Shown here: positions 1-64,000 of the stretch, piece by piece
Layout of the letters: every line of letters begins with the position of its first letter
How positions within the stretch are numbered: the first letter of the stretch is position 1
Origin: Methanobacteriota archaeon
GTDB lineage: Archaea > Thermoplasmatota > E2 > JACPAO01 > JAHWKR01
Direction of reading: 5' to 3'
NCBI GenBank assembly: GCA_019347805.1
Contig: JAHWKR010000003.1
Coordinates: 1 to 64,000 of the forward strand
Length of the DNA: 64,000 bases
Made by a program: the position numbers and the translations under genes
Notes under the pieces: model-generated
Told to the model about the DNA's origin: nothing
Seen by the model: only the letters and a program-made list of their open reading frames with translations
The model's database searches: none

Positions 1-395
1 AAAACGTCTTGAGGTGCTCTCTTCCGACTTACGACGATCCCTACAATAGAAAAAACGAACAGTCCTGCTAACAAAATAAGATTGTACTCAACAAGTTTAA
101 AAAAGGATTCATGGTAGTCAATTTGCCATCTATACATTTTATAATAGATTCCGACAATAAGTCCGACGCCTCCTGCCGGCAGAAAAACGCTCACGTCTTG
201 ATGGAAGTACACTAGACCGGCCGCGACGACCACGAAGGAGCAGAATGACCATAGAAGCAACCAAAGAGGCCAAGTGGTCTCAGGACTGCTCGGTAGGATC
301 GTCACGGCAGAGATCGCCAACAGCACGAAAACCCCGAGTGCATACCACTTCCTCCTCGTCGAATCGATCATGCGAGGAGTCACTGCACCGATCAT
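1..395 (-). CDS. partial CDS, hypothetical membrane protein (C-terminus runs off left window edge)
   Basis: Manual minus-strand translation gives an open frame from ATG at 395 (stop TGA just upstream at 405-407) through position 1: MIGAVTPRMIDSTRRKWYALGVFVLLAISAVTIL...GLIVGIY...FKLVEYNLILLAGLFVFSIVGIVVSRK..., with several hydrophobic helices. It is not in the ORF track because no stop falls inside the window. The 3' part (1-240) is unusually AT-rich for this genome. Confidence 0.35.
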   Translation of the reverse strand, partial: MIGAVTPRMIDSTRRKWYALGVFVLLAISAVTILPSSPETTWPLWLLLWSFCSFVVVAAGLVYFHQDVSVFLPAGGVGLIVGIYYKMYRWQIDYHESFFKLVEYNLILLAGLFVFSIVGIVVSRKRAPQDV

Positions 396-479
396 GCCTT
401 TTCTTCATATATTCATTTGGGCAGGCATAGCCGCAAAACCAACAACATGGGGCGGATGGGGTCGAAGAAGCGATAGGAC

Positions 480-1607
480 TCAGATCTTCTTCTTCGTCAC
501 GATGGTCAACACGTCCTGGTCTTCCAAGACGTGGTCCAAAGAGACATGCTGTCCGTCGAACTTGGCGCTCTTGCCCCACACCTGCGCATAGCGGAACAAC
601 TTACGGAACTCGCGGTGCAGGTGGTCGCAGACGTCGCCGACGGTGGAACCGCGCGTGATGACCAGGGGTTCCTCGTAATCGGTCTCGCCTTTGTGCGGGC
701 GGAGGTAGACGCGGATGAAGTCGAGGATCTCGAAGGCGGTGTCCTTGAGGAGGTCCATGTTCATGCCGGTGATGGCGGAGATAGGGACGACGCGGAAGCC
801 CTGCGCGGAGAGTTCCTTGACGTTCTCTTGCAGGTCCTCTTCGGGCAATAGGTCTGACTTGGTGAGCGCGATGAAGCCGCGCGTGTAGACGCGGTTGCCC
901 GCCAGCTTGTCGATGAGCTGGTCGATGGTGATGTCTTCCCGGATGACGATGTTGGCATTGACGACCTTGAACTCGCGGCAGATGTCCTCGATGTAGTCGT
1001 CGTCCATGTTGGTCAGTTCGACCGTCTTGTTGATCTTGAGGCCGCCGCGGTCCGATTTGACGATCTGGATGTCGGCCGGTTTCTGGTTGAGCCGGATGCC
1101 GGCGTCGTAGATCTCGCGCAGGACCACTTCGAGTTCGTTGGGGGAATAGGCGTTGACGGTGATGAAGATGAGGTCGGAACTGCGCGCCGCCGCCAAGACC
1201 TCCTTGCCGCGCCCTTTCCCCGATGCGGCACCCTTGATGATGCCGGGCATGTCAAGGATCTGGATGTTGGCGCCCTTGTACTCCATCGAGCCGGGGATGA
1301 CGTCCAGCGTCGTGAAGGCATAGGCGCCGACCTCCGACTCGGTGCCGGTGAGCTTGTTCATGAGGGTCGATTTACCGACCGAGGGCAACCCGACGAGCCC
1401 GACCGTGGCGTTGCCCGATTTCTTCACCGCGAAGGACTTGCCGCCCCCGCCGCCGCCCATGAGGCGCTGTTTTTCCTGTTCTTGCCGGAGCTTGGCGATC
1501 TTGGCCTTGAGCTTCCCGATGTGGAACTCGGTGGCCTTGTTCTTCTGCGTCTTGAGGATCTCTTCCTCGATCTCCTTGATCTGCTCCGCGATGGTCGCCA
1601 TGGGCAT
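480..1607 (-). CDS. DRG/Rbg1-family GTPase (OBG-HflX superfamily, C-terminal TGS domain)
   Basis: ORF 480..2000(-). The conserved protein begins at internal ATG (cat at 1605-1607): MPMATIAEQIKEIEEEIL...GGGGGGKSF..VGLVGLPSVGKSTLMNKLTG (G1/Walker A), DMPGII (G3), TKSD (G4), C-terminal TGS-like ...DVLTIVTKKKI. This is the archaeal/eukaryal DRG architecture; the 131-aa N-terminal extension in the ORF track is Arg/Pro-rich and overlaps the divergent upstream region. Confidence 0.9.
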   Translation of the reverse strand: MPMATIAEQIKEIEEEILKTQKNKATEFHIGKLKAKIAKLRQEQEKQRLMGGGGGGKSFAVKKSGNATVGLVGLPSVGKSTLMNKLTGTESEVGAYAFTTLDVIPGSMEYKGANIQILDMPGIIKGAASGKGRGKEVLAAARSSDLIFITVNAYSPNELEVVLREIYDAGIRLNQKPADIQIVKSDRGGLKINKTVELTNMDDDYIEDICREFKVVNANIVIREDITIDQLIDKLAGNRVYTRGFIALTKSDLLPEEDLQENVKELSAQGFRVVPISAITGMNMDLLKDTAFEILDFIRVYLRPHKGETDYEEPLVITRGSTVGDVCDHLHREFRKLFRYAQVWGKSAKFDGQHVSLDHVLEDQDVLTIVTKKKI

Positions 1608-1776
1608 CGTGTCCGTACGGACAGGCGGCGGACGGCGGGCGGACGGGTATAAACCCTTCGCGCATAGGCCGCTCCGGCTTCCCTTCCGGGGACCGGCTGA
1701 AATAGGCCGCCGTCGCGGCCGACCCGAGGCGCACTTCGCCCCCACGCTTTTCACGGCGTGCTCGCTCGGCCGCCCC

Positions 1777-3330
1777 GTGGAAGCCGAAGCGCCGGACGGC
1801 ACCGCATCCGCAGGTGTCCTGAGCGGGGCGCCCGCGGTCCGGGCCGAGCGGCTGTCGTTCGGTCCGTCGGGCGGTTCGGGTCCGGTGCCGATCGACCGGT
1901 TGTCCTTCACCGTCGAACCAGGCGAGACGCTCCTCGTCGCAGGGCCTTCGGGGACCGGCAAGAGCATGCTGTTGTCACTCGTCGCCGGGCTCGGGTCCAC
2001 CTATTCCGACCCGCAAGTCGGTGGGCACCTTGTCGTCGCATGGCCGGAAGGTGTCGACCCCGGGCCACTGCCCCGGCCGCGGCCGGGCCGTGTCGGGTTC
2101 CTGCAGCAGGAACCGGGGGACGGTCTTCTCGGTGTCGACCTCCTTTCGGCGCTCGCGTTGCCGCTCGAACTCCTCGGCCTGGGCCGTGACGAGACCGCCG
2201 ACCGGGTCGGACATGCGCTCGAGACGTCCGGTCTCATGGAGATGGCCGAGCGCGAGGTGTCGACGCTCTCGGTCGGAGAACGCAAACGCGCCGCGCTCGC
2301 CGGCATCGAGGCGCTCGACCCTCCCCTTGTGCTCTTGGACGAGCCGCTCGCCGACCTTGACCCGCCCGGCGTGCGGCACCTCCTCGACGACCTTGCGCGC
2401 ATCCACACAGCGCGCACGGTCCTCGTCGCCGAGCACCGCATCGGCCCGCTGCGCGCCCTCGCCGACCGGGAACTCCATCTTGTCCCGAGCGCCGCCAGAC
2501 CTCCTCCACGTATCTGGACCCCTGCCATCGCCCGCGGCCCCGGCGGCGCGGAACCGGCCGTGGTCGCCAACAGCCTCAGTATCGACCGCGGCGGACGGCG
2601 GCTCATCGATGATGCGACGTTCCGGCTTGGGCCGGGTGTGTGGGGACTCCTCGGCCGCAACGGTGCGGGCAAGAGCACCCTGCTTTCGGTGCTCGCCGGT
2701 CTCGTCGCACCGACCTCCGGAGCGGTGACGGTCGCCGGCCGGCCCGTCTGGTCGAGGGGCCTCCGCGTGTCGCGGCGCGAGACGCACGAGGTCGGCCTGC
2801 GGCGGACGTTGCAGGTCTGTTTCCAGGAACCACGCGAGGCGTTCTTCGCCGCGTCGGTGAAGGAGGAGCTCACGGCCCCCATCGAACGGCTCGGACTGCT
2901 GCTCGGCCATCGTGCCCGCAGCAAGGTCGAGAACGGATTGGAGCAAGCAGGATTGACTCATCTTGCCGAGGTGTCGCCGCAACGACTCTCGGGCGGCGAG
3001 GCGCGACGGGTGCAGACCTTGGGCGCCCTCCTCGTCTCCCCGTCGGTGCTCTTCCTGGATGAGCCGACGCACGGATTGGACCCGGTGGCGCGGGACGCCT
3101 TGCGGGCGAACATCGCGGCGTTCGGCCGCGCGGGCGGCGTCGTCATCGTCGCCACGCATGAACCCGCTTTCCTCCCCGCGGGTGCGGAGTGGATCCATCT
3201 GCCGGGCGACGGGCGGGTCATGGTCGGCGACGCGGCACGACCGGGCGAACCGGGACCCGCCAAGGACGGCTACGTCGTCCCGGATCCGCTCGCCCCGGAG
3301 ACCACCGCCCTCCCGGAAGTGCGGCCGTGA
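1777..3330 (+). CDS. ECF-type transporter ATPase, duplicated ABC domains (EcfA1-EcfA2 fusion, CbiO-like)
   Basis: Two Walker A motifs (GPSGTGKS, GRNGAGKS), two signature motifs (LSVGERKRAAL, LSGGEARRVQ), two Walker B motifs (LLDEPLADLD, LFLDEPTHGLD). Start is uncertain: there is no in-frame ATG after the divergent DRG gene, so GTG at 1777 is proposed. The ORF-track start at 1342 lies inside the DRG gene. Confidence 0.8.
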   Translation: MEAEAPDGTASAGVLSGAPAVRAERLSFGPSGGSGPVPIDRLSFTVEPGETLLVAGPSGTGKSMLLSLVAGLGSTYSDPQVGGHLVVAWPEGVDPGPLPRPRPGRVGFLQQEPGDGLLGVDLLSALALPLELLGLGRDETADRVGHALETSGLMEMAEREVSTLSVGERKRAALAGIEALDPPLVLLDEPLADLDPPGVRHLLDDLARIHTARTVLVAEHRIGPLRALADRELHLVPSAARPPPRIWTPAIARGPGGAEPAVVANSLSIDRGGRRLIDDATFRLGPGVWGLLGRNGAGKSTLLSVLAGLVAPTSGAVTVAGRPVWSRGLRVSRRETHEVGLRRTLQVCFQEPREAFFAASVKEELTAPIERLGLLLGHRARSKVENGLEQAGLTHLAEVSPQRLSGGEARRVQTLGALLVSPSVLFLDEPTHGLDPVARDALRANIAAFGRAGGVVIVATHEPAFLPAGAEWIHLPGDGRVMVGDAARPGEPGPAKDGYVVPDPLAPETTALPEVRP

Positions 3331-4013
3331 CCGGTCCCCACGCAGCCCCTTACCACACGCCGACGGTCTTCCCGCGCATCCTCTTGGCCGCGGCCGCGAC
3401 GCTCGTCGCCCTCATCGGCCCGGCCTGGGGCGTGGCGGTGGTCGCGGCGGCGGCCGGTATCGGGCTCGTCCGAAGCGGTGCCCACGCGACGGCGCGGACG
3501 ACCGGTTGGATGGTCTTGGGGCTCGTCGCGGCGACCATCGTCTTCCAGGCGGCGATCCTCGTGCCGTTCGTCGGCCTCGGTTGGTTGGAGGCCCTCGGGG
3601 TCGGTGCGGCCTTCTCGGCGCGGCTCGGCACGGTCCTTCTTGTCACCTCGCTGCTCGCGGTCGCGTTGCCGCCGCGCGCTTGGCTCGCCTCGCTGGCGCG
3701 CTTCCCCCGTCTGGGGCTTCTCTTCACCCTGGTCTTCCGTCAGGTGCCCGACATGGCCGCCGAGGCCGAGCGGGTGCGGCGCGCGCAGCGGGCACGCGGC
3801 CTGCTCATCGGGCGTCTGGTGCCGGCCCTCGCCACGGTCGTGCCTGTGATGTCGCGCACGCTCGAGCGGGCCGACCGCATGGGCCGGGTGCTCCTCCTTG
3901 CCGGCTGGGGACGACCCAGAAGAGAACCGCTCGTCCGCCCGCGCTTCCACGTGGTGGACATCGTCTGGATGGGGCTCGCCGTCGCCCTCCTCGCCGGCCT
4001 TTTCCTGTTCTGA
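3327..4013 (+). CDS. ECF transporter transmembrane (T) component, EcfT/CbiQ family
   Basis: Multi-pass membrane protein directly downstream of the ATPase. GTG at 3327 overlaps the ATPase stop (GTGA), consistent with translational coupling. Arg-rich loop ...RVRRAQRARGL... is typical of CbiQ/EcfT. Confidence 0.7.
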   Translation: MTGPHAAPYHTPTVFPRILLAAAATLVALIGPAWGVAVVAAAAGIGLVRSGAHATARTTGWMVLGLVAATIVFQAAILVPFVGLGWLEALGVGAAFSARLGTVLLVTSLLAVALPPRAWLASLARFPRLGLLFTLVFRQVPDMAAEAERVRRAQRARGLLIGRLVPALATVVPVMSRTLERADRMGRVLLLAGWGRPRREPLVRPRFHVVDIVWMGLAVALLAGLFLF

Positions 4014-4082
4014 CCCCCACATCTCAAGCCGACTTGATTCTCTTCAAACAAACTTGAAGACCCCTCGCCCTCTGCCACCGCC

Positions 4083-4808
4083 ATGGCCCCCCTTCGGCCC
4101 CTTGCGTCCCCCCCGCTCCGGGACGACCCGAGGCGCCTCACGCTCATCGCGGCCTTCACCGCGCTCGCCATCGCCGGCCGTATCGCCTTCCTCTGGGCCC
4201 CCAACATCGCCCTCACCTATTACGTGGTCTTCTTCGCCGGGGTCGTCCTCTGCACCCGCGCCGGGGCCCTCGTCGGACTCCTCGCCATGACGGTGACCAA
4301 CCTCATGCTCTCCGGCCTCCACCCGGTGCTCTTCGCGAACGCCCCCGCCATGGCGCTACTCGGCGTCGCCGGTGGTCTCCTCCGACCGCTCTTCGTCCGC
4401 CCGGCAAAAGACCGCACCGGAAAGGCGCTCCGCGTCACCGTGCTCGCCTGCGTCGGCCTCTGGGGCACCCTGCTCTTCTCCCTCACCACAGACCTGCTTG
4501 GCTATGCCCTGCAATATGGCGCTACCCCCGAAGGACGCGCGATCGGCACCGCCGCCCTCGTCCCCTACCTGGTCGCGGGGCTTCTCTTCAACCTCGTCCC
4601 TGCCGTCGTGAACGCCCTCCTCTTCGCCACCCTCACGCCCTCGCTCCTCGATGTCCTCAGACGCGCCGGCCACCTCGGCCCCGTGCCCGCCACCGACACC
4701 CGCACCGTCCTCGTCGAATCCTCCCCGGGTCGCCACACCCGTCTGGTCGACCACCAGCCATATGAGGAGCCGCCTGTCTCGCCCGCCCGTGGCCCTGCCG
4801 CCCCATGA
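4083..4808 (+). CDS. integral membrane protein, putative ECF transporter substrate-capture (S) component
   Basis: ATG at 4083; about 6 predicted TM helices in 241 aa, 70 bp downstream of EcfT in A-T-S order. The family assignment rests on context only. Confidence 0.45.
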   Translation: MAPLRPLASPPLRDDPRRLTLIAAFTALAIAGRIAFLWAPNIALTYYVVFFAGVVLCTRAGALVGLLAMTVTNLMLSGLHPVLFANAPAMALLGVAGGLLRPLFVRPAKDRTGKALRVTVLACVGLWGTLLFSLTTDLLGYALQYGATPEGRAIGTAALVPYLVAGLLFNLVPAVVNALLFATLTPSLLDVLRRAGHLGPVPATDTRTVLVESSPGRHTRLVDHQPYEEPPVSPARGPAAP

Positions 4809-5955
4809 CCGGCTCCTGCTTCGTTACGGCGAGGTCGGGCTGAAGAGCCGCGCGGTGCGCGTCCGCATGGAGAAGACCCTGCAGCGGCAGCTCGAGGACG
4901 CCCTTCTGCGCGAACGCTCGGAAGGCCTCGTGCGGCGCGGACAAGGACGGCTCTTCATCGAGACCGGCGACATCGCCACCGCCTCGAAGATCGCGGAGCA
5001 CACCTTCGGCATCACGACGTTCAGCCCGTGCGTGCGCATCCCGACCGATTACGATCTCATTCTCAAGACCGCGGGCGAATACGCCGCCGAACATTGGCCC
5101 GAGGGGGCGAAGCGGTTCGCACTCCGTCCGCGAAGAAGCGGCACCCATCCCTTCACCAGCCAGGACGTCGCCATCAATGCCGGCTCGGCGGTCTATGTCG
5201 CCGCGAAAAACAAGGGCGTCGATGTCTCGGTCGACCTCGACAAGTCCGAATGGGAGCTTTTCATCGAGGTGCGCGAACGGGACACCTACCTCTACCACGA
5301 ACGCGTCCCCGGCCCCGGTGGCCTGCCCATGGGCACGCAGGGCCGCATGGTGGTGCTCCTCGATTCCGCCGACGCCGCGGCGGCCGCCTACCTCATGATG
5401 CGGCGTGGTGCGGCGATGCATCCCATCTATTTCCCGCAGATCGTCGGCACGAAGGCGCGGCTGGACGCCCCGAAGAGCGTCGATGACGACGACCATCCGG
5501 CGCTCCACCTCCATCGCGCGTTGCGCGAATGGAACGCACCCGCCTTCATCAAGCAGTGGTGGCTGGACGACGAGACCGTCGAGAGCATCACCGGCGACCC
5601 TGTGCCGGACGATGGCGTCCCGCTCATCCGCACCATGCTCGCCGCCGCTTCGGCCCATGCCCATCGCGTCGGCGCGCAGGCCATCATGACCGGCGAGACG
5701 GCAAGAAGTCCGTGGGCGCCGCGTCTTCCCGAAACGGTAGGCGCGGCAGACCTTCCGATCCTGCGACCGGTGATGGGGTTGACCCGCCCGGTCATCGACG
5801 ACTTCCGTGAGATCCTCGACCTGCCACGGCTCTCCGGAACGAGAGAACGGGAAGAGGAACGTGCTTACACGGCAGGGGGACGACGCGAGGCGCGTTCGCG
5901 CAAGCGCGACGAGACCGTCAGGCCCGTGGAGGGGACGGCTTGGGACCCGTGGTGA
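4762..5955 (+). CDS. ThiI-like THUMP-domain protein (tRNA 4-thiouridine synthase paralog) with degenerate PP-loop
   Basis: N-terminal ferredoxin-like plus THUMP region (LLLRYGEVGLKSRAVR..., RFALRPRRSGTHPFTSQDVAINAGSAVY). Where ThiI carries the PP-loop LLSGGIDSPVAAYLMMKRG, this protein has VVLLDSADAAAAAYLMMRRG, so the SGGxDS ATP-binding loop is lost. Start is ATG at 4762 or GTG at 4789; either overlaps the upstream stop. Confidence 0.65.
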   Translation: MRSRLSRPPVALPPHDRLLLRYGEVGLKSRAVRVRMEKTLQRQLEDALLRERSEGLVRRGQGRLFIETGDIATASKIAEHTFGITTFSPCVRIPTDYDLILKTAGEYAAEHWPEGAKRFALRPRRSGTHPFTSQDVAINAGSAVYVAAKNKGVDVSVDLDKSEWELFIEVRERDTYLYHERVPGPGGLPMGTQGRMVVLLDSADAAAAAYLMMRRGAAMHPIYFPQIVGTKARLDAPKSVDDDDHPALHLHRALREWNAPAFIKQWWLDDETVESITGDPVPDDGVPLIRTMLAAASAHAHRVGAQAIMTGETARSPWAPRLPETVGAADLPILRPVMGLTRPVIDDFREILDLPRLSGTREREEERAYTAGGRREARSRKRDETVRPVEGTAWDPW

Positions 5956-6890
5956 TCGTCGGCGCGGGGGCCATCGGCCTCTGGTCGGCGGCCCGGCTCG
6001 CACCGGTCACCGAGGTGTGGCTCTTGACGCGGCCCTCGCGCCTGCTCGGACTCGAAGGTGGCATCCGGCTCGAGACGCTCCCGGACGCCGACCCGGACGG
6101 GCAAGGCGGCGACACGACGGTCCCCCCGGAGCGCTTCCGAGCGGTCGGTGACCCCGCCGACCTTCCCACCGAACCGGATCTCATCCTGGTGGCGACCCGC
6201 GCCTATCAGACCCGCGATGCCGTCGAGGCGCTCAAGGAGGCCGGCATCCGGCCCCGCATCGCCATGACCCTGCAGAACGGCCTCGGCAACGCCGAGGCGC
6301 TCGCCGCCGCCTTCGGCGCCGAACGTGTCGTGGTGGGGACGACCACGCATGGAGTGACCCTCCTGGGACCGGACCATGCCCGGCATGCCGGAGCGGGCGA
6401 CACCCGGGTCGGCCCGTGGGTCCCGGCGGCGGCCGAGGCCACCAGGAAGATCGCCGCTCTCCTCGACGCGGCCGGCGTCCCCACCGAGGTCGTCGACGAC
6501 CCGCGTCGCATGCTTTGGCTCAAGGTGGCGGTGAACGCCGCCATTAACCCCCCGACCGCCATCCATCGCATCGAGAACGGGGTCCTCCTGGACGGTGGCC
6601 CTTTGGAGGCGGACCTGCGTGCTGCCGCCCGTGAAGTGGCCGACGTGGCACAGGCCGAAGGGGTGGACCTCGCCCCGGAAGAGGCCGAAGCGGCGGCCGT
6701 CTCAGTGGCGCGCCGCACGGCGCGCAACCGCTCGAGCATGCTGCAGGCCTTGCTCGCCGGACGGCCGCTCGAGACCGATGCGATCACCGGCGAGGTGGTC
6801 CGGCGCGCGGCCCGGCATGGCATCGATGTACCCATCAATCGGCGCCTCCTCAGCGAGCTTGAGATGTCGATGCGAAGCCGTGGCCATTGA
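5940..6890 (+). CDS. panE: 2-dehydropantoate 2-reductase (ketopantoate reductase, PanE/ApbA family)
   Basis: N-terminal Rossmann motif VVIVGAGAIGLW and C-terminal ApbA domain (...LWLKVAVNAAINPPTAI..SSMLQAL..GRPLETDAITG). The start overlaps the ThiI-like stop. Confidence 0.8.
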   Translation: MGPVVIVGAGAIGLWSAARLAPVTEVWLLTRPSRLLGLEGGIRLETLPDADPDGQGGDTTVPPERFRAVGDPADLPTEPDLILVATRAYQTRDAVEALKEAGIRPRIAMTLQNGLGNAEALAAAFGAERVVVGTTTHGVTLLGPDHARHAGAGDTRVGPWVPAAAEATRKIAALLDAAGVPTEVVDDPRRMLWLKVAVNAAINPPTAIHRIENGVLLDGGPLEADLRAAAREVADVAQAEGVDLAPEEAEAAAVSVARRTARNRSSMLQALLAGRPLETDAITGEVVRRAARHGIDVPINRRLLSELEMSMRSRGH

Positions 6891-7003
6891 CGCGGTTTGG
6901 ACAAGACTGCCCCTCCCCGGGGCCACGATGGCGCTCCACGACGCCAAAGGTTCTTGACTGGTTGCCCCATGTTCGCATGCGACACCCTGGTCGGACGTTT
7001 CCC

Positions 7004-7255
7004 ATGTCACTGCCCGAGCTTGACCGCATGAAGAGCATCCAATACAAGGAAGGGAAGACCACGATGGAGGAGCAGGCGTGGGCCGGTTCCCTGTTCCGCC
7101 GGCTCGTCTCGGAATGTCCCCATGTCGACGACCGCGACATCGTCTCCTTGTTCCGCTTCGGCAACGAGGAGCTCATCACCGCGACCGCGCACCGGCTCGA
7201 GTACAACGCCACCCACCCTCCTGACGGTCCCGGCCGGACCTCTGAGGACGCGTGA
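7004..7255 (+). CDS. small hypothetical protein (~83 aa)
   Basis: In-frame ATG at 7004 (MSLPELDRMKSIQYKEGKTTMEEQAWAGSLFRRLVSECPHVDDRDIV...). Third-position GC is high and typical of coding sequence here; no homology recognised. Confidence 0.3.
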   Translation: MSLPELDRMKSIQYKEGKTTMEEQAWAGSLFRRLVSECPHVDDRDIVSLFRFGNEELITATAHRLEYNATHPPDGPGRTSEDA

Positions 7256-7372
7256 AGCGCGCGCTTTGCGTGCCATGACGGCTGACGGCCCGCTTATATC
7301 CCACGAAACGGTCTTTCCCCCTGAGACCGGCCGAACGGGTAGGACCTTCGCCGGACCAGAGGGTAGGAACCA

Positions 7373-7903
7373 ATGTCTCACGAACATCTCCAGCACGCGC
7401 GCCGGCTCGCCGTCGTCGCGCTCGTCGTCCTCGGACTCGTACCGCTCGGCACCCCGGTCCTCGCCGGCGACAAGGAGGGGGGCCCCGAGGTGCCGAACAC
7501 CGAACTGCACGATGGATGGATCCACGTCCCCACCCATCCACTCTCGCGTGTCTTCTCCGCCACCACGTTGACCGGCATCACGCACGACATCCTTCCCGTG
7601 CGCGGCCAGTCGCCGTTCGAGCTGAAGCCCTGGAGTGGCTCCGGCCTCGGCACCTGTATCGGCGCCACTTGTGTGCAGACCGGTGACTTCGACCTGGTCT
7701 TCCTGCGCGAGAACAGCGACGGGACGACGACGCTCGTGGAGCGTCATGTCAATGTCGGGGACGAATCGGGCTACGTCCCGAAGGACGCCACGCTCGCCAT
7801 CGTCTTCCTCACCACGCCGACCCTCGACCCGGGCGTGCGCGGCCATCACTATCTCTACGCGGAAGGCAACCCCGGCAGCGATGTGGTGCCGCAGCGCTCC
7901 TAG
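7373..7903 (+). CDS. secreted hypothetical protein
   Basis: N-terminal signal-like segment RRLAVVALVVLGLVPLGTPVLAGD. Preferred over the overlapping antisense ORF 7007..7849 because it fills the gap before the convergent UbiX gene. Confidence 0.4.
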   Translation: MSHEHLQHARRLAVVALVVLGLVPLGTPVLAGDKEGGPEVPNTELHDGWIHVPTHPLSRVFSATTLTGITHDILPVRGQSPFELKPWSGSGLGTCIGATCVQTGDFDLVFLRENSDGTTTLVERHVNVGDESGYVPKDATLAIVFLTTPTLDPGVRGHHYLYAEGNPGSDVVPQRS

Positions 7904-7909
7904 ACGACA

Positions 7910-8509
7910 CTATCGCGACGCCGCGCTCTTCTTCGGCCGCAGCTCGGGCCCCCAGCGCGTAAAAAGGTCGTGCGCGACGTCGAGCTGGTCGAGCGCCTTC
8001 CCGACCACATGGTCGACGAGGTCCTCGATGGTGCTCGGCCGATGATAGAACCCGGGCATCGCCGGGACGAGGCGCGCCCCCGCTTCCTTGAGCGTCGCCC
8101 AATTGCGCAGCGTGATGAGGTCGAGCGGCGTCTCGCGCGGCACGATCACCAGGCGGCGTGATTCCTTGAGGCAGACGATCGCCGAACGGGTCAGCAGGCT
8201 GTCTGCGTAGCCATGGGCGATGGCCGCGGTGGTCTTCAAGGACGCCGGGACGATAAGCATCCCGTCATGCCGGAACGAACCGGAGGCGGGCCAACCGGCC
8301 GTGTCGCTCTCCGCATGCAGGACGACGTCTCCTGCGACCTGTTCGACGCGCCCGTCGAGGTCGAGGGCCATCTCGTGCCGCGCCACATGGCGCGCGCCGT
8401 CGGAGACGATGAGATGGATCGTGTGGCCCGCCTGGGCCAGCACCTCGAGGGCACGCACGCCGTAGAGGACCCCGGAGGCACCGGAGATCCCGAGCACATA
8501 GACACCCAT
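7910..8509 (-). CDS. ubiX: flavin prenyltransferase UbiX/Pad1 family (MqnL-like)
   Basis: MGVYVLGISGASGVLYG...LIVSDGAR...MLIVPASLKTTAAIAHGYADSLLTRS...VIVPRETP. Start ATG at 8509 overlaps the UbiA stop (ATGA). The ORF-track N-terminal extension is a spurious Arg-rich read-through. Confidence 0.85.
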   Translation of the reverse strand: MGVYVLGISGASGVLYGVRALEVLAQAGHTIHLIVSDGARHVARHEMALDLDGRVEQVAGDVVLHAESDTAGWPASGSFRHDGMLIVPASLKTTAAIAHGYADSLLTRSAIVCLKESRRLVIVPRETPLDLITLRNWATLKEAGARLVPAMPGFYHRPSTIEDLVDHVVGKALDQLDVAHDLFTRWGPELRPKKSAASR

Positions 8510-9369
8510 CACAACACCCCCCACTCGCTCGCCGCGGCGACGGCCGCGAGGAGCACGAAGCCGGTGTAGCCGTTGAACGTGAAGGCGGCGCGGTTCACCG
8601 AAGCGGGATCGGTCGGCACCAGGGTGGCATGCTCGTAGAGGAGCAGAAGGCTGACCCCGGCGAGGCCGACCCAATACCAGGCGCCGAGCCCGGCGATGAA
8701 ACCGACCGCCGCGAAACAGCCGGCGGTGGCGATGTGGAAAAGCGACGAGACGACGAGCGCGGTCCGTTCGCCGAGGTCGGCGGGGATGCTGTGGACGCCG
8801 TTCGCGCGGTCGAAAGGGACGTCGAGGAGCGCGTAGATGATATCGAACCCGGCGACCCAGAACATGACGCCGAAAGCCAGCAACAAAGGCACCGTCATCT
8901 CGACCCACCCACCCGTCACGGCAAGCCACGCGCCGACCGGCGCGATGCCGAGCGAGACACCGAGGACGATGTGGCAGGCCCAGGTGAACCGCTTGGTGTA
9001 GGGGTAGAGCAGGAAGACCGCGAGCGGGATGGGCGACAGACGGAACACGTAGGGATTGATGAGGTGGGTGCTCGTGAAATAGAGCAGGGCGAAACCGACC
9101 GTGAGACCCCAGGCGACGGCCAATCCCAATCGCCCGGATGGCAGTTCGCGTCCTGCGGTGCGCGGGTTGCGCGCGTCGATCGCGCGGTCGACGATGCGGT
9201 TGAGGCTCATCGCCGTCCCGCGGGCGCCGACCGCCGTGAGGGTCACAAGGAGCGCGAGCGACCAGGTCGCCTGCCCCGGGGCGAGCAGGATGCCGATGTA
9301 GACGAACGGGAGCGCGAAGACCGAGTGCTCGACGCGGATGTAGCGCAGGACGTCACGCAGGGTCGCCAT
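8509..9369 (-). CDS. UbiA-family aromatic prenyltransferase (4-hydroxybenzoate polyprenyltransferase / MqnP-like)
   Basis: About 9 TM helices. UbiA motifs: NRIVDRAIDARNPRTAGRELPSG (first Asp-rich motif) and a second motif near DVPFDRANGVHS. Confidence 0.85.
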   Translation of the reverse strand: MATLRDVLRYIRVEHSVFALPFVYIGILLAPGQATWSLALLVTLTAVGARGTAMSLNRIVDRAIDARNPRTAGRELPSGRLGLAVAWGLTVGFALLYFTSTHLINPYVFRLSPIPLAVFLLYPYTKRFTWACHIVLGVSLGIAPVGAWLAVTGGWVEMTVPLLLAFGVMFWVAGFDIIYALLDVPFDRANGVHSIPADLGERTALVVSSLFHIATAGCFAAVGFIAGLGAWYWVGLAGVSLLLLYEHATLVPTDPASVNRAAFTFNGYTGFVLLAAVAAASEWGVL

Positions 9370-9424
9370 GGGGACGAGGGGACGACGAGGCTCTGGCGCT
9401 GATAAGGGCGTCGGTGGACGGCGA

Positions 9425-10648
9425 CTATTCCGTGCCGGTCTCGCTCTCCTGGGTGGGCAGGTCCTTGGCGGTCAGCTCGTACTGGACCTCCTTGATGGCC
9501 GTGAGGACCGCCACGACGCCTCCGAAGAAAGCTGCCGGGGCGACCGTGATCTTCCACTCGCCGGGCACGGCTGGCTCATCGTAGAAGTTGATCGTGTAGA
9601 GGGCCGGATCGAATCCACCCGCGTCCCGACAATAGGCCGGGTCGTCGTGGGCGTGGCTGTAGTCGGTCTTCTTGTTGGCCGGGTCGATGAGACTCACGTG
9701 CGACTGACCGCCGCAGGCGACCGGCACGATGACGCCTTTCAGGTAGGTGGCGTCCTCGGGGACGGTGAATTGGCGCACCGGCGGCGTCGGTGTCACGACG
9801 TTCTGTTGGAAGGCCGCCTGGAAGATGAAACCGGTCGGGAAGAGCTCCGCCTCCACCCCGCCGACCGACTCGTCGACGTAGTAGGGGCCGACATACCCGC
9901 TCGACCGGCCCATGCTCATGGCATGGAAGATGACGTCCTCGGAGACGTCCGTCGTCAGGTCGTAGATCCAGAAGTGGCTGAACCAGCCCACCGCGGGGAC
10001 GTAGTTGTAGCGCAGGAGTTCTTCCCCTTCCGCGGTGACACCGGTGATGACAAAACCGGGGAAATCCCCTTTCTCTGTATCGATCTTCGACGCGTAGGCC
10101 GCCGTCAGCGTGAATTCGTAGTTGAGGATGCCGTTGTCGTTCCAGTTGAAGAGGAAATCGAGCTTGCCGTCCCAGGTCTTCCCGTCGGTGAGGGGGAAGT
10201 CGTACATCCAGTCCCAGTCGGTATCGAACGCCGAGGTCTGCAGATGCTCCTTCTCGATACAGCCGAGGATGGGCAGGTCGAAGACCACCTCGAACTTGGC
10301 GGCGTTCTGGCTCGTCGTGGCGACCGTGTAGCAATCGCCGCCGTCATCGACGACCATGGTGACGATGTGCTCGCCGTTCTGATCGGCGTTGCCGTAGTAG
10401 ATGTGCTGCTCGAAGACGTCACCGACCTCCCATGTCGGGGCAGGGAGTTCGTCCTCGGCGGTCAGGTCGGTACGGAGGTCACGGCCGGTCTCATCGAGGA
10501 CCGCCTTGGCGCCGCAGACATCGGTGGCGACGCACTTGTCGGCCTGGGCCTTCACCTCGTCCATCGGCGCGTCCTCTTCACCGACGCAGCCGGAGAGGGC
10601 GACAAGGGCCAGGACGAGGACGGCCAAGAGAGGGCGCACGCGGGACAT
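9425..10648 (-). CDS. secreted lipoprotein, hypothetical
   Basis: Internal start MSRVRPLLAVLVLALVALSGC (lipobox LSGC) at ATG 10648. Mature protein is acidic and Asp/Trp/Tyr-rich with two Cys pairs. Confidence 0.55.
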   Translation of the reverse strand: MSRVRPLLAVLVLALVALSGCVGEEDAPMDEVKAQADKCVATDVCGAKAVLDETGRDLRTDLTAEDELPAPTWEVGDVFEQHIYYGNADQNGEHIVTMVVDDGGDCYTVATTSQNAAKFEVVFDLPILGCIEKEHLQTSAFDTDWDWMYDFPLTDGKTWDGKLDFLFNWNDNGILNYEFTLTAAYASKIDTEKGDFPGFVITGVTAEGEELLRYNYVPAVGWFSHFWIYDLTTDVSEDVIFHAMSMGRSSGYVGPYYVDESVGGVEAELFPTGFIFQAAFQQNVVTPTPPVRQFTVPEDATYLKGVIVPVACGGQSHVSLIDPANKKTDYSHAHDDPAYCRDAGGFDPALYTINFYDEPAVPGEWKITVAPAAFFGGVVAVLTAIKEVQYELTAKDLPTQESETGTE

Positions 10649-11064
10649 AGGGCGCGAAGGGAGGACGGTAGGAGAAAAGCGTTGTGCCTGGACAGAAGTA
10701 CAGGGCAGCGGGTCTGCGGGAGGTGAATGGATGGCGCCCATGCTCGGGACGAACGGTTCAGAGGTCATTGCCGTCGTGGGTCTCTGCCGGCCAAAGTCAG
10801 GTCCATAAGGGCGCGCCAGAGAGGACTGAACGTCTTCCCGCACCTCGTCGCCGACCGACACCAGGGACGCGATGCTTCCGGACTCCCATTACCATCGGCC
10901 GTGCGTGGACTCCCGCGACCAGTCTGCGGAGCGACGCTGCAAAGGTTTTTGAATAGCTGAGAACACCAGGGTGCGCCGATAGTCCACCCGGGTGGTCGCA
11001 TGGTGTGCACGTTCAGACGCAAGGCCATAGAGGTCGTTCCGGACAGGTCGCCGGGGGTCGTCTG

Positions 11065-12660
11065 ATGCCGCCCATCACCTCTAGGGGGTCTCTGACCGTC
11101 TGCGGCATCGTCCTTGTGATGCTCATCGCCGGTTGCACATCGCCCGCGGCCAAGCCCTCTGCACCACCCGGTCAGGACGCGCCTCTCGATTGGGTCGAGC
11201 GCGCCCTTCCTAACGGCGACAACCACGATCACCTCGACCACACGCATCACGTCGGTCTCTCGACACCCAACTTCGAGATCCTCGGCTGGGATCCTCTCCT
11301 CACCGATCACATGAGCGCCCAGGCGGGCGGATACGAGTGCGGCGACCTGGCGACGAAGGACGGTCGCACGCTCGCGGTGGTGCATTCTTTCACCAGCGAC
11401 GTCGCTTTCGTGCTCATGGATGTGACAGAGCCGACCAAGCCCGAAAAGATCGGTGAGCTCGTCATGGAGAACACGCATGTCTACGATGTCGTGATGACGC
11501 CAGACCAGAAGTACGTCCTCCTCGCGACGAGCCCCCTGGGCCAAGTGGACGACGGCACCCTATTCCGTAGGCCGATCGAGACGGGGTACACCGCGCGTGC
11601 TTCTTTCGTTGACGCGTGCACGGGAACCACCCGCCCCGTCGGCGGCCCGGCGGCCGCCCTGCCGTACCACTCTGGTGTGGTCCTCGTCGACATCAGCGAT
11701 CCGGGGACACCCGCCATCACGGACTTCCGGCCGCTCCCCCTCCTGGGCGGCCACAGCATCGTCGTCCGGGATTTGGGCGGCGAAACGATCGCGCTTGTCT
11801 CGGTCTCGAGCGGGGATCCGGTGACGAACTACTACGCCTTCCTCGGCATCCAGGCCACAGCGCTCGGTGATCGGCTGGAGACCTACTCGATCTACGAGAC
11901 CGACCCTGTGGTCGAACCCTTGGACGGCATCCCCTATGTCACCGGCAGGCCCTATGGCCACGAGGGATCCCTGCACGTCCATCCGGGGACCGGCGGTCAC
12001 ATCGCATACCTGGCCGACGGCACGTACGGGGTCACGCTCCTCGACATCACAGATCCGCGCGAACCCCATGCCATCGGCCACTGGAACGACGCTACCGAGA
12101 TTGCGAACCCGGACCCCTCGGAACACTTCGCCCACACAGTCCTCCCCATCGACACCCTGTGGGACGGCCGCCATTACTCGTTCGTGAGCGAGGAATGCAC
12201 CGCCAGGCCCTCCGAGACGCCCTCGTGCCTGGTCTACGTGCTCGATACGACGGACCCCGCCGCTCCAAAGCTCACGGGCGCGTGGACGCTCCCCACCGAG
12301 GTCGGCGGCTGGACATGGCCCACGTTCAGCCCGCACTACATGGCGGTCATCGACCGCACGCTCTTCGTCGCGCACTTCCACGCCGGCCTCTGGGCGTTCG
12401 ACGTGTCGAGCGCGGAAGCCATCGCCGACCTTACTCCCGTGGGCGTCTTCCTCCCCGAGCATGACACCGGCTACGAGCCTTCCGGGCGGTTGTTCGAGGA
12501 GGTCAACCAGCGCCCGCTCGTTGCTGACGTGCTCCCGTACGGTGAGAACCTCGTCACCTTCGATGCCACATCAGGTGTCTATGTCCTCCGCTTCGACCCC
12601 ACGAGGCCCGCGCCCGCTCCGGAGCCGTGGCCGCTGAGGATTCCCGACGCCAGAACATAA
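11065..12660 (+). CDS. LVIVD-repeat beta-propeller lipoprotein (paralog 1)
   Basis: Signal plus lipobox MLIAGC. Repeated blades of the form ...VxLVDISDPxxP..., VTLLDITDPREP, VYVLDTTDPAAP, GVYVLRFDP are characteristic of LVIVD repeats. Start ATG at 11065. Confidence 0.6.
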   Translation: MPPITSRGSLTVCGIVLVMLIAGCTSPAAKPSAPPGQDAPLDWVERALPNGDNHDHLDHTHHVGLSTPNFEILGWDPLLTDHMSAQAGGYECGDLATKDGRTLAVVHSFTSDVAFVLMDVTEPTKPEKIGELVMENTHVYDVVMTPDQKYVLLATSPLGQVDDGTLFRRPIETGYTARASFVDACTGTTRPVGGPAAALPYHSGVVLVDISDPGTPAITDFRPLPLLGGHSIVVRDLGGETIALVSVSSGDPVTNYYAFLGIQATALGDRLETYSIYETDPVVEPLDGIPYVTGRPYGHEGSLHVHPGTGGHIAYLADGTYGVTLLDITDPREPHAIGHWNDATEIANPDPSEHFAHTVLPIDTLWDGRHYSFVSEECTARPSETPSCLVYVLDTTDPAAPKLTGAWTLPTEVGGWTWPTFSPHYMAVIDRTLFVAHFHAGLWAFDVSSAEAIADLTPVGVFLPEHDTGYEPSGRLFEEVNQRPLVADVLPYGENLVTFDATSGVYVLRFDPTRPAPAPEPWPLRIPDART

Positions 12661-12682
12661 CGGACCGATCGGAGGACCTTGC

Positions 12683-14092
12683 ATGAACACGGCACGCCAA
12701 CTCCTGACCATCCTCATCCTCGGCGTGCTCTTCGCCGGCTGCCTATCTCCGGACAACACTCCACCTGACGACGACCCGGAACCGGCCGTCGACCCCCTCG
12801 ACCTCCTCGAATCCGCCTTGGCCGACGGGCATGACCACAGCGAGGTCGCGCTCCATCCGGAGGTCGCTTCCGGCTTCGAGGAAGTGACCCGCCTCTCGCT
12901 TGACGGAGACGGCGCGCAGCGGGTCCCGATCCTTGAGATGGACGCGACGCCAGGATTGGCGTTCGTGGCGACGCAGCGACCACATCCCGGATTCATCGTG
13001 CTCGACACCTCTTCACCGCGGGACCCGGAACAGATCGGCCGCTATTCGGCCGGCACCCCTTACGTCGCCGACGTGAAGACGACCCCCGACGGCCGATGGG
13101 TGTTCGTGGCGACCCAGCCGGAGACACTCTTCGCGACCGTGTTCGGCAAGCCCGGTGCCCCGACCCCGACGCCTGGAGAACCGGCGCCCTACGCGGGCGA
13201 TGTGGGCATCCACATCGTGGATACGAGCGACCCGACGGCGCCGAGCTTCGCCGGTCTATACGCGGGCGACGCGACCGGGTACCACATGCTGACCCTGACC
13301 GAGATCAGCGGTGCGACCTATGTCATGGGCACGACGTTGTTCGCGGGACACGTGGACATCCTCCGGTTCGAGACCACGCCAACGCCCCATCTGGTCCCGG
13401 TGTCGACGTTCCATCCGGCCGTCCATGACGCCGCCCTGACCGCCGAGAGCGCCGGACGCTCCTATATTCCGGAAGCCCATGATATGACCGTGGCGCCCGA
13501 CCCGCTGGAGGGGTTCCCCCTTTTGTCTGTGGCCCATGGTTCGTTCGGGCTGTTCTTCCTGGACCTAAGCGATCCGTCGGCGCCACGATATCTCGGTGGC
13601 TGGAACGACGGCCCGGGTGGCCCGTACGGCATCATGTTCGCCCATACCGTCCGCGTCGTGGAGGTCGAAGGGACGCGCGTCGCCTTCGTGGCCTCCGAGG
13701 CCCTGTCGCACGACAGACAAGCGCCGGCCTGGGTCGTGGACGTCACCGAATTCAATGCGCCCAAGCTGCTCCACACGTGGACGCTCCCGGGTGAGCACCC
13801 CATCACGGAACATTACCTCTACAGCACCCACAACATAGAGATCGTCGACGGTCGCGTGTACATGGCACATTACCATGCGGGCCTCCTGGTACTGGACATC
13901 TCGACGCGGGAGCGGGCCGCGGCGCCGGTCCTGGAGGCGTTCATCGTCCCCGGCGGCGTCGAGACCGTCCCGTTCTTCGCCATCGACTACAGTCCGATGG
14001 TGTTCGATGTCTTCCCGGTCGGGGACGTGTTCTACGTCACCGATGTCACAGGTGGGCTACGGGTCGTGGCTCGGACGGAGGCGGTGGGGTGA
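12683..14092 (+). CDS. LVIVD-repeat beta-propeller lipoprotein (paralog 2)
   Basis: Lipobox LFAGC. Repeats IVLDTSSPRDP, HIVDTSDPTAP, FFLDLSDPSAP, LVLDISTRE. Lies 23 bp downstream of paralog 1. Confidence 0.6.
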   Translation: MNTARQLLTILILGVLFAGCLSPDNTPPDDDPEPAVDPLDLLESALADGHDHSEVALHPEVASGFEEVTRLSLDGDGAQRVPILEMDATPGLAFVATQRPHPGFIVLDTSSPRDPEQIGRYSAGTPYVADVKTTPDGRWVFVATQPETLFATVFGKPGAPTPTPGEPAPYAGDVGIHIVDTSDPTAPSFAGLYAGDATGYHMLTLTEISGATYVMGTTLFAGHVDILRFETTPTPHLVPVSTFHPAVHDAALTAESAGRSYIPEAHDMTVAPDPLEGFPLLSVAHGSFGLFFLDLSDPSAPRYLGGWNDGPGGPYGIMFAHTVRVVEVEGTRVAFVASEALSHDRQAPAWVVDVTEFNAPKLLHTWTLPGEHPITEHYLYSTHNIEIVDGRVYMAHYHAGLLVLDISTRERAAAPVLEAFIVPGGVETVPFFAIDYSPMVFDVFPVGDVFYVTDVTGGLRVVARTEAVG

Positions 14093-15594
14093 TCGGCAGC
14101 CACTCCTCACCCCACCTCCTCATCTGCTTGCTCATGCTTGTCGTCGCCTTGGCGGGTTGCAATGCACCTGCGGAGAAACGGGACGCACCCGAAGTACCTG
14201 ACAAGGTCCTGCCTCCCGGCTGCGATCCTGAACACGCGGCGGTCCCGCACCTCGCGGACGGTCGCGTCGCGACCTCCGAGGTCGTCGTCATCCCATGCCT
14301 CCTCCGGCTCGGCGCGCGCTCCTTCGAGCCAACGATCGGCATCGCCTCCGATGGTTCGGTCTTCGTCTACCCGGTGCGGCATCCCTTCCCGGGCGAGACC
14401 GCACGCATGGCCCGAAGCACCGACGAAGGCGCGACATGGGAGATCCTGACCCCCAACACCAACGAAATTCCGACCCATCCGTACTCACTCGACCCATATC
14501 TCTACCTCGACCCGACGACGGATCGTATCTTCGCTGACGACCTGATGATGGCGCCTCCGACGTGCGGGATGATGTCCATATCCGACGACGACGGAACCAC
14601 CTGGAAGCATGGCCCGTCAGGCTGTGCGATCACCGACCACGTCACGATCTTCGCCGGTGTACCGACCGTGTCCACGACCTCTGACTATCCGAACGTCGTC
14701 TACCGCTGCGGGAACTCCGGCGGCGGATTGAACCGGTACTCGACGATGGTGTCCTGTCAACGCTCCCTCGACGGCGGCACGACCTGGATGCCGCCAGGTG
14801 AACCTGTTTTCACTTTCGGACCGGGATTGACGGGCAGGCTTCCGGAGGCTTCACCGATCGCTTCGTGCACAGGCGGCATCGGCCACGGTGCGACCGGCGC
14901 CTCCGGCACCGTGTTCATCCCGCGTGGTCACTGCGGCCAGCCTTGGCTCGCCATCTCGGACGACGAGGGCGCCACTTGGGAGCGCGTCCAGGTCTCCGAG
15001 CTCGGCTCGAGATGCACCCCGTTCGAAGGGCCCGGTGGTGATTGCGACCACGATGCCGCGGTCGCGGTAGATGCGGCAGGGAACGTCTTCTTCGCCTGGA
15101 TCACGGCCGAACGCTGGCTCGCCCTCACGCACTCGACAGACGGAGGCCATACTTGGAGCCCGGCTCAAAACATCACCGCACCCGGCGTGGAGGAAGCGGC
15201 CTTCGTCGAGCTTGCAGCAGGGACCGGCGGAAGGATCGCTGTCGCGTACCTCGGCACGGCCGACAGCCCACGACCGGACTTCGAACTTGACGCGTACGCC
15301 ACGACGGCATGGGACGGCTACCTCGCACTCAGCCACGACGCTCTGGCGGAAGTCCCTCTCTTCCACTCGGCGCGCCTCAACCCCATCGATGACCCGCTCA
15401 TCCGGGGTGACTGTGGACCAGGAGCTTGCGGCCGGCTCGGCGACTTCATCGACATCCGGATCGCGCCCGACGGCGCCCCTTGGGCGCCCTTCGTGGACGC
15501 TTGTTTCGAGGAATGCCGCGCCGGTGGGCCGCAGGACGGGAACGAGGGGCTCGTCGGGAGGTTGTGGGGTGGGCCAAGCCTCCGGCGGGTGTAG
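14089..15594 (+). CDS. BNR/Asp-box repeat lipoprotein (sialidase-fold beta-propeller)
   Basis: GTG start overlaps the upstream stop (GTGA). Lipobox ALAGC. Five Asp-box motifs SxDxGxTW: STDEGATW, SDDDGTTW, SLDGGTTW, SDDEGATW, STDGGHTW. Confidence 0.6.
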   Translation: MIGSHSSPHLLICLLMLVVALAGCNAPAEKRDAPEVPDKVLPPGCDPEHAAVPHLADGRVATSEVVVIPCLLRLGARSFEPTIGIASDGSVFVYPVRHPFPGETARMARSTDEGATWEILTPNTNEIPTHPYSLDPYLYLDPTTDRIFADDLMMAPPTCGMMSISDDDGTTWKHGPSGCAITDHVTIFAGVPTVSTTSDYPNVVYRCGNSGGGLNRYSTMVSCQRSLDGGTTWMPPGEPVFTFGPGLTGRLPEASPIASCTGGIGHGATGASGTVFIPRGHCGQPWLAISDDEGATWERVQVSELGSRCTPFEGPGGDCDHDAAVAVDAAGNVFFAWITAERWLALTHSTDGGHTWSPAQNITAPGVEEAAFVELAAGTGGRIAVAYLGTADSPRPDFELDAYATTAWDGYLALSHDALAEVPLFHSARLNPIDDPLIRGDCGPGACGRLGDFIDIRIAPDGAPWAPFVDACFEECRAGGPQDGNEGLVGRLWGGPSLRRV

Positions 15595-15698
15595 CGGAAT
15601 CGGGTTGCCTCCCAGGGCGCCAGTAGGGCCACGGGGCGTATACCTCAAAGCGCTTCTATCCGTTCTCGTTCTCTCGTGCGCCGTTGGCGTCCCGGGAC

Positions 15699-17192
15699 TT
15701 ACGGCCAGAACTTGCTCTTCTTCTCGGGGTATGCCCCCAACCCGAAGTCCTGCCACCGCGCCTTCACCTTCTCCCGTGTGCCGTCGTCCATGGCGATGAC
15801 ATCGGGCCATGGGCGTGGATGCCCTTCCTCGGGCCATTTGGTGGTGGCGTCGATGCCGATCTTCCCGCCGACGCGGTGCAACGGAGAGGCGTGTTCCAGG
15901 TCGTCGACGGGGAAGCCGTCCAAGAGGACGACGTCGCGGGCGGGGTCGTAGCAGTGCGAGGCCACCCACATGACCATCGACGGGTCGTGCACGTCGACCC
16001 AGTCGTCGACGACGACGATCATCTTGGTGAACATCATCTGGCCGGTGCCCCAGATGCTCTGCATGATCTTCTTCGCCTGCCCGGGGTAGCGTTTCTTGAT
16101 GCTGATGATCATGAGGTTGTGGAAGCCGCCCTCGATGGGCATGTTCATGTCCACGACCTCGGGTTGGGTGAACTTGAGAAGCGGCAGGAAGAGGCGTTCG
16201 ATGGATTTGCCCCACCAGGCGTCCTCTTGCGGCGGGACGCCCACGATCGTGGTGGGATAGATCGGGTCGTTCCGCATCGTCACGGCGGAGCAGTGGAAGA
16301 CGGGATATTCGTCGGCCAATGAATAGTATCCCGTGTGGTCGCCGAACGGACCCTCGGTGCGCAGCTCGCCGGGGATGACGTGGCCTTCAAGCACGATCTC
16401 GGCGTCGGCGGGGACCTCGAGCGGCACCGTCTTGCATTTGACGAGCGGCAACCGTTTCTTCCTCAGGAAGCCGGCGAAGATGTATTCGTCCAATCCCTCC
16501 GGCAGGGGGCATCCGGCCGCGAACATCGTGGCGGGGTCGCCGCCGAACGCCACCGCGACCGGCAAGGGCTTCACGTCTTTGCCGGCCTGGGCGGCCTCCC
16601 AAAGATGCTTGGCGCCGCCCTTGTGGAGGTGCCAGTGCATGCCGGTGGTTTTCTTGTCGTAGACCTGCATGCGGTAGAGTCCCACGTTGCGGTCGCCGCT
16701 TTTCGGGTCTCGGGTGACCACTTGCGGGAGCGTGATGAAGCGTCCGGCGTCCTGCGGCCAGCACTTCAACACCGGGAGTCGGGTGAGGTCGACGTCGTCG
16801 CCTTCCAGGACCACTTCCTGGCACGATGCCTTGCGCACCGTCTTGGGGGGGAACGACAGCACCTCCTTGACGACGGCGAGTTTCCCGACCGCCTCCTTGA
16901 AAGACTTGGGCGGCTTGGTCTTGACGAGCGAGACGAGATGCTCGCCGATGCCCTCGATGTCCTCCGTCCCCAAAGCCAGCTGCATGCGCTTCGGCGAACC
17001 GAACGTGTTGATGAGGACGGGGATCTCCGAGCCCCTGACGTTCTCGAAAAGCAGCGCCGGCCCGCGCGCCTTGGTCACGCGGTCGGTGATCTCGGCGATC
17101 TCCAACACCGGGTCGACCTCCGCCTGGACGCGGACGAGCTCACCGTTCTCTTCGAGGACGCGGATGAAATCCCGGAGGTCCGAATAGGCCAT
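15699..17192 (-). CDS. ubiD: UbiD-family decarboxylase (prFMN-dependent; MqnM/UbiD-like)
   Basis: 497 aa, ATG at 17192: MAYSDLRDFIRVLEENGELVRV...GPALLFENVRGS...NVGLYRMQV...GGKIGIDAT. Full-length UbiD architecture. Confidence 0.9.
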   Translation of the reverse strand: MAYSDLRDFIRVLEENGELVRVQAEVDPVLEIAEITDRVTKARGPALLFENVRGSEIPVLINTFGSPKRMQLALGTEDIEGIGEHLVSLVKTKPPKSFKEAVGKLAVVKEVLSFPPKTVRKASCQEVVLEGDDVDLTRLPVLKCWPQDAGRFITLPQVVTRDPKSGDRNVGLYRMQVYDKKTTGMHWHLHKGGAKHLWEAAQAGKDVKPLPVAVAFGGDPATMFAAGCPLPEGLDEYIFAGFLRKKRLPLVKCKTVPLEVPADAEIVLEGHVIPGELRTEGPFGDHTGYYSLADEYPVFHCSAVTMRNDPIYPTTIVGVPPQEDAWWGKSIERLFLPLLKFTQPEVVDMNMPIEGGFHNLMIISIKKRYPGQAKKIMQSIWGTGQMMFTKMIVVVDDWVDVHDPSMVMWVASHCYDPARDVVLLDGFPVDDLEHASPLHRVGGKIGIDATTKWPEEGHPRPWPDVIAMDDGTREKVKARWQDFGLGAYPEKKSKFWP

Positions 17193-17391
17193 GGGCAGGG
17201 CGCGCGACAGGTCGGCTCGTTAAATAGCTTGGTGGGGCTGAGACCATCCCTCTTCAGGACGGGGTGTTTCTCGTGGCCAAGCGGCGCCGGCTCGGGGTGA
17301 TAAGCACGTGGGGTCCTTCGGCCCCCGGCCGCTATCCGATTGACGAACCCTTATAGTACCTCCTGGGGAGAAGGTCACGTTGGACGGATAG

Positions 17392-19080
17392 ATGGAACGT
17401 TCTCATTCGGCCCTTGATGCGGTGGACCGGGCGCCTGCGCCCCAGTCCAGCGGAGGCCTCTCCGTCCGTGCGTCTCCGGTCCTTGTCACCACCGCTCCGG
17501 ACCCGTCCGTCCCGCGTCCTGATGGCGACCCCTCGACGTCGTTCGGTGTCCGGCTCCGGCGCACCTCGAAGAAGGTACGGCAGACCCTTCTTTCCGACAA
17601 GATGGCCGTGGCCCATGTCGTGATGTTCATCATCACCGCCGCCATCTTCCTGCCCGCCATCGCCGTCCTCTTCGTCTACCTCGACGACACCGGGGAGAAC
17701 CAGAAACCCCCCACGGGCGCCATCCACATGCGCGCCCAACAGACCCTTCTGCAACTCACTTCTTCGAAGGGTCTGACGGAGAGCGGGAAGACCGACTGGA
17801 ACAACTACGGTGAACCGTGGACCGGTGCGACCGACCACAAGCTCGACGAGGTCGGCCTGGTCTCCGATGACGGCCGGGTGCTCTCGTACGACAAGATCCG
17901 CATGATCCAGCAGGGGCGCATGCAGACCTCCGTGGCGAACGGCTTCCTCGATTATCCGGAACTCAAGTCCGTTCTCAACATGGGCGACCGGTACGACCTG
18001 CGCATCCGGTCCTATCCGGTCGTCACCTCCTCGGTCGGCAACCCGTACGGCTCGGACCCGATCCAGGGCAAGCACGTCGGTTATGTGGCTGCGCTCACGA
18101 ACAGCGAGATCTCGGTGGGCACCGACGACTTCGGGTTCCCGACCGCCCGCGCCACCGCCGAGATCGAGGCCCTCAAACTCCTCAAACTCACGACAGATCC
18201 TTCGAGCGAGACGAACGGCTTCGATGCCGATTGGTACCAGCCTTGTTGCACTTCCAGCTCCCCGAACGCTTATTCCGGTGCAGCGGTCATCGAGGGCGAT
18301 GTCATCGCCACCACGTCGCGCACCTATGCCACGATCGAAGAACCGCTGGTTCCTATCCCCTACCTCGACCACTTCTTCGATTCCTACTTCAAGCTCGAGG
18401 ACGGTTCCTACCGCTTCGACGCCCTCGTCTTCGGCTCTGACGTCGACCTCACCTTGTGGAACACCGACAAGGCGCGCGCCGCCCTGACCGCCTTCCTCGA
18501 TTCGGGTCGCGCCATCGTCTTCCTCGGGTCCACGACGACCGCCGAAGGGCTCGTCAACAAGTGCGGCGCCACCGCCGATTGCCTACTCCGGGACGAGGAC
18601 GCCCACGCGCCGTTCACCACCCCGGACAGCACGAACCCGATCCTCAGCACGCCGAACAAGCTGAACCACCAGTCGTACGACAGCAGCACCGCCGGCGGTG
18701 ACTGGCCGATCTGTGACGACGACCGCAACGGCTTCATTCCCATCCTCATGGTGAGCGGGTCCGCCTCGTCGCCCGGTTGCACGGAGGTCCAGAAGGTCAT
18801 GCTCGGCATCACCGCCGGTGACCGCTACGACAACGGCGGGACGCTCGTGCTGTCCGCCTACGACGTCACGAAGAGCACCATGGCCAACAAACACGAAGCG
18901 GCGCGCTATTATTCCAACATCCTCAACATCGCCCTCCTGCGCGCGGCCTACATCGATTTCGGCCCGTCGCTCCCGGACCAGGCGCCGGTCGAGCACGCGG
19001 AGCGGATCCTGCTCATCGAGTTCCCGGACGGCACCAAGATGGACCTCGCGCTGCAGGTCTATGTCTGGCGCACCGGGTGA
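17392..19080 (+). CDS. membrane-anchored extracellular protein, hypothetical
   Basis: Single N-terminal TM (MAVAHVVMFIITAAIFLPAIAVLFVYL) followed by a ~480-aa Cys-containing ectodomain. An alternative start is ATG at 17602; the upstream 70 codons are Pro/Ser-rich but keep a coding-like GC3. Confidence 0.5.
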   Translation: MERSHSALDAVDRAPAPQSSGGLSVRASPVLVTTAPDPSVPRPDGDPSTSFGVRLRRTSKKVRQTLLSDKMAVAHVVMFIITAAIFLPAIAVLFVYLDDTGENQKPPTGAIHMRAQQTLLQLTSSKGLTESGKTDWNNYGEPWTGATDHKLDEVGLVSDDGRVLSYDKIRMIQQGRMQTSVANGFLDYPELKSVLNMGDRYDLRIRSYPVVTSSVGNPYGSDPIQGKHVGYVAALTNSEISVGTDDFGFPTARATAEIEALKLLKLTTDPSSETNGFDADWYQPCCTSSSPNAYSGAAVIEGDVIATTSRTYATIEEPLVPIPYLDHFFDSYFKLEDGSYRFDALVFGSDVDLTLWNTDKARAALTAFLDSGRAIVFLGSTTTAEGLVNKCGATADCLLRDEDAHAPFTTPDSTNPILSTPNKLNHQSYDSSTAGGDWPICDDDRNGFIPILMVSGSASSPGCTEVQKVMLGITAGDRYDNGGTLVLSAYDVTKSTMANKHEAARYYSNILNIALLRAAYIDFGPSLPDQAPVEHAERILLIEFPDGTKMDLALQVYVWRTG

Positions 19081-19275
19081 GGAGGCGCCTTGGCGGCGGC
19101 CACCCTCGGTCTGTTCACCTTGCAGCTTTTCGGCCTTCGGCCTCGCACCGCACCGGACCGTCGCTTTCTGGAACGGCCACCCTTGCGCCACCGCACCGTC
19201 GGCCCCCTACTCTGAGGGACACGCCGGACACCCGCCACAAAACGTTAAACCCCACCCTCCGCTCCCCTCCCACAG

Positions 19276-20988
19276 GTGGACATCGTGCGGACCCCTTGGA
19301 GATTCTTCGTCAGCCTCGCCCTCGTCGCCGTGATGGCTCCGGCCTTGCCGTTCCCGGCCGGTGTCGAGGCGACGCATCCGATCGACTCGCGCTCGCTTTG
19401 GGGCGAGTGGGGGGAACCGTTCGACGGCGAGGTGCCGGCGGTGAACCTCGTGGTCCTGCACGATGGCCGTGTGCTCTATTGGTCGGGCGTCGAGGCCGAC
19501 GAGACCGACACCGACCCCGCCCATGCCACGTTCTTCACGAAGACCCCGAAGAGCGGCGAATCACGCATCCTCGACCTCTCCGGGACGACCCCCGTCGTCA
19601 CCACGCCGACGCCTTCCGACGGCGGCGCCGCCGACCTCTTCTGCTCGGGACAGATCGTTTTGCCCGACGGCCGCGTGGTCGTCGCCGGTTCGACCGAATG
19701 GCACACGTTGCCCGACATGACGACCCCCCTCGAGGGCGGTGTGGACGTGCGCGTCTTCGACCCCGCGACCGACACCTGGACGGTGGTCGACGACATGGAG
19801 TGGGGACGTTGGTATCCCTCGGTCATCCAGCTCCCGGACGGGAGCCCGCTTGCGATCTCGGGCATCACGAACCTCACGATGCCCCACACGCAGGTCCTGC
19901 CATGGGAACGCTATGACCATGTGCACGACCATTGGAGCGAGGTCGACGGCGCGGACCGCCTCCTGCCGCTCTATCCCCGCGTCTTCGTCGTCCCGGGCGG
20001 ACCGATGAAGGGCGAGGTCTTCTACAACACCGTCGGCACCCTGTGGGGCCCGTTCGGCGAACATCCCGCCGAGGCGACGTGGAGCCTGCAGCAATCATTC
20101 GACCCGGACACGAAGACCTGGCGCTTCCTCGGCCCCTCCGTCTTCGGCGCGCGCCAGCACGGCGCGAGCGTCATGCTGCCGCTCTCGAGCGACGACGGTT
20201 ACGCGCCGCGCTTCCTCACTTTCGGTGGCACGCTCCAGCGTGGTGTCGCCGCCGTCCCGTTCGCGGAGGTCAACGACCTTTCCACCGACCCGCCGACGAA
20301 CACCGCGGTCGCCACGATGGCGAACGGCCGCTGGCACCTCAACGGCGTCACCCTCCCCGATGGCAAGGTGCTCGCGGTGGGCGGCGCCGCCTACGACAAT
20401 GTGGTCGTGCACGGACAAGAGAACGTGCCGATCCTGAGCGCTGAGATCTATGACCCGGAGAAAGACCGCTGGCTGGAGACGCCCGAGATGGAGGTGGCGC
20501 GCATGTACCACTCGACGGCGGCGCTTCTTCCCGACGGCAGCGTGCTCCTGGGTGGCCACGTGCCGCTTCCGAACCCGTTCACACCGCTCCGGCAGGAGAT
20601 CCCCGGGACCGGCTTCGCGCCGAACCCGCAGACGGTGGAGACGCGCTTCGAGGTCTACCGGCCGCCCTACATGTTCCGTGGCGACCGGCCGACCATCGAC
20701 GACGCGCCGGACCACACCCATTATGGCGCGACGTTCACCGTGAACGTGACGACCGACGCCCCGGTCGACTCGGTGGTCCTTGTCCGCCCCGGCGCCACGA
20801 CGCACGCCTTCGACATGGCGCAGCGCAGTGTGGTGCTCAACGTCGTCCACCAGGCCGGCGGAACATTGACCGTGGAGGCACCGCCGGACGCCACTGTCGC
20901 CCAACCCGGACATTGGATGCTCTTCGTCAATGAGGAGCACCCGCTCGGTCCTGTGCCGAGCGAGGCGAGGTTCGTGCACGTGTCCTAG
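19276..20988 (+). CDS. secreted copper-radical oxidase, galactose oxidase/glyoxal oxidase-like (Kelch propeller plus C-terminal DUF1929 Ig-like domain)
   Basis: Signal peptide. Kelch-like blades. Motifs typical of the glyoxal-oxidase family: RMYHSTAALLPDGSVLLGG, EVYRPPYMF, GHWMLFV. Confidence 0.7.
   Translation: MDIVRTPWRFFVSLALVAVMAPALPFPAGVEATHPIDSRSLWGEWGEPFDGEVPAVNLVVLHDGRVLYWSGVEADETDTDPAHATFFTKTPKSGESRILDLSGTTPVVTTPTPSDGGAADLFCSGQIVLPDGRVVVAGSTEWHTLPDMTTPLEGGVDVRVFDPATDTWTVVDDMEWGRWYPSVIQLPDGSPLAISGITNLTMPHTQVLPWERYDHVHDHWSEVDGADRLLPLYPRVFVVPGGPMKGEVFYNTVGTLWGPFGEHPAEATWSLQQSFDPDTKTWRFLGPSVFGARQHGASVMLPLSSDDGYAPRFLTFGGTLQRGVAAVPFAEVNDLSTDPPTNTAVATMANGRWHLNGVTLPDGKVLAVGGAAYDNVVVHGQENVPILSAEIYDPEKDRWLETPEMEVARMYHSTAALLPDGSVLLGGHVPLPNPFTPLRQEIPGTGFAPNPQTVETRFEVYRPPYMFRGDRPTIDDAPDHTHYGATFTVNVTTDAPVDSVVLVRPGATTHAFDMAQRSVVLNVVHQAGGTLTVEAPPDATVAQPGHWMLFVNEEHPLGPVPSEARFVHVS
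20950..20988. repeat. direct repeat copy 1 (3' end of oxidase gene including its TAG stop)
   Basis: cctgtgccgagcgaggcgaggttcgtgcacgtgtcctag matches 21779..21817 at 34 of 39 positions, with a perfect 24-nt core ccgagcgaggcgaggttcgtgcac. Confidence 0.8.
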
Positions 20989-21778
20989 GAACCGCCATCG
21001 ACCACAGGTGCGTACCGGCGACCAACTCACCGACCGCGACCTCCAACATCGACCTGCTCAAGCCATCAGGGGGCCCGCCAGGGCACAAAGGCTTAAGAAA
21101 AAGGCACGGCCATTTCGATACGATGACCGCGGACAGGATTCCGACCGAGCGTCGTAAGGTCCGCCTTACACTTCAAGAGGAGAAGGCCATCAGGCGCTGG
21201 GGCTCGATAATCGTCTCCACGCGCGACTGATCACCGAGTTGCCGCTCGACGCATTCCCGCGTCATCTTTATGTGCTGGTCCTTCACCTGTTGCCGACCGT
21301 AGCCGAACTCGCTCTGCCGGTCGATCAATCGATGCGACGCATCGGAGAAGTTGTCCACCGCGACCCGGAAATCGATCCTCGGCGTCCGGTTCGTCGCCAT
21401 ACCAGGGGAAGGCGATTCCCAGCGCGGTAAGGATCCCTTCGAGAAAGAGCATCGAGGTGCGGTGGTTCCCGTTTCCGAGGCACTGTGCCCAGACCAGAGA
21501 ATGAAGGACCTCCGCGACCAGGTCGGCGCCCCGAGCATCTGAGGCCAGCACTCCGCGGAACACCGCCGCCAGACGGTCCGGCTCCGTCGGCTTGTATTCC
21601 TCAAGGGCGACCCCCCGGTCGGTCAGATGGATCTGTCGCCGAATAGTACTCCAAGAACCGATCAACGGCTCGTTCGGCGGCGTCAGCCACGGCACATGCC
21701 ACTCCCGCAGCCCAGAAAACCCTTACCTCACCGCCCTAGGCGCATCTGACAGCCTTACCTAGTATGTATCGACCAGCG
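20989..21778. mobile_element. ~790-bp putative insertion/remnant element flanked by 39-bp direct repeats
   Basis: Bounded by the two repeat copies. Local GC is roughly 58%, against ~68% for the genome. It sits exactly between the convergent oxidase and ABC-2 permease stops and carries a Doc/Fic-like ORF on the minus strand. No integrase is present. Confidence 0.35.
21231..21695 (-). CDS. Fic/Doc-family-like protein with degenerate active-site motif
   Basis: ...LHSLVWAQCLGNGNHRTSMLFLEGILTALGI... aligns to the Doc core HxFxDxNKRTAxxxxxxFLxxNG. The catalytic His is replaced by Gln and the Asp by Gly/Asn. The gene lies entirely inside the insertion; an overlapping alternative frame is 21173..21604. 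Confidence 0.35.
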   Translation of the reverse strand: MPWLTPPNEPLIGSWSTIRRQIHLTDRGVALEEYKPTEPDRLAAVFRGVLASDARGADLVAEVLHSLVWAQCLGNGNHRTSMLFLEGILTALGIAFPWYGDEPDAEDRFPGRGGQLLRCVASIDRPAERVRLRSATGEGPAHKDDAGMRRAATR

Positions 21779-21817
21779 CTTGTCCCGAGCGAGGCGAGGT
21801 TCGTGCACCTTTCGTAG
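21779..21817. repeat. direct repeat copy 2
   Basis: cttgtcccgagcgaggcgaggttcgtgcacctttcgtag; ends 1 nt before the ABC-2 permease stop codon (tca at 21819-21821). Confidence 0.8.
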
Positions 21818-21818
21818 G

Positions 21819-22901
21819 TCACGACTCTCCGGCCGCCATCCATCTGCCGGCCCGCCTCAGCGCCGACCTAAGGAGCCCCCAGCCGACGAGCGACGCGACG
21901 AGGCTGCCAAGGACGACAAGGTGGACCCCTCGGTGCACGGAGTCGGCGGCGAGGAGCGTCACGGCGTTCACTGGTGAGACCGGCAAGAGCATCGCCAGGC
22001 CGAGGACGAGGAAGAAGGCGAGCGCGAAGAGCACCTGCGCCCGGTCGCGGTCGCGGACGGCGAGGGCGATGGCCGCCGCGAGAATACCGCCGATCCACGC
22101 GAGCGCGGTGGCGAGGACGGTGATGAAGAAGAGGCCGCTCCATGGGATGGAGAAGCCGTTCAGGGCCAGGAGCCCGAACCAGGCGACGACGAGGAGCGGC
22201 GTGATGGCGGTGTTGGCAAGGATCTTCCCTTCCACCACCTGCGTCGCGTTCGCCGGCGTCACCAAAAGCAGCGGCAGTGTCCCCCGTTGCACCTCCTCGG
22301 TCAACGAGTCGGCGCTGAGGCCGCCGGAGATGATGACCGGCAGGAAGACGAGGAGTGGGATGAGGAGGGCGTAGACGAACGAGAACTGGCCGGCGGCGAT
22401 GTCGCCCTCGACGTAGAGCGGTTCCTGGACGAGACGTCCGTCGCGCTCTTCGCGCAGCTCCTTCTCGTACACTTCAAGCGCGTTCTTGACCTGGGTGAGC
22501 GTCAGGGTGGCGAGCATGTCCGATTCGGGCAGCACCAGTTCGACGTCGAACGTGCCGTTCTCGTCCAGTGGCCCGCGTACGAGCATCAAGGCGTCGGCCG
22601 CCCCTTGGGTGAAGGCGGCGCGGGCGTTCTCGTCGCTGTCGTAGTAACGCACGTCGAGGCCTTCGGCGGCGAGCACCTCGGCCGCGCGGCTCGTACCGTT
22701 CGTCGCCACCACCGGCTCGGTGTAATCGGGGATGGCGGACGGGTCCACCAGCGCAGAGAGGCCGACGACAAGGAAGCTGGAGAAGGCGGCGACGAAGACC
22801 TGGATGACGATGGCGAGGAGGATGGTGCGTTCGCGGAAGATGCCGACGAACTCCTTCTTGGCGATGGCCCCTAGTGCGCTAAAGGAGACCACCTCCTCCA
22901 A
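21819..22901 (-). CDS. ABC-2 type transporter permease
   Basis: N-terminal cytoplasmic helix, a large extracytoplasmic loop, then 5 C-terminal TM helices; last gene of a three-gene minus-strand operon. Confidence 0.65.
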   Translation of the reverse strand: MEEVVSFSALGAIAKKEFVGIFRERTILLAIVIQVFVAAFSSFLVVGLSALVDPSAIPDYTEPVVATNGTSRAAEVLAAEGLDVRYYDSDENARAAFTQGAADALMLVRGPLDENGTFDVELVLPESDMLATLTLTQVKNALEVYEKELREERDGRLVQEPLYVEGDIAAGQFSFVYALLIPLLVFLPVIISGGLSADSLTEEVQRGTLPLLLVTPANATQVVEGKILANTAITPLLVVAWFGLLALNGFSIPWSGLFFITVLATALAWIGGILAAAIALAVRDRDRAQVLFALAFFLVLGLAMLLPVSPVNAVTLLAADSVHRGVHLVVLGSLVASLVGWGLLRSALRRAGRWMAAGES

Positions 22902-24738
22902 GGACCTTCAGGATGGCGAGGTTGTAGGCGGCGTGCAGGAGCACCGCGGAGGTGAAGGCGACGACGAAGTCGGCGCGGCCGCGGCGGGCACCCCAGGCCG
23001 AGATGCAGGCGGTCACGACATGCAGCAGCAGTGGGAAGAGGAGCAGCACACCGACGACGAGCCAGGGGATCCCCGCGTCCAAGGCCCCGGCGCCGGCGCT
23101 CCCGAAGACGGCGGCCCCGGCGGGCACCTGGAACAGCCCGGTGAGCGAGGCGAAAAGGAACGCCTTCTCGGCGACGAAGAACCCGACCCCGACGAGGGCG
23201 CCGAAGAGGAGCATCCGCTTCATCGGCACACGGCCGCGCTGCGCGGCGGCGTAGCTGGGGGCGCCCTTGAACAACTCCTCGACGAACGCGATGGCGACGA
23301 GCGTACCCAGGACGCCGGTCTGGACCGGCCAGGCGAAGAGGAACGCGACCAGGAAGAGCTCGGCGACGAGGACGAACGGGATGAACAGCGCCGCCAGCCA
23401 GAATCCGCTGCCGAGGCCGTGCACCTGGCGCGCCACGGCGTCGACCGCCTTCGACAGGACCGGCTTCTGGTGGAAGAGGTCCTCTTCGCGGAAGAGCGCC
23501 ACGCCGAGAAGGAAGAGCACCATGGCGACGAGTGTGAGTGGCACAGTGGCGTAGAGCATCTCGATGAGGGAGATCTCGGAGCCGCGCAGGTCGAGGACGA
23601 TGAGCGAGATGGGGGAGACCAGGGCGACCGGATGGACCTCGGTGAAGGCCGCCGGAAGGAAGGCGTACATGGTCAGCAGCACGCTCGCGAAGACGGTGAG
23701 GAAGGTGAGTTCGCGGAACGAGCGCGCGAACATGGCGGCGATGAACTCCAAAGCCAGGAAGACCAGGACGAGCGGGACGACGGCGACGAGCGACACCCAG
23801 CCGGCGCCGATCCAGAGCGCGATGGCCGCCGAGATGCCGAGCATCAGGACGAGGTAAGGCAGGGTCTTGCCGATGAGGATCTCCATCGGTGTGACCGGGG
23901 AGGCGAGGAGCGCTTCGCCTTGGCGGCCGAGGCGTTCGCGCAATATGGCGCCGGCGTAGACCTGGACGATGAAGTTCATCGGCAGGAGGAACGCGTAGGC
24001 GAGAAGCAGCGAACGGAACGGGAACGGCGGTTGCAGCGTCCCCGGTGTGTTCGGTTCGTCCCCTTGCGGCATGTAGGAGAAACCGCCGTCGATGTCCCCG
24101 GATGGTGGCGGAGCCGACGCGTCGCCGCTTGGCGTATCCGTGCCATCGCCCCCTTCGCCTTCCAGCCGGGACTCTTCCTCGTCGGCGGTCTCCCCTGCAC
24201 GTGGGTCGATCGGCTCGGGAAGGGCACCCGATGTCCCCCCACCGAACGCACCGGGTGCCTGCTCTTCGTAGCTGAGGGTGATGCGCACGGGGAACGCCGC
24301 CGTCTGGTCGGGCTCGGAGCGCATGATGAGGTGCGTGTGCGCCTTGACGGCGTCGTCGAGGGCGACGAGCGACGCCTTTCCCTTGTCGGTCGGTTTGGCG
24401 AACGCGTTCATGCGGTCGACACCGAGGTCGGCCTCGTCCGCATCCACGAAGGGAGCAGGGTCATCGACGATGAAGACACGGAAGACGGGGTCGGCCTCGA
24501 GCGCAGGCCGGAGCGGTGAGTCGGCGGTGACGGCGGCGCGGTAGATGTCGTGGTCGAAGTCGAATCCCGCGCCGAGGACGAACGGCGACAAGAGGGCGCC
24601 GAGGACGCCGAAGAGAAGAAGCCCGAGGAGGGTCTTGCGGTCGAGCTGTTTGCGCGTGCGGCCGAGCTCCCCTTTGGCGATGGTGGCGACGCGTCGGAGA
24701 CGCGCGGCGCTTCGCATGGGTCCGGCGGCGCGGGGCAA
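22879..24738 (-). CDS. ABC-2 family permease fused to a C-terminal CPBP (CAAX protease/bacteriocin-processing)-like intramembrane domain
   Basis: 619 aa with more than 10 TM helices. The C-terminal region carries CPBP-like motifs FVEELFKG (EExxxR-like), LLLHVVTAC (FxxxH-like) and LLHAAYNLAI (HxxxN). An acidic Gly/Asp-rich loop lies in the middle. Confidence 0.55.
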   Translation of the reverse strand: MPRAAGPMRSAARLRRVATIAKGELGRTRKQLDRKTLLGLLLFGVLGALLSPFVLGAGFDFDHDIYRAAVTADSPLRPALEADPVFRVFIVDDPAPFVDADEADLGVDRMNAFAKPTDKGKASLVALDDAVKAHTHLIMRSEPDQTAAFPVRITLSYEEQAPGAFGGGTSGALPEPIDPRAGETADEEESRLEGEGGDGTDTPSGDASAPPPSGDIDGGFSYMPQGDEPNTPGTLQPPFPFRSLLLAYAFLLPMNFIVQVYAGAILRERLGRQGEALLASPVTPMEILIGKTLPYLVLMLGISAAIALWIGAGWVSLVAVVPLVLVFLALEFIAAMFARSFRELTFLTVFASVLLTMYAFLPAAFTEVHPVALVSPISLIVLDLRGSEISLIEMLYATVPLTLVAMVLFLLGVALFREEDLFHQKPVLSKAVDAVARQVHGLGSGFWLAALFIPFVLVAELFLVAFLFAWPVQTGVLGTLVAIAFVEELFKGAPSYAAAQRGRVPMKRMLLFGALVGVGFFVAEKAFLFASLTGLFQVPAGAAVFGSAGAGALDAGIPWLVVGVLLLFPLLLHVVTACISAWGARRGRADFVVAFTSAVLLHAAYNLAILKVLGGGGLL

Positions 24739-24749
24739 GCCATGTCCTC

Positions 24750-25667
24750 CTAGTTGGCGGCGTGGCGCAGGAAGATCTCTTCCAGCGAGACCTCTTCCTC
24801 GCGGACGTCGATGATGCGGCCCCCTTTGTCCTTGACCTGTTCTTCGATGCCATGCACCTCGGCGAAATCGGTCACCGTCATCGCGAAACCGCGCGCGGTC
24901 TCCTCGGCGCCCATGAACGGCACGTCGGTGGTCACGGTGTAGCGGGTGCTGCGGGTCGAGGCACGGATCTCGGCCATCGTCCCTTGGGCGATGACACTGC
25001 CTTGCCGGACGATGAGGACGCGGTCGCAGATGCGTTCGACGTGGTAGAGGTTGTGCGCGCTGAAGACGACGGTCTTGCCGCGTCGGCTCAGCTCTTGGAC
25101 CAGGTCGAGGATGTAGGCAGAGGCGACCGGGTCGAGCCCGGAGGCGGGTTCGTCGTAGATGAGGAGGTCGGGGTCGTTGATGAGGCTGCGGGCGATGGCG
25201 ACCTTGCGCCGCATGCCCTTGGAAAGGTCGCCGATCTTCTTCTCGTCCCGGACATCGAGCTTGAGGGCGGCGAGGCTGTCGTCGATGCGGCGGTCGGCGA
25301 CGTCGCGTGGGACTTCGTAGAGTTCGGCGAAGAAGCGCAGGTACGACAACGGGGTCATGTCCTCGTAGAGGGGGGATTCCTCGGGGAGGTAGCCGATGCG
25401 CATCTTGTGCACCGGGTCCTCGACCTGGAGGCCCCCGACGGTCACCGTGCCGGTGGTCGGCGCGATGAGCCCGGCGAGGATCTTGATGGTTGTCGATTTT
25501 CCGGCGCCGTTCGGTCCGATGATGCCGAAGATCTCTCCGGGTCGGACATCGAAGGTGAGTTCCTTCATGGCCCAGTTGGCGCCATAGCGCTTGCCGAGGC
25601 CTTCGACCACCACGAACGGGTCGCCGGGCGTCGTCTGGGCATGGCTCGTCGTCGCCCTCGCCATCAT
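24750..25667 (-). CDS. ABC transporter ATP-binding protein (ABC-2 exporter ATPase)
   Basis: Internal start MMARATTS... at ATG 25667. Walker A GPNGAGKST, signature LSKGMRRKVAIA, Walker B LLIYDEPASGLD, H-loop. The upstream part of the ORF-track ORF is spurious. Confidence 0.85.
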   Translation of the reverse strand: MMARATTSHAQTTPGDPFVVVEGLGKRYGANWAMKELTFDVRPGEIFGIIGPNGAGKSTTIKILAGLIAPTTGTVTVGGLQVEDPVHKMRIGYLPEESPLYEDMTPLSYLRFFAELYEVPRDVADRRIDDSLAALKLDVRDEKKIGDLSKGMRRKVAIARSLINDPDLLIYDEPASGLDPVASAYILDLVQELSRRGKTVVFSAHNLYHVERICDRVLIVRQGSVIAQGTMAEIRASTRSTRYTVTTDVPFMGAEETARGFAMTVTDFAEVHGIEEQVKDKGGRIIDVREEEVSLEEIFLRHAAN

Positions 25668-25851
25668 GGCGCGACTTGCCGGGAGGAGGCTAATAAAGCA
25701 GCGGGGAGGGGTGGAGGTCCGGGGACGGCAGGGGTCCGCCGTGACGGAAGAAGGCCCGTGGGTCCGTTGTGGCCAAGGCCCTAAGAACGTGCGGCGGCCA
25801 GACACGGCCCGGACCGAACGCTTTAGGCCACGGCCCGGTTCACCGCATCCC

Positions 25852-26880
25852 ATGCCCATGGCCACCGCGACCGAGCACGACGACCCTGCTCCCGACGTGC
25901 ACCGGATCCCGGTCGACATCCCGTTCCCGCTCCCGCCGGCGAACGCCACTTACCTGAAGGGGGCGGTGCCGACCCTTGTCGATACCGGCGCGAAGACCGA
26001 CACGAGCTGGGAATCGTTCGAGCGACAGGCGCGGCGTCGCGGGATCGAGGTCGCGCGCATCGAGCAGGTGCTCGTCACGCATGTCCACCTCGACCATGCC
26101 GGCAACGCGGCGCGCATCCATGAGGCGTCGGGGGCCGAGGTGATGGTGCACGAGGCCGAGGCGGACATCCTGGAGAACTGGTCCTCGCTCACCGAAGGAC
26201 GCAACCGTTCGTATGAGGAGGGATTGCGGCGGGCGGGGCTCCCGGAGCGTCTGCGGCTCGCGCTTTCGCAGCGGGGTACCGATGTCGATGTCATGCTCGA
26301 TGATTGTCCGGTGGCGCGGCGGCTCAAGGACGGCGACAAGATCGAGGCGGGCGACCGCACGCTCACGGTCCTCCACACGCCGGGCCACACGCCGGGGTCG
26401 GTCATCTATTGGGACGAGGAGGATCAGGACCTCTCGCTCGCCATGACCGGCGACACGATCCTGGAGCGTATCACTCCGAACGCGTTGCAGGTGCGGCGCG
26501 AGGAGGACGGGGCGCTCGCCACCTATCTCAAGACGCTCGAGCGCCTGAAGAGCATGCCCATCGGGACGATGATCCCGGGCCATGGCCTGCCGGTGACAGG
26601 ACTCGACGGCATCATCGAGCGGGCGCTCAGGCTCTACGAGGAGCGCAGGGGACGCCTCGTCGGTTTCCTGAAGGACGCGGACGGACCGGTGACGGTGTGG
26701 CGGCTTGTCACCCGGGAATGGCCGGATGTGGATGCGGGCAAGGCGTTCCTCGCCACTTCGGAGGTGCTCGGTCATGTCGGCATCCTCGCCAAGGAGGGTG
26801 TCATTGAGATCACAGAGCCCGAGGAACGGGAAGACGACGAAGAGGCGGCGCTTCTTCGCCTGGCCGCGCCTGAGGCGTGA
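25852..26880 (+). CDS. MBL-fold metallo-hydrolase
   Basis: Start ATG at 25852 (MPMATATEHDD). Metal-binding motif THVHLDHAGN, later HTPGHTPG and PGHG. Confidence 0.7.
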   Translation: MPMATATEHDDPAPDVHRIPVDIPFPLPPANATYLKGAVPTLVDTGAKTDTSWESFERQARRRGIEVARIEQVLVTHVHLDHAGNAARIHEASGAEVMVHEAEADILENWSSLTEGRNRSYEEGLRRAGLPERLRLALSQRGTDVDVMLDDCPVARRLKDGDKIEAGDRTLTVLHTPGHTPGSVIYWDEEDQDLSLAMTGDTILERITPNALQVRREEDGALATYLKTLERLKSMPIGTMIPGHGLPVTGLDGIIERALRLYEERRGRLVGFLKDADGPVTVWRLVTREWPDVDAGKAFLATSEVLGHVGILAKEGVIEITEPEEREDDEEAALLRLAAPEA

Positions 26881-26895
26881 CGACGGCCTGACCGA

Positions 26896-26965
26896 CCGCT
26901 CGGACGCTCACTTCGCCGACAACTGCACGACCGCTCGGACGCTCACTTCGCCGACAACTGCACGA
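26896..26965. repeat. perfect 35-bp tandem duplication (x2) spanning the encapsulin stop codon
   Basis: ccgctcggacgctcacttcgccgacaactgcacga at 26896-26930 and 26931-26965. The second copy encodes the encapsulin C-terminus ...VQLSAK plus stop on the minus strand; the first copy repeats this in the 62-bp convergent intergenic space. Confidence 0.85.
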
Positions 26966-27749
26966 CCGCGTCCGGCTCGAGTACGCGGAACGTGAACGAC
27001 TCGGTGATGTAGAACTCCACTTGGTCCTTGTCGTGGTAGGCGTAGCCGACCGACAGGTCCTGTCCGACGGTGAGGATGAAGTCGCCGCCGCGTTGCGACA
27101 AGAGCAGACCGCCTTCCAGTCCGGGCGCCATGACGATGGGCCCATCGACGATCTGTCGTTCGATGTGCTTGCGGATGGGATATCCGCCTTCCCCGGCGAC
27201 GCGTGCCAGTTGGTTGTATTCCTTGACGCCGAGGGCGAGGGCGTAGGGTCCGGCGACGCCCGCTTCGCGCAGCTTGCCGGCCGCCTCCGCGATGGAGTCC
27301 GGATAGCCGGTGCCGTCCTTGGGCAGGCGGACCGGTTTGTGGCTGGAGGAATCGACGAGGCCTTTGATGCCCGCCTCGGGGTGTCCGTTGAAGATGGCGG
27401 AATCCTCGGCGAGGGCGATGCGTTTGGCCGCCTCGGCGACCGGTTCGAGGTGCGCCTCGGCGCCACGGGCGATGTAGTCGAGCTCGAGCATCGGCATGAC
27501 GATGGGGGTGCGGAACTCGACGAGGGGCTGCACCTGCCGGAGGCCGCCCTTGACGCCCTTGACGCGGTCCTTGTCGAAGAGCGCGAGCCGCCCGGTGTTG
27601 TAGGCGCTGTATTTCCAGCCGTGGGGTCCGTCGAAGTCGACGAGCTTGCGCGCGGCCAGGTAGACCTGGAACACGCTCTTCGCTTCCTGGTCGATCTGTT
27701 CCCACGCGTCTGGCGTGACAGGTGCGATGTTGCGTTTGAGGAGGTCCAT
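26943..27749 (-). CDS. encapsulin nanocompartment shell protein (family 1, HK97-fold)
   Basis: Start ATG at 27749: MDLLKRNIAPVTPDAWEQIDQEAKSVFQVYLAARKLVDFDGPHGWKYSAYNTGRL..., 268 aa, canonical encapsulin N-terminus and length. The 40-codon ORF-track extension overlaps the cargo gene. Confidence 0.85.
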   Translation of the reverse strand: MDLLKRNIAPVTPDAWEQIDQEAKSVFQVYLAARKLVDFDGPHGWKYSAYNTGRLALFDKDRVKGVKGGLRQVQPLVEFRTPIVMPMLELDYIARGAEAHLEPVAEAAKRIALAEDSAIFNGHPEAGIKGLVDSSSHKPVRLPKDGTGYPDSIAEAAGKLREAGVAGPYALALGVKEYNQLARVAGEGGYPIRKHIERQIVDGPIVMAPGLEGGLLLSQRGGDFILTVGQDLSVGYAYHDKDQVEFYITESFTFRVLEPDAVVQLSAK

Positions 27750-27753
27750 ATGA

Positions 27754-28248
27754 TCAGGTCCTGAGGCTGCGGATGCGGAGGGAGTGGTCTTCTTCGGTGT
27801 GCTTGTCGGACGCGGAGGCGTCCCGTTCGGCCCGGGCACCGGGCGCCTTGGCGGTATCTTCCGCGGCACCGTCTTCGCCGGTCGCCCCTTTCGCCTCTTC
27901 TTCGGCCCGCAGTATGGGCACGTCGGTGAAAAGGTAGGTGCGCATCTCGTGGTCGAACTCGGGACTTCTGCGGCGGATCCATTCCAAGGTCATCATGGCG
28001 TGCTCGATCTCCTCGTCCTTGTTGTGGCGGAGGATCTCGCGCAGCTCGTCGTCCGTGCAGCCGTCCATGCGTTGTTGGTACCAGTCGATGGCCTCGAGCT
28101 CCTCCATGAGGGAGACGATGGCGCGGTGCATCTCGCGCGTTTCGGCGGAGAGGACCTCGTAGGGTTCGTGGTACGTTTCGCTACCGATGGGGTCCACCCC
28201 GTGTCGTTCCCTGTCCGCGCATGTGCAGCGGGTGGCGACGACGGGCAT
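27754..28248 (-). CDS. encapsulated ferritin-like protein (EncFtn/Flp cargo) with C-terminal encapsulin-targeting peptide
   Basis: Ferritin-like di-iron motifs ETREMHRA and EEIEHAMMTLEW. The C-terminal tail ...HSLRIRSLRT matches the LxIxSLK/R cargo-loading peptide. The stop lies 4 nt before the encapsulin start. Confidence 0.75.
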   Translation of the reverse strand: MPVVATRCTCADRERHGVDPIGSETYHEPYEVLSAETREMHRAIVSLMEELEAIDWYQQRMDGCTDDELREILRHNKDEEIEHAMMTLEWIRRRSPEFDHEMRTYLFTDVPILRAEEEAKGATGEDGAAEDTAKAPGARAERDASASDKHTEEDHSLRIRSLRT

Positions 28249-28350
28249 CTACTTGACCGCTTTGAGGGGGGAAAAGGAAAGGGGATTGACATGGATTGGA
28301 GTGCCAAAGCGACGCAAACCCTAATTTAGGGCGCCCTTTGAGGGGCCTCT

Positions 28351-29916
28351 ATGCGCGCCCCGACCCTTGCGGTCCTCCTCGTCTCGGTCCTGTTCGCCGG
28401 TTGCGTCTCGGACGCCCCGGCCAAGGTCGATGGCGATGCCACCGCATTCCTGCCGGACTGGTCGGAACGCGCCCTGCCGTTCGGAGACGACCACGACCAC
28501 ACCGACCCGTTGCAGCATGCGAACCTGTCGACGCGCAACTTCGAGGTCATCGGCCGCGACCCGCTCGCGAGCCCGCATTATGACGGCAAGAGCGCCGGGG
28601 GGTACCTGTGCGGGGACGGCGGCGAGACGATCGACGGCCGTCGCCTCGCCATCGTCGAGAGCCGCTCGGAGGTCGGCTTCGCGGTCGCGGACGTCACCGA
28701 TGCCACGGCACCGAAATGGCTCGGCGAGTTGGTGATGAAGTCGACCTATGTCTATGATGTCGGCGTCGTGCCCGATGGCCGTCATGTCGCGCTCGTCACC
28801 TCGAACGCCAAGACACCGTCTGCGCCGGCCACCGCATCGACCGCGGACCTGCTTCGGGAGACCCCCGAGGGCCTGGTCTACGATGGTGTCGTCTGGCAGG
28901 CGCGCTGTGCCGACGCGCCGGTCCCGCTGCGCTGGGCGGTCACCGAGGACCCGCTTCCCCGCCCGGTCAGTCTTCTCCTTGTCGACATCTCGGACCCGAC
29001 GCAGCCGACCGTCGTCGACCAACGACCGCTTCCCGGCTTCGGCCACTCGGTCGTCTCCAAGATCATGGACGGCCGTACTTTGCTCCTTGTCGGCACCGTG
29101 GCGAGCCCGAACGCACAGCAATGGCAGTTCTACGAGGTCTTGCAGACGCCGCTCGGCGGCCGGCTCCATCATGTCTCGACCTATACGGCGCCCCCGGAGC
29201 CGGACCCGCAGAGGCGGGCGTCGGCCATCGGCGGCCACACGGACGGCTGGATGCAGAAGCATCCGGCGACCGGACAGAGCTTGGCCTACCTGGTGGGCGG
29301 TCCTTGGTTCATCGTGCTCGACATCTCCGACCCGGAGACGCCGAAACGGCTCGGCATGTGGAGCGATGTGGTCGCGGGCCGCGAAGGGGCGGTCGGCAAT
29401 CTCCACTCGGCCTTCCCGCTCCGCGAGCTGGTGAACGGCCGCCACTATACGGTCATCGGTCCCGAGTTCGGTGGCCATCCGGATGGCATGCCGTCAGGCG
29501 TCGTCTGGGTGCTCGACACGACCGACCCGAACCATGTGTTCGAGGTGGCGGCGTGGACGCTTCCGCACGAGGTCGACTGGTCGGGGACCTACATGTTCTC
29601 GAACCACTATCTCACCGCGTGGAACGGGACCGTCTTCGTCAGTATGTACCATGGGGGCGTCTGGGCGCTCGACCTGTCCGTGATCACACCCGGTGCGTTC
29701 GTGCAGTTGCCCTCCGTGGGGGTCTTCATGCCGGTCGACCCGGAGCTGGAGAGCGCCATCACGTTCCGCTGGACGCCGACCTTGGAGGAGGCGTTGTCGT
29801 TCGACGACGGGACGCTTCTGACGTTCGATTCCATGACCGGACTGTGGACGTTCCGCTTCGACCCGTCCGACCCGGCACCGCCGCCCGCGCCTTGGGAAGT
29901 GCCGCCGGTCGACTGA
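28351..29916 (+). CDS. LVIVD-repeat beta-propeller lipoprotein (paralog 3)
   Basis: Lipobox LFAGC. Collinear with 11065..12660: DHDHTDPLQHANLSTRNFEVIGRDPL..., LLLVDISDPTQP, FIVLDISDPETP, VWVLDTTDPNHV, GLWTFRFDPSDPAP. Confidence 0.6.
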   Translation: MRAPTLAVLLVSVLFAGCVSDAPAKVDGDATAFLPDWSERALPFGDDHDHTDPLQHANLSTRNFEVIGRDPLASPHYDGKSAGGYLCGDGGETIDGRRLAIVESRSEVGFAVADVTDATAPKWLGELVMKSTYVYDVGVVPDGRHVALVTSNAKTPSAPATASTADLLRETPEGLVYDGVVWQARCADAPVPLRWAVTEDPLPRPVSLLLVDISDPTQPTVVDQRPLPGFGHSVVSKIMDGRTLLLVGTVASPNAQQWQFYEVLQTPLGGRLHHVSTYTAPPEPDPQRRASAIGGHTDGWMQKHPATGQSLAYLVGGPWFIVLDISDPETPKRLGMWSDVVAGREGAVGNLHSAFPLRELVNGRHYTVIGPEFGGHPDGMPSGVVWVLDTTDPNHVFEVAAWTLPHEVDWSGTYMFSNHYLTAWNGTVFVSMYHGGVWALDLSVITPGAFVQLPSVGVFMPVDPELESAITFRWTPTLEEALSFDDGTLLTFDSMTGLWTFRFDPSDPAPPPAPWEVPPVD

Positions 29917-29985
29917 GTCCGCTGGGTCGCTCGGCTGGGGCCGGCGGAAGAAGACGACGGGGGTCGGCCCGCCGGGGTCCGTCCA

Positions 29986-30771
29986 TCAGCCCCGCGTCTG
30001 GACCCCGTGCCGTTCCCCGCGCCGTTCGAGGAACGCGAGCCCGATGGCGCCGAGCGCCAGCGCCGGGCCGACCACGTAGAGTGAGAAGGTGAGGATGACG
30101 AGGACACCCGCACCGATTGCGGCGTCGGTCGCCTTCTCCTGCGCAAGACCGCCCGCGGCAGCGATGGCGATGACGCCGACAAGCGCCGAGAGGCCTCCGA
30201 AGAGCCATGCGGGCTGGATGTAGGGTTCGAACCCGACGAGGCCGAACATGATGGCGATGCCCCAGATGAGCGTCACGACACCTGCGGTCAGCATGAGGAG
30301 GCTCGAGGAAATCGGTTTGTCGGGGGCCTTTTGATGGGTGAGGGCGGCGTCCCGTGCGCGTCGCGTGCGCGGCATCATGATGAGGCCGAGGGCGACCAAT
30401 GAAAGGAGTGTGTTGGTCCCGTAGAACCCGAACGAAAGGATACCGAAGATGGCACCAAGAACTGCGAAGCCGGTGCTGCGCTGGGATACGGCCATGTAGG
30501 CGAACAGGCCCGTGAAGACCGAGAACGTAGCGACGTACCACGGCATTGTGAAAGCCAAGAACGCCGGTGCGTTCGCGCCGACACCGAGACCCGTCGTGAC
30601 CTCGAGGATCGCGGTGAGAAGACCCACCGCGGCGACCAGGTAGAGCATCATGGCGCCATAGAGCACTTTGCCCGGCCACAGGACGTTCGCGGAGCGCTCG
30701 ACCTTGCCGCTCTCGTGCTGTCCGGAGCGCGCGGCGGCGGTGCGATGTGCGAGATGCTCGGGGTCGGGCAT
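29986..30771 (-). CDS. integral membrane protein, hypothetical (6-7 TM)
   Basis: Hydrophobic helices throughout; start tentatively MPDPEHLA (ATG 30771) inside ORF 29986..30861. Confidence 0.4.
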   Translation of the reverse strand: MPDPEHLAHRTAAARSGQHESGKVERSANVLWPGKVLYGAMMLYLVAAVGLLTAILEVTTGLGVGANAPAFLAFTMPWYVATFSVFTGLFAYMAVSQRSTGFAVLGAIFGILSFGFYGTNTLLSLVALGLIMMPRTRRARDAALTHQKAPDKPISSSLLMLTAGVVTLIWGIAIMFGLVGFEPYIQPAWLFGGLSALVGVIAIAAAGGLAQEKATDAAIGAGVLVILTFSLYVVGPALALGAIGLAFLERRGERHGVQTRG

Positions 30772-30909
30772 TGGCCTTCGTCGTCTCTTGCCTTTCCGAG
30801 GACCAAGTAGGTTGCGGCCGCGCGCGGGTGGAGGCGTGGACATGGCATCGTACGTGGTCATGTCGCCCCGGTCCCGAACGTCTTATAGCGAATTCGCGGT
30901 CGCCGCCCT

Positions 30910-31332
30910 GTGCCCCCCGACCGCAGCGAGGCGGCCCCCCCGGAGGACGAGGCGGATCTCCGTGCGTCGGAGCGTCCATGGCCGGACCATGTCGCGCTCA
31001 AGTCGTGTCCGCATTGCGGTGCCGAGATCGGCGAGGGGCACTATGTCTGCTGGAACTGCTCGAACGATGTCCGTGCGCCGCCCGAGTCTGAGATGTACGC
31101 CGAGCTCGAGACGATGCTCGCCCGTCGGGAACTCGACCTGAAGGAGCGCGACCGGCGCTTCTGGGGCTGGGTCTTCGTCGGGCTCGTCATCGCCGGGGTC
31201 GGCTCGTTGTGGCTCTGGACCCGTTGGTGGGGGATGGCGGTGCTGTTCTTCGTGGCCGCTTTCTTCGTCGGCCGCGCGTGGTACCGGTCGCACCAGAGCG
31301 CCCGGCGGATCCGGAGCGCCCACGACGTCTGA
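30910..31332 (+). CDS. zinc-ribbon plus 2-TM small membrane protein
   Basis: CPHCGAEIGEGHYVCWNCSN (CxxC...CxxC) followed by two TM helices. Confidence 0.4.
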   Translation: MPPDRSEAAPPEDEADLRASERPWPDHVALKSCPHCGAEIGEGHYVCWNCSNDVRAPPESEMYAELETMLARRELDLKERDRRFWGWVFVGLVIAGVGSLWLWTRWWGMAVLFFVAAFFVGRAWYRSHQSARRIRSAHDV

Positions 31333-31403
31333 GGGATGGCAGACAGTGGCGAAGGGCGACGCCCCGCAGGGCCCGCTCGCCCGGGTCCACGACCACGACG
31401 GAA

Positions 31404-32063
31404 TCAGGTGTCAATGTGCCCGCGATGCCAGGCGAGGACCGTGTCGGCGATGTCGCGGTGGTCGTCGATGCGCTCGAAGACGAGATCGGCGGCGTCACGC
31501 ACGGCAGGCCCGGTCGGTTCCACGGCGACGCCGAGGCCGATGTTCTTCCAGACACCGGTGTCGTTCACGTCGTTCCCGATATGGGCGACCCGCCGGGGGT
31601 CGACGTCCTCGCGTTGCAGGAAGGCGTGCAGGTTGCGCCACTTGTCGAAGAGGGGGCGCACTTCCCCGGTCACCACGCCATCGCGGACGACGCCGTGGGA
31701 GGCGATCTGGTCCTCGATGCCGAAGGCGTCGGCGAGGTGCGCGGTGATGAAGTCGGGGTTGTCTGTCAGGACGGCGACGCGCAGTCCGGCCTCCTTGAGC
31801 ATCGAGACGGCGGGTCCGATACCAGGGAACCAGGTGCCCTGCCGGAGCGCCTCGCGCACCTCGCCGACGGTGCGGCCGGCGAGGAAGGCGAACTCGATCT
31901 CGAAGCATTCCTCGAGGGTGATCTCGCCGCTGCGGAAGCGCTTGTCGTGGTGGAGCACCTCTTCCTCGAAGCCGAAATGGCGCGCCACGAGGAGGAACGC
32001 GGTGCCGTCGATGAGCGTTCCGTCGAGGTCGTAGCAGACGAGGTCGAGTCGGCCGTCGGCCAT
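31404..32063 (-). CDS. HAD-superfamily hydrolase (phosphoserine-phosphatase-like subfamily IB)
   Basis: Motif I DLDGTL; motif III/IV ...HIGNDVNDTG. Confidence 0.65.
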   Translation of the reverse strand: MADGRLDLVCYDLDGTLIDGTAFLLVARHFGFEEEVLHHDKRFRSGEITLEECFEIEFAFLAGRTVGEVREALRQGTWFPGIGPAVSMLKEAGLRVAVLTDNPDFITAHLADAFGIEDQIASHGVVRDGVVTGEVRPLFDKWRNLHAFLQREDVDPRRVAHIGNDVNDTGVWKNIGLGVAVEPTGPAVRDAADLVFERIDDHRDIADTVLAWHRGHIDT

Positions 32064-32214
32064 CGGGCCGCCGATGGGGCGGACCATCAGGTGCCTTTCG
32101 GTCCTGTCGTTCGGGTCTCATGTCGCCGTTCCGGGTTCTTCCGGTGCCGATGTCACATACCTGGCGTCGTCCCGACCGGAAGGCATAACGCTTCCGCCGC
32201 GGAATCCTGGTGTC

Positions 32215-32910
32215 ATGGGTCCCGACCGCGGCGTCGAGCCGCTTCCCGTGGTGCTCGTCCACGGCGTTCTCGGTCAGGAGCTCCTCTACTGGAACCTGGT
32301 CCGCGCCCGGCTGGAGACGGAGGGTTTCCAGGTCCTCGAGGCACCGCTTCCCCGCCTGGCCCTGGGTCGGTTGACCGATGCGGGCGTGGCGTTCGGCGAC
32401 ATCATCGACGCGCTCCTGGACGACGTCGGGGCGGAGCAGGTCGACGTCGTCGCCCATAGCGCGGGAGGCCTTGCGGTCCGCCATGCCCTCATGCAGGACG
32501 GGCACCGCGACCGGGTGCGACGGCTCATGACGCTCGGTTCGCCGCACGGCGGCACGCGGCTCGCCCATCTCGTGCCCGGCTTCGGCATCGCCGCGGACGT
32601 GCGGCCGGGCAGTCCGTTCCTGGCGCATTTCCTCGACGACCCGACCCCGGGGCCGACCTGCTACTCGGCGTTCTGGACCCGCTTCGACGGCATCGTCATC
32701 CCGAGCGAACTGGCGCGCCTGCCGTCGGCGCCGAACGTCGAGAACGTCCGGCTCGACCGGGTCAGTCATTGGGGGTATCTCTACAAGCCACGGGTGGCAC
32801 GGGTCTTGGCCGACGAGCTCCGACGCGGCTTCGTGGGCGGGGAGCGGGAGATCGTGAACGGCCTTTTCACACCGCGCTCCGGGACGGGCGCGGACGCGGT
32901 ACCGGCCTGA
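32215..32910 (+). CDS. alpha/beta-hydrolase, lipase/esterase-like
   Basis: VVLVHGVLG, nucleophile elbow AHSAGG, LGSPHGG; resembles small bacterial lipases. Start ATG at 32215. Confidence 0.55.
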   Translation: MGPDRGVEPLPVVLVHGVLGQELLYWNLVRARLETEGFQVLEAPLPRLALGRLTDAGVAFGDIIDALLDDVGAEQVDVVAHSAGGLAVRHALMQDGHRDRVRRLMTLGSPHGGTRLAHLVPGFGIAADVRPGSPFLAHFLDDPTPGPTCYSAFWTRFDGIVIPSELARLPSAPNVENVRLDRVSHWGYLYKPRVARVLADELRRGFVGGEREIVNGLFTPRSGTGADAVPA

Positions 32911-32985
32911 GAATGGCCTTGCAGCCGTCCGGTTGCCCACGTGGAACACCTATCTACGAGACTACCGTGCGCCGTCGTGACGCAC

Positions 32986-34866
32986 ATGGGTGCGGTCGGA
33001 GGTACTTGTTTGCGACGGATAGCGGTCATCTTACTGTCAGGCCTGTTGGCGATCACATTCTTCCCGACCCAGGGTTCCGCCCATGAGGGCGCCTTCCCGG
33101 TCGTCCTCCTTCATGGTTGGACGGGCGATGGCGACTCGTTCCGTGAGATGGTGCCGAAACTGGAGGCGCAGGGGCTCGCCGTCCTCGATTTCGACCCGGC
33201 GACCGCCGGGACCCAGGCGCTCAGCTACGGACCGATGGCGGCAGGTCAGCATGTCTCCTACATCGCGGGAAAGGTCGTGGAGGAGGCGATCCTGGACGCG
33301 CTCGCGGCGGCCGGTTATCCGGCGGACCAGAAGGTCGACGTCATCGCGCACAGCATGGGCGGTCTCGTGGCGCGGTTCCTCATCGAGCAGCCGGGTGCCG
33401 ACGTCGACCATTGGTCCGCCTCGAGCGGCTGGTACGGGGACGGGACCCCGGATGTCCGCTCCGATTGGGCGGCGCGCGTGGACGACCTCATCATGACCGG
33501 GACGCCGAACCATGGCACCTGGGAAGCGTGGGTGCCGAGCACGATCGGCGGCTTCGGTGACTGGAACGCGGCAGGTTCCGACATGGTGCCGGGGAGCACG
33601 TTCCTCGAGCGCATGGGCTACGCGGCGCCCTCCGGCGAGCACTATCATGCCATCGGCGGGGACCCGGCCTACCTGAACTTCCTCAAGTGGGACTACGACG
33701 GCGACGGGTTCTCCCGCGGGTTCGATGGTGTCGTCCCGGCCGAATCACCCTACGTCACGGGTGCGACGATCGACTACGTGGACGGCCATCATGGCGCGCT
33801 GCTTTCGGACGACGACGCGCTCGACCTCATCATCGAGTTCCTCGGACAGACGAGCGTCGTCGACGGGATCGGTGGCGCGTCCCTTGCCGGGGACGCCGTC
33901 GTCCGGCTCGAGTACCTCGATGTCGTGCAGGACCACGACGGCGGTTCGTCCGACGAGATGGTCGTGGACGTCTATGTCGATGCGGACGGATCCTTGGGAC
34001 CCGCTGGTTACACGAACGCGGGCCGGCACACGTTCTCCAAGGACGGTCCGTTCACGGTCGACTGGGGGGACACCGGTCCCACCTTCGCATCGGTCAAGGT
34101 CCCCGGTACGTCGCCCCTTCTGGATGTCAAGGTCGTGGTCCTGGAGGACGACACCTCGTGGGGTGGCGGCTACGAGGCCGTCTCGACGCACTACGTCACG
34201 AACATCCTCCTGTCGGAGGACATCGACGGCATGGATTTCTATGCCAAGGGGGCGACCGACTCGAAAGGCGGCACGAACACGGTGCGCGTCAGCGTCAACG
34301 GCGTGACAAGCGACGTCGGCGAGACGCGCGCGGTCGAACTCGGCCTCGAGAGATCCTACGTGAAGGACGACCACGACTGGGGCAAGGGCGAGGTGACCTA
34401 CTACCTGAACGCGGGCCGCGTCGGCTACACCTCGCAATACAGCCGGGGTGAGATCGGGGGCACCCACTATTCGCGTGACTCAGGGAGCTGGGTCGACATC
34501 GGGTCGCACAGCAAGAACGACGGCACCGTCGAGGCGGAGCTGGTGTGGTCGGGACGCATGCTGGAGGACGCGACGCTGCGCTTCGACGTGACCTATTGGG
34601 AGGACGATGGTGGTTGGAGCGGTGCGGACGGCGGCAACATGTACTACCTGGAAAAGTCGCTCGCACAGTTGTCTGACGGCACGTCGCGCTACAAGGGCAC
34701 GAGCCTGTCGGATTACGACGTCTACATCTCCGTCGTGAAGTACGGTCCCGGGGAATCGCCTGCGCTCCAGATGGTGGAGGAGATGGACGCTGTGGAGAAC
34801 CCTGTCGGTCTCCTGCCCGACGGTCCGGATGACCCACCGTTCGGACCGATGGACCCGCCGCTCTGA
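32986..34866 (+). CDS. secreted alpha/beta-hydrolase (lipase-like) with large C-terminal beta-rich domain
   Basis: Signal peptide, VVLLHGWTGDG, nucleophile elbow AHSMGG, then a ~400-aa Asp/Gly/Thr-rich C-terminal region. Confidence 0.55.
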   Translation: MGAVGGTCLRRIAVILLSGLLAITFFPTQGSAHEGAFPVVLLHGWTGDGDSFREMVPKLEAQGLAVLDFDPATAGTQALSYGPMAAGQHVSYIAGKVVEEAILDALAAAGYPADQKVDVIAHSMGGLVARFLIEQPGADVDHWSASSGWYGDGTPDVRSDWAARVDDLIMTGTPNHGTWEAWVPSTIGGFGDWNAAGSDMVPGSTFLERMGYAAPSGEHYHAIGGDPAYLNFLKWDYDGDGFSRGFDGVVPAESPYVTGATIDYVDGHHGALLSDDDALDLIIEFLGQTSVVDGIGGASLAGDAVVRLEYLDVVQDHDGGSSDEMVVDVYVDADGSLGPAGYTNAGRHTFSKDGPFTVDWGDTGPTFASVKVPGTSPLLDVKVVVLEDDTSWGGGYEAVSTHYVTNILLSEDIDGMDFYAKGATDSKGGTNTVRVSVNGVTSDVGETRAVELGLERSYVKDDHDWGKGEVTYYLNAGRVGYTSQYSRGEIGGTHYSRDSGSWVDIGSHSKNDGTVEAELVWSGRMLEDATLRFDVTYWEDDGGWSGADGGNMYYLEKSLAQLSDGTSRYKGTSLSDYDVYISVVKYGPGESPALQMVEEMDAVENPVGLLPDGPDDPPFGPMDPPL

Positions 34867-34957
34867 GACCGACCTCCTCTCTTCCCCTTTCTCTCTCCTC
34901 TGCTCCTCTTTTCAGACCGCTCTCACGCCTTCTGTTCCGTGAGAAACGGAAAATCGC

Positions 34958-35830
34958 TCACAGGAACGGGTGTCCCCGCACCGAGAGCAGCCGTTGCAGT
35001 TCGTATTGGATGGCGGCGCGTACCCGGTCGTTCTCGCGATGGACGCGCTCGCTGTCCGCGGTGGCCTTCGGGTCCTTGCCGAGCTCGATGGGCTCGAGGA
35101 AGCTGATGCGCCATTTGGCGGGGCGCGGGAAGAAGTTGACCGGCATGGGGAGCGACAGGTCAAGAAGCTCCTCGTACGAGTCGATGCGCGCGCTCGAGGG
35201 GTTCGCCTCTTCGCCGCCGACGATGGCCACCGGGACGATGGGGGCGCCGGTCTCGAGCGCGACGCGGATGTAGCCGCGCGCGAAATCCTGCAAGAGGTAG
35301 CGTTCGTTCTGTCCTTTGAAGGCGCCGCGTTCGCCCTCGGGGAAGATGAGGATCGCTTCGCCGCGCTCGAGGAGCGTCCGCATGGTGTCCTTGCCGACCT
35401 CGAAGAGGCCCAATCGGGCGGCGAGGTCGCCGATCTGGGGTCTGCGGAACCAGGTCTTGTGGGCCAGTCCGCGCACGAAGCGCCCGCGGGCGTCCTTCAT
35501 GGCGAGCGCGGTGTAGGCGTAGTCGAGGCCGGTCCATCCGGTGTGGTTGGCGGCGAGGATGACGGGGCCGTCCGGCACACGCTCGATGCCTTCGACCTCG
35601 AGCCGGCTGTAGAGACGCAGGAGCTTGAAGAGCGGTGTGATGCGCGAGACGAAGGAGGGGTCGAGGCGGTCGTCGAGGTCGACCTCCCGGGTCGGCGAGG
35701 GCGTCTCGGGGCGTTCCGCTTGGTCGTGCGAGGTGGGAACGTGGGATGGGGCTCCGGTGGGCGTGCCGTTGGCACCGGGACGGGGCCGGTCCCGCGCCTT
35801 CGTCGCCTGCCTGCCTTCTGTCTTCTCCAT
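34958..35830 (-). CDS. PlsC-family acyltransferase (1-acyl-sn-glycerol-3-phosphate acyltransferase-like)
   Basis: Acyltransferase motif I NHTGWTGLD (HxxxxD) and motif III FPEGERG. ATG at 35830. Confidence 0.65.
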   Translation of the reverse strand: MEKTEGRQATKARDRPRPGANGTPTGAPSHVPTSHDQAERPETPSPTREVDLDDRLDPSFVSRITPLFKLLRLYSRLEVEGIERVPDGPVILAANHTGWTGLDYAYTALAMKDARGRFVRGLAHKTWFRRPQIGDLAARLGLFEVGKDTMRTLLERGEAILIFPEGERGAFKGQNERYLLQDFARGYIRVALETGAPIVPVAIVGGEEANPSSARIDSYEELLDLSLPMPVNFFPRPAKWRISFLEPIELGKDPKATADSERVHRENDRVRAAIQYELQRLLSVRGHPFL

Positions 35831-35920
35831 CGCGAGCGGGAACAGCCGGGGGCCTCCATATGGACTTTCCTGGCGCGGGTGATCGCGACGACAGACTCAC
35901 CAGCATGAGGACATATTGGC

Positions 35921-36841
35921 ATGGGTGAAACATGTCATATAGGTGGCCGCGGGAAATCCACCCGCGTGGTCCCAGGCGCCCCCAGGCGCACCTGGACCTT
36001 CCTGGCGTTCGCCGTCGTCGCGTCGATGCTGCTTTTCGCGGTCGGTCCGGCTTTTGCGGGGAACCATCAGGACAAGGGCCAGGGACGGTTCCGTGTCGAT
36101 GCCTTCACCGAGGTGCAGGTGACCGACGGGACCATCTCTCCGATCACAGTGGATCCCACCACCTCCGATCCCGGTCCTCGTGCGTTCGACAACATGGACC
36201 GGTTCCGTTTCAACACGCGCTACACGAACACGCGTCACGTCCTGTTCCTCGATGTACCGTCGGCGCAGACCGGCCAAGGGGCGTCGAGCCTCACCGTCCA
36301 GGGGGTCTCGCACCAGGTCGCGGATTGGATCCACATCCGGCAAGGCGGCGCCAGCGCGTTCGTGACGGTCGAACGCCAAGGGGTGTACGACAGTGATGCG
36401 GTTTCCTACACGGCACCAGGTGGGGCCACGCAGTCGAGCCAGGGTACGGTGGTCTTCAGGTCCTACGACAAGACGTCACCGAGCGATGGTGGGACGACGA
36501 GCACATGGTACTGGATCTATGATGCGGGACAGAACCGCTACTGGTTCGACCCCACGGACAAGGACTTCACCAACGGGAACGGTGAGGTGAGCGTCTGGCC
36601 GATCTCGAAATCGTCGGCGACCCACTACGTGTTCACCCATGGGACGAACACCTTCGGGGTGTCGGGTGTGGCGGGTTCGGCGACGGACTATGTCCCCACG
36701 GTCCGGCTCGGTTGGTTGGACCGCCCGGGACCGGGTGGGGGGCATGACCACGACGCCTATGTCCTCGTCGATTTTGCGAGCGGAACGCCTGCGGACACCT
36801 ATTCATACTCGGTACAGGGGACGATCTATGACACGGTGTAG
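35921..36841 (+). CDS. secreted protein, tandem paralog A of an uncharacterised family
   Basis: Signal RRTWTFLAFAVVASMLLFAVGPAFAG; mature protein is Thr/Ser/Gly/Tyr/Trp-rich and shares conserved blocks with the next two genes: V(Q/S)VTD.TI...T..P.TSDPGP, TNGNGE, DYVPT, AYVL(V/I)DF(A/P)SGTPADTY. Confidence 0.5.
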   Translation: MGETCHIGGRGKSTRVVPGAPRRTWTFLAFAVVASMLLFAVGPAFAGNHQDKGQGRFRVDAFTEVQVTDGTISPITVDPTTSDPGPRAFDNMDRFRFNTRYTNTRHVLFLDVPSAQTGQGASSLTVQGVSHQVADWIHIRQGGASAFVTVERQGVYDSDAVSYTAPGGATQSSQGTVVFRSYDKTSPSDGGTTSTWYWIYDAGQNRYWFDPTDKDFTNGNGEVSVWPISKSSATHYVFTHGTNTFGVSGVAGSATDYVPTVRLGWLDRPGPGGGHDHDAYVLVDFASGTPADTYSYSVQGTIYDTV

Positions 36842-37673
36842 GGAGACCCCTCTTGTCGTATCCAGACGGCGCAGGGCGCGCCCGACGCGGTGGAGCCGGA
36901 TCGCCATCGTCTTCCTTTTCCTGTTGCCGTTGTCGGCCTCACCGGGTCTGGCATTGCTCGATGTCTCTGTGACGGACGCGACCGTCGCGCAGGTGACCGC
37001 GACACCGACATCGAGCGACCCGGGCCCGGTCCTCCATTCCGCGGCGGACGGGCTCGAGTTCTCGAGCGGCCTGACGGATATCGCCGCGGCGTGGTATGCC
37101 GAATACTCGCTGGTGACGAACAACACGTCCGCCCAGGGCGCGACCGTCCAAGGCGTATCCCATACCTTCGCGGACTGGTTCTATGCCAAGCAGGACGACA
37201 ATCCGAAGTATTCGACGATGAACGTCACCGGGGTGTACGACGCGGACGCCGCGGCCTACACCGTGCCGTTGCTGTTCACCAAGTCGTCCCAAGGTACCCT
37301 CGCGCTGCGTTGGTACAACGGCACTTCCCCCACGTCTGGTGGGACGGATGTGACGATGTATTGGGCCTATGACGCGGTGGAGAACAAGTATGTCATCGGC
37401 GCCTCGAAGGACCTGTCCCTCGAGACCCAGGTCGCGCCGATCACGGCGACGCTCCAGACGACCTATGAGCGAACGATCCAAGGCAACGACTATATCGTGA
37501 AAAGCGTCGCCGCCGCCGGCTCCGATTATGTCCCCACCCTCATGCAGGGCCACCATCTGCCGCTCGTCTCCTTGCCACTCAGCCACACCTGGTATCCGCT
37601 CATGGACCCGCCGCCCGGCGTCCTGCAGGACGATTACGACTTCACGCTCCGCGTCACCGTGGTGGCGATCTGA
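36828..37673 (+). CDS. secreted protein, tandem paralog B
   Basis: Start ATG at 36828 overlaps paralog A by 14 nt. Signal RRRRARPTRWSRIAIVFLFLLPLSASPGLA; same blocks (SVTDATVAQVTATPTSSDPGP...). Confidence 0.5.
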   Translation: MTRCRETPLVVSRRRRARPTRWSRIAIVFLFLLPLSASPGLALLDVSVTDATVAQVTATPTSSDPGPVLHSAADGLEFSSGLTDIAAAWYAEYSLVTNNTSAQGATVQGVSHTFADWFYAKQDDNPKYSTMNVTGVYDADAAAYTVPLLFTKSSQGTLALRWYNGTSPTSGGTDVTMYWAYDAVENKYVIGASKDLSLETQVAPITATLQTTYERTIQGNDYIVKSVAAAGSDYVPTLMQGHHLPLVSLPLSHTWYPLMDPPPGVLQDDYDFTLRVTVVAI

Positions 37674-37836
37674 GGTGCGGGTCGTGGTCCGTCAGATCAT
37701 GTCGTGTGTTGCCGTGGCGACCATGGTTCCGGTCGCTCGGGGTCACCGCTGACGGCCCTTTCGGACGACGCTTCGTCGTCTCCTCTTCTGAGGACGTCTG
37801 AAAGCAGGGGTTTGTCGACTTCCCCGCGGCTTCGAG

Positions 37837-37852
37837 GATGCAGACGAAGGTT
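37837..37852 (+). promoter_or_regulatory. putative archaeal BRE/TATA promoter element (aaggttgatatatcga), copy 1
   Basis: AT-rich 16-mer inside a GC-rich spacer, ~60 nt upstream of ATG 37914; identical 16-mer at 42165. Confidence 0.4.
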
Positions 37853-37913
37853 GATATATCGAACGAGGAAAGTGACCGCTGTCCCGACCGGGTGGGTCGT
37901 CAGGAGATCAGCC

Positions 37914-38828
37914 ATGCACACCAAAAACGGCGTCGAACGGTCCTGCCGTCGCCTTTTCTCATCGCCCAAGAGCAGCTTGACGTTCCTCATGGCCCTCGCC
38001 ATCGCCTTCGGGCTGGCCCTCGCTCCGGCGACCCATGCGGCGACGAGTGGTACCGGGACGGTCTCGGCCACGGTGGGTAAGTTCGTCGAACTGTCCGTGA
38101 CGGACGCCACGATCGCCGCGTTCAGCGCCAGTCCGACCTCGAGCGACCCCGGGCCGGTGGTCAAGGACAACACCGACCATTTCCGTTTCTCGAACGTCTT
38201 CTCGAACACGCGCGCGATGTTCAGCATGGACATCACCTCCGCGACGGACGGTTCCGCATCCGCGACGAAGACGATCCAGGGCACGACACACACCATCGCC
38301 GATTGGGTCTACCTGCGCCAGGACGCGAACCAGAAGTATGGCACCTATGAGACGACCGGCGTCTACGACGCCTCCGCCGCCTCCTATACTGCGCCCGGTG
38401 GTTTCACCAAGGACTCCCAAGGGACCTTCCAGATCAAGACCTACGACAAGGACAGCCCCACCGACGGCGGCGACAGCACGATCACGGTCAACTGGATCTA
38501 TGAATCGGCTGGCAACCGCTACTATTTCGACGCCGTCGACAAGGACTTCACGAACGGCAACGGCGAGGCCCAGGTCAATCCGTCCTCGAAGACGGACCAG
38601 GCTTCGGGATACACCTACACCGCAGGGACCAACGCTTATGGTGTCACTTCGGTCGCGAACTCGGGCAGCAATTATGTGCCGACCGTGCGCATGGCGTGGC
38701 AGGTCGACTATTCGACCGCGGCGTCCGTCACGAAGGATGCCTACGTGCTCATCGATTTCCCGAGCGGCACTCCGGCGGACACCTACAGCATCACCTTGAC
38801 CGCCACGGTCACGCAGTTGACGTCGTGA
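37914..38828 (+). CDS. secreted protein, tandem paralog C
   Basis: Start ATG at 37914; signal LTFLMALAIAFGLALAPATHAA; blocks SVTDATIAAFSASPTSSDPGP, TNGNGEAQV, NYVPTVRM, AYVLIDFPSGTPADTYSITL. Preceded by the TATA-like motif at 37837. Confidence 0.5.
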   Translation: MHTKNGVERSCRRLFSSPKSSLTFLMALAIAFGLALAPATHAATSGTGTVSATVGKFVELSVTDATIAAFSASPTSSDPGPVVKDNTDHFRFSNVFSNTRAMFSMDITSATDGSASATKTIQGTTHTIADWVYLRQDANQKYGTYETTGVYDASAASYTAPGGFTKDSQGTFQIKTYDKDSPTDGGDSTITVNWIYESAGNRYYFDAVDKDFTNGNGEAQVNPSSKTDQASGYTYTAGTNAYGVTSVANSGSNYVPTVRMAWQVDYSTAASVTKDAYVLIDFPSGTPADTYSITLTATVTQLTS

Positions 38829-38886
38829 GGGCGTAGGACCCGGCGGGAACGATCGGGCACGGTCGACCGTCGGGACGAGGTCGACC

Positions 38887-40827
38887 ATGTCCCCACAACA
38901 TCGTCCGGCGCATCGGCCCCTGGCGCGACGCCAGGGCGGAGCGCCCGGACGGCGTGTCGCTTTCGCCTTCGTCCTCTTCCTCTTCTTCGGAGCCCTCGGA
39001 CTCGGTGTGCTCCCACCGACCCAGGCCCAGATCGGCACCACTCCAGGTAAGGTCGACGCGGGTCCATTGGTTCGCGGGGCGACCGCGACGGCGACCTTCG
39101 AGGTGCGCAACGGTGGCACGGAGGCGATCACCGTCGACCTTTCGACCGAGGGCGACCCGTATGGTGCCCTCACGGTCAGCCCGACCGAGGCGACCGTCGC
39201 GGCTGGCGGCACGACGACGATCACGGTGACCATCCATGTGCCCGCGAGCGCCGCACCGGGCCGCCACGAAGTCTCCGTCGTCGCCGCGGAGCGCCCCGAG
39301 CGGTCGGGCAACACGGCGTTCGCCGCCGCGCGGACGACGGTGGTCTATACGGTCGCGGCCGCCGACCTCGCCTATCTCGATGTGCTCGCTGACGGCACGG
39401 TGGTGAGCAGGCTGGTGAACGGCCACGGGACGGAACGGACGATGGACCTCCATGTGCGGACCTCGTCCAGTGGCTCGACGGTGCAGACGCTTCATGGTGC
39501 ACCTGCGTCCGTGGCGGCGGGCGCGTCGCATTTCCACGGACTCGTCCTCAATCCTTCTGCCCATGCCGAGGGGCCGTACACGCTCGCCGTGAACGGCACG
39601 GTGACCGGCGGCGATGGGCCCGTGACCTGGAGCCGGACCTATGCTCTCACCCGCACGTCGTCCGGCTTCATGCGCGGGAACGTCACTTCTTCGTCCGCGC
39701 CCAGTGGGGGCGGAGGGGGCGGAGGTGGAGGCGGCGGAGGGGGCGGTGCACCACCCACCACCCCGGATGTGAAGCACGAGAACAAGACACCGCTTCCCAC
39801 GACCAAGGTCTTCCAGCAGACCGTGACCGGGGTCGCCACACCACAAGGTACGACCTACACCTCCACATCCCAGACCCTTCGTGCGAACGACGTCCTCGCG
39901 GTCTCCGTCCTGGACGCCACCATCGAAGAGGTGCGCCTCGAGGTGCGACAGGATGTGGAAGATGCGCGTCTTGTCTTCACCGACCACACGACACCCCCGG
40001 AAGCGACCGACCTCCCTTCGACGGTCGGGTTCGCGCGGCATTTTCAGATCAAGGCCTACGACGGTGATGCGCTGCTCCCGAACGACGCTCTCGAACGGGT
40101 CCTCTTCCGTTTCGTGTTGGAGTCGGACGCGCTCGCCGAGGGCGGGCTCGACCCGGACGATGTCGTCCTGGTGCACGAGTTCCCGGGCCATGGCTGGTTC
40201 GACGAGCCGACGCGCTACAGCGTCGCACCGGACGGTCGGTACAGCTTCGAAGCGGAGATGCGGAGCCTGAGCGTCTTCGCCGCGGTCGACCGGAACACGG
40301 TCCCTGAGGCGTTCGTCACTCCGGCGCCGGGCGAGACGGGGTCGTCGCGCGACGTCGTGCCGCCGCGCGTCCTTGCTTTCGAGCTCCCCGAGGGGCCGCT
40401 CGAGGGGCCGGTCGACATCCGGTTCGTCGCCGAGGATCCTTCCGGTCTTGGTTCGGTGGTGCTTTTCGTCGATGATCGGCGCCAGACCAAGGTGCGTGCA
40501 CTGGATGGTCTCCTCGAGTTCGACACGACGCTGCTCACCGACGGCGCCCACACGTTCCACATCGTCGTCACCGATGGCGCGGGCAATCCAGCGAAGAGCG
40601 AGCGGCTCGAGCGGACGGTGCAGAACGATGCCGTCGTCCCTCCCGCTCCCGAAGTGTCGACATGGGCGGCGGCCATCATCATGGTGGTGACCTCATTCGT
40701 CTCGTTCGCCCTCTTCGTCGCGACCGGCTGGGTCTGGCACAAGGTGCGTCGGCCGAAGCGGTCGCGGCGCGGCGGGTCTGAGGAGCCCCGTCCGATGCCC
40801 GGGACCCTGGCAGACGAGGGACGTTAG
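38887..40827 (+). CDS. large cell-surface protein with C-terminal TM anchor and Arg-rich tail
   Basis: Signal peptide; N-terminal beta-sandwich-like domain (GKVDAGPLVRGATATATFEVRNGGTEAITVDL...); Gly14 linker (coding run gggggcggaggg... at ~39700-39760); C-terminal TM ...AAIIMVVTSFVSFALFVATGW followed by KVRRPKRSRRGG. Confidence 0.55.
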   Translation: MSPQHRPAHRPLARRQGGAPGRRVAFAFVLFLFFGALGLGVLPPTQAQIGTTPGKVDAGPLVRGATATATFEVRNGGTEAITVDLSTEGDPYGALTVSPTEATVAAGGTTTITVTIHVPASAAPGRHEVSVVAAERPERSGNTAFAAARTTVVYTVAAADLAYLDVLADGTVVSRLVNGHGTERTMDLHVRTSSSGSTVQTLHGAPASVAAGASHFHGLVLNPSAHAEGPYTLAVNGTVTGGDGPVTWSRTYALTRTSSGFMRGNVTSSSAPSGGGGGGGGGGGGGGAPPTTPDVKHENKTPLPTTKVFQQTVTGVATPQGTTYTSTSQTLRANDVLAVSVLDATIEEVRLEVRQDVEDARLVFTDHTTPPEATDLPSTVGFARHFQIKAYDGDALLPNDALERVLFRFVLESDALAEGGLDPDDVVLVHEFPGHGWFDEPTRYSVAPDGRYSFEAEMRSLSVFAAVDRNTVPEAFVTPAPGETGSSRDVVPPRVLAFELPEGPLEGPVDIRFVAEDPSGLGSVVLFVDDRRQTKVRALDGLLEFDTTLLTDGAHTFHIVVTDGAGNPAKSERLERTVQNDAVVPPAPEVSTWAAAIIMVVTSFVSFALFVATGWVWHKVRRPKRSRRGGSEEPRPMPGTLADEGR

Positions 40828-40864
40828 CGCAGCCTTTAGGAGTGGAAGCGCGCCATCCGCGCCC

Positions 40865-42097
40865 ATGGCCCGTCCCTCGGCCGTCGCCCTGGCCCTGACC
40901 CTCCTCGTGGGGCTCTTCGTCGTCCCGACCATCCATGCCGACCTTGGTGTGGACCGTCAGACGTTCCAGTTGGGTAAGGTCGACCCGGGTCTTGAGACGG
41001 TGCGCTTCGTCAATGTCACGAACAAGGGCACGAGCGAGACTTCGGTCGTCGCGCAGGTGGAGTGCGCCTGTGACAGGTGGGTGACGGTGGAGCCTGGTTC
41101 GTTCACGCTCGCTGCCGGAGCCACCCAGCAAGTACGGCTCGAGGTCGCGGTCGGTCTGGAACCGGACCCTGGTATCCACGATTATGATGTCCGCTTCACC
41201 GAGGTGACGGATGCAGCGAGCGGGGGGACGGCGAAAGGGGCCATCGGCGTCAAGCTCAACTTCTTCGTGCGGACAGCCGGTCTTTTCCTCACGCACACCG
41301 GCGCCCAGGGGGAGACGCTCTACGATTTGGCCGACGACGGCACGTTCGGGTTCAACCTGGTCAACGGGTTCGAGGAGGGGCTCGACGTCACGGTCTCCGG
41401 CGCGGTCTCCAGGGACGGCGACTCCTATGAGGTCGGTCCGGTACGTTTCGATGCGGAACCTGGAGGCGACGCGGCATCCTCCAACCGGCACCGTGTCCAG
41501 ACCGGGATCACGCCCGATTCGGAGCCAGGGATCTATGAGCTGCGGTTGATGGCCGAGTGGTCGAACAAGGAGACCGGGGAGACGGGCTCGGTCGGTCCGC
41601 GCACGGTCCACATCAACATCGGCACTTCGGCGGAGCTGAGGGATTTCACCGCCACGGTCGAAGGCGACGCGGTCCGCTTCACTGGCACGATCGTCAACAC
41701 GGGCGGCACGACCATCGAGGCACGTATGGTGGTCGAGGTGCGCGAGGGCGGGAACCCAGACCTGTCACGGCTCGAGAGCGACCTCGTCACCATCGCCCCG
41801 GATGGCGAGAACACGCGTGACCTGCTGTGGGAGAACGCCCGGGAGTCGACATACTCGGCGACCGCTTATGCTGTTTTCAAGACCGCAGGGGAGGGAAGTG
41901 CCTTCTTCGCCGAAGGCCCAAGGAGCGGCGAGACGGGCTTTGTCGTCGGTGACCCTGAGGCCGACGGGTCGCCCGAGGGGACGGAGGGCCCTGCCGACGA
42001 CGGACGCGACTTGACGACGACGATCCTGGTCGCTGCGGGTGTCGGACTTCTGGTGGGCGCCGCGGTGGCGTTCGTGGCGCTGCGAAAACGGGGATGA
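40865..42097 (+). CDS. cell-surface protein with C-terminal TM anchor (paralogous N-domain to 38887..40827)
   Basis: Signal peptide; N-domain LGKVDPGLETVRFVNVTNKGTSETSVV resembles the N-domain of the previous gene; C-terminal TTTILVAAGVGLLVGAAVAFVALRKRG. Confidence 0.55.
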   Translation: MARPSAVALALTLLVGLFVVPTIHADLGVDRQTFQLGKVDPGLETVRFVNVTNKGTSETSVVAQVECACDRWVTVEPGSFTLAAGATQQVRLEVAVGLEPDPGIHDYDVRFTEVTDAASGGTAKGAIGVKLNFFVRTAGLFLTHTGAQGETLYDLADDGTFGFNLVNGFEEGLDVTVSGAVSRDGDSYEVGPVRFDAEPGGDAASSNRHRVQTGITPDSEPGIYELRLMAEWSNKETGETGSVGPRTVHINIGTSAELRDFTATVEGDAVRFTGTIVNTGGTTIEARMVVEVREGGNPDLSRLESDLVTIAPDGENTRDLLWENARESTYSATAYAVFKTAGEGSAFFAEGPRSGETGFVVGDPEADGSPEGTEGPADDGRDLTTTILVAAGVGLLVGAAVAFVALRKRG

Positions 42098-42164
42098 ACC
42101 GCCTCGCCACCCGCGACATTGTCGACCGGTGCATCCGGCCCCTGCCCTGACGACACTCGCCCGT

Positions 42165-42180
42165 AAGGTTGATATATCGA
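42165..42180 (+). promoter_or_regulatory. putative BRE/TATA promoter element (aaggttgatatatcga), copy 2
   Basis: Exact copy of the 16-mer at 37837, ~95 nt upstream of ATG 42274. Followed by the direct half-repeats ccaaggttccc / cccaagggttgcc. Confidence 0.4.
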
Positions 42181-42273
42181 CCCTATCCAAGGTTCCCTTT
42201 CCCAAGGGTTGCCATGAGGATCTGACGGGTCCGAAGATCCGGCCTCCCGGTATTCCGACGACTGGCGGCGATC

Positions 42274-42867
42274 ATGATTCCTTTACTGGCGATACAAGGC
42301 GGCGGGGCGCTCCTGGTGATGTCCGGATGGCTCACTTTCTTGGCCAGCCGCTTTGAACTCGGACCGGTGTCGACGCTCGTCGCGGCGATGGGCCCCTTGC
42401 CTTTCTTGTCGTGGATCTTCTCGTCTTTTGTCGTGGGGATCGTACTGGTCGTGGCAGCGTCCCGACCGGGGACGGCTCGACATCAGGTCCGCTATGCGAC
42501 CGGTAGCACGTTACTGGCGTCAGCCGCAGAAGCGCGGACCGCCACGTCAACACGATCTGGCGCAGGTTCTCTGAACGACCCTTCGGCGGCGCTCCGGGTC
42601 TTCGAACGGGTCATGGCCGGCTCCATGCAGACGGTCCCCAACGGTGACACGTCGTTCGACATGGATCTCAAGGACATGGACCGGACATCTTCCGCGATCG
42701 AGCGCCGGATCGCGGACACAAAGATCCGTTTCGCCCTCGGCAAGATCTCGGTGGAAGCCTACCACCAGGAGATGGACACCTTGGACATCGAGTGGCGTCG
42801 CGCCCTCGGCCTCGTCGAACTGCGCGGACGACACGCGGGCGCCGATCTGATCCGGCCTCGGACGTAG
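42274..42867 (+). CDS. 2-TM membrane protein with C-terminal SHOCT-like domain
   Basis: Two N-terminal TM helices. The C-terminus RFALGKISVEAYHQEMDTLDIEWRRALGL resembles the SHOCT motif (GxIxxEEYxxxkxxL). Confidence 0.45.
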   Translation: MIPLLAIQGGGALLVMSGWLTFLASRFELGPVSTLVAAMGPLPFLSWIFSSFVVGIVLVVAASRPGTARHQVRYATGSTLLASAAEARTATSTRSGAGSLNDPSAALRVFERVMAGSMQTVPNGDTSFDMDLKDMDRTSSAIERRIADTKIRFALGKISVEAYHQEMDTLDIEWRRALGLVELRGRHAGADLIRPRT

Positions 42868-45708
42868 GTGTCCGGGACCGAAAGCTCATCAAGGCGACCC
42901 CGGCTCCCCCGGTCCGTGCGCCCCGGCACGCTGGTCGAGTTCAAGGACGGCCTGTTCGGCATCAAGGCCCCGCAGAACCTGGCGGTCTTCCTGGAGCGGA
43001 AGAAGCGAAAGAAGGATTTTTTCGTCGTCCTGCACACGGTGAAGGGGCGGAGGGAGGTCAAACCGCAGCAGGTCTCGGGCCGTCGTTTCACGGTCGAGGT
43101 CGACCCGGGTCTCGACGAGGAGGAGATGACGGCGCGGCTGAAGGCGCTCATGCAGGAGGCGACAGGCGGGACGTTCGAGGAGAAGCGGGGCTCGGAGGGG
43201 GAGTTGGACGAGCGCACGGTCTGGGAGCGCGTGGTCGGCAAGCTCGACGGCCCGGCGTCGGTGGAGGACGTCGCACGGGCGTGGCAGGGCGAGGAGCCGA
43301 CGAAAGGCGACGTGCGGCGCATGGGCGAGATGCTGGAGCGTTGCAAGCGCACCGGTGTCGGGTTCTTCGAAAGGCGGGAGCGGGGCCGTTGGGAGCCCAT
43401 CCCTGTGGCGGCGATGAAGGGCTTCCACGCCGCCATGGAGGCGGCCAATCGTTTGCGCAAGCGGCTCGTTCGGACCGTGGTGGTGGAGGACGATTCTGGG
43501 GAACCGTGGGAGCGGTTGGAGGGTGTGCCGATCGCTGCCGTCGAGTTGGAGGACGAGGAGCGAACGTTACTCGAGGCGTTCGTCGACGGCATGGAACGGT
43601 TCGTCCTGCATGACCAGTGGCCGGACGACGTCACGCCGCCCGGTGTGCCGGTGCACACGCTCCTTGGCCAGGGGTGGCATCGTTTTCTCGAATGGTTGGC
43701 GCGCGATTGGACGGGTGCCCAGCAGGTCACCGTCTCGTCGGCGATGGTGCAGTTCCTCGTCGACTCCGGGATGCGCACCACACAGGACACCATCCGGCTT
43801 ATCGCGCGCCGCAAGGTGCTCGCGGCCCCCGATTTCGATTGGGAGACGCCGGAGGAGATCGAGCGGTGGGCGGAGCGGTATCGTGAACCGGCCGTGGAGG
43901 CGTCGTCTGACCCGTCGTTCTACACCGTGCGGAGCGACCTGCGCGAACTGGAGACGTACACCATCGACCCGCCGGACGCCAAGGACTTCGATGACGCCGT
44001 CTCGCTCATCCGGCACGACGATGGCGCGGCGACGCTCTGGGTGCACATCGCGGATGTCTCCCATTATGTCGAGAAGGATTCACGGCTCGACCATCATGCC
44101 AGACGGCGGGCGACATCGGTCTACCTGCCGACCGGCGTCCTGCCCATGCTGCCCCATCGGCTCTCCGACGACCTTTGTTCGTTGCGCGAGAAGGTCGACC
44201 GGCTCGCCATGTCGGTGCGGCTCGAGATCGACCCGGCCGGGGACGTCGTGGCGTGGGAGCCGTGCGAGGCGGTCATCCGGGTCGACCGCAACCTTTCCTA
44301 TGGCGAGGTGGACCGCATGGTGGCAGACGGTGTGGAGCCGTTCGCGGGCCTCGAGGCGCTCGCGCGGCTCATGGGGACGCGCCGCAAGGGGCTCGACATC
44401 GAGACCGGCGAGTTGCGCATCCGGTTCGCCGAATCGGAGGCGATGCGTGTCGCGCGACGCGAGGGCCTGGAACCGGAGTCGGTGCCGGAACCCGCCGAGG
44501 CGACCCCTGCGCTGGAGGAACCGCCGGAGGACGATGTCGGGCTTTCCATCCAGATCAAGCGCAGCTCACCGGCGACGCGCATGATCGAGCAGTTCATGGT
44601 GGCGGCCAACGAGGCGGTGTCGCGCTTCGTCCATGGCGCCGACGTCGCGGTGCCCTATCGCTGCCATCCGCTTCCCGAGCGCGCCAAGGCGGAGCGGTTG
44701 AACGGCCAGGCCAAGACGATGGGTCTCGAGGTGCGCATCGATCTTCCCGAAGAGAGCGGAGGATCGGACGAGGCCGACGAGGACGCGGAAGAGGAAGAGT
44801 CGGGCCCGAGCATCCTGGACCAGTTGAAGGGCGGGAAACTGCAGCTCGGCGGTTTCGCGGCGACCGAGACGCTCGGCAAGAAAGAGGCGAAGGACGCAGA
44901 GGACGAAGAGGCAGAAGAGGAGGCGGACCTGGCACCGGCCATCCGCGGTCTCGCGCAACTTTCTGCGGAGGAACGCGCCGCTTGGCTGCGGCCGTTCCGG
45001 GCCGCGCTCGAGGTGGTCGAGGGCATCAAGGACGAACGCATGCGCGACCTTGCCTACTTCAAGGTGCTCTCGTCGCTCGGGCGCGCGTTCTACACGCCGC
45101 GCAACCTCGGCCACTTCGGGCTCGGGTCGACGAGTTATGCGCACTTCACGAGCCCCATCCGGCGTTATCCCGACCTCGTGCTGCATCGCCAGTTGCGCTG
45201 GGTGTTGCGGAAGGACAAAGGTCTTGATGTGTCCCAGGAACCGCCGCACATGGCCGCCTATCTCGAAGACCTCTGCGCCCACTCCAGTGCGCAGGGGGAA
45301 CGCGCGGAGCGCTTGGAACGCGACATCCTCTCCTGTTGTCTCACGTTCGAGTCACGCCGCCAGGAATGGAGCGGGGCGCTCGGTGGCATCGTGAGCGGCG
45401 TGACCGCCGGGGGTGCCTTCCTGACGCTTCCGGGCAACCTCGAGGCACGGGTCGCGGTGCGCGACATCCCCGGCGGGCCCTACGAGGTCGACGAGTATGA
45501 CTCGATGCTCTTCAAGGCGCGCTTCGGCGGGGACAACGTCGAGGAGGAGGAGCTTGATCTCCCGCTCGATTGGCGCGAGATGGAGGACCCCGCGACGGGC
45601 GAGATCCGTGAGGTTCGGCTCAAGCTCGGCGACCGCCTGCCGGTCACCATCTCGGAGCGGGATTTCGTCGACGGGAAGGTGCGGGTACGGTTGACATCGG
45701 GCGGATAG
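42868..45708 (+). CDS. rnr: RNB-domain 3'-5' exoribonuclease, RNase R/RNase II family, with ~300-aa N-terminal extension
   Basis: RNB catalytic core ...YTIDPPDAKDFDDAVSLIRHDDG..LWVHIADVSHYV......SVYLPTGVLPMLP..LSDDLCSL; C-terminal S1-like region with an acidic insert. GTG at 42868 directly abuts the upstream TAG; the true start may be an internal Met. Confidence 0.75.
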   Translation: MSGTESSSRRPRLPRSVRPGTLVEFKDGLFGIKAPQNLAVFLERKKRKKDFFVVLHTVKGRREVKPQQVSGRRFTVEVDPGLDEEEMTARLKALMQEATGGTFEEKRGSEGELDERTVWERVVGKLDGPASVEDVARAWQGEEPTKGDVRRMGEMLERCKRTGVGFFERRERGRWEPIPVAAMKGFHAAMEAANRLRKRLVRTVVVEDDSGEPWERLEGVPIAAVELEDEERTLLEAFVDGMERFVLHDQWPDDVTPPGVPVHTLLGQGWHRFLEWLARDWTGAQQVTVSSAMVQFLVDSGMRTTQDTIRLIARRKVLAAPDFDWETPEEIERWAERYREPAVEASSDPSFYTVRSDLRELETYTIDPPDAKDFDDAVSLIRHDDGAATLWVHIADVSHYVEKDSRLDHHARRRATSVYLPTGVLPMLPHRLSDDLCSLREKVDRLAMSVRLEIDPAGDVVAWEPCEAVIRVDRNLSYGEVDRMVADGVEPFAGLEALARLMGTRRKGLDIETGELRIRFAESEAMRVARREGLEPESVPEPAEATPALEEPPEDDVGLSIQIKRSSPATRMIEQFMVAANEAVSRFVHGADVAVPYRCHPLPERAKAERLNGQAKTMGLEVRIDLPEESGGSDEADEDAEEEESGPSILDQLKGGKLQLGGFAATETLGKKEAKDAEDEEAEEEADLAPAIRGLAQLSAEERAAWLRPFRAALEVVEGIKDERMRDLAYFKVLSSLGRAFYTPRNLGHFGLGSTSYAHFTSPIRRYPDLVLHRQLRWVLRKDKGLDVSQEPPHMAAYLEDLCAHSSAQGERAERLERDILSCCLTFESRRQEWSGALGGIVSGVTAGGAFLTLPGNLEARVAVRDIPGGPYEVDEYDSMLFKARFGGDNVEEEELDLPLDWREMEDPATGEIREVRLKLGDRLPVTISERDFVDGKVRVRLTSGG

Positions 45709-45750
45709 GCCGTCACCGTTTTCACCCACGAGCGGCTGCGCCGGTCGTCC

Positions 45751-46446
45751 ATGCCCGCCTATCCCGACCACGGCACGTTGGCGAAGGCGCACCTTCTCGC
45801 TTTGTTGTTCTTCATCGTGGTGGCGGCGGACGTGACCCTCGGGGGTCCGCTCCAGTCGACGGATCCGAAGGTGACGGCGTGGGCCTTGGAGGTGACCGAT
45901 GAGGGTTCCCGCGCCTTCGCCCGTGGTGTTTTGGCGGCCCCGGGACACACCGAGGTGGCGCTCGTCCTCCTGGGGATGGGGGTCGGCTTCTGTCTCTGGT
46001 TGGGCGTGTCGCGCAACGCCTGGTTCATGCTTTTTCCGGCGGTCGCGGGCATGCTCCTGATCCCGGCCTTGAAATTGGCGTTCCATCGTGCACGGCCGTC
46101 GACGATCATCGATACGGGGGCCTTCCCGTCGGGCCATGTCTTGAAGGCGGTCTTCGTCACCGGTCTCGTCTTCGCTTTGTCGTGGGACGCGTTCGTCCGG
46201 CGGAAAAAGGGCTTCGTGGGGGTCGAGCCGAGACCTTGGTGGCCGCGGCTCCTGGTCGGACTCTGGCTCTTCGGCGCGCTCATCACCATCCTCGGCCGCG
46301 TGCTCGGTCTCGTCCATTGGTGGACCGACACGTTGGGCGGAGCGCTCCTGGGGCTCGTCATGCTCACCGGCACGTTGTTCCTGCATGCGACGCTCCCTGA
46401 GACGGCGCGCGAGGCGGAGACGGACGAACTCGTCACCGGGCGTTGA
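45751..46446 (+). CDS. PAP2-family membrane phosphatase (phosphatidic acid/undecaprenyl-PP phosphatase-like)
   Basis: Three PAP2 motifs: KLAFHRARP (KxxxxxxRP), PSGH, GRVLGLVHWWTD (SRxxxxxHxxxD-like). Confidence 0.7.
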   Translation: MPAYPDHGTLAKAHLLALLFFIVVAADVTLGGPLQSTDPKVTAWALEVTDEGSRAFARGVLAAPGHTEVALVLLGMGVGFCLWLGVSRNAWFMLFPAVAGMLLIPALKLAFHRARPSTIIDTGAFPSGHVLKAVFVTGLVFALSWDAFVRRKKGFVGVEPRPWWPRLLVGLWLFGALITILGRVLGLVHWWTDTLGGALLGLVMLTGTLFLHATLPETAREAETDELVTGR

Positions 46447-46667
46447 TGAAGGCTTCCACACCCGCTACGGCTCATCCGTGCAGGAAATAGAGATGGTGCA
46501 TCCCGGCCGCGGCACCAGCGATGGTGGCCCAGAAGAGGAACAGGACGAGGCGGCCACGCCACTTGGGGTCCATCGGAGCGCGCGAGGTCCGGTCCGGTAT
46601 TTGAGCCTGGGGGCCGCTCGTCCGTCGGGGGGAACCCTTTTCCGGGGTCCACGCCGACCCTTGTGCG

Positions 46668-48152
46668 ATGGCCGGCCGTTCGCGCGCCCCACTCGTGGCC
46701 GCCATGGTATTGGTCGTGCTTCTTGCCGGTTGCACATCGGACCAGGACCGAAAGGGCGACGGGGCGGAAGGGGCGACACCCGATACCGACGGGTCCACCG
46801 GAGCGCCCCCTACGCCGCTCCCTTCGTCGCTGCCCGACCCGGACGGTTCGCGCCTCGACAGGGCATGGTTGCACAACGGTTCAGGCCTCATGGCGCCTTC
46901 GGATGGGGTCCTCATGGCGTTCGGTTATGCCGCACTGCCGAAGACCGTGGAGGTCCACACAGGCTACGACGGTGCCGAGCCGTCCATCGGGGTGACACCG
47001 GAGGGCAACCTGTTCGTCATCGCCGGCACGCAGACGCTCCGTTCATCGGACGGTGGCCTCTCCTGGGAGGTGGTCAAGCGCGACCCGATCACCGCCGACC
47101 CGCTCTTGTGGGTCGACCGCGACACGGGCCGTGTCTTCACCGTACAGCTCTATGTCGGCTGTTCCTATCTGCACCACAGTGACGACGAGGGCGAGGCGTG
47201 GGAGGTGAATCCGGTGGCGTGCGGCTTGCCGGTCAACGACCATCAGAAGATGACGACGGCCCCACGGACGGTGGCGAACCCCACGGCTTCCTACCCCAAT
47301 GTCGTCTATTATTGTGCCAGTCAGATCGCGGCCGCGCAATGCTCGGTCAGCCAGGACGGCGGCAAGACCTTCGTCGGCACCTTCGCGGTGCCACCGGGCC
47401 AGTGCGGCGGGGTGCATGGAATGCCCTGGGGGGCACAGGACGGGATGGTCTATCTGCCCTACATCTCTTGCTCGGGTCCGGCGGTCGCGGTGACCGAGGA
47501 CAACGGCGCCTCGTGGACGGTGCGCGAGGGCCCGCCCGGAAGAGGCGGGGGCGGCTTCGACCCCGATGCCGTCACCACCCCGGACGGCACGCTCTATCTC
47601 ATGTACACCGGCTCGGACCATCTGCCCTACCTGGTGCGGTCGAAGGACAAGGGGGCGACCTGGGACGGCCCGTTCGCGCTCGCTCCGGAAGGCGTCGGTT
47701 CGTCGGTCTTCGCCGCGCTCGCGGTCGGTGACGACGGCCGCCTCGCCGCGACCTATGTCGCGACAGATGACCACAAGGGGCGCCCGGATTCGGCGCCGGC
47801 GAACGCGACGTGGGACCTCTACATCGCGATGACCCTCGACGGTGATGCTGCCGATCCCTGGTTCCTGACCTTGCAGGCGAGCAAGGACCCCGTGCAGCGT
47901 GGGCGCGTCTGCACGGAGGGGGCGCAGTGCGACGATGCGCGCAACCTGCTCGATTTCATCGACGCGACGGTCGATCATGAGGGGCGGGTCTATGTCGCGT
48001 CGACCGACGGTTGCACGTCGCGCACCTGCACCGGTGCGGACGGGACGGCGGCCTCGAGCAAAGCGGGCGAGACGACGGTCTACCGCATCGACGAGGGGCC
48101 GAGTCTCTTGGCCAAGCGTCCGTGGCTCATGCCGCTCGGCGACGGCGAGTGA
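46668..48152 (+). CDS. BNR/Asp-box repeat lipoprotein (paralog of 14089..15594)
   Basis: Lipobox VLLAGC. Asp-boxes SSDGGLSW, SDDEGEAW, SQDGGKTF, TEDNGASW, SKDKGATW. Collinear with 14089..15594. Confidence 0.6.
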   Translation: MAGRSRAPLVAAMVLVVLLAGCTSDQDRKGDGAEGATPDTDGSTGAPPTPLPSSLPDPDGSRLDRAWLHNGSGLMAPSDGVLMAFGYAALPKTVEVHTGYDGAEPSIGVTPEGNLFVIAGTQTLRSSDGGLSWEVVKRDPITADPLLWVDRDTGRVFTVQLYVGCSYLHHSDDEGEAWEVNPVACGLPVNDHQKMTTAPRTVANPTASYPNVVYYCASQIAAAQCSVSQDGGKTFVGTFAVPPGQCGGVHGMPWGAQDGMVYLPYISCSGPAVAVTEDNGASWTVREGPPGRGGGGFDPDAVTTPDGTLYLMYTGSDHLPYLVRSKDKGATWDGPFALAPEGVGSSVFAALAVGDDGRLAATYVATDDHKGRPDSAPANATWDLYIAMTLDGDAADPWFLTLQASKDPVQRGRVCTEGAQCDDARNLLDFIDATVDHEGRVYVASTDGCTSRTCTGADGTAASSKAGETTVYRIDEGPSLLAKRPWLMPLGDGE

Positions 48153-48308
48153 GACGGCCAAGCATGCAGAGCCTGCTGGCCGACCGAACATCATCGATGG
48201 AAATAGGCCACCCAAGGCGCGGAAGGGCCAACGCCGATGAACGCCGACATCTCGACGTTCTCCACAAAAACCTTATAAACTTCCGTTCGGCCTCATAGCG
48301 TGGTCCCC

Positions 48309-49307
48309 ATGAAGTCCCTCTGGTCAGTCGGTATGGTGTCGCTCCTTGCGCTCGCGCTTTTTGTCGCCGCGCCGGTGCAGGCGATGTACGAAGACGTCGA
48401 GTTCACCGTGGTCCTTGAGGATGGCGAAGGCGACCAGGGCGCGGTCGCCGGAGATTTCTATGACGTCCGTGCGCTCGCCATCGGCGAACCGGGTGACGAG
48501 ACGCTCGTCTTCAAGACGACCGTCCAGGACGCGTCCGACAAGCAGGACCAGTTGTCGTCCGTCCGCGTCGACTTCGAGGTCAAGGGGGCGAGCTATTTCT
48601 TCAGTTTCAAACCGGACGGCACCAAGGCGGACGGCAAGGCGGACTCCTGCTCGCTCGCCGGCAATGATGTCTTCTGTGTGGTCAAGTACGCCGACATCGA
48701 CGGCGCCGAGCCCGGTGACACGGTCTCGAAGATCACGGTGGCGTCGAAGTTCGTCACCGACGCCGACACCGCGACCACGGAGACCACCTACACGATCACC
48801 GGTGGCGAGGTCGCCCCGACCGTCGAAGAGGTCGACCTGGACGACGCCGAGGCGGTCATCGACGAGACCTTCGAGGAGGCGGTCACCAAGACCGTCGTCT
48901 ACACCTGGGAGAACACCTTCGACGCCATCGAGATCGCGTTCAACGTGACGGTCGACAACGGCACCCTCGACGTCAAGATCGGGGCGAACAACACGACCCT
49001 CGCCGGCAAGTCGTTCGATGACGCAGAGAGCGGTGCCCTGCCGCTCGACGGCGCCCCGAAAGGCGAGTGGACCATCAGTTTCGCTTACACCGATTTCGTC
49101 GGCACGGTCGCGGTCTCCGTCACCGAACTGTCCGGAGCGGACCCCACGGACGGTACCGGTGAGCAGGTGGACACGACCGGTGGCGAGACCGCCACCAATG
49201 GCACGGCCGACCTCGGCGGCAAGGAGACCAAGGACTCACCCGCAGTGGGCCTGGTCCCGGTCGCGCTCGTCCTCGGCGGCCTTGTCGCCCTCAGGCGCCG
49301 CCGCTGA
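48309..49307 (+). CDS. highly acidic secreted cell-surface protein with PGF-CTERM-like C-terminal anchor
   Basis: ATG 48309 (MKSLWSVGMVSLLALALFVAAPVQA) lies ~32 nt after the TATA-like ccttataaac (48268-48277). Mature protein is Asp/Glu/Thr-rich. C-terminus ...DSPAVGLVPVALVLGGLVALRRRR has the Pro-small-hydrophobic, TM, poly-Arg layout of archaeosortase signals. Confidence 0.5.
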   Translation: MKSLWSVGMVSLLALALFVAAPVQAMYEDVEFTVVLEDGEGDQGAVAGDFYDVRALAIGEPGDETLVFKTTVQDASDKQDQLSSVRVDFEVKGASYFFSFKPDGTKADGKADSCSLAGNDVFCVVKYADIDGAEPGDTVSKITVASKFVTDADTATTETTYTITGGEVAPTVEEVDLDDAEAVIDETFEEAVTKTVVYTWENTFDAIEIAFNVTVDNGTLDVKIGANNTTLAGKSFDDAESGALPLDGAPKGEWTISFAYTDFVGTVAVSVTELSGADPTDGTGEQVDTTGGETATNGTADLGGKETKDSPAVGLVPVALVLGGLVALRRRR

Positions 49308-49332
49308 GACCCGCTCTGTCCCTCTTCCCTTC

Positions 49333-50757
49333 TCACCCTCTTTTCTGCGCTGCGATCTCGCCATATATGCGCGCCGCGGCCTCGGTCCCGCGGAACAGGT
49401 TCTTGAGACGGAAGCTCTCCTCGGGGGCGTGCATGTTCTCGTCCTTGTGGCCGAAGCCGACGAGGATCGGGACCACGCCGAGCCGCTTCTGCATGTCGGC
49501 GACCGCCGGGATCGATCCGCCTTCCGGCAGGAGCGCGGGCCGGTTGTCGAACGTGTCGACGAGCGCCTTCTCCACCGCGACGAACATGGGGTGGTCGGGG
49601 TCGGCGCGCACCGGATGGCCAAGGTTGTGCAGCTCCACCGACACGCGGACCCCTTCGGGTGCCACCTTCTTGAGGTGCGTCGCCACCAGTTCCTTCACGC
49701 GGTGCGGGTCCTGGTCGGCGACGAGGCGGCACGACACCTTGGCGTGCGCGGTGCGCGGGATGACCGTCTTGGAGCCTTCGCCGATGTAGCCGGCGCGGAT
49801 GCCGTTCACCTCGAAGGTCGGCCTGAGGCCGGTGCGTTCCGTGGGGGTCCAGCCTTCTTCGCCGAAGAGCGCCGATGCGCCGGTGTTCTTGAGGAAGACC
49901 GCGTCGGGGTCGGAGACCTCCTTCAGGCGTTCCCGTTCCTCGGCGGTCGGTTCGACGACATCGTCGTAGAACCCGTCGATGAGCACTTTTCCGCTCTTGG
50001 GATCCTTGCAGGTGGCGAGCATATGGGCGAGCGCTTCGGCGGGGTTCCACACGGTGCCGCCGAAGATGCCGGAATGCAGGTCGCTGCCGGGGCCGTCGAC
50101 ATCGACGAAGAAATAGGAGAGTCCGCGCAGGCTGTAGGTGATGGCGGGCTTGTCTTCGCCGCGCATCGGGGAATCAGAGACGATGAGGAGGTCCGCACGC
50201 AACCGGTCGCCGGTCTTGTCAAGGATCTCCGCGAAGTGGAACGAGCCGACCTCCTCTTCCCCCTCGAAGACCATCTTGAGGTTGATCGGCAGCCCCCCGC
50301 CCGACTTGAGCCATGCCTCGGCGGCGTTGATGTGGCAGATGAGCTGTCCCTTGTCGTCGGTGCTGCCGCGGCCCCAGATGCGGCCCCCTTCCAATGCGCC
50401 TTCGAACGGCTCGTGCACCCAGCCGTCGGACTTCTCGGCGGGTTGTGTGTCGTAATGGCCATAGACGAGAAGCGTCGGCGCGTCGGGCCCGGCGTGCAGG
50501 TGGTCGGCGACGATGCCGGGATGCCCGGAGGTCTCCACGAGGGTGACGTTCTCCATGCCGGCCTGCTCGAGGCGCCCCATCAGCCATTCGGCCGCCGCGC
50601 GGACGTCTTCCTTGTGCTTGGGATCGGCCGACACCGAAGGGATGCGGACGAACTCCTGCAGATCCGAGACGTAGCGGTCCTGTTCCTTCCCGATGTGCTC
50701 GAGGACGGCGGAAAGGGCCGCCTGCGGGGTCGAGGCCTGGGGCATGGGTGGGCGCAT
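49333..50757 (-). CDS. M20-family metallopeptidase (dipeptidase/ArgE-DapE-like)
   Basis: Start MRPPMPQAST at ATG 50757. Motifs GHYDTQP, GRGSTDDKG, FEGEEEVGS, plus a dimerisation-domain insert. The ORF-track N-terminus is extended spuriously. Confidence 0.8.
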   Translation of the reverse strand: MRPPMPQASTPQAALSAVLEHIGKEQDRYVSDLQEFVRIPSVSADPKHKEDVRAAAEWLMGRLEQAGMENVTLVETSGHPGIVADHLHAGPDAPTLLVYGHYDTQPAEKSDGWVHEPFEGALEGGRIWGRGSTDDKGQLICHINAAEAWLKSGGGLPINLKMVFEGEEEVGSFHFAEILDKTGDRLRADLLIVSDSPMRGEDKPAITYSLRGLSYFFVDVDGPGSDLHSGIFGGTVWNPAEALAHMLATCKDPKSGKVLIDGFYDDVVEPTAEERERLKEVSDPDAVFLKNTGASALFGEEGWTPTERTGLRPTFEVNGIRAGYIGEGSKTVIPRTAHAKVSCRLVADQDPHRVKELVATHLKKVAPEGVRVSVELHNLGHPVRADPDHPMFVAVEKALVDTFDNRPALLPEGGSIPAVADMQKRLGVVPILVGFGHKDENMHAPEESFRLKNLFRGTEAAARIYGEIAAQKRG

Positions 50758-50886
50758 TCCGGCACTTGGCTTGATGGTTGCGGAGGCGGCGGTCGCATCC
50801 CAGGCGTCCAGGATCGCCCGGCTCGACGACACAAGGAGCGCGACCCGGCCGAGAACCGCATATACCCGCCCCCCTATCGGCGCCCG

Positions 50887-51369
50887 ATGCCCGGCCTGTA
50901 CTACGAGGAGTTCGAGCCCGGCCGGACCTACCGGCACGAGCCGGGCCGGACCATCACGGAAGCGGACAACGTCCTCTTTTGCAGCCTCACCATGAACACC
51001 CAGCCGCTCCACCTGGACCATGAGTGGGCGAAGAACGAGAGCCCGTTCGGCAAGCCGGTTGTGAACGGCATCCTCACCTTCGCCCTCTCGGTCGGCCTGA
51101 GCGTGCGCGACCTCACCGAGGGGACGCTTGTCGCCAACATGGGCTACGAGGACCTGAAGCATCCCGCCCCGGTCTTCCATGGCGACACGGTGCGGGTCTC
51201 GAGCGAGGTGGAATCGAAAAGGCTCACCTCCAAGCCGGGCCGTGGGCTCGTGACGATCCGCCATGTCGTCACCAATCAGGACGGCACCGAGGTGTGCAGC
51301 TATCGCCGAACGGTGATGGTCAAGACCAAGGACCCGTCGCTGGTCAAGCAGGAGGGCAAGGCGCTATGA
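50887..51369 (+). CDS. MaoC-like (R)-specific hydratase/dehydratase, hot-dog fold
   Basis: 160 aa: MPGLYYEEFEPGRTY...EADNVLFCSLTMNTQPLHLDHEWA....GYEDLKHPAPVFHGDTV. Confidence 0.75.
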   Translation: MPGLYYEEFEPGRTYRHEPGRTITEADNVLFCSLTMNTQPLHLDHEWAKNESPFGKPVVNGILTFALSVGLSVRDLTEGTLVANMGYEDLKHPAPVFHGDTVRVSSEVESKRLTSKPGRGLVTIRHVVTNQDGTEVCSYRRTVMVKTKDPSLVKQEGKAL

Positions 51370-52298
51370 AAGAGGACCAGGCAGAAGGCACCGCCCTGCC
51401 GTTGCGGCTCCGCCGCACCATGCTCTACACGCCCGGGACGCGCGGCGACCGGCTCACGAAAGCGTTCGCGGGAGCGGCCGACATGGTGGTCGCCGACCTC
51501 GAGGACGCGGTCGCACCAGACGACAAGGAGCAGGCAAGAGAGACGGTGCGCGCGTGGCTCGATGACACCGCCGAAGAGTCGGCCAAGGCACACGGAGCCG
51601 GAAAACGCACCCCTGAGCGTTGTGTCCGCATCAATCCGTGGGGCACGCCGCTTGCGCGTCCGGACCTCGCCGCCGTCGTCCCCGGGCGCCCGGACACCGT
51701 CGTCGTCCCCAAAGCGGAACGCTGGACCGACCTGGTCGTACTCGACCTGACACTCGAACGGATGGAGCGGCAGAACGGCATCGAGGTGGGCACCATCGAG
51801 CTCGTCGCCATCATCGAGAGCGCAGCGGGCGTGCTTGCCGCAGAGCGGCTCTCCCGCGCGACCTCCCGCGTGACCGCCCTCGCGTTCGGCGCAGAGGACC
51901 TCGCGGCCGACATCGGCGCTGTCCGCAGCGCGGGCAACATGGAGGTCTGGTATGCCCGCAGCCATGTCGCGATCTGCGCAGCACGCGCCGGGCTTCAGGC
52001 CATCGACCAGGTATATGTCGACATCAAGGACACCGAGGGGCTCGCCCGTGAGACCGAAGAGGCGCGCGCCTTGGGCTATCGCGGCAAGATGATCATCCAT
52101 CCCGCCCAGGTCGCACCGGTCCATGACGCCTTTCGACCCAAGGAAGAAGAGGTCGCCGAGGCGCGTCGGCTGCTCGCCGTCGTCGAATCGAGCGGCATCG
52201 GCGCCGGGGGTGTCGTCGCCTTCGAGGGACGCATGGTCGACCGACCGCTCATCGAGCAGGCCCGCCGCACGGTCCGCAGCGCTGATTCGGTACGCTGA
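51366..52298 (+). CDS. CitE/HpcH-family CoA-ester lyase (citrate lyase beta / malyl-CoA / citramalyl-CoA lyase-like)
   Basis: ATG overlaps the MaoC stop (ATGA). LYTPGTRGDRLTKAFAGAADMVVADLEDAVAP, ALAFGAEDLAADIG, GKMIIHPAQV. Confidence 0.75.
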   Translation: MKEDQAEGTALPLRLRRTMLYTPGTRGDRLTKAFAGAADMVVADLEDAVAPDDKEQARETVRAWLDDTAEESAKAHGAGKRTPERCVRINPWGTPLARPDLAAVVPGRPDTVVVPKAERWTDLVVLDLTLERMERQNGIEVGTIELVAIIESAAGVLAAERLSRATSRVTALAFGAEDLAADIGAVRSAGNMEVWYARSHVAICAARAGLQAIDQVYVDIKDTEGLARETEEARALGYRGKMIIHPAQVAPVHDAFRPKEEEVAEARRLLAVVESSGIGAGGVVAFEGRMVDRPLIEQARRTVRSADSVR

Positions 52299-52349
52299 GC
52301 CCGCCCCCGGGCCATAGGACTCATCTACGACCCCCCCATCCCAGGGCCG

Positions 52350-53426
52350 ATGGCCGACGCCGACCGCGACGACCGCAACGTCGCGATCCTGATGGACTTC
52401 GAGAACACGAAGGACGCCAACCTGCAGAAGATCCTCTCCCATGCGGCAGCATACGGACAGGTCATCATCCGGCGCGCCTATGCCGACTGGACGCGCCACA
52501 TGAACGCGCAGAACCGGCTGCGCGAGTCGGGTTTTGAGGCGGTGCACCAGTTCACGACCGGCTCGGGGACGAAGAACGCCACCGACATCAACCTGACCGT
52601 GGAATGCATGGACCTGCTCTGGTCGCGCCCGGTCGACGTCTTCGTCCTCGTCACCGCCGATTCCGATTTCGCCAAACTCGCCATGCGTCTGCGTGAGGGC
52701 GGCAAGCAGGTCATCGGCATCGGCGCCAAGGCACGCGTCGGGCGCGCCCTCGTTCAGGCGTGCGACTCTTATCTCTATTATTCGGAAGGCCCGGAAGGCA
52801 AGGGGCGGGAGCGCGGACGTTCGCGCGAACGCAAGGGCAAGGAACCGAAGCCGAAGGAGACCGCCCAGCCGGCCGCCAAGAAGGCGGCGGTGCTCACCGA
52901 CAAGCACAAGGTGGTCCTCAACTCGCTCGAGGCGGCGGCCGACGAGGAGGGGTATGTCTACGGCAGTCCGCTGCACCGCAGCATCAAGCGGCTCTATCCC
53001 GATTTCTCGTACCGCGACTATGGTCATGGCACGTTCCGCGCCTATATCGACTCCCTTTCGCCGGTCATCCACACGGAGACCGACCCGGAGCGCAGCGATT
53101 TCCTGGTCTGGATCGACGAGGCCTACGAGGACATGGCGTGGGAGACCGTCGAGGGGGAGGAACCGGCGACGCCGGCCGCCGCCGCGGCCGAAGGCGTCGT
53201 CCTTGCCGAGGATGTGCAGGACCGCATCAATTCCGATTGGGCGCGTCTTGCCGGAAAGAGCGGCCGGTTGCCGGCGAGCCGCGCCGGCAAGGTCGTCGCC
53301 GAGGAGTATGGGGTCGACCGTCTGCAGGACACGCCGCTTGCGAGCCTCGATGCGGTGCTCGCGGCGGCGCCGAAACTCAAGAAGCGCTGGAAGCGTGAGA
53401 AGAACACGATGGTGCGCCTGTCGTGA
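52350..53426 (+). CDS. NYN-domain (LabA-like) protein with C-terminal OST-HTH/LOTUS domain
   Basis: NVAILMDFEN...RRAYADW...TGSGTKNATDINLTVECMDLLWSRPVDVFVLVTADSDFAKLAMRLREGGKQVIGIG (NYN/PIN-like fold); C-terminal VVLNSLEAAADEEGYVYGSPLHRSIKRLYPDFSYRDYGHGTFRAYIDSL (LOTUS-like). Confidence 0.65.
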   Translation: MADADRDDRNVAILMDFENTKDANLQKILSHAAAYGQVIIRRAYADWTRHMNAQNRLRESGFEAVHQFTTGSGTKNATDINLTVECMDLLWSRPVDVFVLVTADSDFAKLAMRLREGGKQVIGIGAKARVGRALVQACDSYLYYSEGPEGKGRERGRSRERKGKEPKPKETAQPAAKKAAVLTDKHKVVLNSLEAAADEEGYVYGSPLHRSIKRLYPDFSYRDYGHGTFRAYIDSLSPVIHTETDPERSDFLVWIDEAYEDMAWETVEGEEPATPAAAAAEGVVLAEDVQDRINSDWARLAGKSGRLPASRAGKVVAEEYGVDRLQDTPLASLDAVLAAAPKLKKRWKREKNTMVRLS

Positions 53427-54037
53427 AGATCGCGCGGGTCTCTACGGTACCCCCGTCGTCGCTCTTCGGCCTCTTGACGGTGGCGACCGCGTTCCTGTAC
53501 GACATCCGGTTCTTCGGTGAAGCGGGGTTCCTGGACATCCTCCCGGACGTGGTCGGATACACGCTGTTCCTCGTCGCCGGCCTGCGCCTGCGTCACCATG
53601 AGGGATCTGTCGCGCATCGCGTCGTGTGGTCCACCGCCCTTCTCGTCCCCCTCGGCCTCTTCGAGCTCGCCTTCGGGCTCTTGGCCGGCCACTTCGGGCT
53701 CACGAGCGGCGGGTGGCAACTGGGATTCTTCCTCGCCGGGACGGCGGCGGCCATCCTCGAGGTCGTCCTGGTCTGGTCGCTCGCCGGATATGTCGCCGAC
53801 CTCGCCCGGCAGAACGCCGCCTTCGGCCTCATCGGTCGCGCCGTCTTGCGTCGCAACCTCTTCATCGCCTATGTCGTCGTGGCGTGGCTCATGCCGCCGC
53901 CCCAGGTCTTCCGCCTCGGCGAGACCATCGTCCTCGTCCTGGGAGCGTTCGCCGTGGCCCTCTTGGCGCTGCTCTTCGACGAGACCCGCAAACGACTCAG
54001 CGCCGCGGAACCCCCGCCCGCGGAACGGGGCCGTTGA
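53423..54037 (+). CDS. integral membrane protein, hypothetical (5-6 TM)
   Basis: GTG start overlaps the NYN stop (GTGA); hydrophobic throughout. Confidence 0.4.
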   Translation: MKIARVSTVPPSSLFGLLTVATAFLYDIRFFGEAGFLDILPDVVGYTLFLVAGLRLRHHEGSVAHRVVWSTALLVPLGLFELAFGLLAGHFGLTSGGWQLGFFLAGTAAAILEVVLVWSLAGYVADLARQNAAFGLIGRAVLRRNLFIAYVVVAWLMPPPQVFRLGETIVLVLGAFAVALLALLFDETRKRLSAAEPPPAERGR

Positions 54038-54088
54038 GGCCCCCGGACCCGAAACGGCTTCAGCCTCTTCCCCTTGCCGCGCCGCAGG

Positions 54089-56722
54089 ATGCCCCCCGAC
54101 CCCCATGCTCCGCTCCGGGACAATGTCCGTCTGCTCGGCGACGTGCTCGGCCGGACCCTGCGCGAGCAGGAAGGCGCAGCGCTCTACGAGCTGGTCGAGG
54201 CGGTGCGCAAGGCGGCCAAGGAAGCGCGGACCACAGGCGGGCCGTCCGAGGCGCTCTTGGCGCGGCTCATGTCGTTGGACACTGACGATGCGGTCGCCGT
54301 CGCGCGCGCCTTCGCGCAGTTCCTGACGCTCGCCAACATCGCCGAACAGCACCACCGCGTCAGGCGACGGCGGGAGCACAGGCGTGCCGGTTCACCGCCA
54401 CAGCGCGCTTCCTTGCCGGAGGCGTTCGCGCGGCTCCTCGAGGCGGGTGTGGCGCCGGAGGCGTTGCATCGCGCCGCGGTCTCGATGCGGCTCGAACTGG
54501 TCTTGACGGCGCATCCGACCGAGATGACGCGGCGGACGCTCGTCCGCAAGCACCAGCGGGTGGCGCGGCTCCTTGCCGAGCTCGACCATGTCGACCTGGT
54601 GGCACCCGAACGGGCGGCGCTCCATGAGGCGCTCAGGCGCGAGGTGCTCGCCATGTGGCGCACCGACGAGTTGCGCCGCGACCGGCCCACACCGGAAGAC
54701 GAGGCGCGTGCCGGCTATGCGGTCATCGAGCAGACGCTCTGGGAGGTCCTGCCGCGCCATCTGCGCCTGCTCGATGCCGAGTTGCGCACCCTGGTCGGTG
54801 AAGGGCTGCCGATCGATGCCGCACCGTTCCGCATCGGTTCATGGATCGGTGGCGACCGCGACGGCAATCCTCGTGTCACGCCCGAGGTGACGCGGCGGGT
54901 GCTGCTTCTGGCGCGGTGGCTCGCTGCGGACCTCTACCTGCGCGACCTCGACGCCCTTCGGGACGAACTGTCGTTCCAGGACGCGAGCGCGGAGTTGCGC
55001 GCGGTCGTGGGGGATGTGCACGAGCCCTACCGGGCGCTCTTGCGCACCTTGCGCCGGAAGCTCGTCGCGACACGGCGCGCCATCGAACGGCGCCTTGACG
55101 GCGAGGCGCCGGTCGCGGCGGAGACGGTGGAGCGGGCGGCGGACCTGTGGGAACCGCTCCATCTCGCTTGGCGTTCATTGCACGAGACCGGTGCGGGGCT
55201 CGTGGCGGACGCACGGCTCCTCGACGTCCTGCGTCGGATCGCCTGTTTCGGGACGACGCTCGTCTCGCTCGATGTGCGTCAGGAGTCGGACCGGCATGCC
55301 GAAGCGGTGGCGTGGCTCGCGGAAAAAAACGGAGTCCAGGATTATCTGGAACAAGACGAAGAAGGGCGGCAGACCTTCCTCGTCGAACGGCTCGGCACCC
55401 GTCCTGATGTCTCCTGGTCCGAGGCGCCGGACGAAGTGCGTGATGTCCTCGAAACGTGTCGCATCATCGCCGAGGACGGTCCGGAGGGTTTCGGCGCCTA
55501 TGTCATCTCGATGGCGCGGCGTCCGAGTGATGTCCTTGCGGTGGTGTGGTTGCAGGAGGTGGCAGGAGTGGCGCACCCCTTGCGGGTCGTACCGCTTTTC
55601 GAGACCGAGGACGACCTGCGTCATGCCGGCGGGACGCTCGATGCGCTGCTCTCGGTCCCGGCCTATCGCGACATCGTCCGACAGGCGGGTGACCATGTCG
55701 AGGTGATGATCGGCTATTCCGATTCGGCCAAGGACGCCGGCATCCTTGCGGCGTCGTGGGCGCTCTACCGGGCGCAGGAGGAGTTGGTGGCGGTGGCGCG
55801 GCGCCATGGGGTCCGTTTGACGTTGTTCCATGGGCGTGGGGGGACGGTCGGGCGTGGTGGCGGTCCGGCCCATGCCGCCATCTTGGCGCAACCGCCGGGC
55901 TCGGTGGACGGTACGTTGCGGGTCACGGAGCAGGGTGAGGTGGTGCAGTCGCGTTTCGGTCTGCCCGGCATCGCCATGCGTTCGCTCGAGACCTACACGA
56001 CCGCTGTCTTGGAGGCGACCCTCGCACCGGCCGATTCGCCGTCACCGGAGTGGCGCGCGGCCATGGAACGGCTCGCCGAATGGTCCCGTTCTGCCTATCG
56101 CGAGGTGTTGCGTTCGGACGGTTTCGTCGATTATTTCCGCGCCGCGACGCCGGTCGAGGAGTTGGACCGGCTCAACATCGGCAGTCGTCCGGCCAAGCGG
56201 CGCGGCGGCGGCCTGGAGAGCCTGCGCGCCATCCCGTGGGTCTTCGCCTGGACGCAGAACCGGCTCATGGTACCGGCGTGGCTCGGTGTCGGCGATGCAC
56301 TTGGGCGGGCGGAGGAGGAAGGGCTCGAGGGGACGGTGCGCGAGATGGCCGACGGCTGGCCGTTCTTCCGCACGCTCCTGGACCTTTTGGAGATGGGGCT
56401 TGCCAAGGCGGACCGTGGCGTGGCGCGGCTCTATGACACGCGGCTCGTCACGGACCCGACGCGCACCGTCGGCGCCGATCTCTTCGCTCGTTTCGACCAG
56501 ACGTTCGAGGCGGTGCAGAAGGCGGCGGGACATGGACGTGTCCTGGAGGACAATCCGGTCCTGGAGCGCAGCATCGCGGTGCGCAATCCCTACGTCGACC
56601 CGCTCAACCTCTTGCAGGTGGCGCTTCTGGAGCGTGTACGGGCGTCGGACGACCCGCGGCTCGTCGAGGCGCTCCTGCGCACGATGGGCGGTGTGGCGGC
56701 GGGGATGCGCAACACGGGTTGA
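54089..56722 (+). CDS. ppc: phosphoenolpyruvate carboxylase, bacterial/plant-type (Ppc)
   Basis: MPPDPHAPLRDNVRLLGDVLG (PEPC N-terminal motif), VLTAHPTE, ...GYSDSAKDAGILAA..., FHGRGGTVGRGGGP, C-terminal ...RNTG. ~877 aa. Confidence 0.9.
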   Translation: MPPDPHAPLRDNVRLLGDVLGRTLREQEGAALYELVEAVRKAAKEARTTGGPSEALLARLMSLDTDDAVAVARAFAQFLTLANIAEQHHRVRRRREHRRAGSPPQRASLPEAFARLLEAGVAPEALHRAAVSMRLELVLTAHPTEMTRRTLVRKHQRVARLLAELDHVDLVAPERAALHEALRREVLAMWRTDELRRDRPTPEDEARAGYAVIEQTLWEVLPRHLRLLDAELRTLVGEGLPIDAAPFRIGSWIGGDRDGNPRVTPEVTRRVLLLARWLAADLYLRDLDALRDELSFQDASAELRAVVGDVHEPYRALLRTLRRKLVATRRAIERRLDGEAPVAAETVERAADLWEPLHLAWRSLHETGAGLVADARLLDVLRRIACFGTTLVSLDVRQESDRHAEAVAWLAEKNGVQDYLEQDEEGRQTFLVERLGTRPDVSWSEAPDEVRDVLETCRIIAEDGPEGFGAYVISMARRPSDVLAVVWLQEVAGVAHPLRVVPLFETEDDLRHAGGTLDALLSVPAYRDIVRQAGDHVEVMIGYSDSAKDAGILAASWALYRAQEELVAVARRHGVRLTLFHGRGGTVGRGGGPAHAAILAQPPGSVDGTLRVTEQGEVVQSRFGLPGIAMRSLETYTTAVLEATLAPADSPSPEWRAAMERLAEWSRSAYREVLRSDGFVDYFRAATPVEELDRLNIGSRPAKRRGGGLESLRAIPWVFAWTQNRLMVPAWLGVGDALGRAEEEGLEGTVREMADGWPFFRTLLDLLEMGLAKADRGVARLYDTRLVTDPTRTVGADLFARFDQTFEAVQKAAGHGRVLEDNPVLERSIAVRNPYVDPLNLLQVALLERVRASDDPRLVEALLRTMGGVAAGMRNTG

Positions 56723-57574
56723 TCACGACGCCTGGACATCGGGGAACCAGCGGAACCGTCCTGTCCACTCGACGTCGGGGACGACGAGGCCGGCGGTCTG
56801 CGCGTCGGCACAATCGGTCACGCCGGTGACGAGAGCGGCCGGGCTGTCTTCGCGCAGGCTGCATTCGGCGATCCCGGCGAGGGCGGTGGTGTCGACGGTG
56901 TAGTCGATGTGGCCGACGCCGTACGCGTTCTGGTGCCAGAAGCGGTTGGTGCCGGTGATGCGGGACTCGACGGCGGCGTCGACCTTGAAGGCGTGGTCGA
57001 CCTGCGTCCGGTCGCGCGCGGTGCCGTGCGCGGTCGTGAGGCCAGCGGGGTTGGCACGTATGCCGAGGCTCTGTTCGCCTTTGACGACCGGCCAGTCCGC
57101 GAGGGTGAGGAGGACGGCGAGTTCACCCGGCATGGCATGGGCGATGGTCTGGTAGAAGTGGTTGTCCGCGTCGTCGTCGGCGCCGGGCACATCAGGGGCG
57201 TCGATGAGGATGTCGATCTCCCCGGCGGAAAGGGCCTCGCCTTCGATGGCCGCGTCTTCGCAGTGATAGAGGACCACGAGAATCGCCGCGCGGCCGCTCG
57301 CCACGGGCAGTCCGAAGAGCCCTTGGGCGTCGGCAGGGACATAGCCGCTCGGCAAGTGGCGCGCCGCCTGTTGCGGGTCGACGAAGAACAGGACACCGGC
57401 CTCGCGGCAACCGGTGGCGTCCAGCACCACATCGTCCGGGATCCCGGCCGTCGCGGACCGCTCATCCTCGTCACGCGCGTCCGACTGCGCCTCGGTGCAG
57501 CCTGAGAGCGGGAGGACAAGGAACACAAGAAGGACCGCCCGCAGCGGGTGGAACGGACCACGACACCCGACCAT
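56723..57574 (-). CDS. secreted lipoprotein, hypothetical
   Basis: Start MVGCRGPFHPLRAVLLVFLVLPLSGC (lipobox LSGC) at ATG 57574; acidic mature protein. Its stop abuts the ppc stop (tga-tca). Confidence 0.5.
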   Translation of the reverse strand: MVGCRGPFHPLRAVLLVFLVLPLSGCTEAQSDARDEDERSATAGIPDDVVLDATGCREAGVLFFVDPQQAARHLPSGYVPADAQGLFGLPVASGRAAILVVLYHCEDAAIEGEALSAGEIDILIDAPDVPGADDDADNHFYQTIAHAMPGELAVLLTLADWPVVKGEQSLGIRANPAGLTTAHGTARDRTQVDHAFKVDAAVESRITGTNRFWHQNAYGVGHIDYTVDTTALAGIAECSLREDSPAALVTGVTDCADAQTAGLVVPDVEWTGRFRWFPDVQAS

Positions 57575-57727
57575 GCCGGGGACCAGGCGGTCGCCTCTTC
57601 TTCCGGTTTTTGTCGCCGCCCCGGGTCCCGCCGCGCTTTTCCTCTTCTGTCGGGGAGGCCGGACCCTCCAAATGCTCATATACGATGGTACCGGTCTTGA
57701 GCCGCCGGCCGCGGTGGCGGCCAGGAG

Positions 57728-60700
57728 GTGCGTGTGCGCCGGAAAACGGTGGCGACCAGGACGGGGTCTGTGCTCCTCGTGCTCTTGTTCTTGGGCACAT
57801 CGCACGTCGCGTTCCAGACCGCCGCTCATCCCGGTTCGGAGGACGCCGGCTTCTCGGCCGCCTATCGGCTCGAGGGGGAGGCCTACGACTCTGCTCCGGC
57901 TTCGTGCGACCCGGACCCGTCCGGCCAGCACACGACGGTCGGCACGCGGGGCCCGTCGACGGTGGCGGTCCTGCCGCAGGACGGCTGCACGATCTTCTAT
58001 GACGCGGTCGACTTCCCGGTCGATCTCGCGCCCTCCGGTTTCTGGTTGGGGGTGGCGTACGCTTCTCCGGTCGAGGTCGATGTGCGCGTCGTCGCTGATG
58101 GGACACTGGTGGGCCGCGCCGTCGTGACGGTCGACCCGGCCGCACAACCGGACGAGGTCCTGCCGTTCGCCTTCTCGTACGCGGAACCGGTCCCGGCCGG
58201 TGTGCGCGCGCTCTACGTGACGTACCGTGTCGTCTCCGGTCAGGCGGACGCCGACCTGGAGCTCGACGCCCTCGATTGGGTGACGGTCTGCAATGCCGCG
58301 CCGCGTGTCTCGGCGCTCACCGCGAACGGCCTGGACGGGAGCACCTTCGGTTGGGCGGGTCATCCGTACACGCTCGGGGTGGCGGTGACGGACGCCGACG
58401 GGGACCCGGTGACGGTCACCTGGTCGTTCTCGAACGGCACCGTAGGCGGCACATCGGTCTCGCGTTCGTTCGCATCGGTGGGCACCGCGCGCTTCTCGAT
58501 CACGGCCACGGACGACCCGACGCCGCGCTGTCCGGCGGACGAGGCGCGTTCGACGACGTCGGAGGGATGGTTCGAGGTGTTGCCGGATTGGGTCGCCTCC
58601 TCGGACCTCGTGCCCGGGGTGAGTTGTCATGACGGGACCCGCATGGCGTCATGGTCGTCGACGGACACACTGGCGGGTGGTTGCACGTTCTCGGGGGCCG
58701 TGGACACGTCCGGGAACGACCGCTTTGTGAAGCGGTTCTGGTATGAGCGGGACGGCACGGAGCTGGCAGGCACGACGGGGACGACCCTTTCGCTGGATTA
58801 TGATGCGACGACGGTGCCGGACGGCACCCACATGCTGAGCGCCTGCGCCCGCGCGGTGGGCGACATCCACGGCCGGGTCTTCTGTTCCCCCGACTACGTC
58901 TATCTGGACACCGATTGCACGAACAGCCCACCGGTGCTTCTGGGCCTCTTGGCGGACGGGATGGGGTCGAACGGCACGAACGGTTGGCTCGATGTCGTCT
59001 ATTCGTTCTCGGCCAACGCGACGGACCCGGAGGGCGATCCGATCCAGGTCGAATGGACCTGGGACGACGGGCGCACCGGCTCGGGCGACCCGCTGTCGCG
59101 CTCGTTCGCCACGGTGGGGGACCACAACACCACGATCGGGCTGACGGATGACGTTTCGTTGCGCTGTCCGGAACTCTTCGACATGTCTTCTTCCGGGCCG
59201 GCAGGGCCTTTCCGGGTCCTGGACAACGTGACCGTGGTCCTCGATGATCTCGTGCCGGGCACGAGTTGCCATGCTGGCGAGGTGGTCGCTTCGTGGCAGC
59301 CCGACGATGTCATCGCGGGCTCGTGCCTGGTCCGTGCAAGCGTCTTGGGCGACAGCGAGGAGACCTCTTTCATCGATCGGTTGTCGTTGCGGGTCGACGG
59401 GGCCGTCGTGTCCGAGGTGGAGGGGCGCGAACTCGCCATGCCGTACGATGCGACCCTGGTCGCCGACGGCTTGCACTCGCTCCAGGCGTGTGCGTCGTCG
59501 TCCCAGGACAGCCAAGGCCGCCTCTTCTGCAGCGGCGGCTATGCCTATCTCGATGTGGACTGCACGAACCGAGCGCCCGCCTTCACGGGGTTCTCCAACA
59601 ACGGGCTCTTGGGGGGCTCCAAGGGCTGGGTGGGCCATGATTACGTCTTCTTGATGTCGGGGCTGTCGGACCCGGACGGCGATCCGATGTCGGTGGAATG
59701 GAGCTGGGACGACGGGCTCGTCCAGACGGGTCCCGAAGTGACGCGTTCCTTCCCGGCGCTCGGGACGACGACCGCCACGGTCCGCCTGGTCGACGACCCG
59801 AGCGTGCGCTGCCCGGAGATCCAGTCTTTGTCGGTCCAGGAGGACGCGCCCGCGTTCGAGGCGATCGGGGACCTCACGGCGGGTCTTCGTGACCTCGGCG
59901 CGGGGACGAGTTGCGACGACGGGCGGCTCGTGCCGTCATGGCGGGCCGAGGACGTTCTGGCCGTGCGGTGCGGGATCCAGGTCGTGACGGACCTGGCCGG
60001 TCAGGCGGAAGCGATCCTGTCCGAGGTGCGTGTGCGGATCGACGGGACGACGGTCGGGTCGACGACGGACCCGCTCGGTTCGGTGGCATACGACGCCGCC
60101 GTCGTCGCGGACGGTCCACACCGTATGGACGCGTGCGCGACCGCTGTCGGCGATGTGCATGGGAGGGTCTTCTGCGGAGGGGCCTATGACTACTGGGACG
60201 CCGATTGCACGAACCGGCCCCCCTCTGTGTCGGGGTTCGCCACGAACGGCATGGACGGGGGCCGGTTCGGCTGGACCGGTCATGACTACTCGTTCACGGC
60301 GTTCGACCCTGTCGACCCCGACGGAGACCCTGTGACGGTGGAATGGACGTGGAGCGACGGGACCGTGCAGAGCGGGGTGAGTGTGGTCCGGTCGTTCGTC
60401 TCCGGCGGGAGCCACACGGTGTCGGTGCGGCTCTCCGATGATCCGTCTGGCCGATGTCCGCTGTTCCCGTCGCAGACGCTGTCGCTCCATGGCCCGACCT
60501 TCGAGGCGATCCCGGAGTTGCGGCCGTCTCTCCTGGGTCTGGACCCCGGGACGAGTTGCGACCTCGATCACCTGCTCGCGTCGTGGGGGTCGCAGGACCG
60601 CATCCTCGTGCGTTGTCCCGTGGAGGCGGCGATCACGGCGGCGGACGCCCACCTCGGCCTCATCGATACGATCGATCTGCGGATCGACGGCACGCCGTTC

Positions 60701-61507
60701 GTGAACACGACCGGTGCGTCGTTCATCGGGGGGGCCTTCCGGACGGTGGACCACGGTGCGGGGCTGCATGTGCTCGAGGCGTGTGCGACCGCGACGGGGG
60801 ATGTGCACGGCCGGGTCATGTGCAGCGACCCGTACGCGTTCGAGGCGCTCGATTGCCGCAACGTCGAACCGCTCATGGGCGATGTCGTGGGCGACGGCAT
60901 GGGGCAGGGTTCCGTGGTCTGGCGCGGGCATCCCTACGGGTTCCGCATCGGAGCCTTCGGCGACCCGGAGGGCGACCCGGCGACGGTCGAGTGGCGGTGG
61001 TCCGATGGCCAGGTGTCGACCGGGACGTCGGTCACGCGCTCGTTCGCCGCGACAGGGACCTATACGGTCCTGGTGTCGGCCCGCGACGACCCGTCGGCCC
61101 GCTGTCCGGGCGCCCCGACCGGCGCGGTGCCGGTCCGGTCGTTCACGGTCTCCGTGGTCGACGATTGGCAGGTCGTCTGGTTGTCCCCGGGGGCCGATCA
61201 GAGTTGTGCGGCCACGCTCACCGTTCCGACGAACGGTATCGATGACGTCATCGCCGGACCGTGCGCGGTGCAGGTACGTGCCAACGTGGGGGACCTCGCG
61301 GTCTCCCCGTATGTGCGCGGATCGGTCTTCCTCGACGGGGTGACGGTCCACCATGAGGCCGACGGGGACCTTGGTTTCACCTACAACAGCTTCGACCATC
61401 GGTCGGGGGAACGCGTGCTGAAGGCGTGCTTCCGCGCCGAGGGTGATCGTTTCGGCCGCTCCTTCTGCAGTACCGACTACCCTTTCTTCAACGTCGGTTC
61501 CCCTTAG
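57728..61507 (+). CDS. giant secreted protein (1259 aa) with six tandem ~200-aa PKD-like plus Cys-rich modules
   Basis: GTG start preceded by ccaGGAGGtg. Signal peptide. Six repeats of: DCTN(S/R)PP...G...G..GW(L/V/T)GH.Y.F......DP(D/E)GDP..VEW.W(D/S)DG....G...(S/T)RSF...G.........DDPS.RCP (PKD-like W.DG motif), then ..GTSC.DG..V.SW...D..AG.C, then ..VDG..V........YDA..VADG.H...ACA...GD.HGR.FC...Y...D. No C-terminal anchor. Confidence 0.65.
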   Translation: MRVRRKTVATRTGSVLLVLLFLGTSHVAFQTAAHPGSEDAGFSAAYRLEGEAYDSAPASCDPDPSGQHTTVGTRGPSTVAVLPQDGCTIFYDAVDFPVDLAPSGFWLGVAYASPVEVDVRVVADGTLVGRAVVTVDPAAQPDEVLPFAFSYAEPVPAGVRALYVTYRVVSGQADADLELDALDWVTVCNAAPRVSALTANGLDGSTFGWAGHPYTLGVAVTDADGDPVTVTWSFSNGTVGGTSVSRSFASVGTARFSITATDDPTPRCPADEARSTTSEGWFEVLPDWVASSDLVPGVSCHDGTRMASWSSTDTLAGGCTFSGAVDTSGNDRFVKRFWYERDGTELAGTTGTTLSLDYDATTVPDGTHMLSACARAVGDIHGRVFCSPDYVYLDTDCTNSPPVLLGLLADGMGSNGTNGWLDVVYSFSANATDPEGDPIQVEWTWDDGRTGSGDPLSRSFATVGDHNTTIGLTDDVSLRCPELFDMSSSGPAGPFRVLDNVTVVLDDLVPGTSCHAGEVVASWQPDDVIAGSCLVRASVLGDSEETSFIDRLSLRVDGAVVSEVEGRELAMPYDATLVADGLHSLQACASSSQDSQGRLFCSGGYAYLDVDCTNRAPAFTGFSNNGLLGGSKGWVGHDYVFLMSGLSDPDGDPMSVEWSWDDGLVQTGPEVTRSFPALGTTTATVRLVDDPSVRCPEIQSLSVQEDAPAFEAIGDLTAGLRDLGAGTSCDDGRLVPSWRAEDVLAVRCGIQVVTDLAGQAEAILSEVRVRIDGTTVGSTTDPLGSVAYDAAVVADGPHRMDACATAVGDVHGRVFCGGAYDYWDADCTNRPPSVSGFATNGMDGGRFGWTGHDYSFTAFDPVDPDGDPVTVEWTWSDGTVQSGVSVVRSFVSGGSHTVSVRLSDDPSGRCPLFPSQTLSLHGPTFEAIPELRPSLLGLDPGTSCDLDHLLASWGSQDRILVRCPVEAAITAADAHLGLIDTIDLRIDGTPFVNTTGASFIGGAFRTVDHGAGLHVLEACATATGDVHGRVMCSDPYAFEALDCRNVEPLMGDVVGDGMGQGSVVWRGHPYGFRIGAFGDPEGDPATVEWRWSDGQVSTGTSVTRSFAATGTYTVLVSARDDPSARCPGAPTGAVPVRSFTVSVVDDWQVVWLSPGADQSCAATLTVPTNGIDDVIAGPCAVQVRANVGDLAVSPYVRGSVFLDGVTVHHEADGDLGFTYNSFDHRSGERVLKACFRAEGDRFGRSFCSTDYPFFNVGSP

Positions 61508-61598
61508 CGACAGGCCGCTTACCGAAGTCGGCTCGCCTCGGCGACAGAACGCTTTTCAACATGGTGTCGGATGCCCTTGTCCGGGGTGCGTCCCCAGG

Positions 61599-62798
61599 GT
61601 GGTCGTGCAGGTGCTCCGCAGCGTCGCGTTCGTATGTCTTGTCTTGATGTCCTCGGCCTTCGTCGCCGCGCCTTCTGGGGCGCACCTCGGCAACGACAAG
61701 GACCTGGACGACCTGGATCGCCTTCAGGGCGAGGATTACTCCACTCCGGACGCGGTGTGCGACCCGGCGGCCACGGATCACACCTATACCATGGTGCACG
61801 AAGGCGAGTGGGGGGTCCATATGCCCTATTCCGGTTGCGGCGTGACCTATGACACGGTGACGTTCGACGGTGACGCGAAGCCGACCTGGTTCCGGGTGGC
61901 ACGCAACAACGTCGATCCGCTCATCATCGAGCTTCGCGTGTTCGTCGCCGATCGCCTGGTCGCCCGGGGGGAGTTCCAAGGTTTCCAGTCGGGGGATTCG
62001 CCCCTTCTTCTCTACGGCTTCGCGGAATCGTCGACCATCGCGGCGGGGACGTACGAGGTGCGCATCGAGTACGAGGTCGTACGCGGGCCGCTGTGGCACA
62101 CGCTCTTCCTTGATTATGTGCAATGGGAAGTGGAGAACCCCTGCAAGAACGCCGCCCTGCCACCGCCCTCGCCCGAGGCGAACGGTGCGGGTGTCGACCG
62201 CAAGACCGGCTGGCGCGACCATGTCTACACGTTCTCGCTCGAGGCGTACAAGGACCCGGAAGGGGACCCGCTGACGTTCCAGTGGGTGTGGGACGACGGG
62301 GTCGTGCAGGAGGGCCGCATCGCCGTGCGCGCGTTCCAGGAGACCGGTCTCCGGACGGTGACGATCACGGTGTCCGACGACCCCATCGCCCGCTGCATCG
62401 ACGGCTCGCCGCGCGTCACGCAAGGGGCTTACGGCTTCACGGTCGTGTCGGAGGCATGGTCGACGTCGTGGAACGATCCCGACCCTGGCAACAGCTGCAT
62501 CAACATGGTGCAGGTGCGTTCGGCGACCCCCTATGACGTCATCGCCGGGTTGTGCCGGCTGCGCGGCTCGGTGACGGTCACACCGCTCGTCTCCAAGAGC
62601 GACGTGCGGGCGCAGTTCCGTCTCGACGGCTGGCCCTATGTGGGTGCCAGCTTCGGCACGGAAGCGGAACGGCTCTACATCTCACCGCTCGTCACGACCC
62701 AGTTCCACACCCTGGACGTCTGTTTCCGCCTCGTCTGGGACGTCTACGAGAGGGAGTACTGCTCGGAGGAGTACGTCTTCCTGAACGTCGGCCTCTAG
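61599..62798 (+). CDS. secreted single-module paralog of the giant repeat protein
   Basis: Same domain order: N-domain (CDPAATDHTY...WFRVARNNVDPLIIELRVFVADRLVARG), PKD-like (GWRDHVYTFSLEAYKDPEGDPLTFQWVWDDG...VSDDPIARC), Cys-rich end (...REYCSEEYVFLNVGL). Start at GTG 61599 or 61605 gives a signal peptide. Confidence 0.5.
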   Translation: MVVQVLRSVAFVCLVLMSSAFVAAPSGAHLGNDKDLDDLDRLQGEDYSTPDAVCDPAATDHTYTMVHEGEWGVHMPYSGCGVTYDTVTFDGDAKPTWFRVARNNVDPLIIELRVFVADRLVARGEFQGFQSGDSPLLLYGFAESSTIAAGTYEVRIEYEVVRGPLWHTLFLDYVQWEVENPCKNAALPPPSPEANGAGVDRKTGWRDHVYTFSLEAYKDPEGDPLTFQWVWDDGVVQEGRIAVRAFQETGLRTVTITVSDDPIARCIDGSPRVTQGAYGFTVVSEAWSTSWNDPDPGNSCINMVQVRSATPYDVIAGLCRLRGSVTVTPLVSKSDVRAQFRLDGWPYVGASFGTEAERLYISPLVTTQFHTLDVCFRLVWDVYEREYCSEEYVFLNVGL

Positions 62799-64000
62799 GC
62801 GGTATAGCGGATGTCCGCGCCGTCTGTCTGTGCGCGTGCGAGGAAGGGAGCGGCGACGTCGGAGCCTGTGGCGAGCCCTTGCCGGGTCTCGTGAGGGAGC
62901 GTGGTCCCGGCGTAGAGGCGGGCGTCGACGATATCGTCACGGATCGACGCCATGGCGTCGGCCTCGCCGGGGAAGAACCAGGCGACGGTGGTGGTGAGCG
63001 CACCGAACAGACAGCCGTGGCCGCCGGACCAGGCGGGTGTGGACGGCGTCGACATGAGCGGTTCCCACTGGGGGTCCCATAGACGCTGGATCGTGGTGAC
63101 AGGGCGTTCGCGCCAATAGGTGTACTTGGCGTCCCAGCAGGCGATGCCGGCATCGGTCACCGCGCCGGCGACGCTGGCGAGCACGCGTTGCGCGTGCATG
63201 CCGGTGAGTTCGTGGTCGATGACCGCGGCGAGCGCGATGCCGATGGCCCGACCGGGCGGGAGCTCGGTCCACGGTCCGAGGTCCCACTTCTCGGCGAGGG
63301 CGACCTGTGCGGGAGTGAGCGTCCGGGACGTGTTCCAGAGGTGTTCCAGTGCGGCGAGATGCTCGGCCCCCTCACATGCTGGAGGCGGCGGGACAAGATA
63401 GCTGGATGCATCGTCCAGAAGGAGGGGCCGGACGTCGCCCCAGACGACGTCGTCAGGTGGCTTGTAGGCGGGTGGGGTCTCTTCCCAGGCGCAGGGTACG
63501 ATGTCCGGGTCGGGACGTCCGGCCCCGTCCCAGATGGCGAGCGAACCGTCACCGGCGCGCATGTCGAGCACCTTGCGGCCGACGGCCGCGCCGAGGGCGT
63601 AGCCGGCGTCGACGTCGCTGCGGTAGTTGGCGCCTGCGACGAGGCGCGATTCGAGCGCGAGGGCGAGGATCTCCTCGGTGGTGCCGTTCGGTGTCACCTT
63701 GCCGGGGAAGAACTGGTCGAGGAGGAAAGCGGCGGCTCCGGCGGCCGCGGCGTGCTCGCTCGGGTAGGAGGGCACGTCGCGCTCGCGGACAAGCGGGCGC
63801 AATGTCGGGTCGATGTGGTAGGGGGCCGGCCGGAGGTGGCAATACTTGTGTTGCCAGGTGAGCACCATGGCGTCATGGATGGCGGTCTCGAGGATCCCGA
63901 GCATGTAGGCCATCCGGGGCGGGGTGCTCGTCTCGCGCAGGCTGAAGAGCCGGATCACCTCGATGGCCTTCTCGGTCCAGAAGCGGCCCGCGACGCCGTC
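62795..64000 (-). CDS. PAP2-superfamily protein, vanadium-haloperoxidase/acid-phosphatase-like (partial, N-terminus beyond window)
   Basis: PSYPSEHAAAAGAAAF (PAP2 PSGH-type motif), ...SGGHG..., large helical domain. The frame stays open to the window edge; the ORF-track M at 63958 is an internal GTG. Confidence 0.55.
   Translation of the reverse strand, partial: DGVAGRFWTEKAIEVIRLFSLRETSTPPRMAYMLGILETAIHDAMVLTWQHKYCHLRPAPYHIDPTLRPLVRERDVPSYPSEHAAAAGAAAFLLDQFFPGKVTPNGTTEEILALALESRLVAGANYRSDVDAGYALGAAVGRKVLDMRAGDGSLAIWDGAGRPDPDIVPCAWEETPPAYKPPDDVVWGDVRPLLLDDASSYLVPPPPACEGAEHLAALEHLWNTSRTLTPAQVALAEKWDLGPWTELPPGRAIGIALAAVIDHELTGMHAQRVLASVAGAVTDAGIACWDAKYTYWRERPVTTIQRLWDPQWEPLMSTPSTPAWSGGHGCLFGALTTTVAWFFPGEADAMASIRDDIVDARLYAGTTLPHETRQGLATGSDVAAPFLARAQTDGADIRYTA

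Follow-up and report, generated by a model that had tools for sequence, protein, structure and literature searches.

A gene for a ThiI-like protein of the PH1313 type occupies positions 4762..5955 on the forward strand of the window, by which we mean the whole 64-kb stretch of DNA that was analyzed, and encodes 397 aa when read from the ATG at 4762. The longest open reading frame spanning the gene runs from 4651 to 5955 on the same strand, and a GTG at 4789, where the relative P0003 begins M-DLPRHD, is an equally plausible start. Upstream on the forward strand lie genes for ECF transporter components, namely a fused A1A2 ATPase (1342-3330) and, at 3189-4013, a T component of the CbiQ type, along with an S-like membrane ORF (4083-4808) whose Pfam match is below threshold (28.6 vs 30.7 bits). 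Downstream, again on the forward strand, sits the conserved partner of the ThiI-like gene, which codes for a ketopantoate reductase (KPR) of the PanE/ApbA family (5940..6890).

The ThiI-like protein is built from a ferredoxin-like, a THUMP and a Rossmann-like domain, and the structure prediction that the preliminary description had proposed as a check gave a confident AF2 model (pLDDT 87.8, pTM 0.85). The ferredoxin-like domain at the N-terminus (residues 17-90; 4810..5031, forward strand, as are all features that follow) is matched above cut-off by ThiI_fer (PF22025; residues 18-88, 44 bits), and its tRNA-contact loop reads RYGEVGLKSRAVR. The THUMP domain (residues 91-182; 5032..5307), matched above cut-off by PF02926 (residues 95-179, 36 bits), carries the motif F-A-x-R-x-R-R-x-G-x-H-x-F-x-S-Q, and is followed by an inter-domain motif, GGLPMGTQG (residues 186-194; 5317..5343), that is retained as in true ThiI. 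Alignment, the AF2 model and group comparison delimit a degenerate Rossmann-like, formerly pyrophosphatase, domain at residues 195-350 (5344..5811), to which the ThiI catalytic domain of Pfam makes a weak match (residues 191-342, 31 bits). This domain retains TGE and LPILRP and carries a clade-specific insertion at approximately residues 231-284, but GQVxSQT, DK and the equivalent of Cys344 are gone. The former PP-loop (residues 201-206; 5362..5379) now reads DSADAA, one residue shorter than SGGxDS and with the Asp alone kept. A C-terminal tail (residues 351-397; 5812..5952) is partly disordered (372-387) and ends in a clade-conserved WDPW, its last codons overlapping the ribosome-binding site and start codon of panE. 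Over its whole length the protein scores 113.5 bits against the ThiI model TIGR00342, less than half of the cut-off of 264.5.

Active-site positions were mapped by aligning the window protein to Thermotoga ThiI (4KR6), with residue roles taken from PMC4041423. Within the PP-loop, S182 becomes D201, G183 becomes S202, G184 is deleted, I185 becomes A203, D186 is kept as D204 and S187 becomes A205, and the alignment to 4KR6 and homologues, read as D-S-(deletion)-A-D-A, agrees with the replacement of SGGxDS by DSADAA first reported for this gene. The other contacts to the ATP phosphates have also been exchanged (N288 to T, Q291 to S, Q295 to P, R264 to I), no equivalent of Cys344 is present, and the sole Cys of the window protein sits in the THUMP domain. 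A comparison of 49 canonical ThiI with 59 PP-loop-less proteins extended this picture to the group, which has lost SGGxDSPV, K/R-R..M, GQVxSQT..N, DK, the Cys and P..T, and in which the dimer-interface loop of true ThiI is degenerate. With the PP-loop, the remaining phosphate contacts and every third-domain cysteine capable of carrying a persulfide or an Fe-S cluster all lost, the window protein, as judged from its residues, is unable to carry out adenylation or thiolation of U8 in the way that ThiI does, which bears out the expectation that its adenylation chemistry is abolished.

It is extremely improbable that the loss reflects a sequencing or assembly error, or that the gene is a decaying, non-functional pseudogene. 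The one weak point that would favor such an artifact is that the source genome was assembled from a metagenome; yet a Logan-assembled fragment from an independent assembly (P0002) is 100% identical to the window protein across the loop, and the eight closest relatives, at 51-59% identity, share LD[ST]xDA[AV]AAAYLMMRRGA. The PP-loop is absent from about 50 close homologues and from at least 117 of the best 149 representatives of 50%-identity clusters, so the error for which the preliminary description suggested checking was not found, and the loss spans the whole family. The ORF is moreover intact, with a genome-typical GC3 of 0.82, and the fold is predicted with confidence. Mean pairwise identity within the clade is 0.66-0.73 in the third domain versus 0.56 in the RNA-binding domains, and by all appearances the third domain is still under selection. 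We reject both error and pseudogenization on these grounds.

The RNA-binding half of the protein has been retained. Every position of the N-terminal ferredoxin-like and THUMP domains that is conserved in canonical ThiI is equally conserved in the PP-loop-less group (49 vs 59 proteins), confirming the initial impression that these domains are well conserved. In the ferredoxin-like domain R21, E24, K28, R33 and R63 show the conservation seen in canonical ThiI, and the RNA contacts R10, K17, R21 and R46 of Thermotoga ThiI correspond to conserved positions of this domain (PMC4041423); in the THUMP domain, F119, R124, R125, S133, G141, V157, D158, L159 and R171 are common to both groups. THUMP domains bind the CCA end of tRNA (PMC4041423, PMC12255305), and the conserved positions include those predicted to touch the 3'-CCA end and the surroundings of U8.

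The genomic surroundings were compared across loci to find which neighbors travel with the ThiI-like gene. ECF genes adjoin it in the window and in the locus of a close relative, L001, but are absent at the more distant panE-linked loci L003, L005 and L088, where the upstream genes are unrelated. We accordingly rejected a functional ECF link as local synteny confined to the window and L001, and the ECF module, which had been proposed as the functional context of the gene, does not hold up as such. Because the adjacency is merely local, it offers no handle on the S component, whose assignment the context had been expected to help, and nothing ties the window protein to thiamin, a link that had also been suggested.

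The link to panE fared very differently, and proved stronger than was guessed from the sequence of the window. By family score and conserved residues alike, the downstream partner is predicted to be a genuine member of the KPR family: TIGR00745 gives 232 bits against a cut-off of 141, the protein matches solved KPR structures (PDB 3HWR, 7e-33; 5HWS, the KPR of T. kodakarensis, 3e-26), and the motifs LQNG, WxK..N...N, SSM.Q and a TE(I/V)D-type Glu do not vary among 14 KPR partners. We take these motifs to correspond to N98, K176, N180, S244 and E256 of the E. coli enzyme, presumably including the catalytic Lys, Asn, Ser and Glu. A KPR-family gene lies directly downstream at 16 distinct loci out of 35 that encode a PP-loop-less protein, compared with none of 57 canonical ThiI loci (Fisher p = 1.3e-8, for loci that are not phylogenetically independent); the canonical set comprises 57 loci, among the matches listed, from a scan of the genome collection and is mostly Methanobrevibacter ThiI. 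At the coupling junction of the window (5928..5955), an SD-like GGAGG (5928-5932) precedes three possible panE starts (TTG 5940, GTG 5949 and GTG 5952) and the ThiI-like stop codon (TGA 5953-5955), so that a GTGA overlap of GTG 5952 with the stop is possible. Four-nucleotide ATGA, GTGA or TTGA overlaps occur at 10 of the 16 KPR junctions, and the other six, including that of the best-spaced start in the window, vary between a 46-nt overlap and a 10-nt gap. The association with panE is real and conserved in the Thermoplasmatota-type lineage, as a pair that is translationally coupled at most of its 16 distinct loci.

No third gene shares in this conservation. All-against-all clustering of ORFs across 15 linked loci found only the ThiI-like and PanE families to be common to at least 14 of the 15; no third conserved neighbor emerged among these ORFs, and the other recurrent clusters were opposite-strand shadow ORFs of the two genes. 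In a neighbor-joining tree, the linked loci form at least two deep groups that bracket a short, unlinked clade, and in this sister clade of roughly 285-aa proteins, as in Pyrococcus furiosus, neither a KPR nor a PP-loop partner adjoins. A search of the literature on THUMP and ketopantoate reductase found no precedent for the pairing, and searches on ThiI-like proteins and TtuI brought up no papers beyond those cited here.

The reading of the window protein that we favor as most likely, given what its sequence has lost and kept, is that of a non-catalytic, tRNA-binding pseudoenzyme that would engage the CCA end and acceptor stem. This is in keeping with the preliminary proposal of a catalytically dead or repurposed ThiI paralogue, probably RNA binding, as the catalytic and dimer-loop signatures are lost and those of the N-terminal ferredoxin-like and THUMP domains kept. 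In its fuller form, to which we assign a probability of roughly 0.55, a PH1313-type pseudoenzyme binds the acceptor end of tRNA and serves as adaptor for a partner acting in trans, with the KPR as prime candidate. The window protein would still bind the acceptor end and serve a partner enzyme, itself supplied in trans, as a non-catalytic subunit or adaptor, in a manner resembling the ThiI dimer, which according to PMC4041423 works across subunits, one holding the tRNA that the other modifies. As the start of panE overlaps the stop of the ThiI-like gene, the ThiI-like protein and the KPR-family enzyme would be made in fixed proportion in the window lineage, which makes the reductase the prime candidate for that partner.

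That same overlap also admits a less likely but credible account, in which the gene is a dead ThiI paralogue whose adjacency to panE is a frozen accident and the two proteins have unrelated jobs. Overlapping genes resist separation by rearrangement, so adjacency could persist in the absence of any common function: once the panE start fell inside the stop region of the ThiI-like gene, its translation would come to depend on the upstream gene and selection would keep the pair. The ThiI-like protein would then act by itself, for instance as a chaperone of tRNA, or together with a ThiI-type enzyme encoded elsewhere. The junction overlap is indeed short, and the KPR partners retain every residue expected of an ordinary KPR. 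Fusions, too, are missing, with no THUMP-PanE fusion among the best 150 ThiI-like representatives (the longest being 469 aa) and no THUMP domain in the 120 closest PanE homologues. Among those 120, the closest named sequences from beyond the clade are haloarchaeal, and not one of the 35 PP-loop-less loci is attributed to a haloarchaeon; the Thermococcales pairing is with a live PP-loop protein instead. What counts against a frozen accident is that the pair survives down to approximately 30% protein identity while all other neighbors differ. Conservation of a pair amid changing neighbors is usually seen only in functionally linked genes.

Several observations nonetheless sit uneasily with an adaptor role. 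A biochemical rationale joining tRNA binding to ketopantoate reduction is absent, and the lack of fusions is accompanied by the degenerate dimer-interface loop and by the short clade and P. furiosus, which have neither partner. If haloarchaea, from which the nearest named PanE homologues beyond the clade come, have no ThiI-like gene, the protein does not serve KPRs in general as a subunit.

A more ambitious version of the partnership, in which the ThiI-like protein and KPR would form a stoichiometric complex linking tRNA to an NADPH-dependent reaction, we consider unlikely. Such a pair might gate pantoate and coenzyme A synthesis according to the state of the 3' end of tRNA, or the THUMP module might bring the reductase to tRNA for an as yet unassigned modification near positions 8/9. 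If the coupling did reflect a complex, it would tie tRNA to the synthesis of a coenzyme A precursor.

We are more doubtful still that the third domain has become a new enzyme, with a remodeled pocket that binds another ligand and acts on tRNA or a small molecule, a clade-specific acidic LDSADA motif having replaced the PP-loop and the residues on the adenine/ribose side being partly retained. L199, L200, I222, Y223, F224, R290, M292, G311 and E312 do align with the adenine/ribose contacts of Thermotoga ThiI, conservation of the protein within the clade is highest in the third domain, and a KPR gene adjoins. The activity might, in one variant, fill the coenzyme A gap of Thermoplasmatales, which lack pantoate kinase (PoK) as well as phosphopantothenate synthetase (PPS) and for which further analogous enzymes have been predicted (PMC6650551). 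The replacement motif, however, varies by sub-clade (DSADA, KDLHS, SDPAS, ENPSS) and so points to no common new active site; of the five positions whose conservation is specific relative to ThiI, the third domain contains just one (G339); and a small-molecule role would leave the fully conserved RNA-binding surface unexplained.

Seen against known proteins, the window gene is, by sequence and predicted structure, a further member of a large archaeal family of PH1313-type ThiI-like proteins, of which PP-loop loss is a defining trait and not, as first described, something peculiar to this gene. PH1313 of Pyrococcus horikoshii (PDB 1VBK) is both the best sequence match (E 8e-26) and the best Foldseek match of the AF2 model (E 8e-26, TM(target) 0.83), ahead of 2C5S and 4KR7. 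Like the window protein, PH1313 has the three-domain ThiI architecture without a PP-loop, with LHDELSA in place of SGGxDS, but structure-based identity between the two is just 22%, PH1313 is 307 aa long and has neither the 231-284 insertion nor the 47-residue tail, and panE is not adjacent to its Thermococcales relatives. A rough neighbor-joining tree, which carries no support values, sets a clade of Thermococcales, Methanofastidiosia and Woesearchaeota apart from the clade of Thermoplasmatota type to which the window protein belongs, and loss of the PP-loop may have occurred on more than one occasion. Hori's 2023 review of THUMP proteins calls PH1313 a 'ThiI-like protein', and its activity is unconfirmed (PMC9957541). 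The PH1313-type proteins are an orphan family, widespread in archaea, with a crystal structure public since 2005, and public annotation still often names them 'tRNA 4-thiouridine(8) synthase ThiI'. The family-wide loss of the chemistry, with the tRNA-binding half retained, argues against this naming, which matters for genome-based inference of s4U capacity.

Canonical ThiI/TtuI, the s4U8 synthetase (TIGR00342; 2C5S, 4KR6/4KR7), has in common with the window protein the N-terminal ferredoxin-like and THUMP domains, the linker GGLPxGTQG, the helix AAW/YLMMRRG and the motifs TGE and LRP. It also has a PP-loop, phosphate contacts through Arg and Gln/Asn, a DK motif and a catalytic Cys, none of which is present in the window protein. 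A second ThiI was sought within the 64-kb window by tblastn with nine canonical and ThiI-like queries, which matched only the window gene. TrmTS (TK1257), a newly described THUMP enzyme, was checked and is unrelated (PMC12255305). For the proposed adaptor role there is a parallel in Tan1/THUMPD1, which, according to work cited in PMC12255305, is a non-catalytic THUMP adaptor that presents tRNA to the acetyltransferase Kre33/NAT10. Tan1/THUMPD1 lacks a third domain of the ThiI type and is partnered by an acetyltransferase; the likeness is one of mechanism, not of family membership.

A counterpart in gene arrangement comes from Palaeococcus-type Thermococcales, in which a PH1313-type gene overlaps a live, stand-alone PP-loop gene by 4 nt. 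The PP-loop partner scores 254.8 bits against NF006222 (cut-off 251), a model (NF006222/PRK08349) named 'hypothetical protein' in NCBIfam, and no stand-alone PP-loop gene was found in the 64-kb window or at any related Thermoplasmatota locus. In both systems a dead ThiI-like gene is translationally coupled to a second gene, but the Palaeococcus-type partner is a ThiI catalytic domain in live form, carrying LSGGIDS, GQVASQT, DK and the Cys, whereas the partner in the window is a KPR-family reductase. The Palaeococcus-type coupling hints at a split ThiI whose dead subunit would present the tRNA, and the two operon couplings, one to KPR and one to a stand-alone PP-loop protein, name candidate partners for this orphan family.

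The ThiI-like gene lies in an open reading frame (ORF) at 4651-5955 on the forward strand and encodes 397 residues from ATG 4762, the start chosen in the preliminary description, though GTG 4789 agrees equally well with the N-termini of relatives. The ORF is intact, with the GC3 of its neighboring genes. Pfam assigned a ThiI ferredoxin-like domain (NFLD, residues 18-88), a THUMP domain (residues 95-179) and a weakly matching ThiI catalytic domain (residues 191-342, 31 bits) to a protein whose predicted fold has a mean pLDDT of 87.8 and a pTM of 0.85, and which scored 113.5 bits against the NCBIfam ThiI equivalog TIGR00342 (cut-off 264.5). Residues were mapped by alignment to Thermotoga maritima ThiI (4KR6), with ATP-site residue roles taken from PMC4041423. 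The PP-loop S182-G-G-I-D-S187 is replaced by D201-S202-(deletion)-A203-D204-A205, retaining Asp alone, which bears out the ablation initially read from the sequence. Phosphate contacts of the second ring are likewise lost (R264 to I, N288 to T, Q291 to S, Q295 to P), and catalytic Cys344 has no aligned counterpart, the sole Cys of the protein being located in the THUMP domain. We consider it close to certain that the protein is incapable of ThiI chemistry.

Loss of the loop is a trait of the family. A sequencing error was ruled out by the fragment P0002, which was assembled independently from public reads and is identical through the loop, and a peculiarity of this one gene was ruled out by its absence throughout close relatives. 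LD[ST]xDA[AV]AAAYLMMRRGA is common to the eight closest relatives (51-59% identity), and among 107 homologues the approximately fifty closest all lack SGGxDS, a motif retained by canonical ThiI proteins at greater distance. When 1.84 billion cluster representatives were searched with a profile, 6937 matched, and in the 149 highest-ranking 50%-identity representatives the loop was absent from 117, present in 13 and not scorable by pattern in 19. Half-degenerate loops (NGDCNS, SGSVDA) were seen in two Aenigmatarchaeota MAG loci (L033, L062) and in protein P0042, which group with canonical ThiI in a neighbor-joining (NJ) tree; they may mark steps toward losing the loop or be variant ATP sites.

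A column-by-column comparison of 49 canonical and 59 loop-less proteins showed that the loop-less group conserves, to the same degree, every NFLD and THUMP position that canonical ThiI conserves (R21, E24, K28, R33, L40, R63, F82, G83, S88, F119, R124, R125, S133, G141, V157, D158, L159, R171 and the GGxPxG..G linker). They include, by alignment, counterparts of the Thermotoga RNA contacts R10, K17, R21 and R46 and of the CCA-binding strand and helix. All catalytic-domain signatures are lost in the loop-less proteins (SGGxDSPV, K/R-R..M, GQVxSQT..N, DK, Cys and P..T), and their specific gains amount to five positions, four of them in the RNA-binding half. Even so, the third domain shows no decay: within the window's clade its mean pairwise identity (0.66-0.73) exceeds that of the RNA-binding domains (0.56). 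The picture is that of a putative pseudoenzyme in which substrate binding is retained and the former catalytic domain would have a structural or docking role. Of the earlier suggestion of a dead or repurposed paralogue, the loss of ThiI chemistry is supported by the ATP-site and Cys signatures, and the RNA-binding role is favored by residue conservation; tRNA binding by the window protein is likewise suggested by those residues and by consistent THUMP-domain behavior. We propose that the protein is a noncatalytic ThiI derivative that would bind the tRNA acceptor end and serve a partner enzyme in trans. A weaker rival is that the remodelled pocket performs new chemistry, in one version filling the gap left in Thermoplasmatales, which lack pantoate kinase and phosphopantothenate synthetase (PMC6650551). 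However, the loop-less proteins share no common new motif and their RNA-binding surface is fully conserved, while the differing PP-loop replacements of the sub-clades (DSADA, KDLHS, SDPAS, ENPSS) argue against a common new active site.

For such a noncatalytic derivative, the candidate partner in the window would be a cotranslated reductase of the ketopantoate reductase (KPR) family, a proposal drawn from gene order. The locus set comprised relatives' contigs and at least 80 loci found by scanning species-representative genomes, and the counts are to be read as samples. The position of the ThiI-like gene directly upstream of a ketopantoate reductase gene, described previously for the window, holds at no fewer than 16 distinct loci; at least 19 other loop-less loci have no downstream PanE, and PanE was found nowhere in the fetched flanks of the 57 canonical ThiI loci sampled (Fisher p = 1.3e-8 for loop-less versus canonical loci, which are phylogenetically related). 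Stop and start codons overlap as ATGA, GTGA or TTGA at 10 of the 16 linked loci, the other six junctions ranging from a 46-nt overlap to a 10-nt gap. At the window junction, GTG 5952 overlaps TGA 5953-5955, and a better-spaced TTG 5940 follows GGAGG 5928-5932. The same bases (5928-5955) that carry this SD-like GGAGG and the candidate panE starts encode a clade-conserved C-terminal WDP[W/Y], which may be conserved because of dual coding and not as a protein motif.

All-against-all ORF clustering of 15 linked loci found no third conserved gene: the ThiI-like and PanE families are the only real genes common to at least 14 of the 15, and the other clusters that recur are shadow ORFs on the strand opposite these two. 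In a rough NJ tree, linked loci fall into two or more deep groups on either side of an unlinked short clade. Members of this loop-less clade of approximately 285 aa (loci L006, L007, L092), which have no PanE neighbor, are convergent with the gene for ribosomal protein L15e and lie near a YchF-type GTPase gene; L092 also has a phosphopantothenate synthetase (PPS_PS) gene approximately 5 kb away. The main rival to a partnership in trans is that the linkage arose by accident and was frozen by the gene overlap, with the ThiI-like protein working by itself or with a ThiI-type enzyme from another locus. The downstream partner looks like an ordinary KPR: the window PanE scores 232 bits against TIGR00745 (cut-off 141), matches KPR structures, among them that of Thermococcus kodakarensis, and 14 partners all keep the polar residues conserved in the family. 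The best 150 ThiI-like representatives and the 120 closest PanE homologues include no THUMP-PanE fusion, and a literature search for THUMP together with ketopantoate reductase found nothing; the conserved translational coupling may be a new observation.

Upstream of the ThiI-like gene, the window has genes for a fused ECF ATPase and a CbiQ-type T component, plus an S-like ORF that scores below threshold. The whole arrangement, downstream panE included, is present in L001, the nearest relative with upstream sequence (58% identity); L002, the contig of which starts approximately 350 nt upstream of the ThiI-like gene, was excluded from this comparison. In more distant relatives the upstream genes are entirely different, so the ECF module was not borne out as meaningful context. 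The S-like membrane ORF (4083-4808, forward strand) falls under the Pfam cut-off for ECF_trnsprt, also matches DUF6580, and overlaps the ThiI-like ORF by 47 nt (from ATG 4762) or 20 nt (from GTG 4789); in L001 the two are separated by an additional ORF of 185 aa. Elsewhere, L001 and L002 have an unbroken run of genes for a UbiX flavoprotein, a UbiA prenyltransferase and a UbiD decarboxylase; their window counterparts lie on the reverse strand at 7913-9369 and 15702-17192, split by 9428-15591, with four genes for apparently secreted or lipoprotein-like products (one with LVIVD and one with BNR repeats) between UbiA and UbiD.

The best solved-structure match of the window protein is PH1313 of Pyrococcus horikoshii (1VBK; sequence E 8e-26), also favored by Foldseek with the predicted structure (E 8e-26, TM normalized to target 0.83), and the true ThiI structures 2C5S and 4KR7 rank below it. 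Using the PH1313 sequence from this alignment to find Thermococcales relatives, we found neither a PanE nor a PP-loop neighbor of the Pyrococcus furiosus gene. A gene for a stand-alone protein of 188-201 residues follows the PH1313-type gene in both Palaeococcus ferrophilus and a related lineage (L094:6001-7517 and L095:4001-5541, with a 15-nt gap at one junction and a 4-nt overlap at the other). By its motifs (LSGGIDS, GQVASQT, DK, Cys) this protein is a complete, live ThiI catalytic domain, and it belongs to the NCBIfam "hypothetical protein" family NF006222/PRK08349 (254.8 bits, cut-off 251). In the ThiI dimer as described in PMC4041423, one subunit holds the RNA on its NFLD and THUMP domains and the catalytic domain of the partner subunit modifies that RNA; given this cross-subunit working, the pair suggests a split ThiI in which a dead subunit presents tRNA and a live one does the chemistry. 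This coupling may also be a new observation. A stand-alone PP-loop gene was absent from the 64-kb window and from all fetched Thermoplasmatota-type loci.

The window protein should not bear the ThiI/TtuI name, having failed four of the five tests that define those enzymes, and its architecture is that which defines PH1313-type ThiI-like proteins. Public names for such proteins in Pyrococcus and Thermococcus (P0257-P0263) include 'tRNA 4-thiouridine(8) synthase ThiI' and 'thiamine biosynthesis protein ThiI'; these are probably over-annotations, as the two Thermococcales members scanned (P0262, P0272) fall well under the TIGR00342 cut-off and PH1313 has no PP-loop. The kind of protein is already known: PH1313 likewise lacks SGGxDS, with LHDELSA at that position, and is reviewed as a "ThiI-like protein" missing several conserved ThiI residues and with no confirmed activity (Hori 2023; PMC9957541). 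Orthology with PH1313 and parallel PP-loop loss both stand as readings of the rough NJ tree. The couplings to KPR and to a stand-alone PP-loop protein make the role of PH1313 directly testable, and by analogy the closest functional precedent for the window protein may be a THUMP adaptor such as Tan1/THUMPD1.

Follow-up and report, generated by a model that had tools for sequence, protein, structure and literature searches.

Archaeal cryptic integrated elements that occupy the 3'-distal part of protein-coding genes are defined by their integrase and range from 2.6 to 98 kb, with att sites of 29–69 bp in Crenarchaeota and boundaries that were verified by comparison with empty sites (Krupovic et al. 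2019, PMC6563490). A second class of interest is formed by the CIMEs, which have lost their integration and transfer genes and kept attL and attR: those of streptococci are decayed ICEs or IMEs with att sites that are demonstrated targets of incoming ICEs (PMC5704250).

The stretch of archaeal DNA analysed here (64 kb, hereafter the window) carries an islet of related anatomy. Its most likely origin is a mobile element that integrated and then decayed to a scar, and events of this sort are ordinary. The islet displays the direct repeats, the overlap with a gene 3' end that is reconstituted, and the foreign content by which att-bounded elements and CIMEs are recognized. An integrase gene is required for an active element and absent by definition in a CIME, and none occurs in the insert. 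The features of the locus are collected in Table 1.

Table 1. Coordinates of the islet and its flanking genes in the window
Feature	Position	Strand	Remarks
Copper-radical oxidase gene (glyoxal/galactose-oxidase-like, GlxA-type)	19276..20988	+	intact, 570 aa; target gene
Direct repeat copy 1 (attL-like)	20950..20989	+	CCTGTG + 24-nt core + GTGTCCTAG + G; encodes PVPSEARFVHVS-stop
Perfect 24-nt core, copy 1	20956..20979	+	presumed crossover region
Non-coding 3' flank of pseudogene, within insert	20990..21172		no recognisable gene or RNA
DUF8172 (PF26511) Doc/Fic-like pseudogene	21173..21702	-	likely GTG start 21702 or 21690; stop 21173-21175
5' flank of pseudogene up to copy 2	21703..21778		no homology to oxidase gene
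Direct repeat copy 2 (attR-like)	21779..21818	+	CTTGTC + core + CTTTCGTAG + G; reads LVPSEARFVHLS-stop in frame
Perfect 24-nt core, copy 2	21785..21808	+
Convergent ABC-2 family permease gene	21819..22901	-	Pfam ABC2_membrane_3; right-hand host boundary

A duplicated oxidase 3' end around foreign DNA

The target gene belongs to a large family (1354 matches at E<=1e-30 in the protein search), carries the Pfam domains Glyoxal_oxid_N, Kelch and GO-like_E_set, is identified by NCBIfam as radical copper oxidase GlxA (3e-66), and encodes a protein 100% identical to MBW3581714.1 (Euryarchaeota archaeon MAG). Copy 1 of the repeat (20950–20988) corresponds to its last 39 nt, i.e. the final 12 codons and the stop, and recurs as copy 2 (21779–21817) after a spacing of 790 nt, with 34 of 39 positions identical, or 35 of 40 when the G following each TAG is included. 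The perfect 24-nt core shared by both copies, CCGAGCGAGGCGAGGTTCGTGCAC, has two matches in the 64-kb window, for zero expected in shuffles. The TAG of copy 2 (21815–21817) lies 1 nt from the stop codon of the ABC-2 permease gene (TCA, 21819–21821). All these elements of the repeat, namely its length, spacing, identity, core and distance to the permease stop, had been described in an earlier note on this DNA and are confirmed here.

As copy 2 reads in frame like copy 1, the duplication leaves the oxidase at full length: its end position is the same as in the orthologues, and the GO-like E-set domain is complete to residue 569 of 570 (Pfam match to residues 471–569, profile positions 1–100 of 100). 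The view that the duplication reconstitutes the C-terminus of the oxidase therefore stands (copy 2, LVPSEARFVHLS-stop; copy 1, PVPSEARFVHVS-stop), and the oxidase is unaffected by the islet. On the other side, the permease gene is the first of a minus-strand operon encoding the permease, a 619-aa protein and an ATPase (24750–25949), with orthologues in the relative L021 of the permease (60% identity) and of the second protein (629 aa, 60% identity).

In composition, the 790-nt segment enclosed by the copies is foreign. Its GC content is 61.8% against 66.8% for the window, which places the insert within the lowest 1.9% of 790-nt windows, and the GC3 of its pseudogene is about 0.63 against 0.88–0.90 (0.88–0.89 in the flanking genes). 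The low-GC insert of the earlier note was thus correctly perceived, but its figures (~58% against 68%) exaggerated the difference: the GC dip is real but modest, and GC3 is the clearer signal. The pseudogene is the only content of the insert, and, as was also proposed before, neither an antitoxin nor an integrase would fit inside it. No Rfam or tRNA match was found in the insert or in the 64-kb window, and the 3' flank of the pseudogene within the insert does not resemble the flanks of its homologues in other genomes, either as DNA or in translation.

The DUF8172 pseudogene and its Doc-like family

A Doc/Fic-like core on the minus strand of the insert, first noticed in the earlier note, is borne out by the motif QCLGNGNHRT, encoded at 21456–21485. 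The gene is assigned to DUF8172 via the precomputed PF26511 hits of its homologues, the PF26511 model itself having given no score in the Pfam scan. These homologues (P0001–P0007, E-values of 3e-44 to 2e-29) span both the 154-aa and the 143-aa ORFs of the insert, and those annotated with PF26511 (P0001, P0002, P0005 and P0006) match with E-values of 3e-44 to 2e-34, at 44–52% identity and 87–89% coverage. In three-frame translation, the homology to the ~173-aa relatives is spread over three frames, which implies at least two frameshifts; consistently, tblastn returned two HSPs in different frames, and the N-terminal VADAAERAVDRFLEYY lies in the third. The first frameshift, near 21640, would be a deletion of ~8 nt, as judged from three missing residues (...FLEYY / RRQIHL...), and the second, near 21366–21371, corresponds to one additional nucleotide in GATCGATTTCCGG, between ...AEDRF and RVAVDNF.... 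Because the true decay consists of two frameshifts, the 154-aa ORF (21231–21695), previously taken for the gene product, is on the evidence of its reading frames a pseudogene fragment, the ~173-aa homologues aligning across two further frames.

Could these frameshifts be consensus errors, in a contig mis-joined at a short repeat shared by strains or paralogues? The source is indeed a metagenome-assembled genome. However, the insertion is coherent, the host sequence continues on both sides with a full-length oxidase and a full-length permease, neither of them frameshifted, and in L021 the orthologues of both genes are found in two corresponding blocks; moreover, one of the two frameshifts appears to be a multi-nucleotide deletion and not a homopolymer slip. 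An assembly artefact is very improbable.

The catalytic His and Asp are substituted (His to Gln, Asp to Asn), as the earlier note had observed, but these changes do not reflect decay: QCLGN(G/A)NHRT is invariant among the closest homologues of the pseudogene, so that the substitutions are a trait of the family. The toxin-like gene, then suspected of being inactivated, is so through its two frameshifts and not through its motif. More generally, the family motif can be written [Q/H]x[L/F][G/P]N[A/G]NHR[T/S], with Gln at the catalytic-His position in 41 of 54 motif matches and His in 11, Gln being found in all the close homologues. It aligns column for column to the motif of Doc, HxFx(D/N)(A/G)NKR, which like that of Fic, HxFx(D/E)GNGRxxR, includes the catalytic His, and the window gene deviates from both. 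The Fic/Doc helical core fold was recovered. Against PF02661, the window sequence scores 14.7–14.8 bits, for a gathering cutoff of 24, and E<=0.1 is reached by 13 of the 44 members of the family, the best at 6.7e-6. Scores of DUF8172 against Pfam and NCBIfam remained below thresholds, and nothing significant was obtained in PDB, whether by sequence search with the family profile or by Foldseek.

DUF8172 is a rare family, with 7 relatives among 5.8e9 proteins and 67 clusters among 1.84e9, and no literature on it was found. Its members are solitary genes, GC-poor relative to their hosts and located in at least five differing genomic contexts, with flanks that are unrelated between genomes, DNA and translated similarity ending at the CDS ends. 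No small conserved upstream ORF, as expected for an antitoxin, was seen in L012, L013, L014, L022 or L023, nor flanking repeats in L012–L015, L022 and L023; a 28-nt match at 71% in L013 was judged to be due to chance. Likewise, no mobile element neighbour or integrase was seen near the homologues in the contexts examined, no DUF8172 match was found in viral contigs or in phage and plasmid collections, and PADLOC gave only a weak PDC-S04 match for one distant member, without link to a defence system.

Taken together, we regard DUF8172, an unannotated family, as a Doc-like branch within the Fic/Doc superfamily that is rare and whose genes stand alone. Compared with Doc of phage P1, its His is replaced (mostly) by Gln, its Asp by Asn and its Lys by His, and it possesses an extra N-terminal helix as well as a C-terminal helical extension of ~70 residues. 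Unlike in Phd-Doc, no Phd-like partner gene is present in any DUF8172 context, and the copy in the window is decayed to a pseudogene. Genes of this family seem prone to gain and loss: two frameshifted copies, independent of each other, were encountered. This placement is the more useful by-product of the analysis: is DUF8172 a pseudo-enzyme, or an enzyme of altered chemistry? This is a question for Fic/Doc biochemists.

As its surviving DUF8172 gene is dead, the islet is probably without present function. The opposite picture would be a functional minimal cassette of 0.83 kb, devoid of integrase and mobilized in trans by one encoded elsewhere, with DUF8172 as sole cargo and a ~40-nt mimic of the conserved 3' end of Thermoplasmatota copper-radical oxidase genes as att site, DUF8172 itself being an active Doc-fold enzyme in which Gln, Asn and His replace His, Asp and Lys for a new chemistry; we regard this combination as very doubtful.

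Origin of the repeats and of the insert

All five mismatches between the repeat copies sit in the two arms, outside the core, while five mismatches placed at random leave an identical run of at least 24 nt with a probability of 0.031. The arms are nevertheless still homologous (10 of 15 positions, P 0.001–0.01). Frame and stop codon are preserved in each copy, and of the five differences, two are synonymous and three lie at third codon positions. An identical core associated with diverged arms thus argues for recombination between diverged partners, and against the decay of an exact duplication. According to the latter scenario, the insertion would have exactly duplicated the 39 nt of the host, as a target-site duplication of unusual length or by template switching, and copy 2 would then have decayed neutrally. 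Direct repeats flanking an insert that lacks a recombinase are what it would produce, but random substitutions rarely spare such a core (P about 0.03), copy 2 retains its frame and stop, the insert has neither terminal inverted repeats nor a transposase, and known target-site duplications of transposons or casposons are far shorter than 39 nt. We hold exact duplication to be decidedly improbable. IS elements, transposons and casposons were rejected as well, given the absence of inverted repeats at the insert ends and of a transposase ORF, and a repeat that is both 39 nt long and imperfect. A diversity-generating retroelement was discarded too: the bases of copy 2 at the five mismatches are T, C, C, T and G, with no A among them, and a reverse transcriptase gene would not fit.

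The arms carry further information on the partners. On the left, copy 1 begins with an arm (CCTGTG) that runs on from the host sequence and is identical in L021. The right arm of copy 2 yields an ending in ...VHLS-stop, which resembles the ...VHLA-stop of the orthologue L016, with an identical run of 18 nt, and HL(S/A)-stop is the commonest ending among the oxidase orthologues. Upstream, similarity to the oxidase ceases at about 21779–21781, and there is no trace of oxidase coding sequence before 21779.

We give about an even chance to a single-crossover, att-type integration of foreign DNA into the oxidase 3' end, which would have left an integrase-less remnant. One (Campbell-type) crossover would have joined a circular DNA, bearing a site of ~37–40 nt that mimics the oxidase 3' end, stop codon included, to the oxidase gene within its final ~12 codons; we infer that the exchange took place inside the 24-nt stretch identical in both partners. 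The oxidase would now end in codons supplied by the element (Val-Ser-stop, right arm of copy 1), and its original end (Leu-Ser-stop, right arm of copy 2) would have been displaced 829 nt downstream, still 1 nt from the ABC-2 stop. On this assignment of the arms, the empty attB would read ...CCTGTG-core-CTTTCGTAGGTCACGAC, the circular attP ...CGACCAGCGCTTGTC-core-GTGTCCTAGGAACCGCC, and the uninterrupted host oxidase ...GTGCACCTTTCGTAG-G-TCA..., whereas an intact element would contain the junction ...CTTGTC-core-GTGTCCTAGGAACC.... The reverse assignment of host and element would predict an uninterrupted oxidase ending in ...CACGTGTCCTAG against the ABC-2 stop, and the integration itself would still stand. 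The most likely catalyst would be a tyrosine-type integrase encoded by a larger integrative element, which would later have lost everything except one cargo gene (the Doc-like DUF8172), leaving a CIME-like or decayed cryptic integrated element. A large deletion must indeed be assumed, because the element measures 829 bp, far below the 2.6 kb of the smallest cryptic integrated element. Site-specific integration, as read in the earlier note, is a proposal drawn from the anatomy of the locus.

An integrase may, on the other hand, have been dispensable. The oxidase 3' ends are conserved at the DNA level (up to 30 of 39 nt with the 61%-identical orthologue L016), so that copy 2 could derive from another oxidase gene without any att system. 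A fragment from a related archaeon, comprising the last ~37 nt of its oxidase and the DUF8172 gene, would have circularised and recombined with the resident 3' end by homologous or microhomology recombination of the host, with no att site or mobile element ever involved. At ~61% protein identity, oxidase 3' ends share 30 of 39 nt with perfect runs of 16–18 nt, which makes any foreign oxidase end a substrate for recombination, and both arms look like natural endings (HVS-stop/HVA-stop in L018, HLS-stop/HLA-stop in L016). The lack of an integrase, attP or other copy in the window ORFs scanned, the window, the metagenome contigs and the viral contigs, and the location of DUF8172 genes elsewhere outside recognisable mobile elements, also point in this direction. 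In contrast, the gene never adjoins an oxidase in its five other contexts, and the piece derived from the oxidase is short (~37–40 nt) with abrupt limits, a size typical of att sites that a random donor fragment would match only by accident. Such an import is possible, if rather unlikely.

The searches on which these points bear were the following. Integrase domains were absent from the 20 window ORFs scanned. The earlier note had suggested a search for the 24-nt core elsewhere in the genome; no third copy was found in the 64-kb window, and none in metagenome contigs or in viral contigs; a degenerate core-plus-arm pattern, in both arm versions (attB-like and attP-like), was absent from the viral contigs. 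Five orthologous oxidase loci were recovered with different downstream genes, the nearest orthologues being only 60–64% identical (best non-self match in the protein search, 64%), and relatives in genome contigs showed 24–45% identity only. In L021, the same oxidase and ABC-2 blocks are present, separated by a gene for a 159-aa protein and a glutamate dehydrogenase gene. A duplicated oxidase 3' end was seen in none of the six other oxidase loci, the duplication being specific to this genome among those compared; the one 20-mer match downstream of an oxidase, in L017, falls within the following gene and was attributed to chance.

These loci also bear on a different origin of copy 2, as what is left of a tandem paralogue of the oxidase that once ended against the ABC-2 gene and was mostly deleted or replaced by the DUF8172-bearing DNA, down to its last ~37 nt. 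Tandem oxidase paralogues do exist in L017, the family is large, and the region between oxidase and ABC-2 gene is variable, as illustrated by the filler genes of L021. However, the 3' ends of the L017 paralogues share 24 of 39 nt with a longest run of 5, versus 34 of 39 and 24 here, no other oxidase-like sequence occurs in the 64-kb window, and no residual oxidase coding signal is detected upstream of copy 2; this origin is improbable.

The islet compared with known integrated elements

Under att-type integration, the islet shares with archaeal cryptic integrated elements the bracketing of foreign DNA by attL and attR, one of them extending over the 3' end of a protein-coding target, and the terminal codons and stop supplied by the element, which keep the target gene intact. 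Its repeat of ~39 nt is inside the 29–69 bp range of crenarchaeal att sites (PMC6563490). It differs from them by its size of 0.8 kb, the lack of an integrase and a single, dead cargo gene, and by att boundaries that are drawn from this genome alone. CIMEs, in turn, are bacterial, usually several kb long and derived from conjugative elements, whereas the repeats of the islet are putative att sites only. Seen as an integration scar, the islet is ordinary; it contributes one more case, from an archaeal lineage that is poorly sampled (Thermoplasmatota/Euryarchaeota MAG), of the entry of foreign DNA at the 3' end of a protein-coding gene with preservation of that gene.

Repeats at the end of the oxidase gene

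The source of the window is a MAG of a Euryarchaeota archaeon, and the MAGs closest to it belong to Thermoplasmatota. Its copper-radical oxidase gene (MBW3581714.1) has its last 39 nt repeated downstream, and the sequence bears out the repeat as first described: the two copies match at 34/39 positions (35/40 counting the G after each stop) and share a perfect 24-nt core. Across the 64 kb this core is present at these two sites only, and it never appeared in 100 dinucleotide shuffles with up to 3 mismatches allowed. A single nucleotide separates the TAG of copy 2 from TCA, where the convergent ABC-2 permease gene has its stop. In-frame translation gives PVPSEARFVHVS for copy 1 and LVPSEARFVHLS for copy 2.

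Features of the islet and of its surroundings in the window
Feature	Position	Strand	Description
Low-GC kilobase	1-1000		lowest GC in the window
GTPase-like ORF	480-2000	-	
UbiD	15702-17219		further upstream of oxidase
Upstream partner	17392-19080	+	no Pfam domain; directly upstream of oxidase
Oxidase gene	19276-20988	+	copper-radical oxidase
Repeat copy 1	20950-20988		last 39 nt of oxidase gene; CCTGTGCCGAGCGAGGCGAGGTTCGTGCACGTGTCCTAG
Insert	20989-21778		DNA between the repeats
143-aa ORF	21173-21604		other frame than the 154-aa ORF
154-aa ORF	21231-21695	-	part of the DUF8172 gene
Frameshift 2	near 21366-21371		one added base
Family motif	21456-21485	-	
Frameshift 1	near 21640		one nucleotide for three codons
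Pseudogene, N-terminal part			first frame; VADAAERAVDRFLEYY
Pseudogene, middle part			second frame; RRQIHLTDRG...WYGDEPDAEDRF
Pseudogene, C-terminal part			third frame; RVAVDNFSDASHRLIDRQSEFGYG...QRLMAFSS*
Repeat copy 2	21779-21817		recurrence of oxidase gene end; CTTGTCCCGAGCGAGGCGAGGTTCGTGCACCTTTCGTAG
ABC-2 permease gene	21819-22901	-	convergent with oxidase
619-aa protein	22879-24738	-	membrane-rich; between ABC-2 permease and ABC ATPase

An in-situ duplication of the oxidase end is one alternative origin for copy 2. All five mismatches fall in the arms flanking the core (P = 0.031 for a perfect run of at least 24 given five random mismatches), two of the five are synonymous, the arms are still homologous (10/15 positions) and both copies retain the stop codon. 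Mismatches confined to homologous arms, together with the kept stop, disfavour an exact duplication with later decay; the pattern is suggestive of recombination between two diverged oxidase ends at their identical stretch. Copy 2 could alternatively be the relic of a deleted tandem oxidase paralogue. Tandem paralogues exist at one locus compared (L017), their ends matching each other at 24/39 positions with a longest run of 5, far below the two window copies. Oxidase similarity around copy 2 ends at ~21779-21781, no trace of oxidase coding sequence lies upstream of ~21779, and the window holds no second oxidase gene.

Set beside six other oxidase 3' ends, this one proves to be conserved in DNA sequence throughout the family. 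The end in L016 (61% protein identity) agrees with both copies at 30/39 positions, with perfect runs of 16-18 nt, and the copies are nearer to each other than to any other end compared. None of the other oxidase loci examined has a duplicated 3' end. The closest relative by synteny, L021, shows the same convergent arrangement, made up of orthologues of the oxidase (61%), of the ABC-2 permease (60%) and of the next protein (619/629 aa, 60%). Between the two blocks (L021:1906-3632) it has a 159-aa gene without Pfam match and a glutamate dehydrogenase gene, with no DUF8172 islet, and the oxidase/ABC-2 junction is therefore a variable spot. The left arm and first 12 core bases of copy 1 (CCTGTGCCGAGCGAGGCG) are identical in L021, which fits a host origin of this arm. 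No relative found is close enough to act as an empty site.

The upstream partner of the oxidase (514-562 aa) also occurs in L018 (4108-5652) and L020 (1121-2716), at 34-36% identity, with UbiD further upstream in L018 too; the pair may form a conserved two-gene oxidase module in Thermoplasmatota. On the other side, the 619-aa protein (60% identity with L021:4697-6586) matches nothing in Pfam or NCBIfam and contains a low-complexity, acidic insert, and the ABC-2 permease beside it shows a weak resemblance to NF041647, a family of ABC-permease/CPBP-protease fusions.

The DUF8172 gene of the insert

The GC content of the insert is 61.8% against 66.8% for the window, within the lowest 1.9% of 790-nt windows, and its third-position GC is ~0.63 against 0.80-0.92 in the window's likely genes; the dip in the earlier note is real, its values (58% against 68%) are not. 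No kilobase of the window is poorer in GC than the first (53.8% against 66.8%), which overlaps the GTPase-like ORF in its C-terminal half. This ORF, of DRG/Obg type by eye only, has in its stop-to-stop frame an odd and long N-terminal extension rich in Pro and Arg.

The 154-aa ORF, which the earlier note had taken for the gene, covers only part of it. Joined to the overlapping 143-aa ORF as a query, it retrieved seven proteins of 171-178 aa and one miscalled at 132 aa (E 3e-44 to 2e-29), with matches spanning 77-93% of the joined sequence and a precomputed PF26511 (DUF8172) match on four of them. Alignment and tblastn spread this homology over three frames. At frameshift 1, one nucleotide remains where homologues carry three codons, which therefore points to a ~8-nt deletion; at frameshift 2, an added base in GATCGATTTCCGG puts the C-terminal third, where 13 of the family's 28 invariant positions lie, out of frame. 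As assembled, the gene is thus a pseudogene, provided that the MAG consensus is right.

The DUF8172 family and its relation to Doc and Fic

All eight aligned sequences of the close family share one identical motif, LH.L.W.QCLGN(G/A)NHRT, which had been read as a Fic motif in decay. The family (here P0001-P0007 and P0128-P0194) is very rare: 1.84 billion cluster representatives, searched exhaustively with its profile, contained only 67 members (clusters at 50% identity). Its generalised motif is [Q/H]x[L/F][G/P]N[A/G]NHR[T/S], in which 44 aligned sequences show no variation at N, N, H and R; where Fic/Doc proteins have a catalytic His, DUF8172 has Gln in 41 of 54 motif matches and His in 11. 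When the 44-sequence alignment was compared by hhalign with a hand-entered P1 Doc sequence, QCLGNANHRT fell exactly over HIFNDANKRT (E 1.5e-4, probability 51%). Pfam Fic is matched by 13/44 members (best 6.7e-6), and His-type members match TIGR01550 DOC_P1 (5e-6) and phrog_577 'Doc-like toxin' (4e-5), though every Doc/Fic family-library score is under curated cut-offs. The AlphaFold model of P0001 is all-helical and confident (pLDDT 87.4, pTM 0.86); on the opposing side, Foldseek against the PDB gave no significant match, with Doc at rank 32, nor did a narrow family profile match PDB sequences. The Doc/Fic-like character proposed earlier is thus retained, identity with a canonical Doc toxin is rejected, and DUF8172 is best placed within the Fic/Doc superfamily as a divergent lineage related to Doc. 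This Gln-for-His family is the side result most worth pursuing. In one member, P0153 (1353 aa), residues 177-218 form a canonical Fic domain (E 1e-8) and residues 560-703 a DUF8172-like domain (motif QSLPNANHRT); the protein also has a thioredoxin at its C-terminus and a weak ParB_N. A single polypeptide can therefore hold both canonical and Gln-type modules.

The genomic surroundings of DUF8172 homologues are of five or more unrelated kinds: downstream of a UPF0014 permease gene (L012 and its relative L022), adjoining arginine/lysine-biosynthesis genes (L014, L015), downstream of a Cys/Met-metabolism gene (L023), amid unannotated genes (L013) and at a contig end (L019). They are solitary in every context examined, with no conserved small upstream ORF, integrase or flanking direct repeats around them, and similarity between loci, DNA and translated, ends at coding-sequence boundaries. 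The genes are lower in GC than their hosts (e.g. 54.5% against 65.5% in L012). The L022 copy (160-720) is frameshifted, its N-terminal part lying over several frames, and the same locus in L012 (9843-10399) is intact, which looks like a second, independent pseudogenisation. IMG/VR, a phage collection and a plasmid collection held no relatives. A toxin-antitoxin pair and a recognisable mobile element were both rejected on these grounds, and what emerges is an accessory gene that is rare, patchy in its distribution and easily lost.

Origin of the islet

The best reading of the islet, from its anatomy, is the single-crossover integration of circular foreign DNA bearing an oxidase-end mimic of ~37-40 nt. 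Crossover within the 24-nt core would have brought in GTGTCCTAG and all sequence through 21778, leaving the original CTTTCGTAG beside the ABC-2 stop. The integration footprint proposed in the earlier note stands as to anatomy; neither an empty site nor an integrase nor a further copy turned up to go with it. We infer that an integrase took part and that the element was once larger; integrase-free Campbell-type recombination with a piece of another oxidase gene is an alternative, as is mis-assembly. The single-crossover reading agrees with what is on record for archaeal integrated elements, and the islet would correspond to the bacterial CIME concept, in which attL and attR are kept and the integrase is lost (PMC5704250). 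So read, it is a further instance of an already known kind of integration.

Follow-up and report, generated by a model that had tools for sequence, protein, structure and literature searches.

The window, by which we mean the whole stretch of 64,000 nucleotides that was analysed, carries on its minus strand an operon of two genes, in which a gene for an EncFtn cargo protein is followed by the gene for a family 1 encapsulin shell (Table 1). As had been described before, only 4 nt (27750-27753) separate the stop codon of the EncFtn gene from the ATG of the shell gene at 27749. The shell gene converges with a metallo-beta-lactamase-fold gene on the plus strand, whose call was confirmed by an exact-product look-up (340 aa, Logan assembly). 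A perfect tandem repeat covers the 3' end of the shell gene and leaves the coding sequence of the metallo-beta-lactamase-fold gene intact.

Table 1. Features at the encapsulin locus, in window coordinates
Feature	Position	Strand	Remarks
Metallo-beta-lactamase-fold gene, convergent	25858-26880	+	PF00753, E = 4e-23; 340 aa
Spacer between the convergent stops (metallo-beta-lactamase-fold gene / shell gene)	26881-26942		62 nt
Perfect tandem repeat, period 35	26893-26969		Tandem Repeats Finder; 2.2 copies, 77 nt
Family 1 encapsulin shell gene	26943-27749	-	268 aa; C-terminus ...FRVLEPDAVVQLSAK, then stop
EncFtn cargo gene	27754-28248	-	164 aa as called
Codons for the putative cargo-loading peptide HSLRIRSLRT	27757-27786	-	Translation
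Divergent intergenic region	28249-28350		Candidate promoters for EncFtn and the gene at 28351

The identities given to the two genes in a preliminary description of this DNA, an EncFtn cargo and a family 1 encapsulin shell, are borne out by curated cut-offs of Pfam and NCBIfam and by relatives in the PDB. The shell protein covers the full profile PF04454 (positions 1-253 of 253) with an E-value of 1.3e-87 and 293.7 bits (cut-off 24.3) and scores 297 bits against the equivalog model NF041155 encap_f1 (cut-off 100). By sequence comparison it matches 33 PDB sequences at E <= 1e-10, including solved HK97-fold icosahedral shells. EncFtn reaches an E-value of 2.1e-41 and 140 bits with PF22277 (cut-off 27) and 138.6 bits with TIGR04535 (cut-off 125). 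Among PDB sequences, the best solved match of both proteins is the Enc:EncFtn pair of Haliangium ochraceum, with E-values of 1.5e-88 over the full length for the shell (7odw) and 2.4e-43 for EncFtn (7oe2). The EncFtn chain consists of a conserved domain (residues 26-109), a low-complexity linker of about 45 residues and a C-terminal peptide. Its residues E50 and Y57 align with Glu31 and Tyr38 of the H. ochraceum protein (10.1101/431494) and E80-I-E-H83, within EEIEH, aligns with EEVEH of the latter; the residues of the ferroxidase centre are kept. ExxH motifs had been proposed in the plural; the motif is indeed present, but only once per chain (E80-I-E-H83), in addition to E50 and Y57.

Like the H. 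ochraceum Enc:EncFtn system (PDB 7odw, 7oe2, 7oeu; Ross et al. 2022, PMC8791618), the operon encodes its cargo separately, in a gene that immediately precedes that of the shell. Residues of the ferroxidase centre are common to both systems, as are a long flexible linker and a C-terminal peptide of the form S-L-x-I-x-S-L-R. In most of 80 related loci, too, a cargo gene directly precedes that of the shell. The two systems differ in their hosts, an archaeon versus a myxobacterium, in the peptide (HSLRIRSLR versus GSLGIGSLR) and in an N-terminal extension of 21 residues in the EncFtn open reading frame as called here. The EncFtn/Flp systems of Rhodospirillum rubrum and Thermotoga maritima (PDB 5da5, 3dkt) are members of these two families as well (E = 5.8e-33 and E = 1.2e-54) and follow the same operon logic, but they are more distant in sequence than that of H. 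ochraceum and come from bacterial hosts. The Flp-fusion encapsulins of Pyrococcus furiosus and Sulfolobus are likewise archaeal family 1 systems with a ferritin-like cargo. In these, the shell protein carries the Flp domain as an N-terminal fusion (Andreas & Giessen 2021, PMC8346489), whereas the cargo in the window is encoded by a separate gene and carries a C-terminal peptide, as in bacteria. Judged by its sequence, this is a family 1 encapsulin system of a standard, known kind, one more non-fused pair in archaea.

The C-terminus of EncFtn reads ...EEDHSLRIRSLRT. Its last residues, HSLRIRSLRT, had been said to match the cargo-loading peptide, and this holds for the C-terminal position and for the S-L-x-I-x-S-L-R register but not for the two glycines of the core, both of which are replaced. 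The published core of the loading peptide is GxLGIxxL and the solved loading peptide of H. ochraceum is GSLGIGSLR (PMC8791618), with which HSLRIRSLR shares 6 of 9 residues. In the corresponding H-S-L-R-I-R-S-L of the window the Leu, Ile and Leu are kept, while the glycines are exchanged for His and Arg. Among 80 bacterial relatives, the register xLx[IVL]xxLx occurs near the C-terminus of the upstream cargo in 79, the core L-G-[IVL]-G is kept in 76, and 43 have the peptide SLGIGSLK. The relatives from the same archaeal clade also deviate, with NSLRIHSLRG and GSLRIGRLR. Not keeping both glycines is therefore, as far as these sequences tell, a trait of the putative loading peptide of this clade. 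The Thermoplasmatota-like clade might conceivably have evolved an arginine-rich, glycine-free putative loading peptide (SLRIxSLR) together with an altered shell pocket.

An archaeal host is supported by two observations. The shell product is identical to an NCBI protein labelled 'Euryarchaeota archaeon', and the named homologues of the ThiI encoded in the window come from Thermoplasmatota, Thermoplasmata, Methanobrevibacter and a haloarchaeon, with one bacterial match near the bottom of the list. The shells of four clade relatives are 79%, 66%, 63% and 59% identical to that of the window, and the best matches in bacterial genomes (GTDB species representatives) reach at most 60%. The divergent intergenic region offers each of its two flanking genes a candidate archaeal TATA box that would give rise to leaderless transcripts: a T-rich element about 24-33 nt 5' of the EncFtn start codon and, for the divergent gene, the element TAATTTA, which precedes the ATG at 28351 by about 26 nt. 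No sigma-70-like bacterial promoter was found in this region (28249-28350) or across 26500-28500.

The repeat over the end of the shell gene is real, and the phase in which it had been reported (26896-26930 and 26931-26965) is one valid reading of the array. Tandem Repeats Finder aligns positions 26893-26969 with 100% matches and no indels, at a score of 154 that is by far the highest in the window. Two units (26893-26927 and 26928-26962) are followed by a closing 7-nt CGACCGC at 26963-26969, so that this motif starts at 26893, 26928 and 26963. Read on the minus strand, the array consists of GCGGTCGTGCAGTTGTCGGCGAAGTGAGCGTCCGA twice and then GCGGTCG. The perfect 35-nt tandem thus stands, but its total length is 77 nt instead of 70 because the microhomology CGACCGC closes the array. 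The final 27 nt of the shell gene, stop codon included, lie within it, together with 3' flanking sequence. As had been noticed, the stop and the C-terminal codons occur twice, and each copy encodes AVVQLSAK followed by TGA. The real stop of the shell gene lies at 26943-26945 and the copied one at 26908-26910. The ribosome meets the copy with the original codons and stop first, so that the extra one lies downstream of the first stop and the shell protein is unchanged; an alignment with 25 homologues showed a normal C-terminus. A use of the second copy by read-through or frameshifting was considered and rejected on the sequence: translation continuing in frame past the TGA misses the second AVVQLSAK, since a 35-nt period, not being divisible by 3, puts the second copy in another frame.

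Within the 64-kb window, the 35-nt unit has two matches with up to 3 mismatches, both at the array itself, compared with none in 100 shuffles. The array is also the only perfect tandem duplication with a period of 15-100 in the window, and none arose in 50 shuffles. The 27-nt end of the shell gene had no match in JGI metagenome contigs. A duplication over the shell stop was found in 0 of 82 related loci, comprising the 4 clade relatives and 78 of the 80 bacterial relatives; the other two gave no minus-frame match in the scan and were left out of this comparison. From these sequences, the duplication appears to be private to the lineage and the ancestral state to have been single-copy, with the nearest relative being only 79% identical. 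One bacterial relative (L039) contains an unrelated repeat with a 13-nt period about 100 nt downstream.

Microhomology-mediated tandem duplication by slipped-strand mispairing is a textbook mutational process. The array shares with such duplications the head-to-tail order, the perfect identity, the composition of n units plus a closing short repeat and the restriction to one lineage, and we see no difference from them; only its location over a stop codon catches the eye. Replication slippage, which was among the mechanisms proposed earlier, fits the anatomy of unit, unit and CGACCGC arranged head to tail with a spacer of 0 nt, and we infer it as the mechanism. In the ancestor, CGACCGC would have occurred as a 7-nt direct repeat on both sides of the shell stop, with 35 nt from start to start; taken loosely, its two copies measure 12 nt (CTGACCGACCGC and CTGCACGACCGC). 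A misalignment between the 7-nt repeats during replication or repair would then have copied the 35-nt unit once. Without the extra unit, the convergent spacer measures 27 nt, and its lengthening to 62 nt would be the sole effect of the event. The perfect identity of the copies suggests that the event is recent, and the duplication is most likely neutral because the protein is unchanged and only the spacer between convergent genes has become longer. The location at a 3' end would need no special mechanism, as duplications that include the stop spare the gene. Overall, we consider it very probable that the locus is an ordinary encapsulin system that has undergone a recent, most likely neutral duplication of 35 nt by slippage.

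Whether the repeat is present in the reads was addressed by proxy with an independent assembly, the Logan contigs of run SRR15827330 (k=31). Two of these contigs match the window with 100% identity, one across 6357 nt and the other across the 6810 nt fetched, and stop at window positions 26922 and 26940. In a simulation of the k=31 de Bruijn graph the duplicated sequence gave unitig ends at exactly 26922 and 26940, whereas the single-copy sequence produced no branching node or break. It follows from the two contig breaks that k-mers of the unit-to-unit junction, in which ...GCCGACAACTGCA is joined directly to CGACCGCTCGGACG..., exist in the reads. The duplication therefore passes this proxy of the read-level check that had been called for, and an assembly artefact is exceedingly unlikely. 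For some or all of the population, the k=31 graph demonstrates two or more units, while the exact copy number lies beyond it; an assembler whose largest k is below about 78 would report 77 nt for a longer array too. The population may be a mixture of one-copy and two-copy genomes. A short perfect tandem duplication in a metagenome-assembled genome can hence be checked without reads via the sites at which an independent k=31 assembly breaks.

These breaks weigh against the explanation that the genome is single-copy and that the repeat was made by assembly or scaffolding, for example by joining contigs over an untrimmed k-mer overlap. Such an error would be conceivable in a metagenome-assembled genome, and the total length of 77 nt coincides with a k-mer size in common use. 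However, the independent assembly demands junction k-mers in the reads and an untrimmed overlap join leaves the additional 7-nt microhomology structure unexplained, which makes an artefact exceedingly unlikely. It is also very unlikely that the repeat is a functional 3' element, a spacer or binding site of variable copy number that tunes termination, mRNA stability or the interference between convergent transcripts. The spacer has more than doubled, which would suit such a role, and the copy number could exceed the assembled one. Yet the fold of the repeat RNA is ordinary, with a minimum free energy of -47.3 kcal/mol where shuffles average -48.8 (z=0.42), the stretch 26500-28500 yielded no terminator-like site, and the whole window contains neither a match to an Rfam family nor a tRNA gene that could serve as an att target. 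Furthermore, the unit occurs nowhere else in the window, relatives have nothing comparable over the stop codon, and the perfect identity of the copies makes a very young event more plausible than a feature that has been maintained.

The preliminary description had linked the repeat with a second one at the end of an oxidase gene in the same window and had suggested a recurring mechanism or att sites at gene ends. The duplication could accordingly be the trace of a mobile element, either an att pair or a long target-site duplication left after excision, and would then be akin to what happened at the oxidase gene. Each repeat extends over the final codons and the stop of a gene in a tight convergent pair, the partner of the oxidase gene being an ABC-2 gene. 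The lengths of 35 and 38 nt are similar, and lower-GC DNA has clearly been inserted at the oxidase site. There, an imperfect repeat (34/38 identical) with copies 829 nt apart flanks a 791-bp insert that has a GC content of 0.617 versus about 0.68 in the flanks and holds its own frameshifted Fic/Doc-like gene. With Pfam, this gene gave only a sub-threshold Fic/DOC match (E=0.056), and its homologues had no Pfam match in the local library. The two loci differ in architecture, since repeats flank inserted DNA at the oxidase locus only, whereas 0 nt lie between the encapsulin copies, and the 64 kb contain no other duplication of this kind. Between the 35-nt unit and the oxidase repeat of 38 nt, the best common stretch is 11/13 in the same orientation; it was equalled in 36 of 500 shuffles and is not significant, and a common motif was rejected. 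Neither the recurring mechanism at 3' ends nor the att sites are upheld by these comparisons. Site-specific excision, moreover, leaves one att site and not two, no terminal inverted repeats border the oxidase insert, and its 791 bp are too small for a recombinase beside the one frameshifted gene. To our knowledge, the target duplications of known transposons are far shorter than 35-38 nt. The 7-nt microhomology, on the other hand, fits slippage exactly, and we regard an origin from a mobile element as most improbable. We give equally little credit to the notion that the encapsulin repeat is an empty footprint whose insert has been lost and the oxidase repeat an occupied site, two states of one process that duplicates about 35-38 bp at the last codons of genes. 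If this were true, there would have to be an archaeal element of an unknown type whose staggered, Cas1-like target duplications are unusually long.

The duplication is without consequence for the encoded protein, and the significance of the locus beyond annotation is small. What the operon may do follows from knowledge of the family: the EncFtn and shell genes would be co-transcribed, and EncFtn would presumably form decamers with ferroxidase activity, which the C-terminal ...SLRIRSLRT would anchor within the shell. The product would be an iron-mineralising nanocompartment that protects a Thermoplasmatota-like archaeon from oxidative stress. The departure of the clade's peptide from the bacterial SLGIGSLK consensus may be of interest for the engineering of cargo loading, and the locus adds a pair of EncFtn and encapsulin from an under-sampled archaeal lineage.

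Both proteins of the minus-strand operon score above curated cut-offs, and its description as an EncFtn cargo gene followed by a family 1 encapsulin shell gene is correct. The EncFtn ORF matches NCBIfam TIGR04535 ('encapsulin-associated ferritin-like protein') with 138.6 bits (cut-off 125) and the shell ORF matches NF041155 ('family 1 encapsulin nanocompartment shell protein') with 297 bits (cut-off 100). The EncFtn stop codon (27754-27756) and the shell ATG (27749) are separated by 4 nt. For both proteins the best solved relatives belong to the Enc:EncFtn complex of Haliangium ochraceum (shell with 7odw, E=1.5e-88; EncFtn with 7oe2, E=2.4e-43). The di-iron site of the EncFtn family is formed between two chains, and the protein carries a single ExxH per chain instead of the several indicated in the preliminary description. 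The ferroxidase-centre residues themselves are kept, since E50 and Y57 align with Glu31 and Tyr38 of H. ochraceum (10.1101/431494) and E80-I-E-H83 aligns with its EEVEH motif. The shell protein already has a public annotation that uses the old 'bacteriocin' name: the identical protein is entered at NCBI, on a 106.8-kb contig, as 'MAG: bacteriocin family protein [Euryarchaeota archaeon]'.

Genes of the encapsulin and oxidase loci, and the nearest relatives of the operon (positions of relatives refer to their own loci)
Feature	Position	Strand	Description
EncFtn ORF	27754-28248	minus	164 aa; Pfam EncFtn-like PF22277, E=2.1e-41
Shell ORF	26943-27749	minus	268 aa; Linocin_M18 PF04454, whole profile, E=1.3e-87
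Galactose/glyoxal-oxidase-like gene	19276-20988		Kelch and GO-like E-set domains
Insert gene in oxidase locus	21173-21695	minus	Rare family; split by frameshift in the window
L004	1-45		Shell 79% identical; cargo C-terminal peptide NSLRIHSLRG
L005	2-265		Shell 66% identical; cargo C-terminal peptide GSLRIGRLR
L086	919-1296		Shell 63% identical; cargo C-terminal peptide GSLSVRKPGVSLSTS
L087	3-257		Shell 59% identical; cargo C-terminal peptide GSLLVRRPGR

The shell gene ends in a tandem array that on the plus strand (26880-26975) reads ...cctgac CGACCGC-tcggacgctcacttcgccgacaactgca CGACCGC-tcggacgctcacttcgccgacaactgca CGACCGC gtccgg... and encodes AVVQLSAK-TGA twice on the minus strand. Tandem Repeats Finder places it at 26893-26969 (period 35, 2.2 copies, 100% matches, no indels) with a score of 154, compared with 53 for the second-highest array of the 64-kb window. 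Because the 7-nt CGACCGC that opens each unit also closes the array, its true extent is 77 nt, and the 35-bp units delimited earlier are one valid phase of it. It is the sole perfect tandem duplication with a period of 15-100 in the window (none in 50 shuffles), and the 35-nt unit is confined to this one site even when up to 3 mismatches are tolerated (no matches in 100 shuffles).

The repeat could be tested against the Logan collection, which includes run SRR15827330 assembled independently at k=31; there, contig _6218 equals window 20566-26922 and the fetched part of contig _60049 equals 26940-33749, both at 100% identity and gap-free. De Bruijn graphs (k=31) were simulated for this region both as duplicated and after deletion of one unit. 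The duplicated sequence gives branching nodes at 26893-26923 and 26939-26969, so that unitigs must stop at 26922 and restart at 26940, whereas the sequence lacking one unit gives zero branching nodes. The Logan contig ends agree to the base with the duplicated model; the reads must therefore contain the k-mers of the unit-to-unit junction, so the repeat is real and was not created by the MAG assembler in joining contigs. The k=31 graph gives no copy number, and more than two units or a mixed population fit equally well. At its other end contig _6218 starts inside the oxidase gene, which implies a further graph branch at 20566, for example a repeat or a strain variant.

The duplicated segment starts within the shell gene and ends beyond its stop codon. 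Ribosomes reach the original copy first, so the shell protein is unchanged, and its C-terminus ...FRVLEPDAVVQLSAK is normal for the family in an alignment with 25 homologues. As 35 is not divisible by 3, read-through of the stop would not enter the second copy in frame. The spacer to the convergent stop of the metallo-beta-lactamase-fold gene (26878-26880) measures 62 nt, as against 27 nt without the duplication. In the repeat region no terminator-like site and no Rfam match were found, and the RNA fold is not unusual (z=0.42). The metallo-beta-lactamase-fold gene itself contains a perfect 12-nt tandem repeat (26373-26396; CCACACGCCGGG twice) encoding HTPGHTPG, which may perhaps be just the usual HxPGHTxG motif region of the family and not a recent duplication.

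Among the mechanisms considered in the preliminary description, replication slippage fits best: misalignment of short direct repeats would classically yield unit, unit and microhomology, as seen in the array, and the loose 12-nt similarity of its flanks (CTGACCGACCGC and CTGCACGACCGC) is consistent with such misalignment. A mechanism recurring at gene ends had been proposed on the basis of the oxidase gene, whose last 38 nt (20952-20989) are repeated 829 nt downstream at 21781-21818 (34/38 identical). The second copy ends in an in-frame VPSEARFVHLS-stop and adjoins, at 21819, the stop of an ABC-2 permease gene that runs convergently; the two copies are separated by 791 bp with a GC content of 0.617, compared with about 0.68 in the flanks. 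Repeat and insert are reproduced by the independent Logan contig spanning 20566-26922. The insert gene has an N-terminal part in ORF 21231-21695 and a C-terminal part (...LIDRQSEFGYG...PQRLMAFSS) in the overlapping ORF 21173-21604. A set of 5.8 billion proteins contains only 4 homologues, each about 173-178 aa long, and the family shows an invariant, Fic/Doc-reminiscent WxQCLGNGNHRT motif (Pfam Fic sub-threshold, E=0.056). The site has the look of an old insertion at the 3' end of the oxidase gene, and the case is one of an insertion that regenerated the end of its target gene, not of tandem slippage. The 35-nt unit and the 38-nt oxidase repeat share an 11/13 stretch that was equalled by 36 of 500 shuffles, and the 64-kb window holds no third 3'-end duplication. 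A recurring mechanism is thus unsupported. Both events affect 3' ends in closely spaced convergent gene pairs. Survivorship is the simplest explanation, since a gene tolerates a duplication or insertion that leaves its stop codon intact.

No duplication across the shell stop codon was found in the 4 clade relatives and 78 bacterial relatives scanned (2 of 80 bacterial loci, without a usable match, were left out); the bacterial locus L039 has an unrelated repeat of 13-nt period about 100 nt downstream. The perfect identity of the copies and their restriction to this lineage point to a very recent event. We infer that the duplication, an incidental one, is probably neutral.

The window's ThiI has named homologues in Thermoplasmatota, Thermoplasmata, Methanobrevibacter and a haloarchaeon, with one bacterial match near the bottom of the list; its nearest matches are 53-59% identical. 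Other genes include a bacterial-type PEP carboxylase (54074-56722), an RNase R-like protein (42868-45708) and a plus-strand 1259-aa ORF (57728-61507) with at least 5 internal repeats about 645 nt (215 aa) apart and conserved DPxGDP...W.W.DG segments; the product of this ORF is probably a large protein of repeated domains that is secreted or lies at the surface. A UbiA-like prenyltransferase (8509-9369, minus; TIGR01475, with MqnP models well below cut-offs) and a TIGR03701 menaquinone-biosynthesis decarboxylase (15699-17192, minus; 625 bits, cut-off 496) suggest that this archaeon makes menaquinone by the futalosine route. As a class, Flp cargos had already been reported from two archaeal phyla, and a transfer of family 1 systems from bacteria to archaea has been proposed (PMC8346489). 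The gene order HAD-hydrolase, EncFtn, shell is common to the relative L086 and the window neighbourhood, which suggests that the operon belongs to the resident genes of the lineage. In L086 (164-2084) the HAD-family hydrolase gene lies immediately upstream of the EncFtn and shell genes; in the window its homologue (31404-32087, minus) is set apart from EncFtn by 3 extra genes, one of which (28351-29916) codes for a protein of 521 aa that matches the LVIVD repeat weakly.

The loading peptide was compared with 80 loci that encode shell relatives, drawn from GTDB species representatives; every one is bacterial, and none exceeds 60% identity. Immediately upstream of the shell gene, 79 of them encode a peptide in the xLx[IVL]xxLx register (SLGIGSLK in 43, SLGIGSLR in 6), and the L-G-[IVL]-G core is retained in 76 of the 80. 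In H. ochraceum the solved peptide reads GSLGIGSLR, and the published core is GxLGIxxL (PMC8791618). As described before, HSLRIRSLRT (codons 27757-27786, minus strand) forms the very C-terminus of EncFtn, behind a linker of about 45 residues, and keeps the S-L-x-I-x-S-L-R register; both core glycines are replaced, however, which on a strict reading places it outside GxLGIxxL. The loading-peptide claim of the preliminary description is right in part. Across the archaeal-like clade, comprising the window and its four nearest relatives (all short Logan contigs), cargo C-termini lack the glycines that mark the consensus SLGIGSLK in bacteria. Because these relatives deviate in the same direction, the window's peptide is plausibly functional and clade-specific, and the peptides of this clade may have co-evolved with the binding pocket of the shell.
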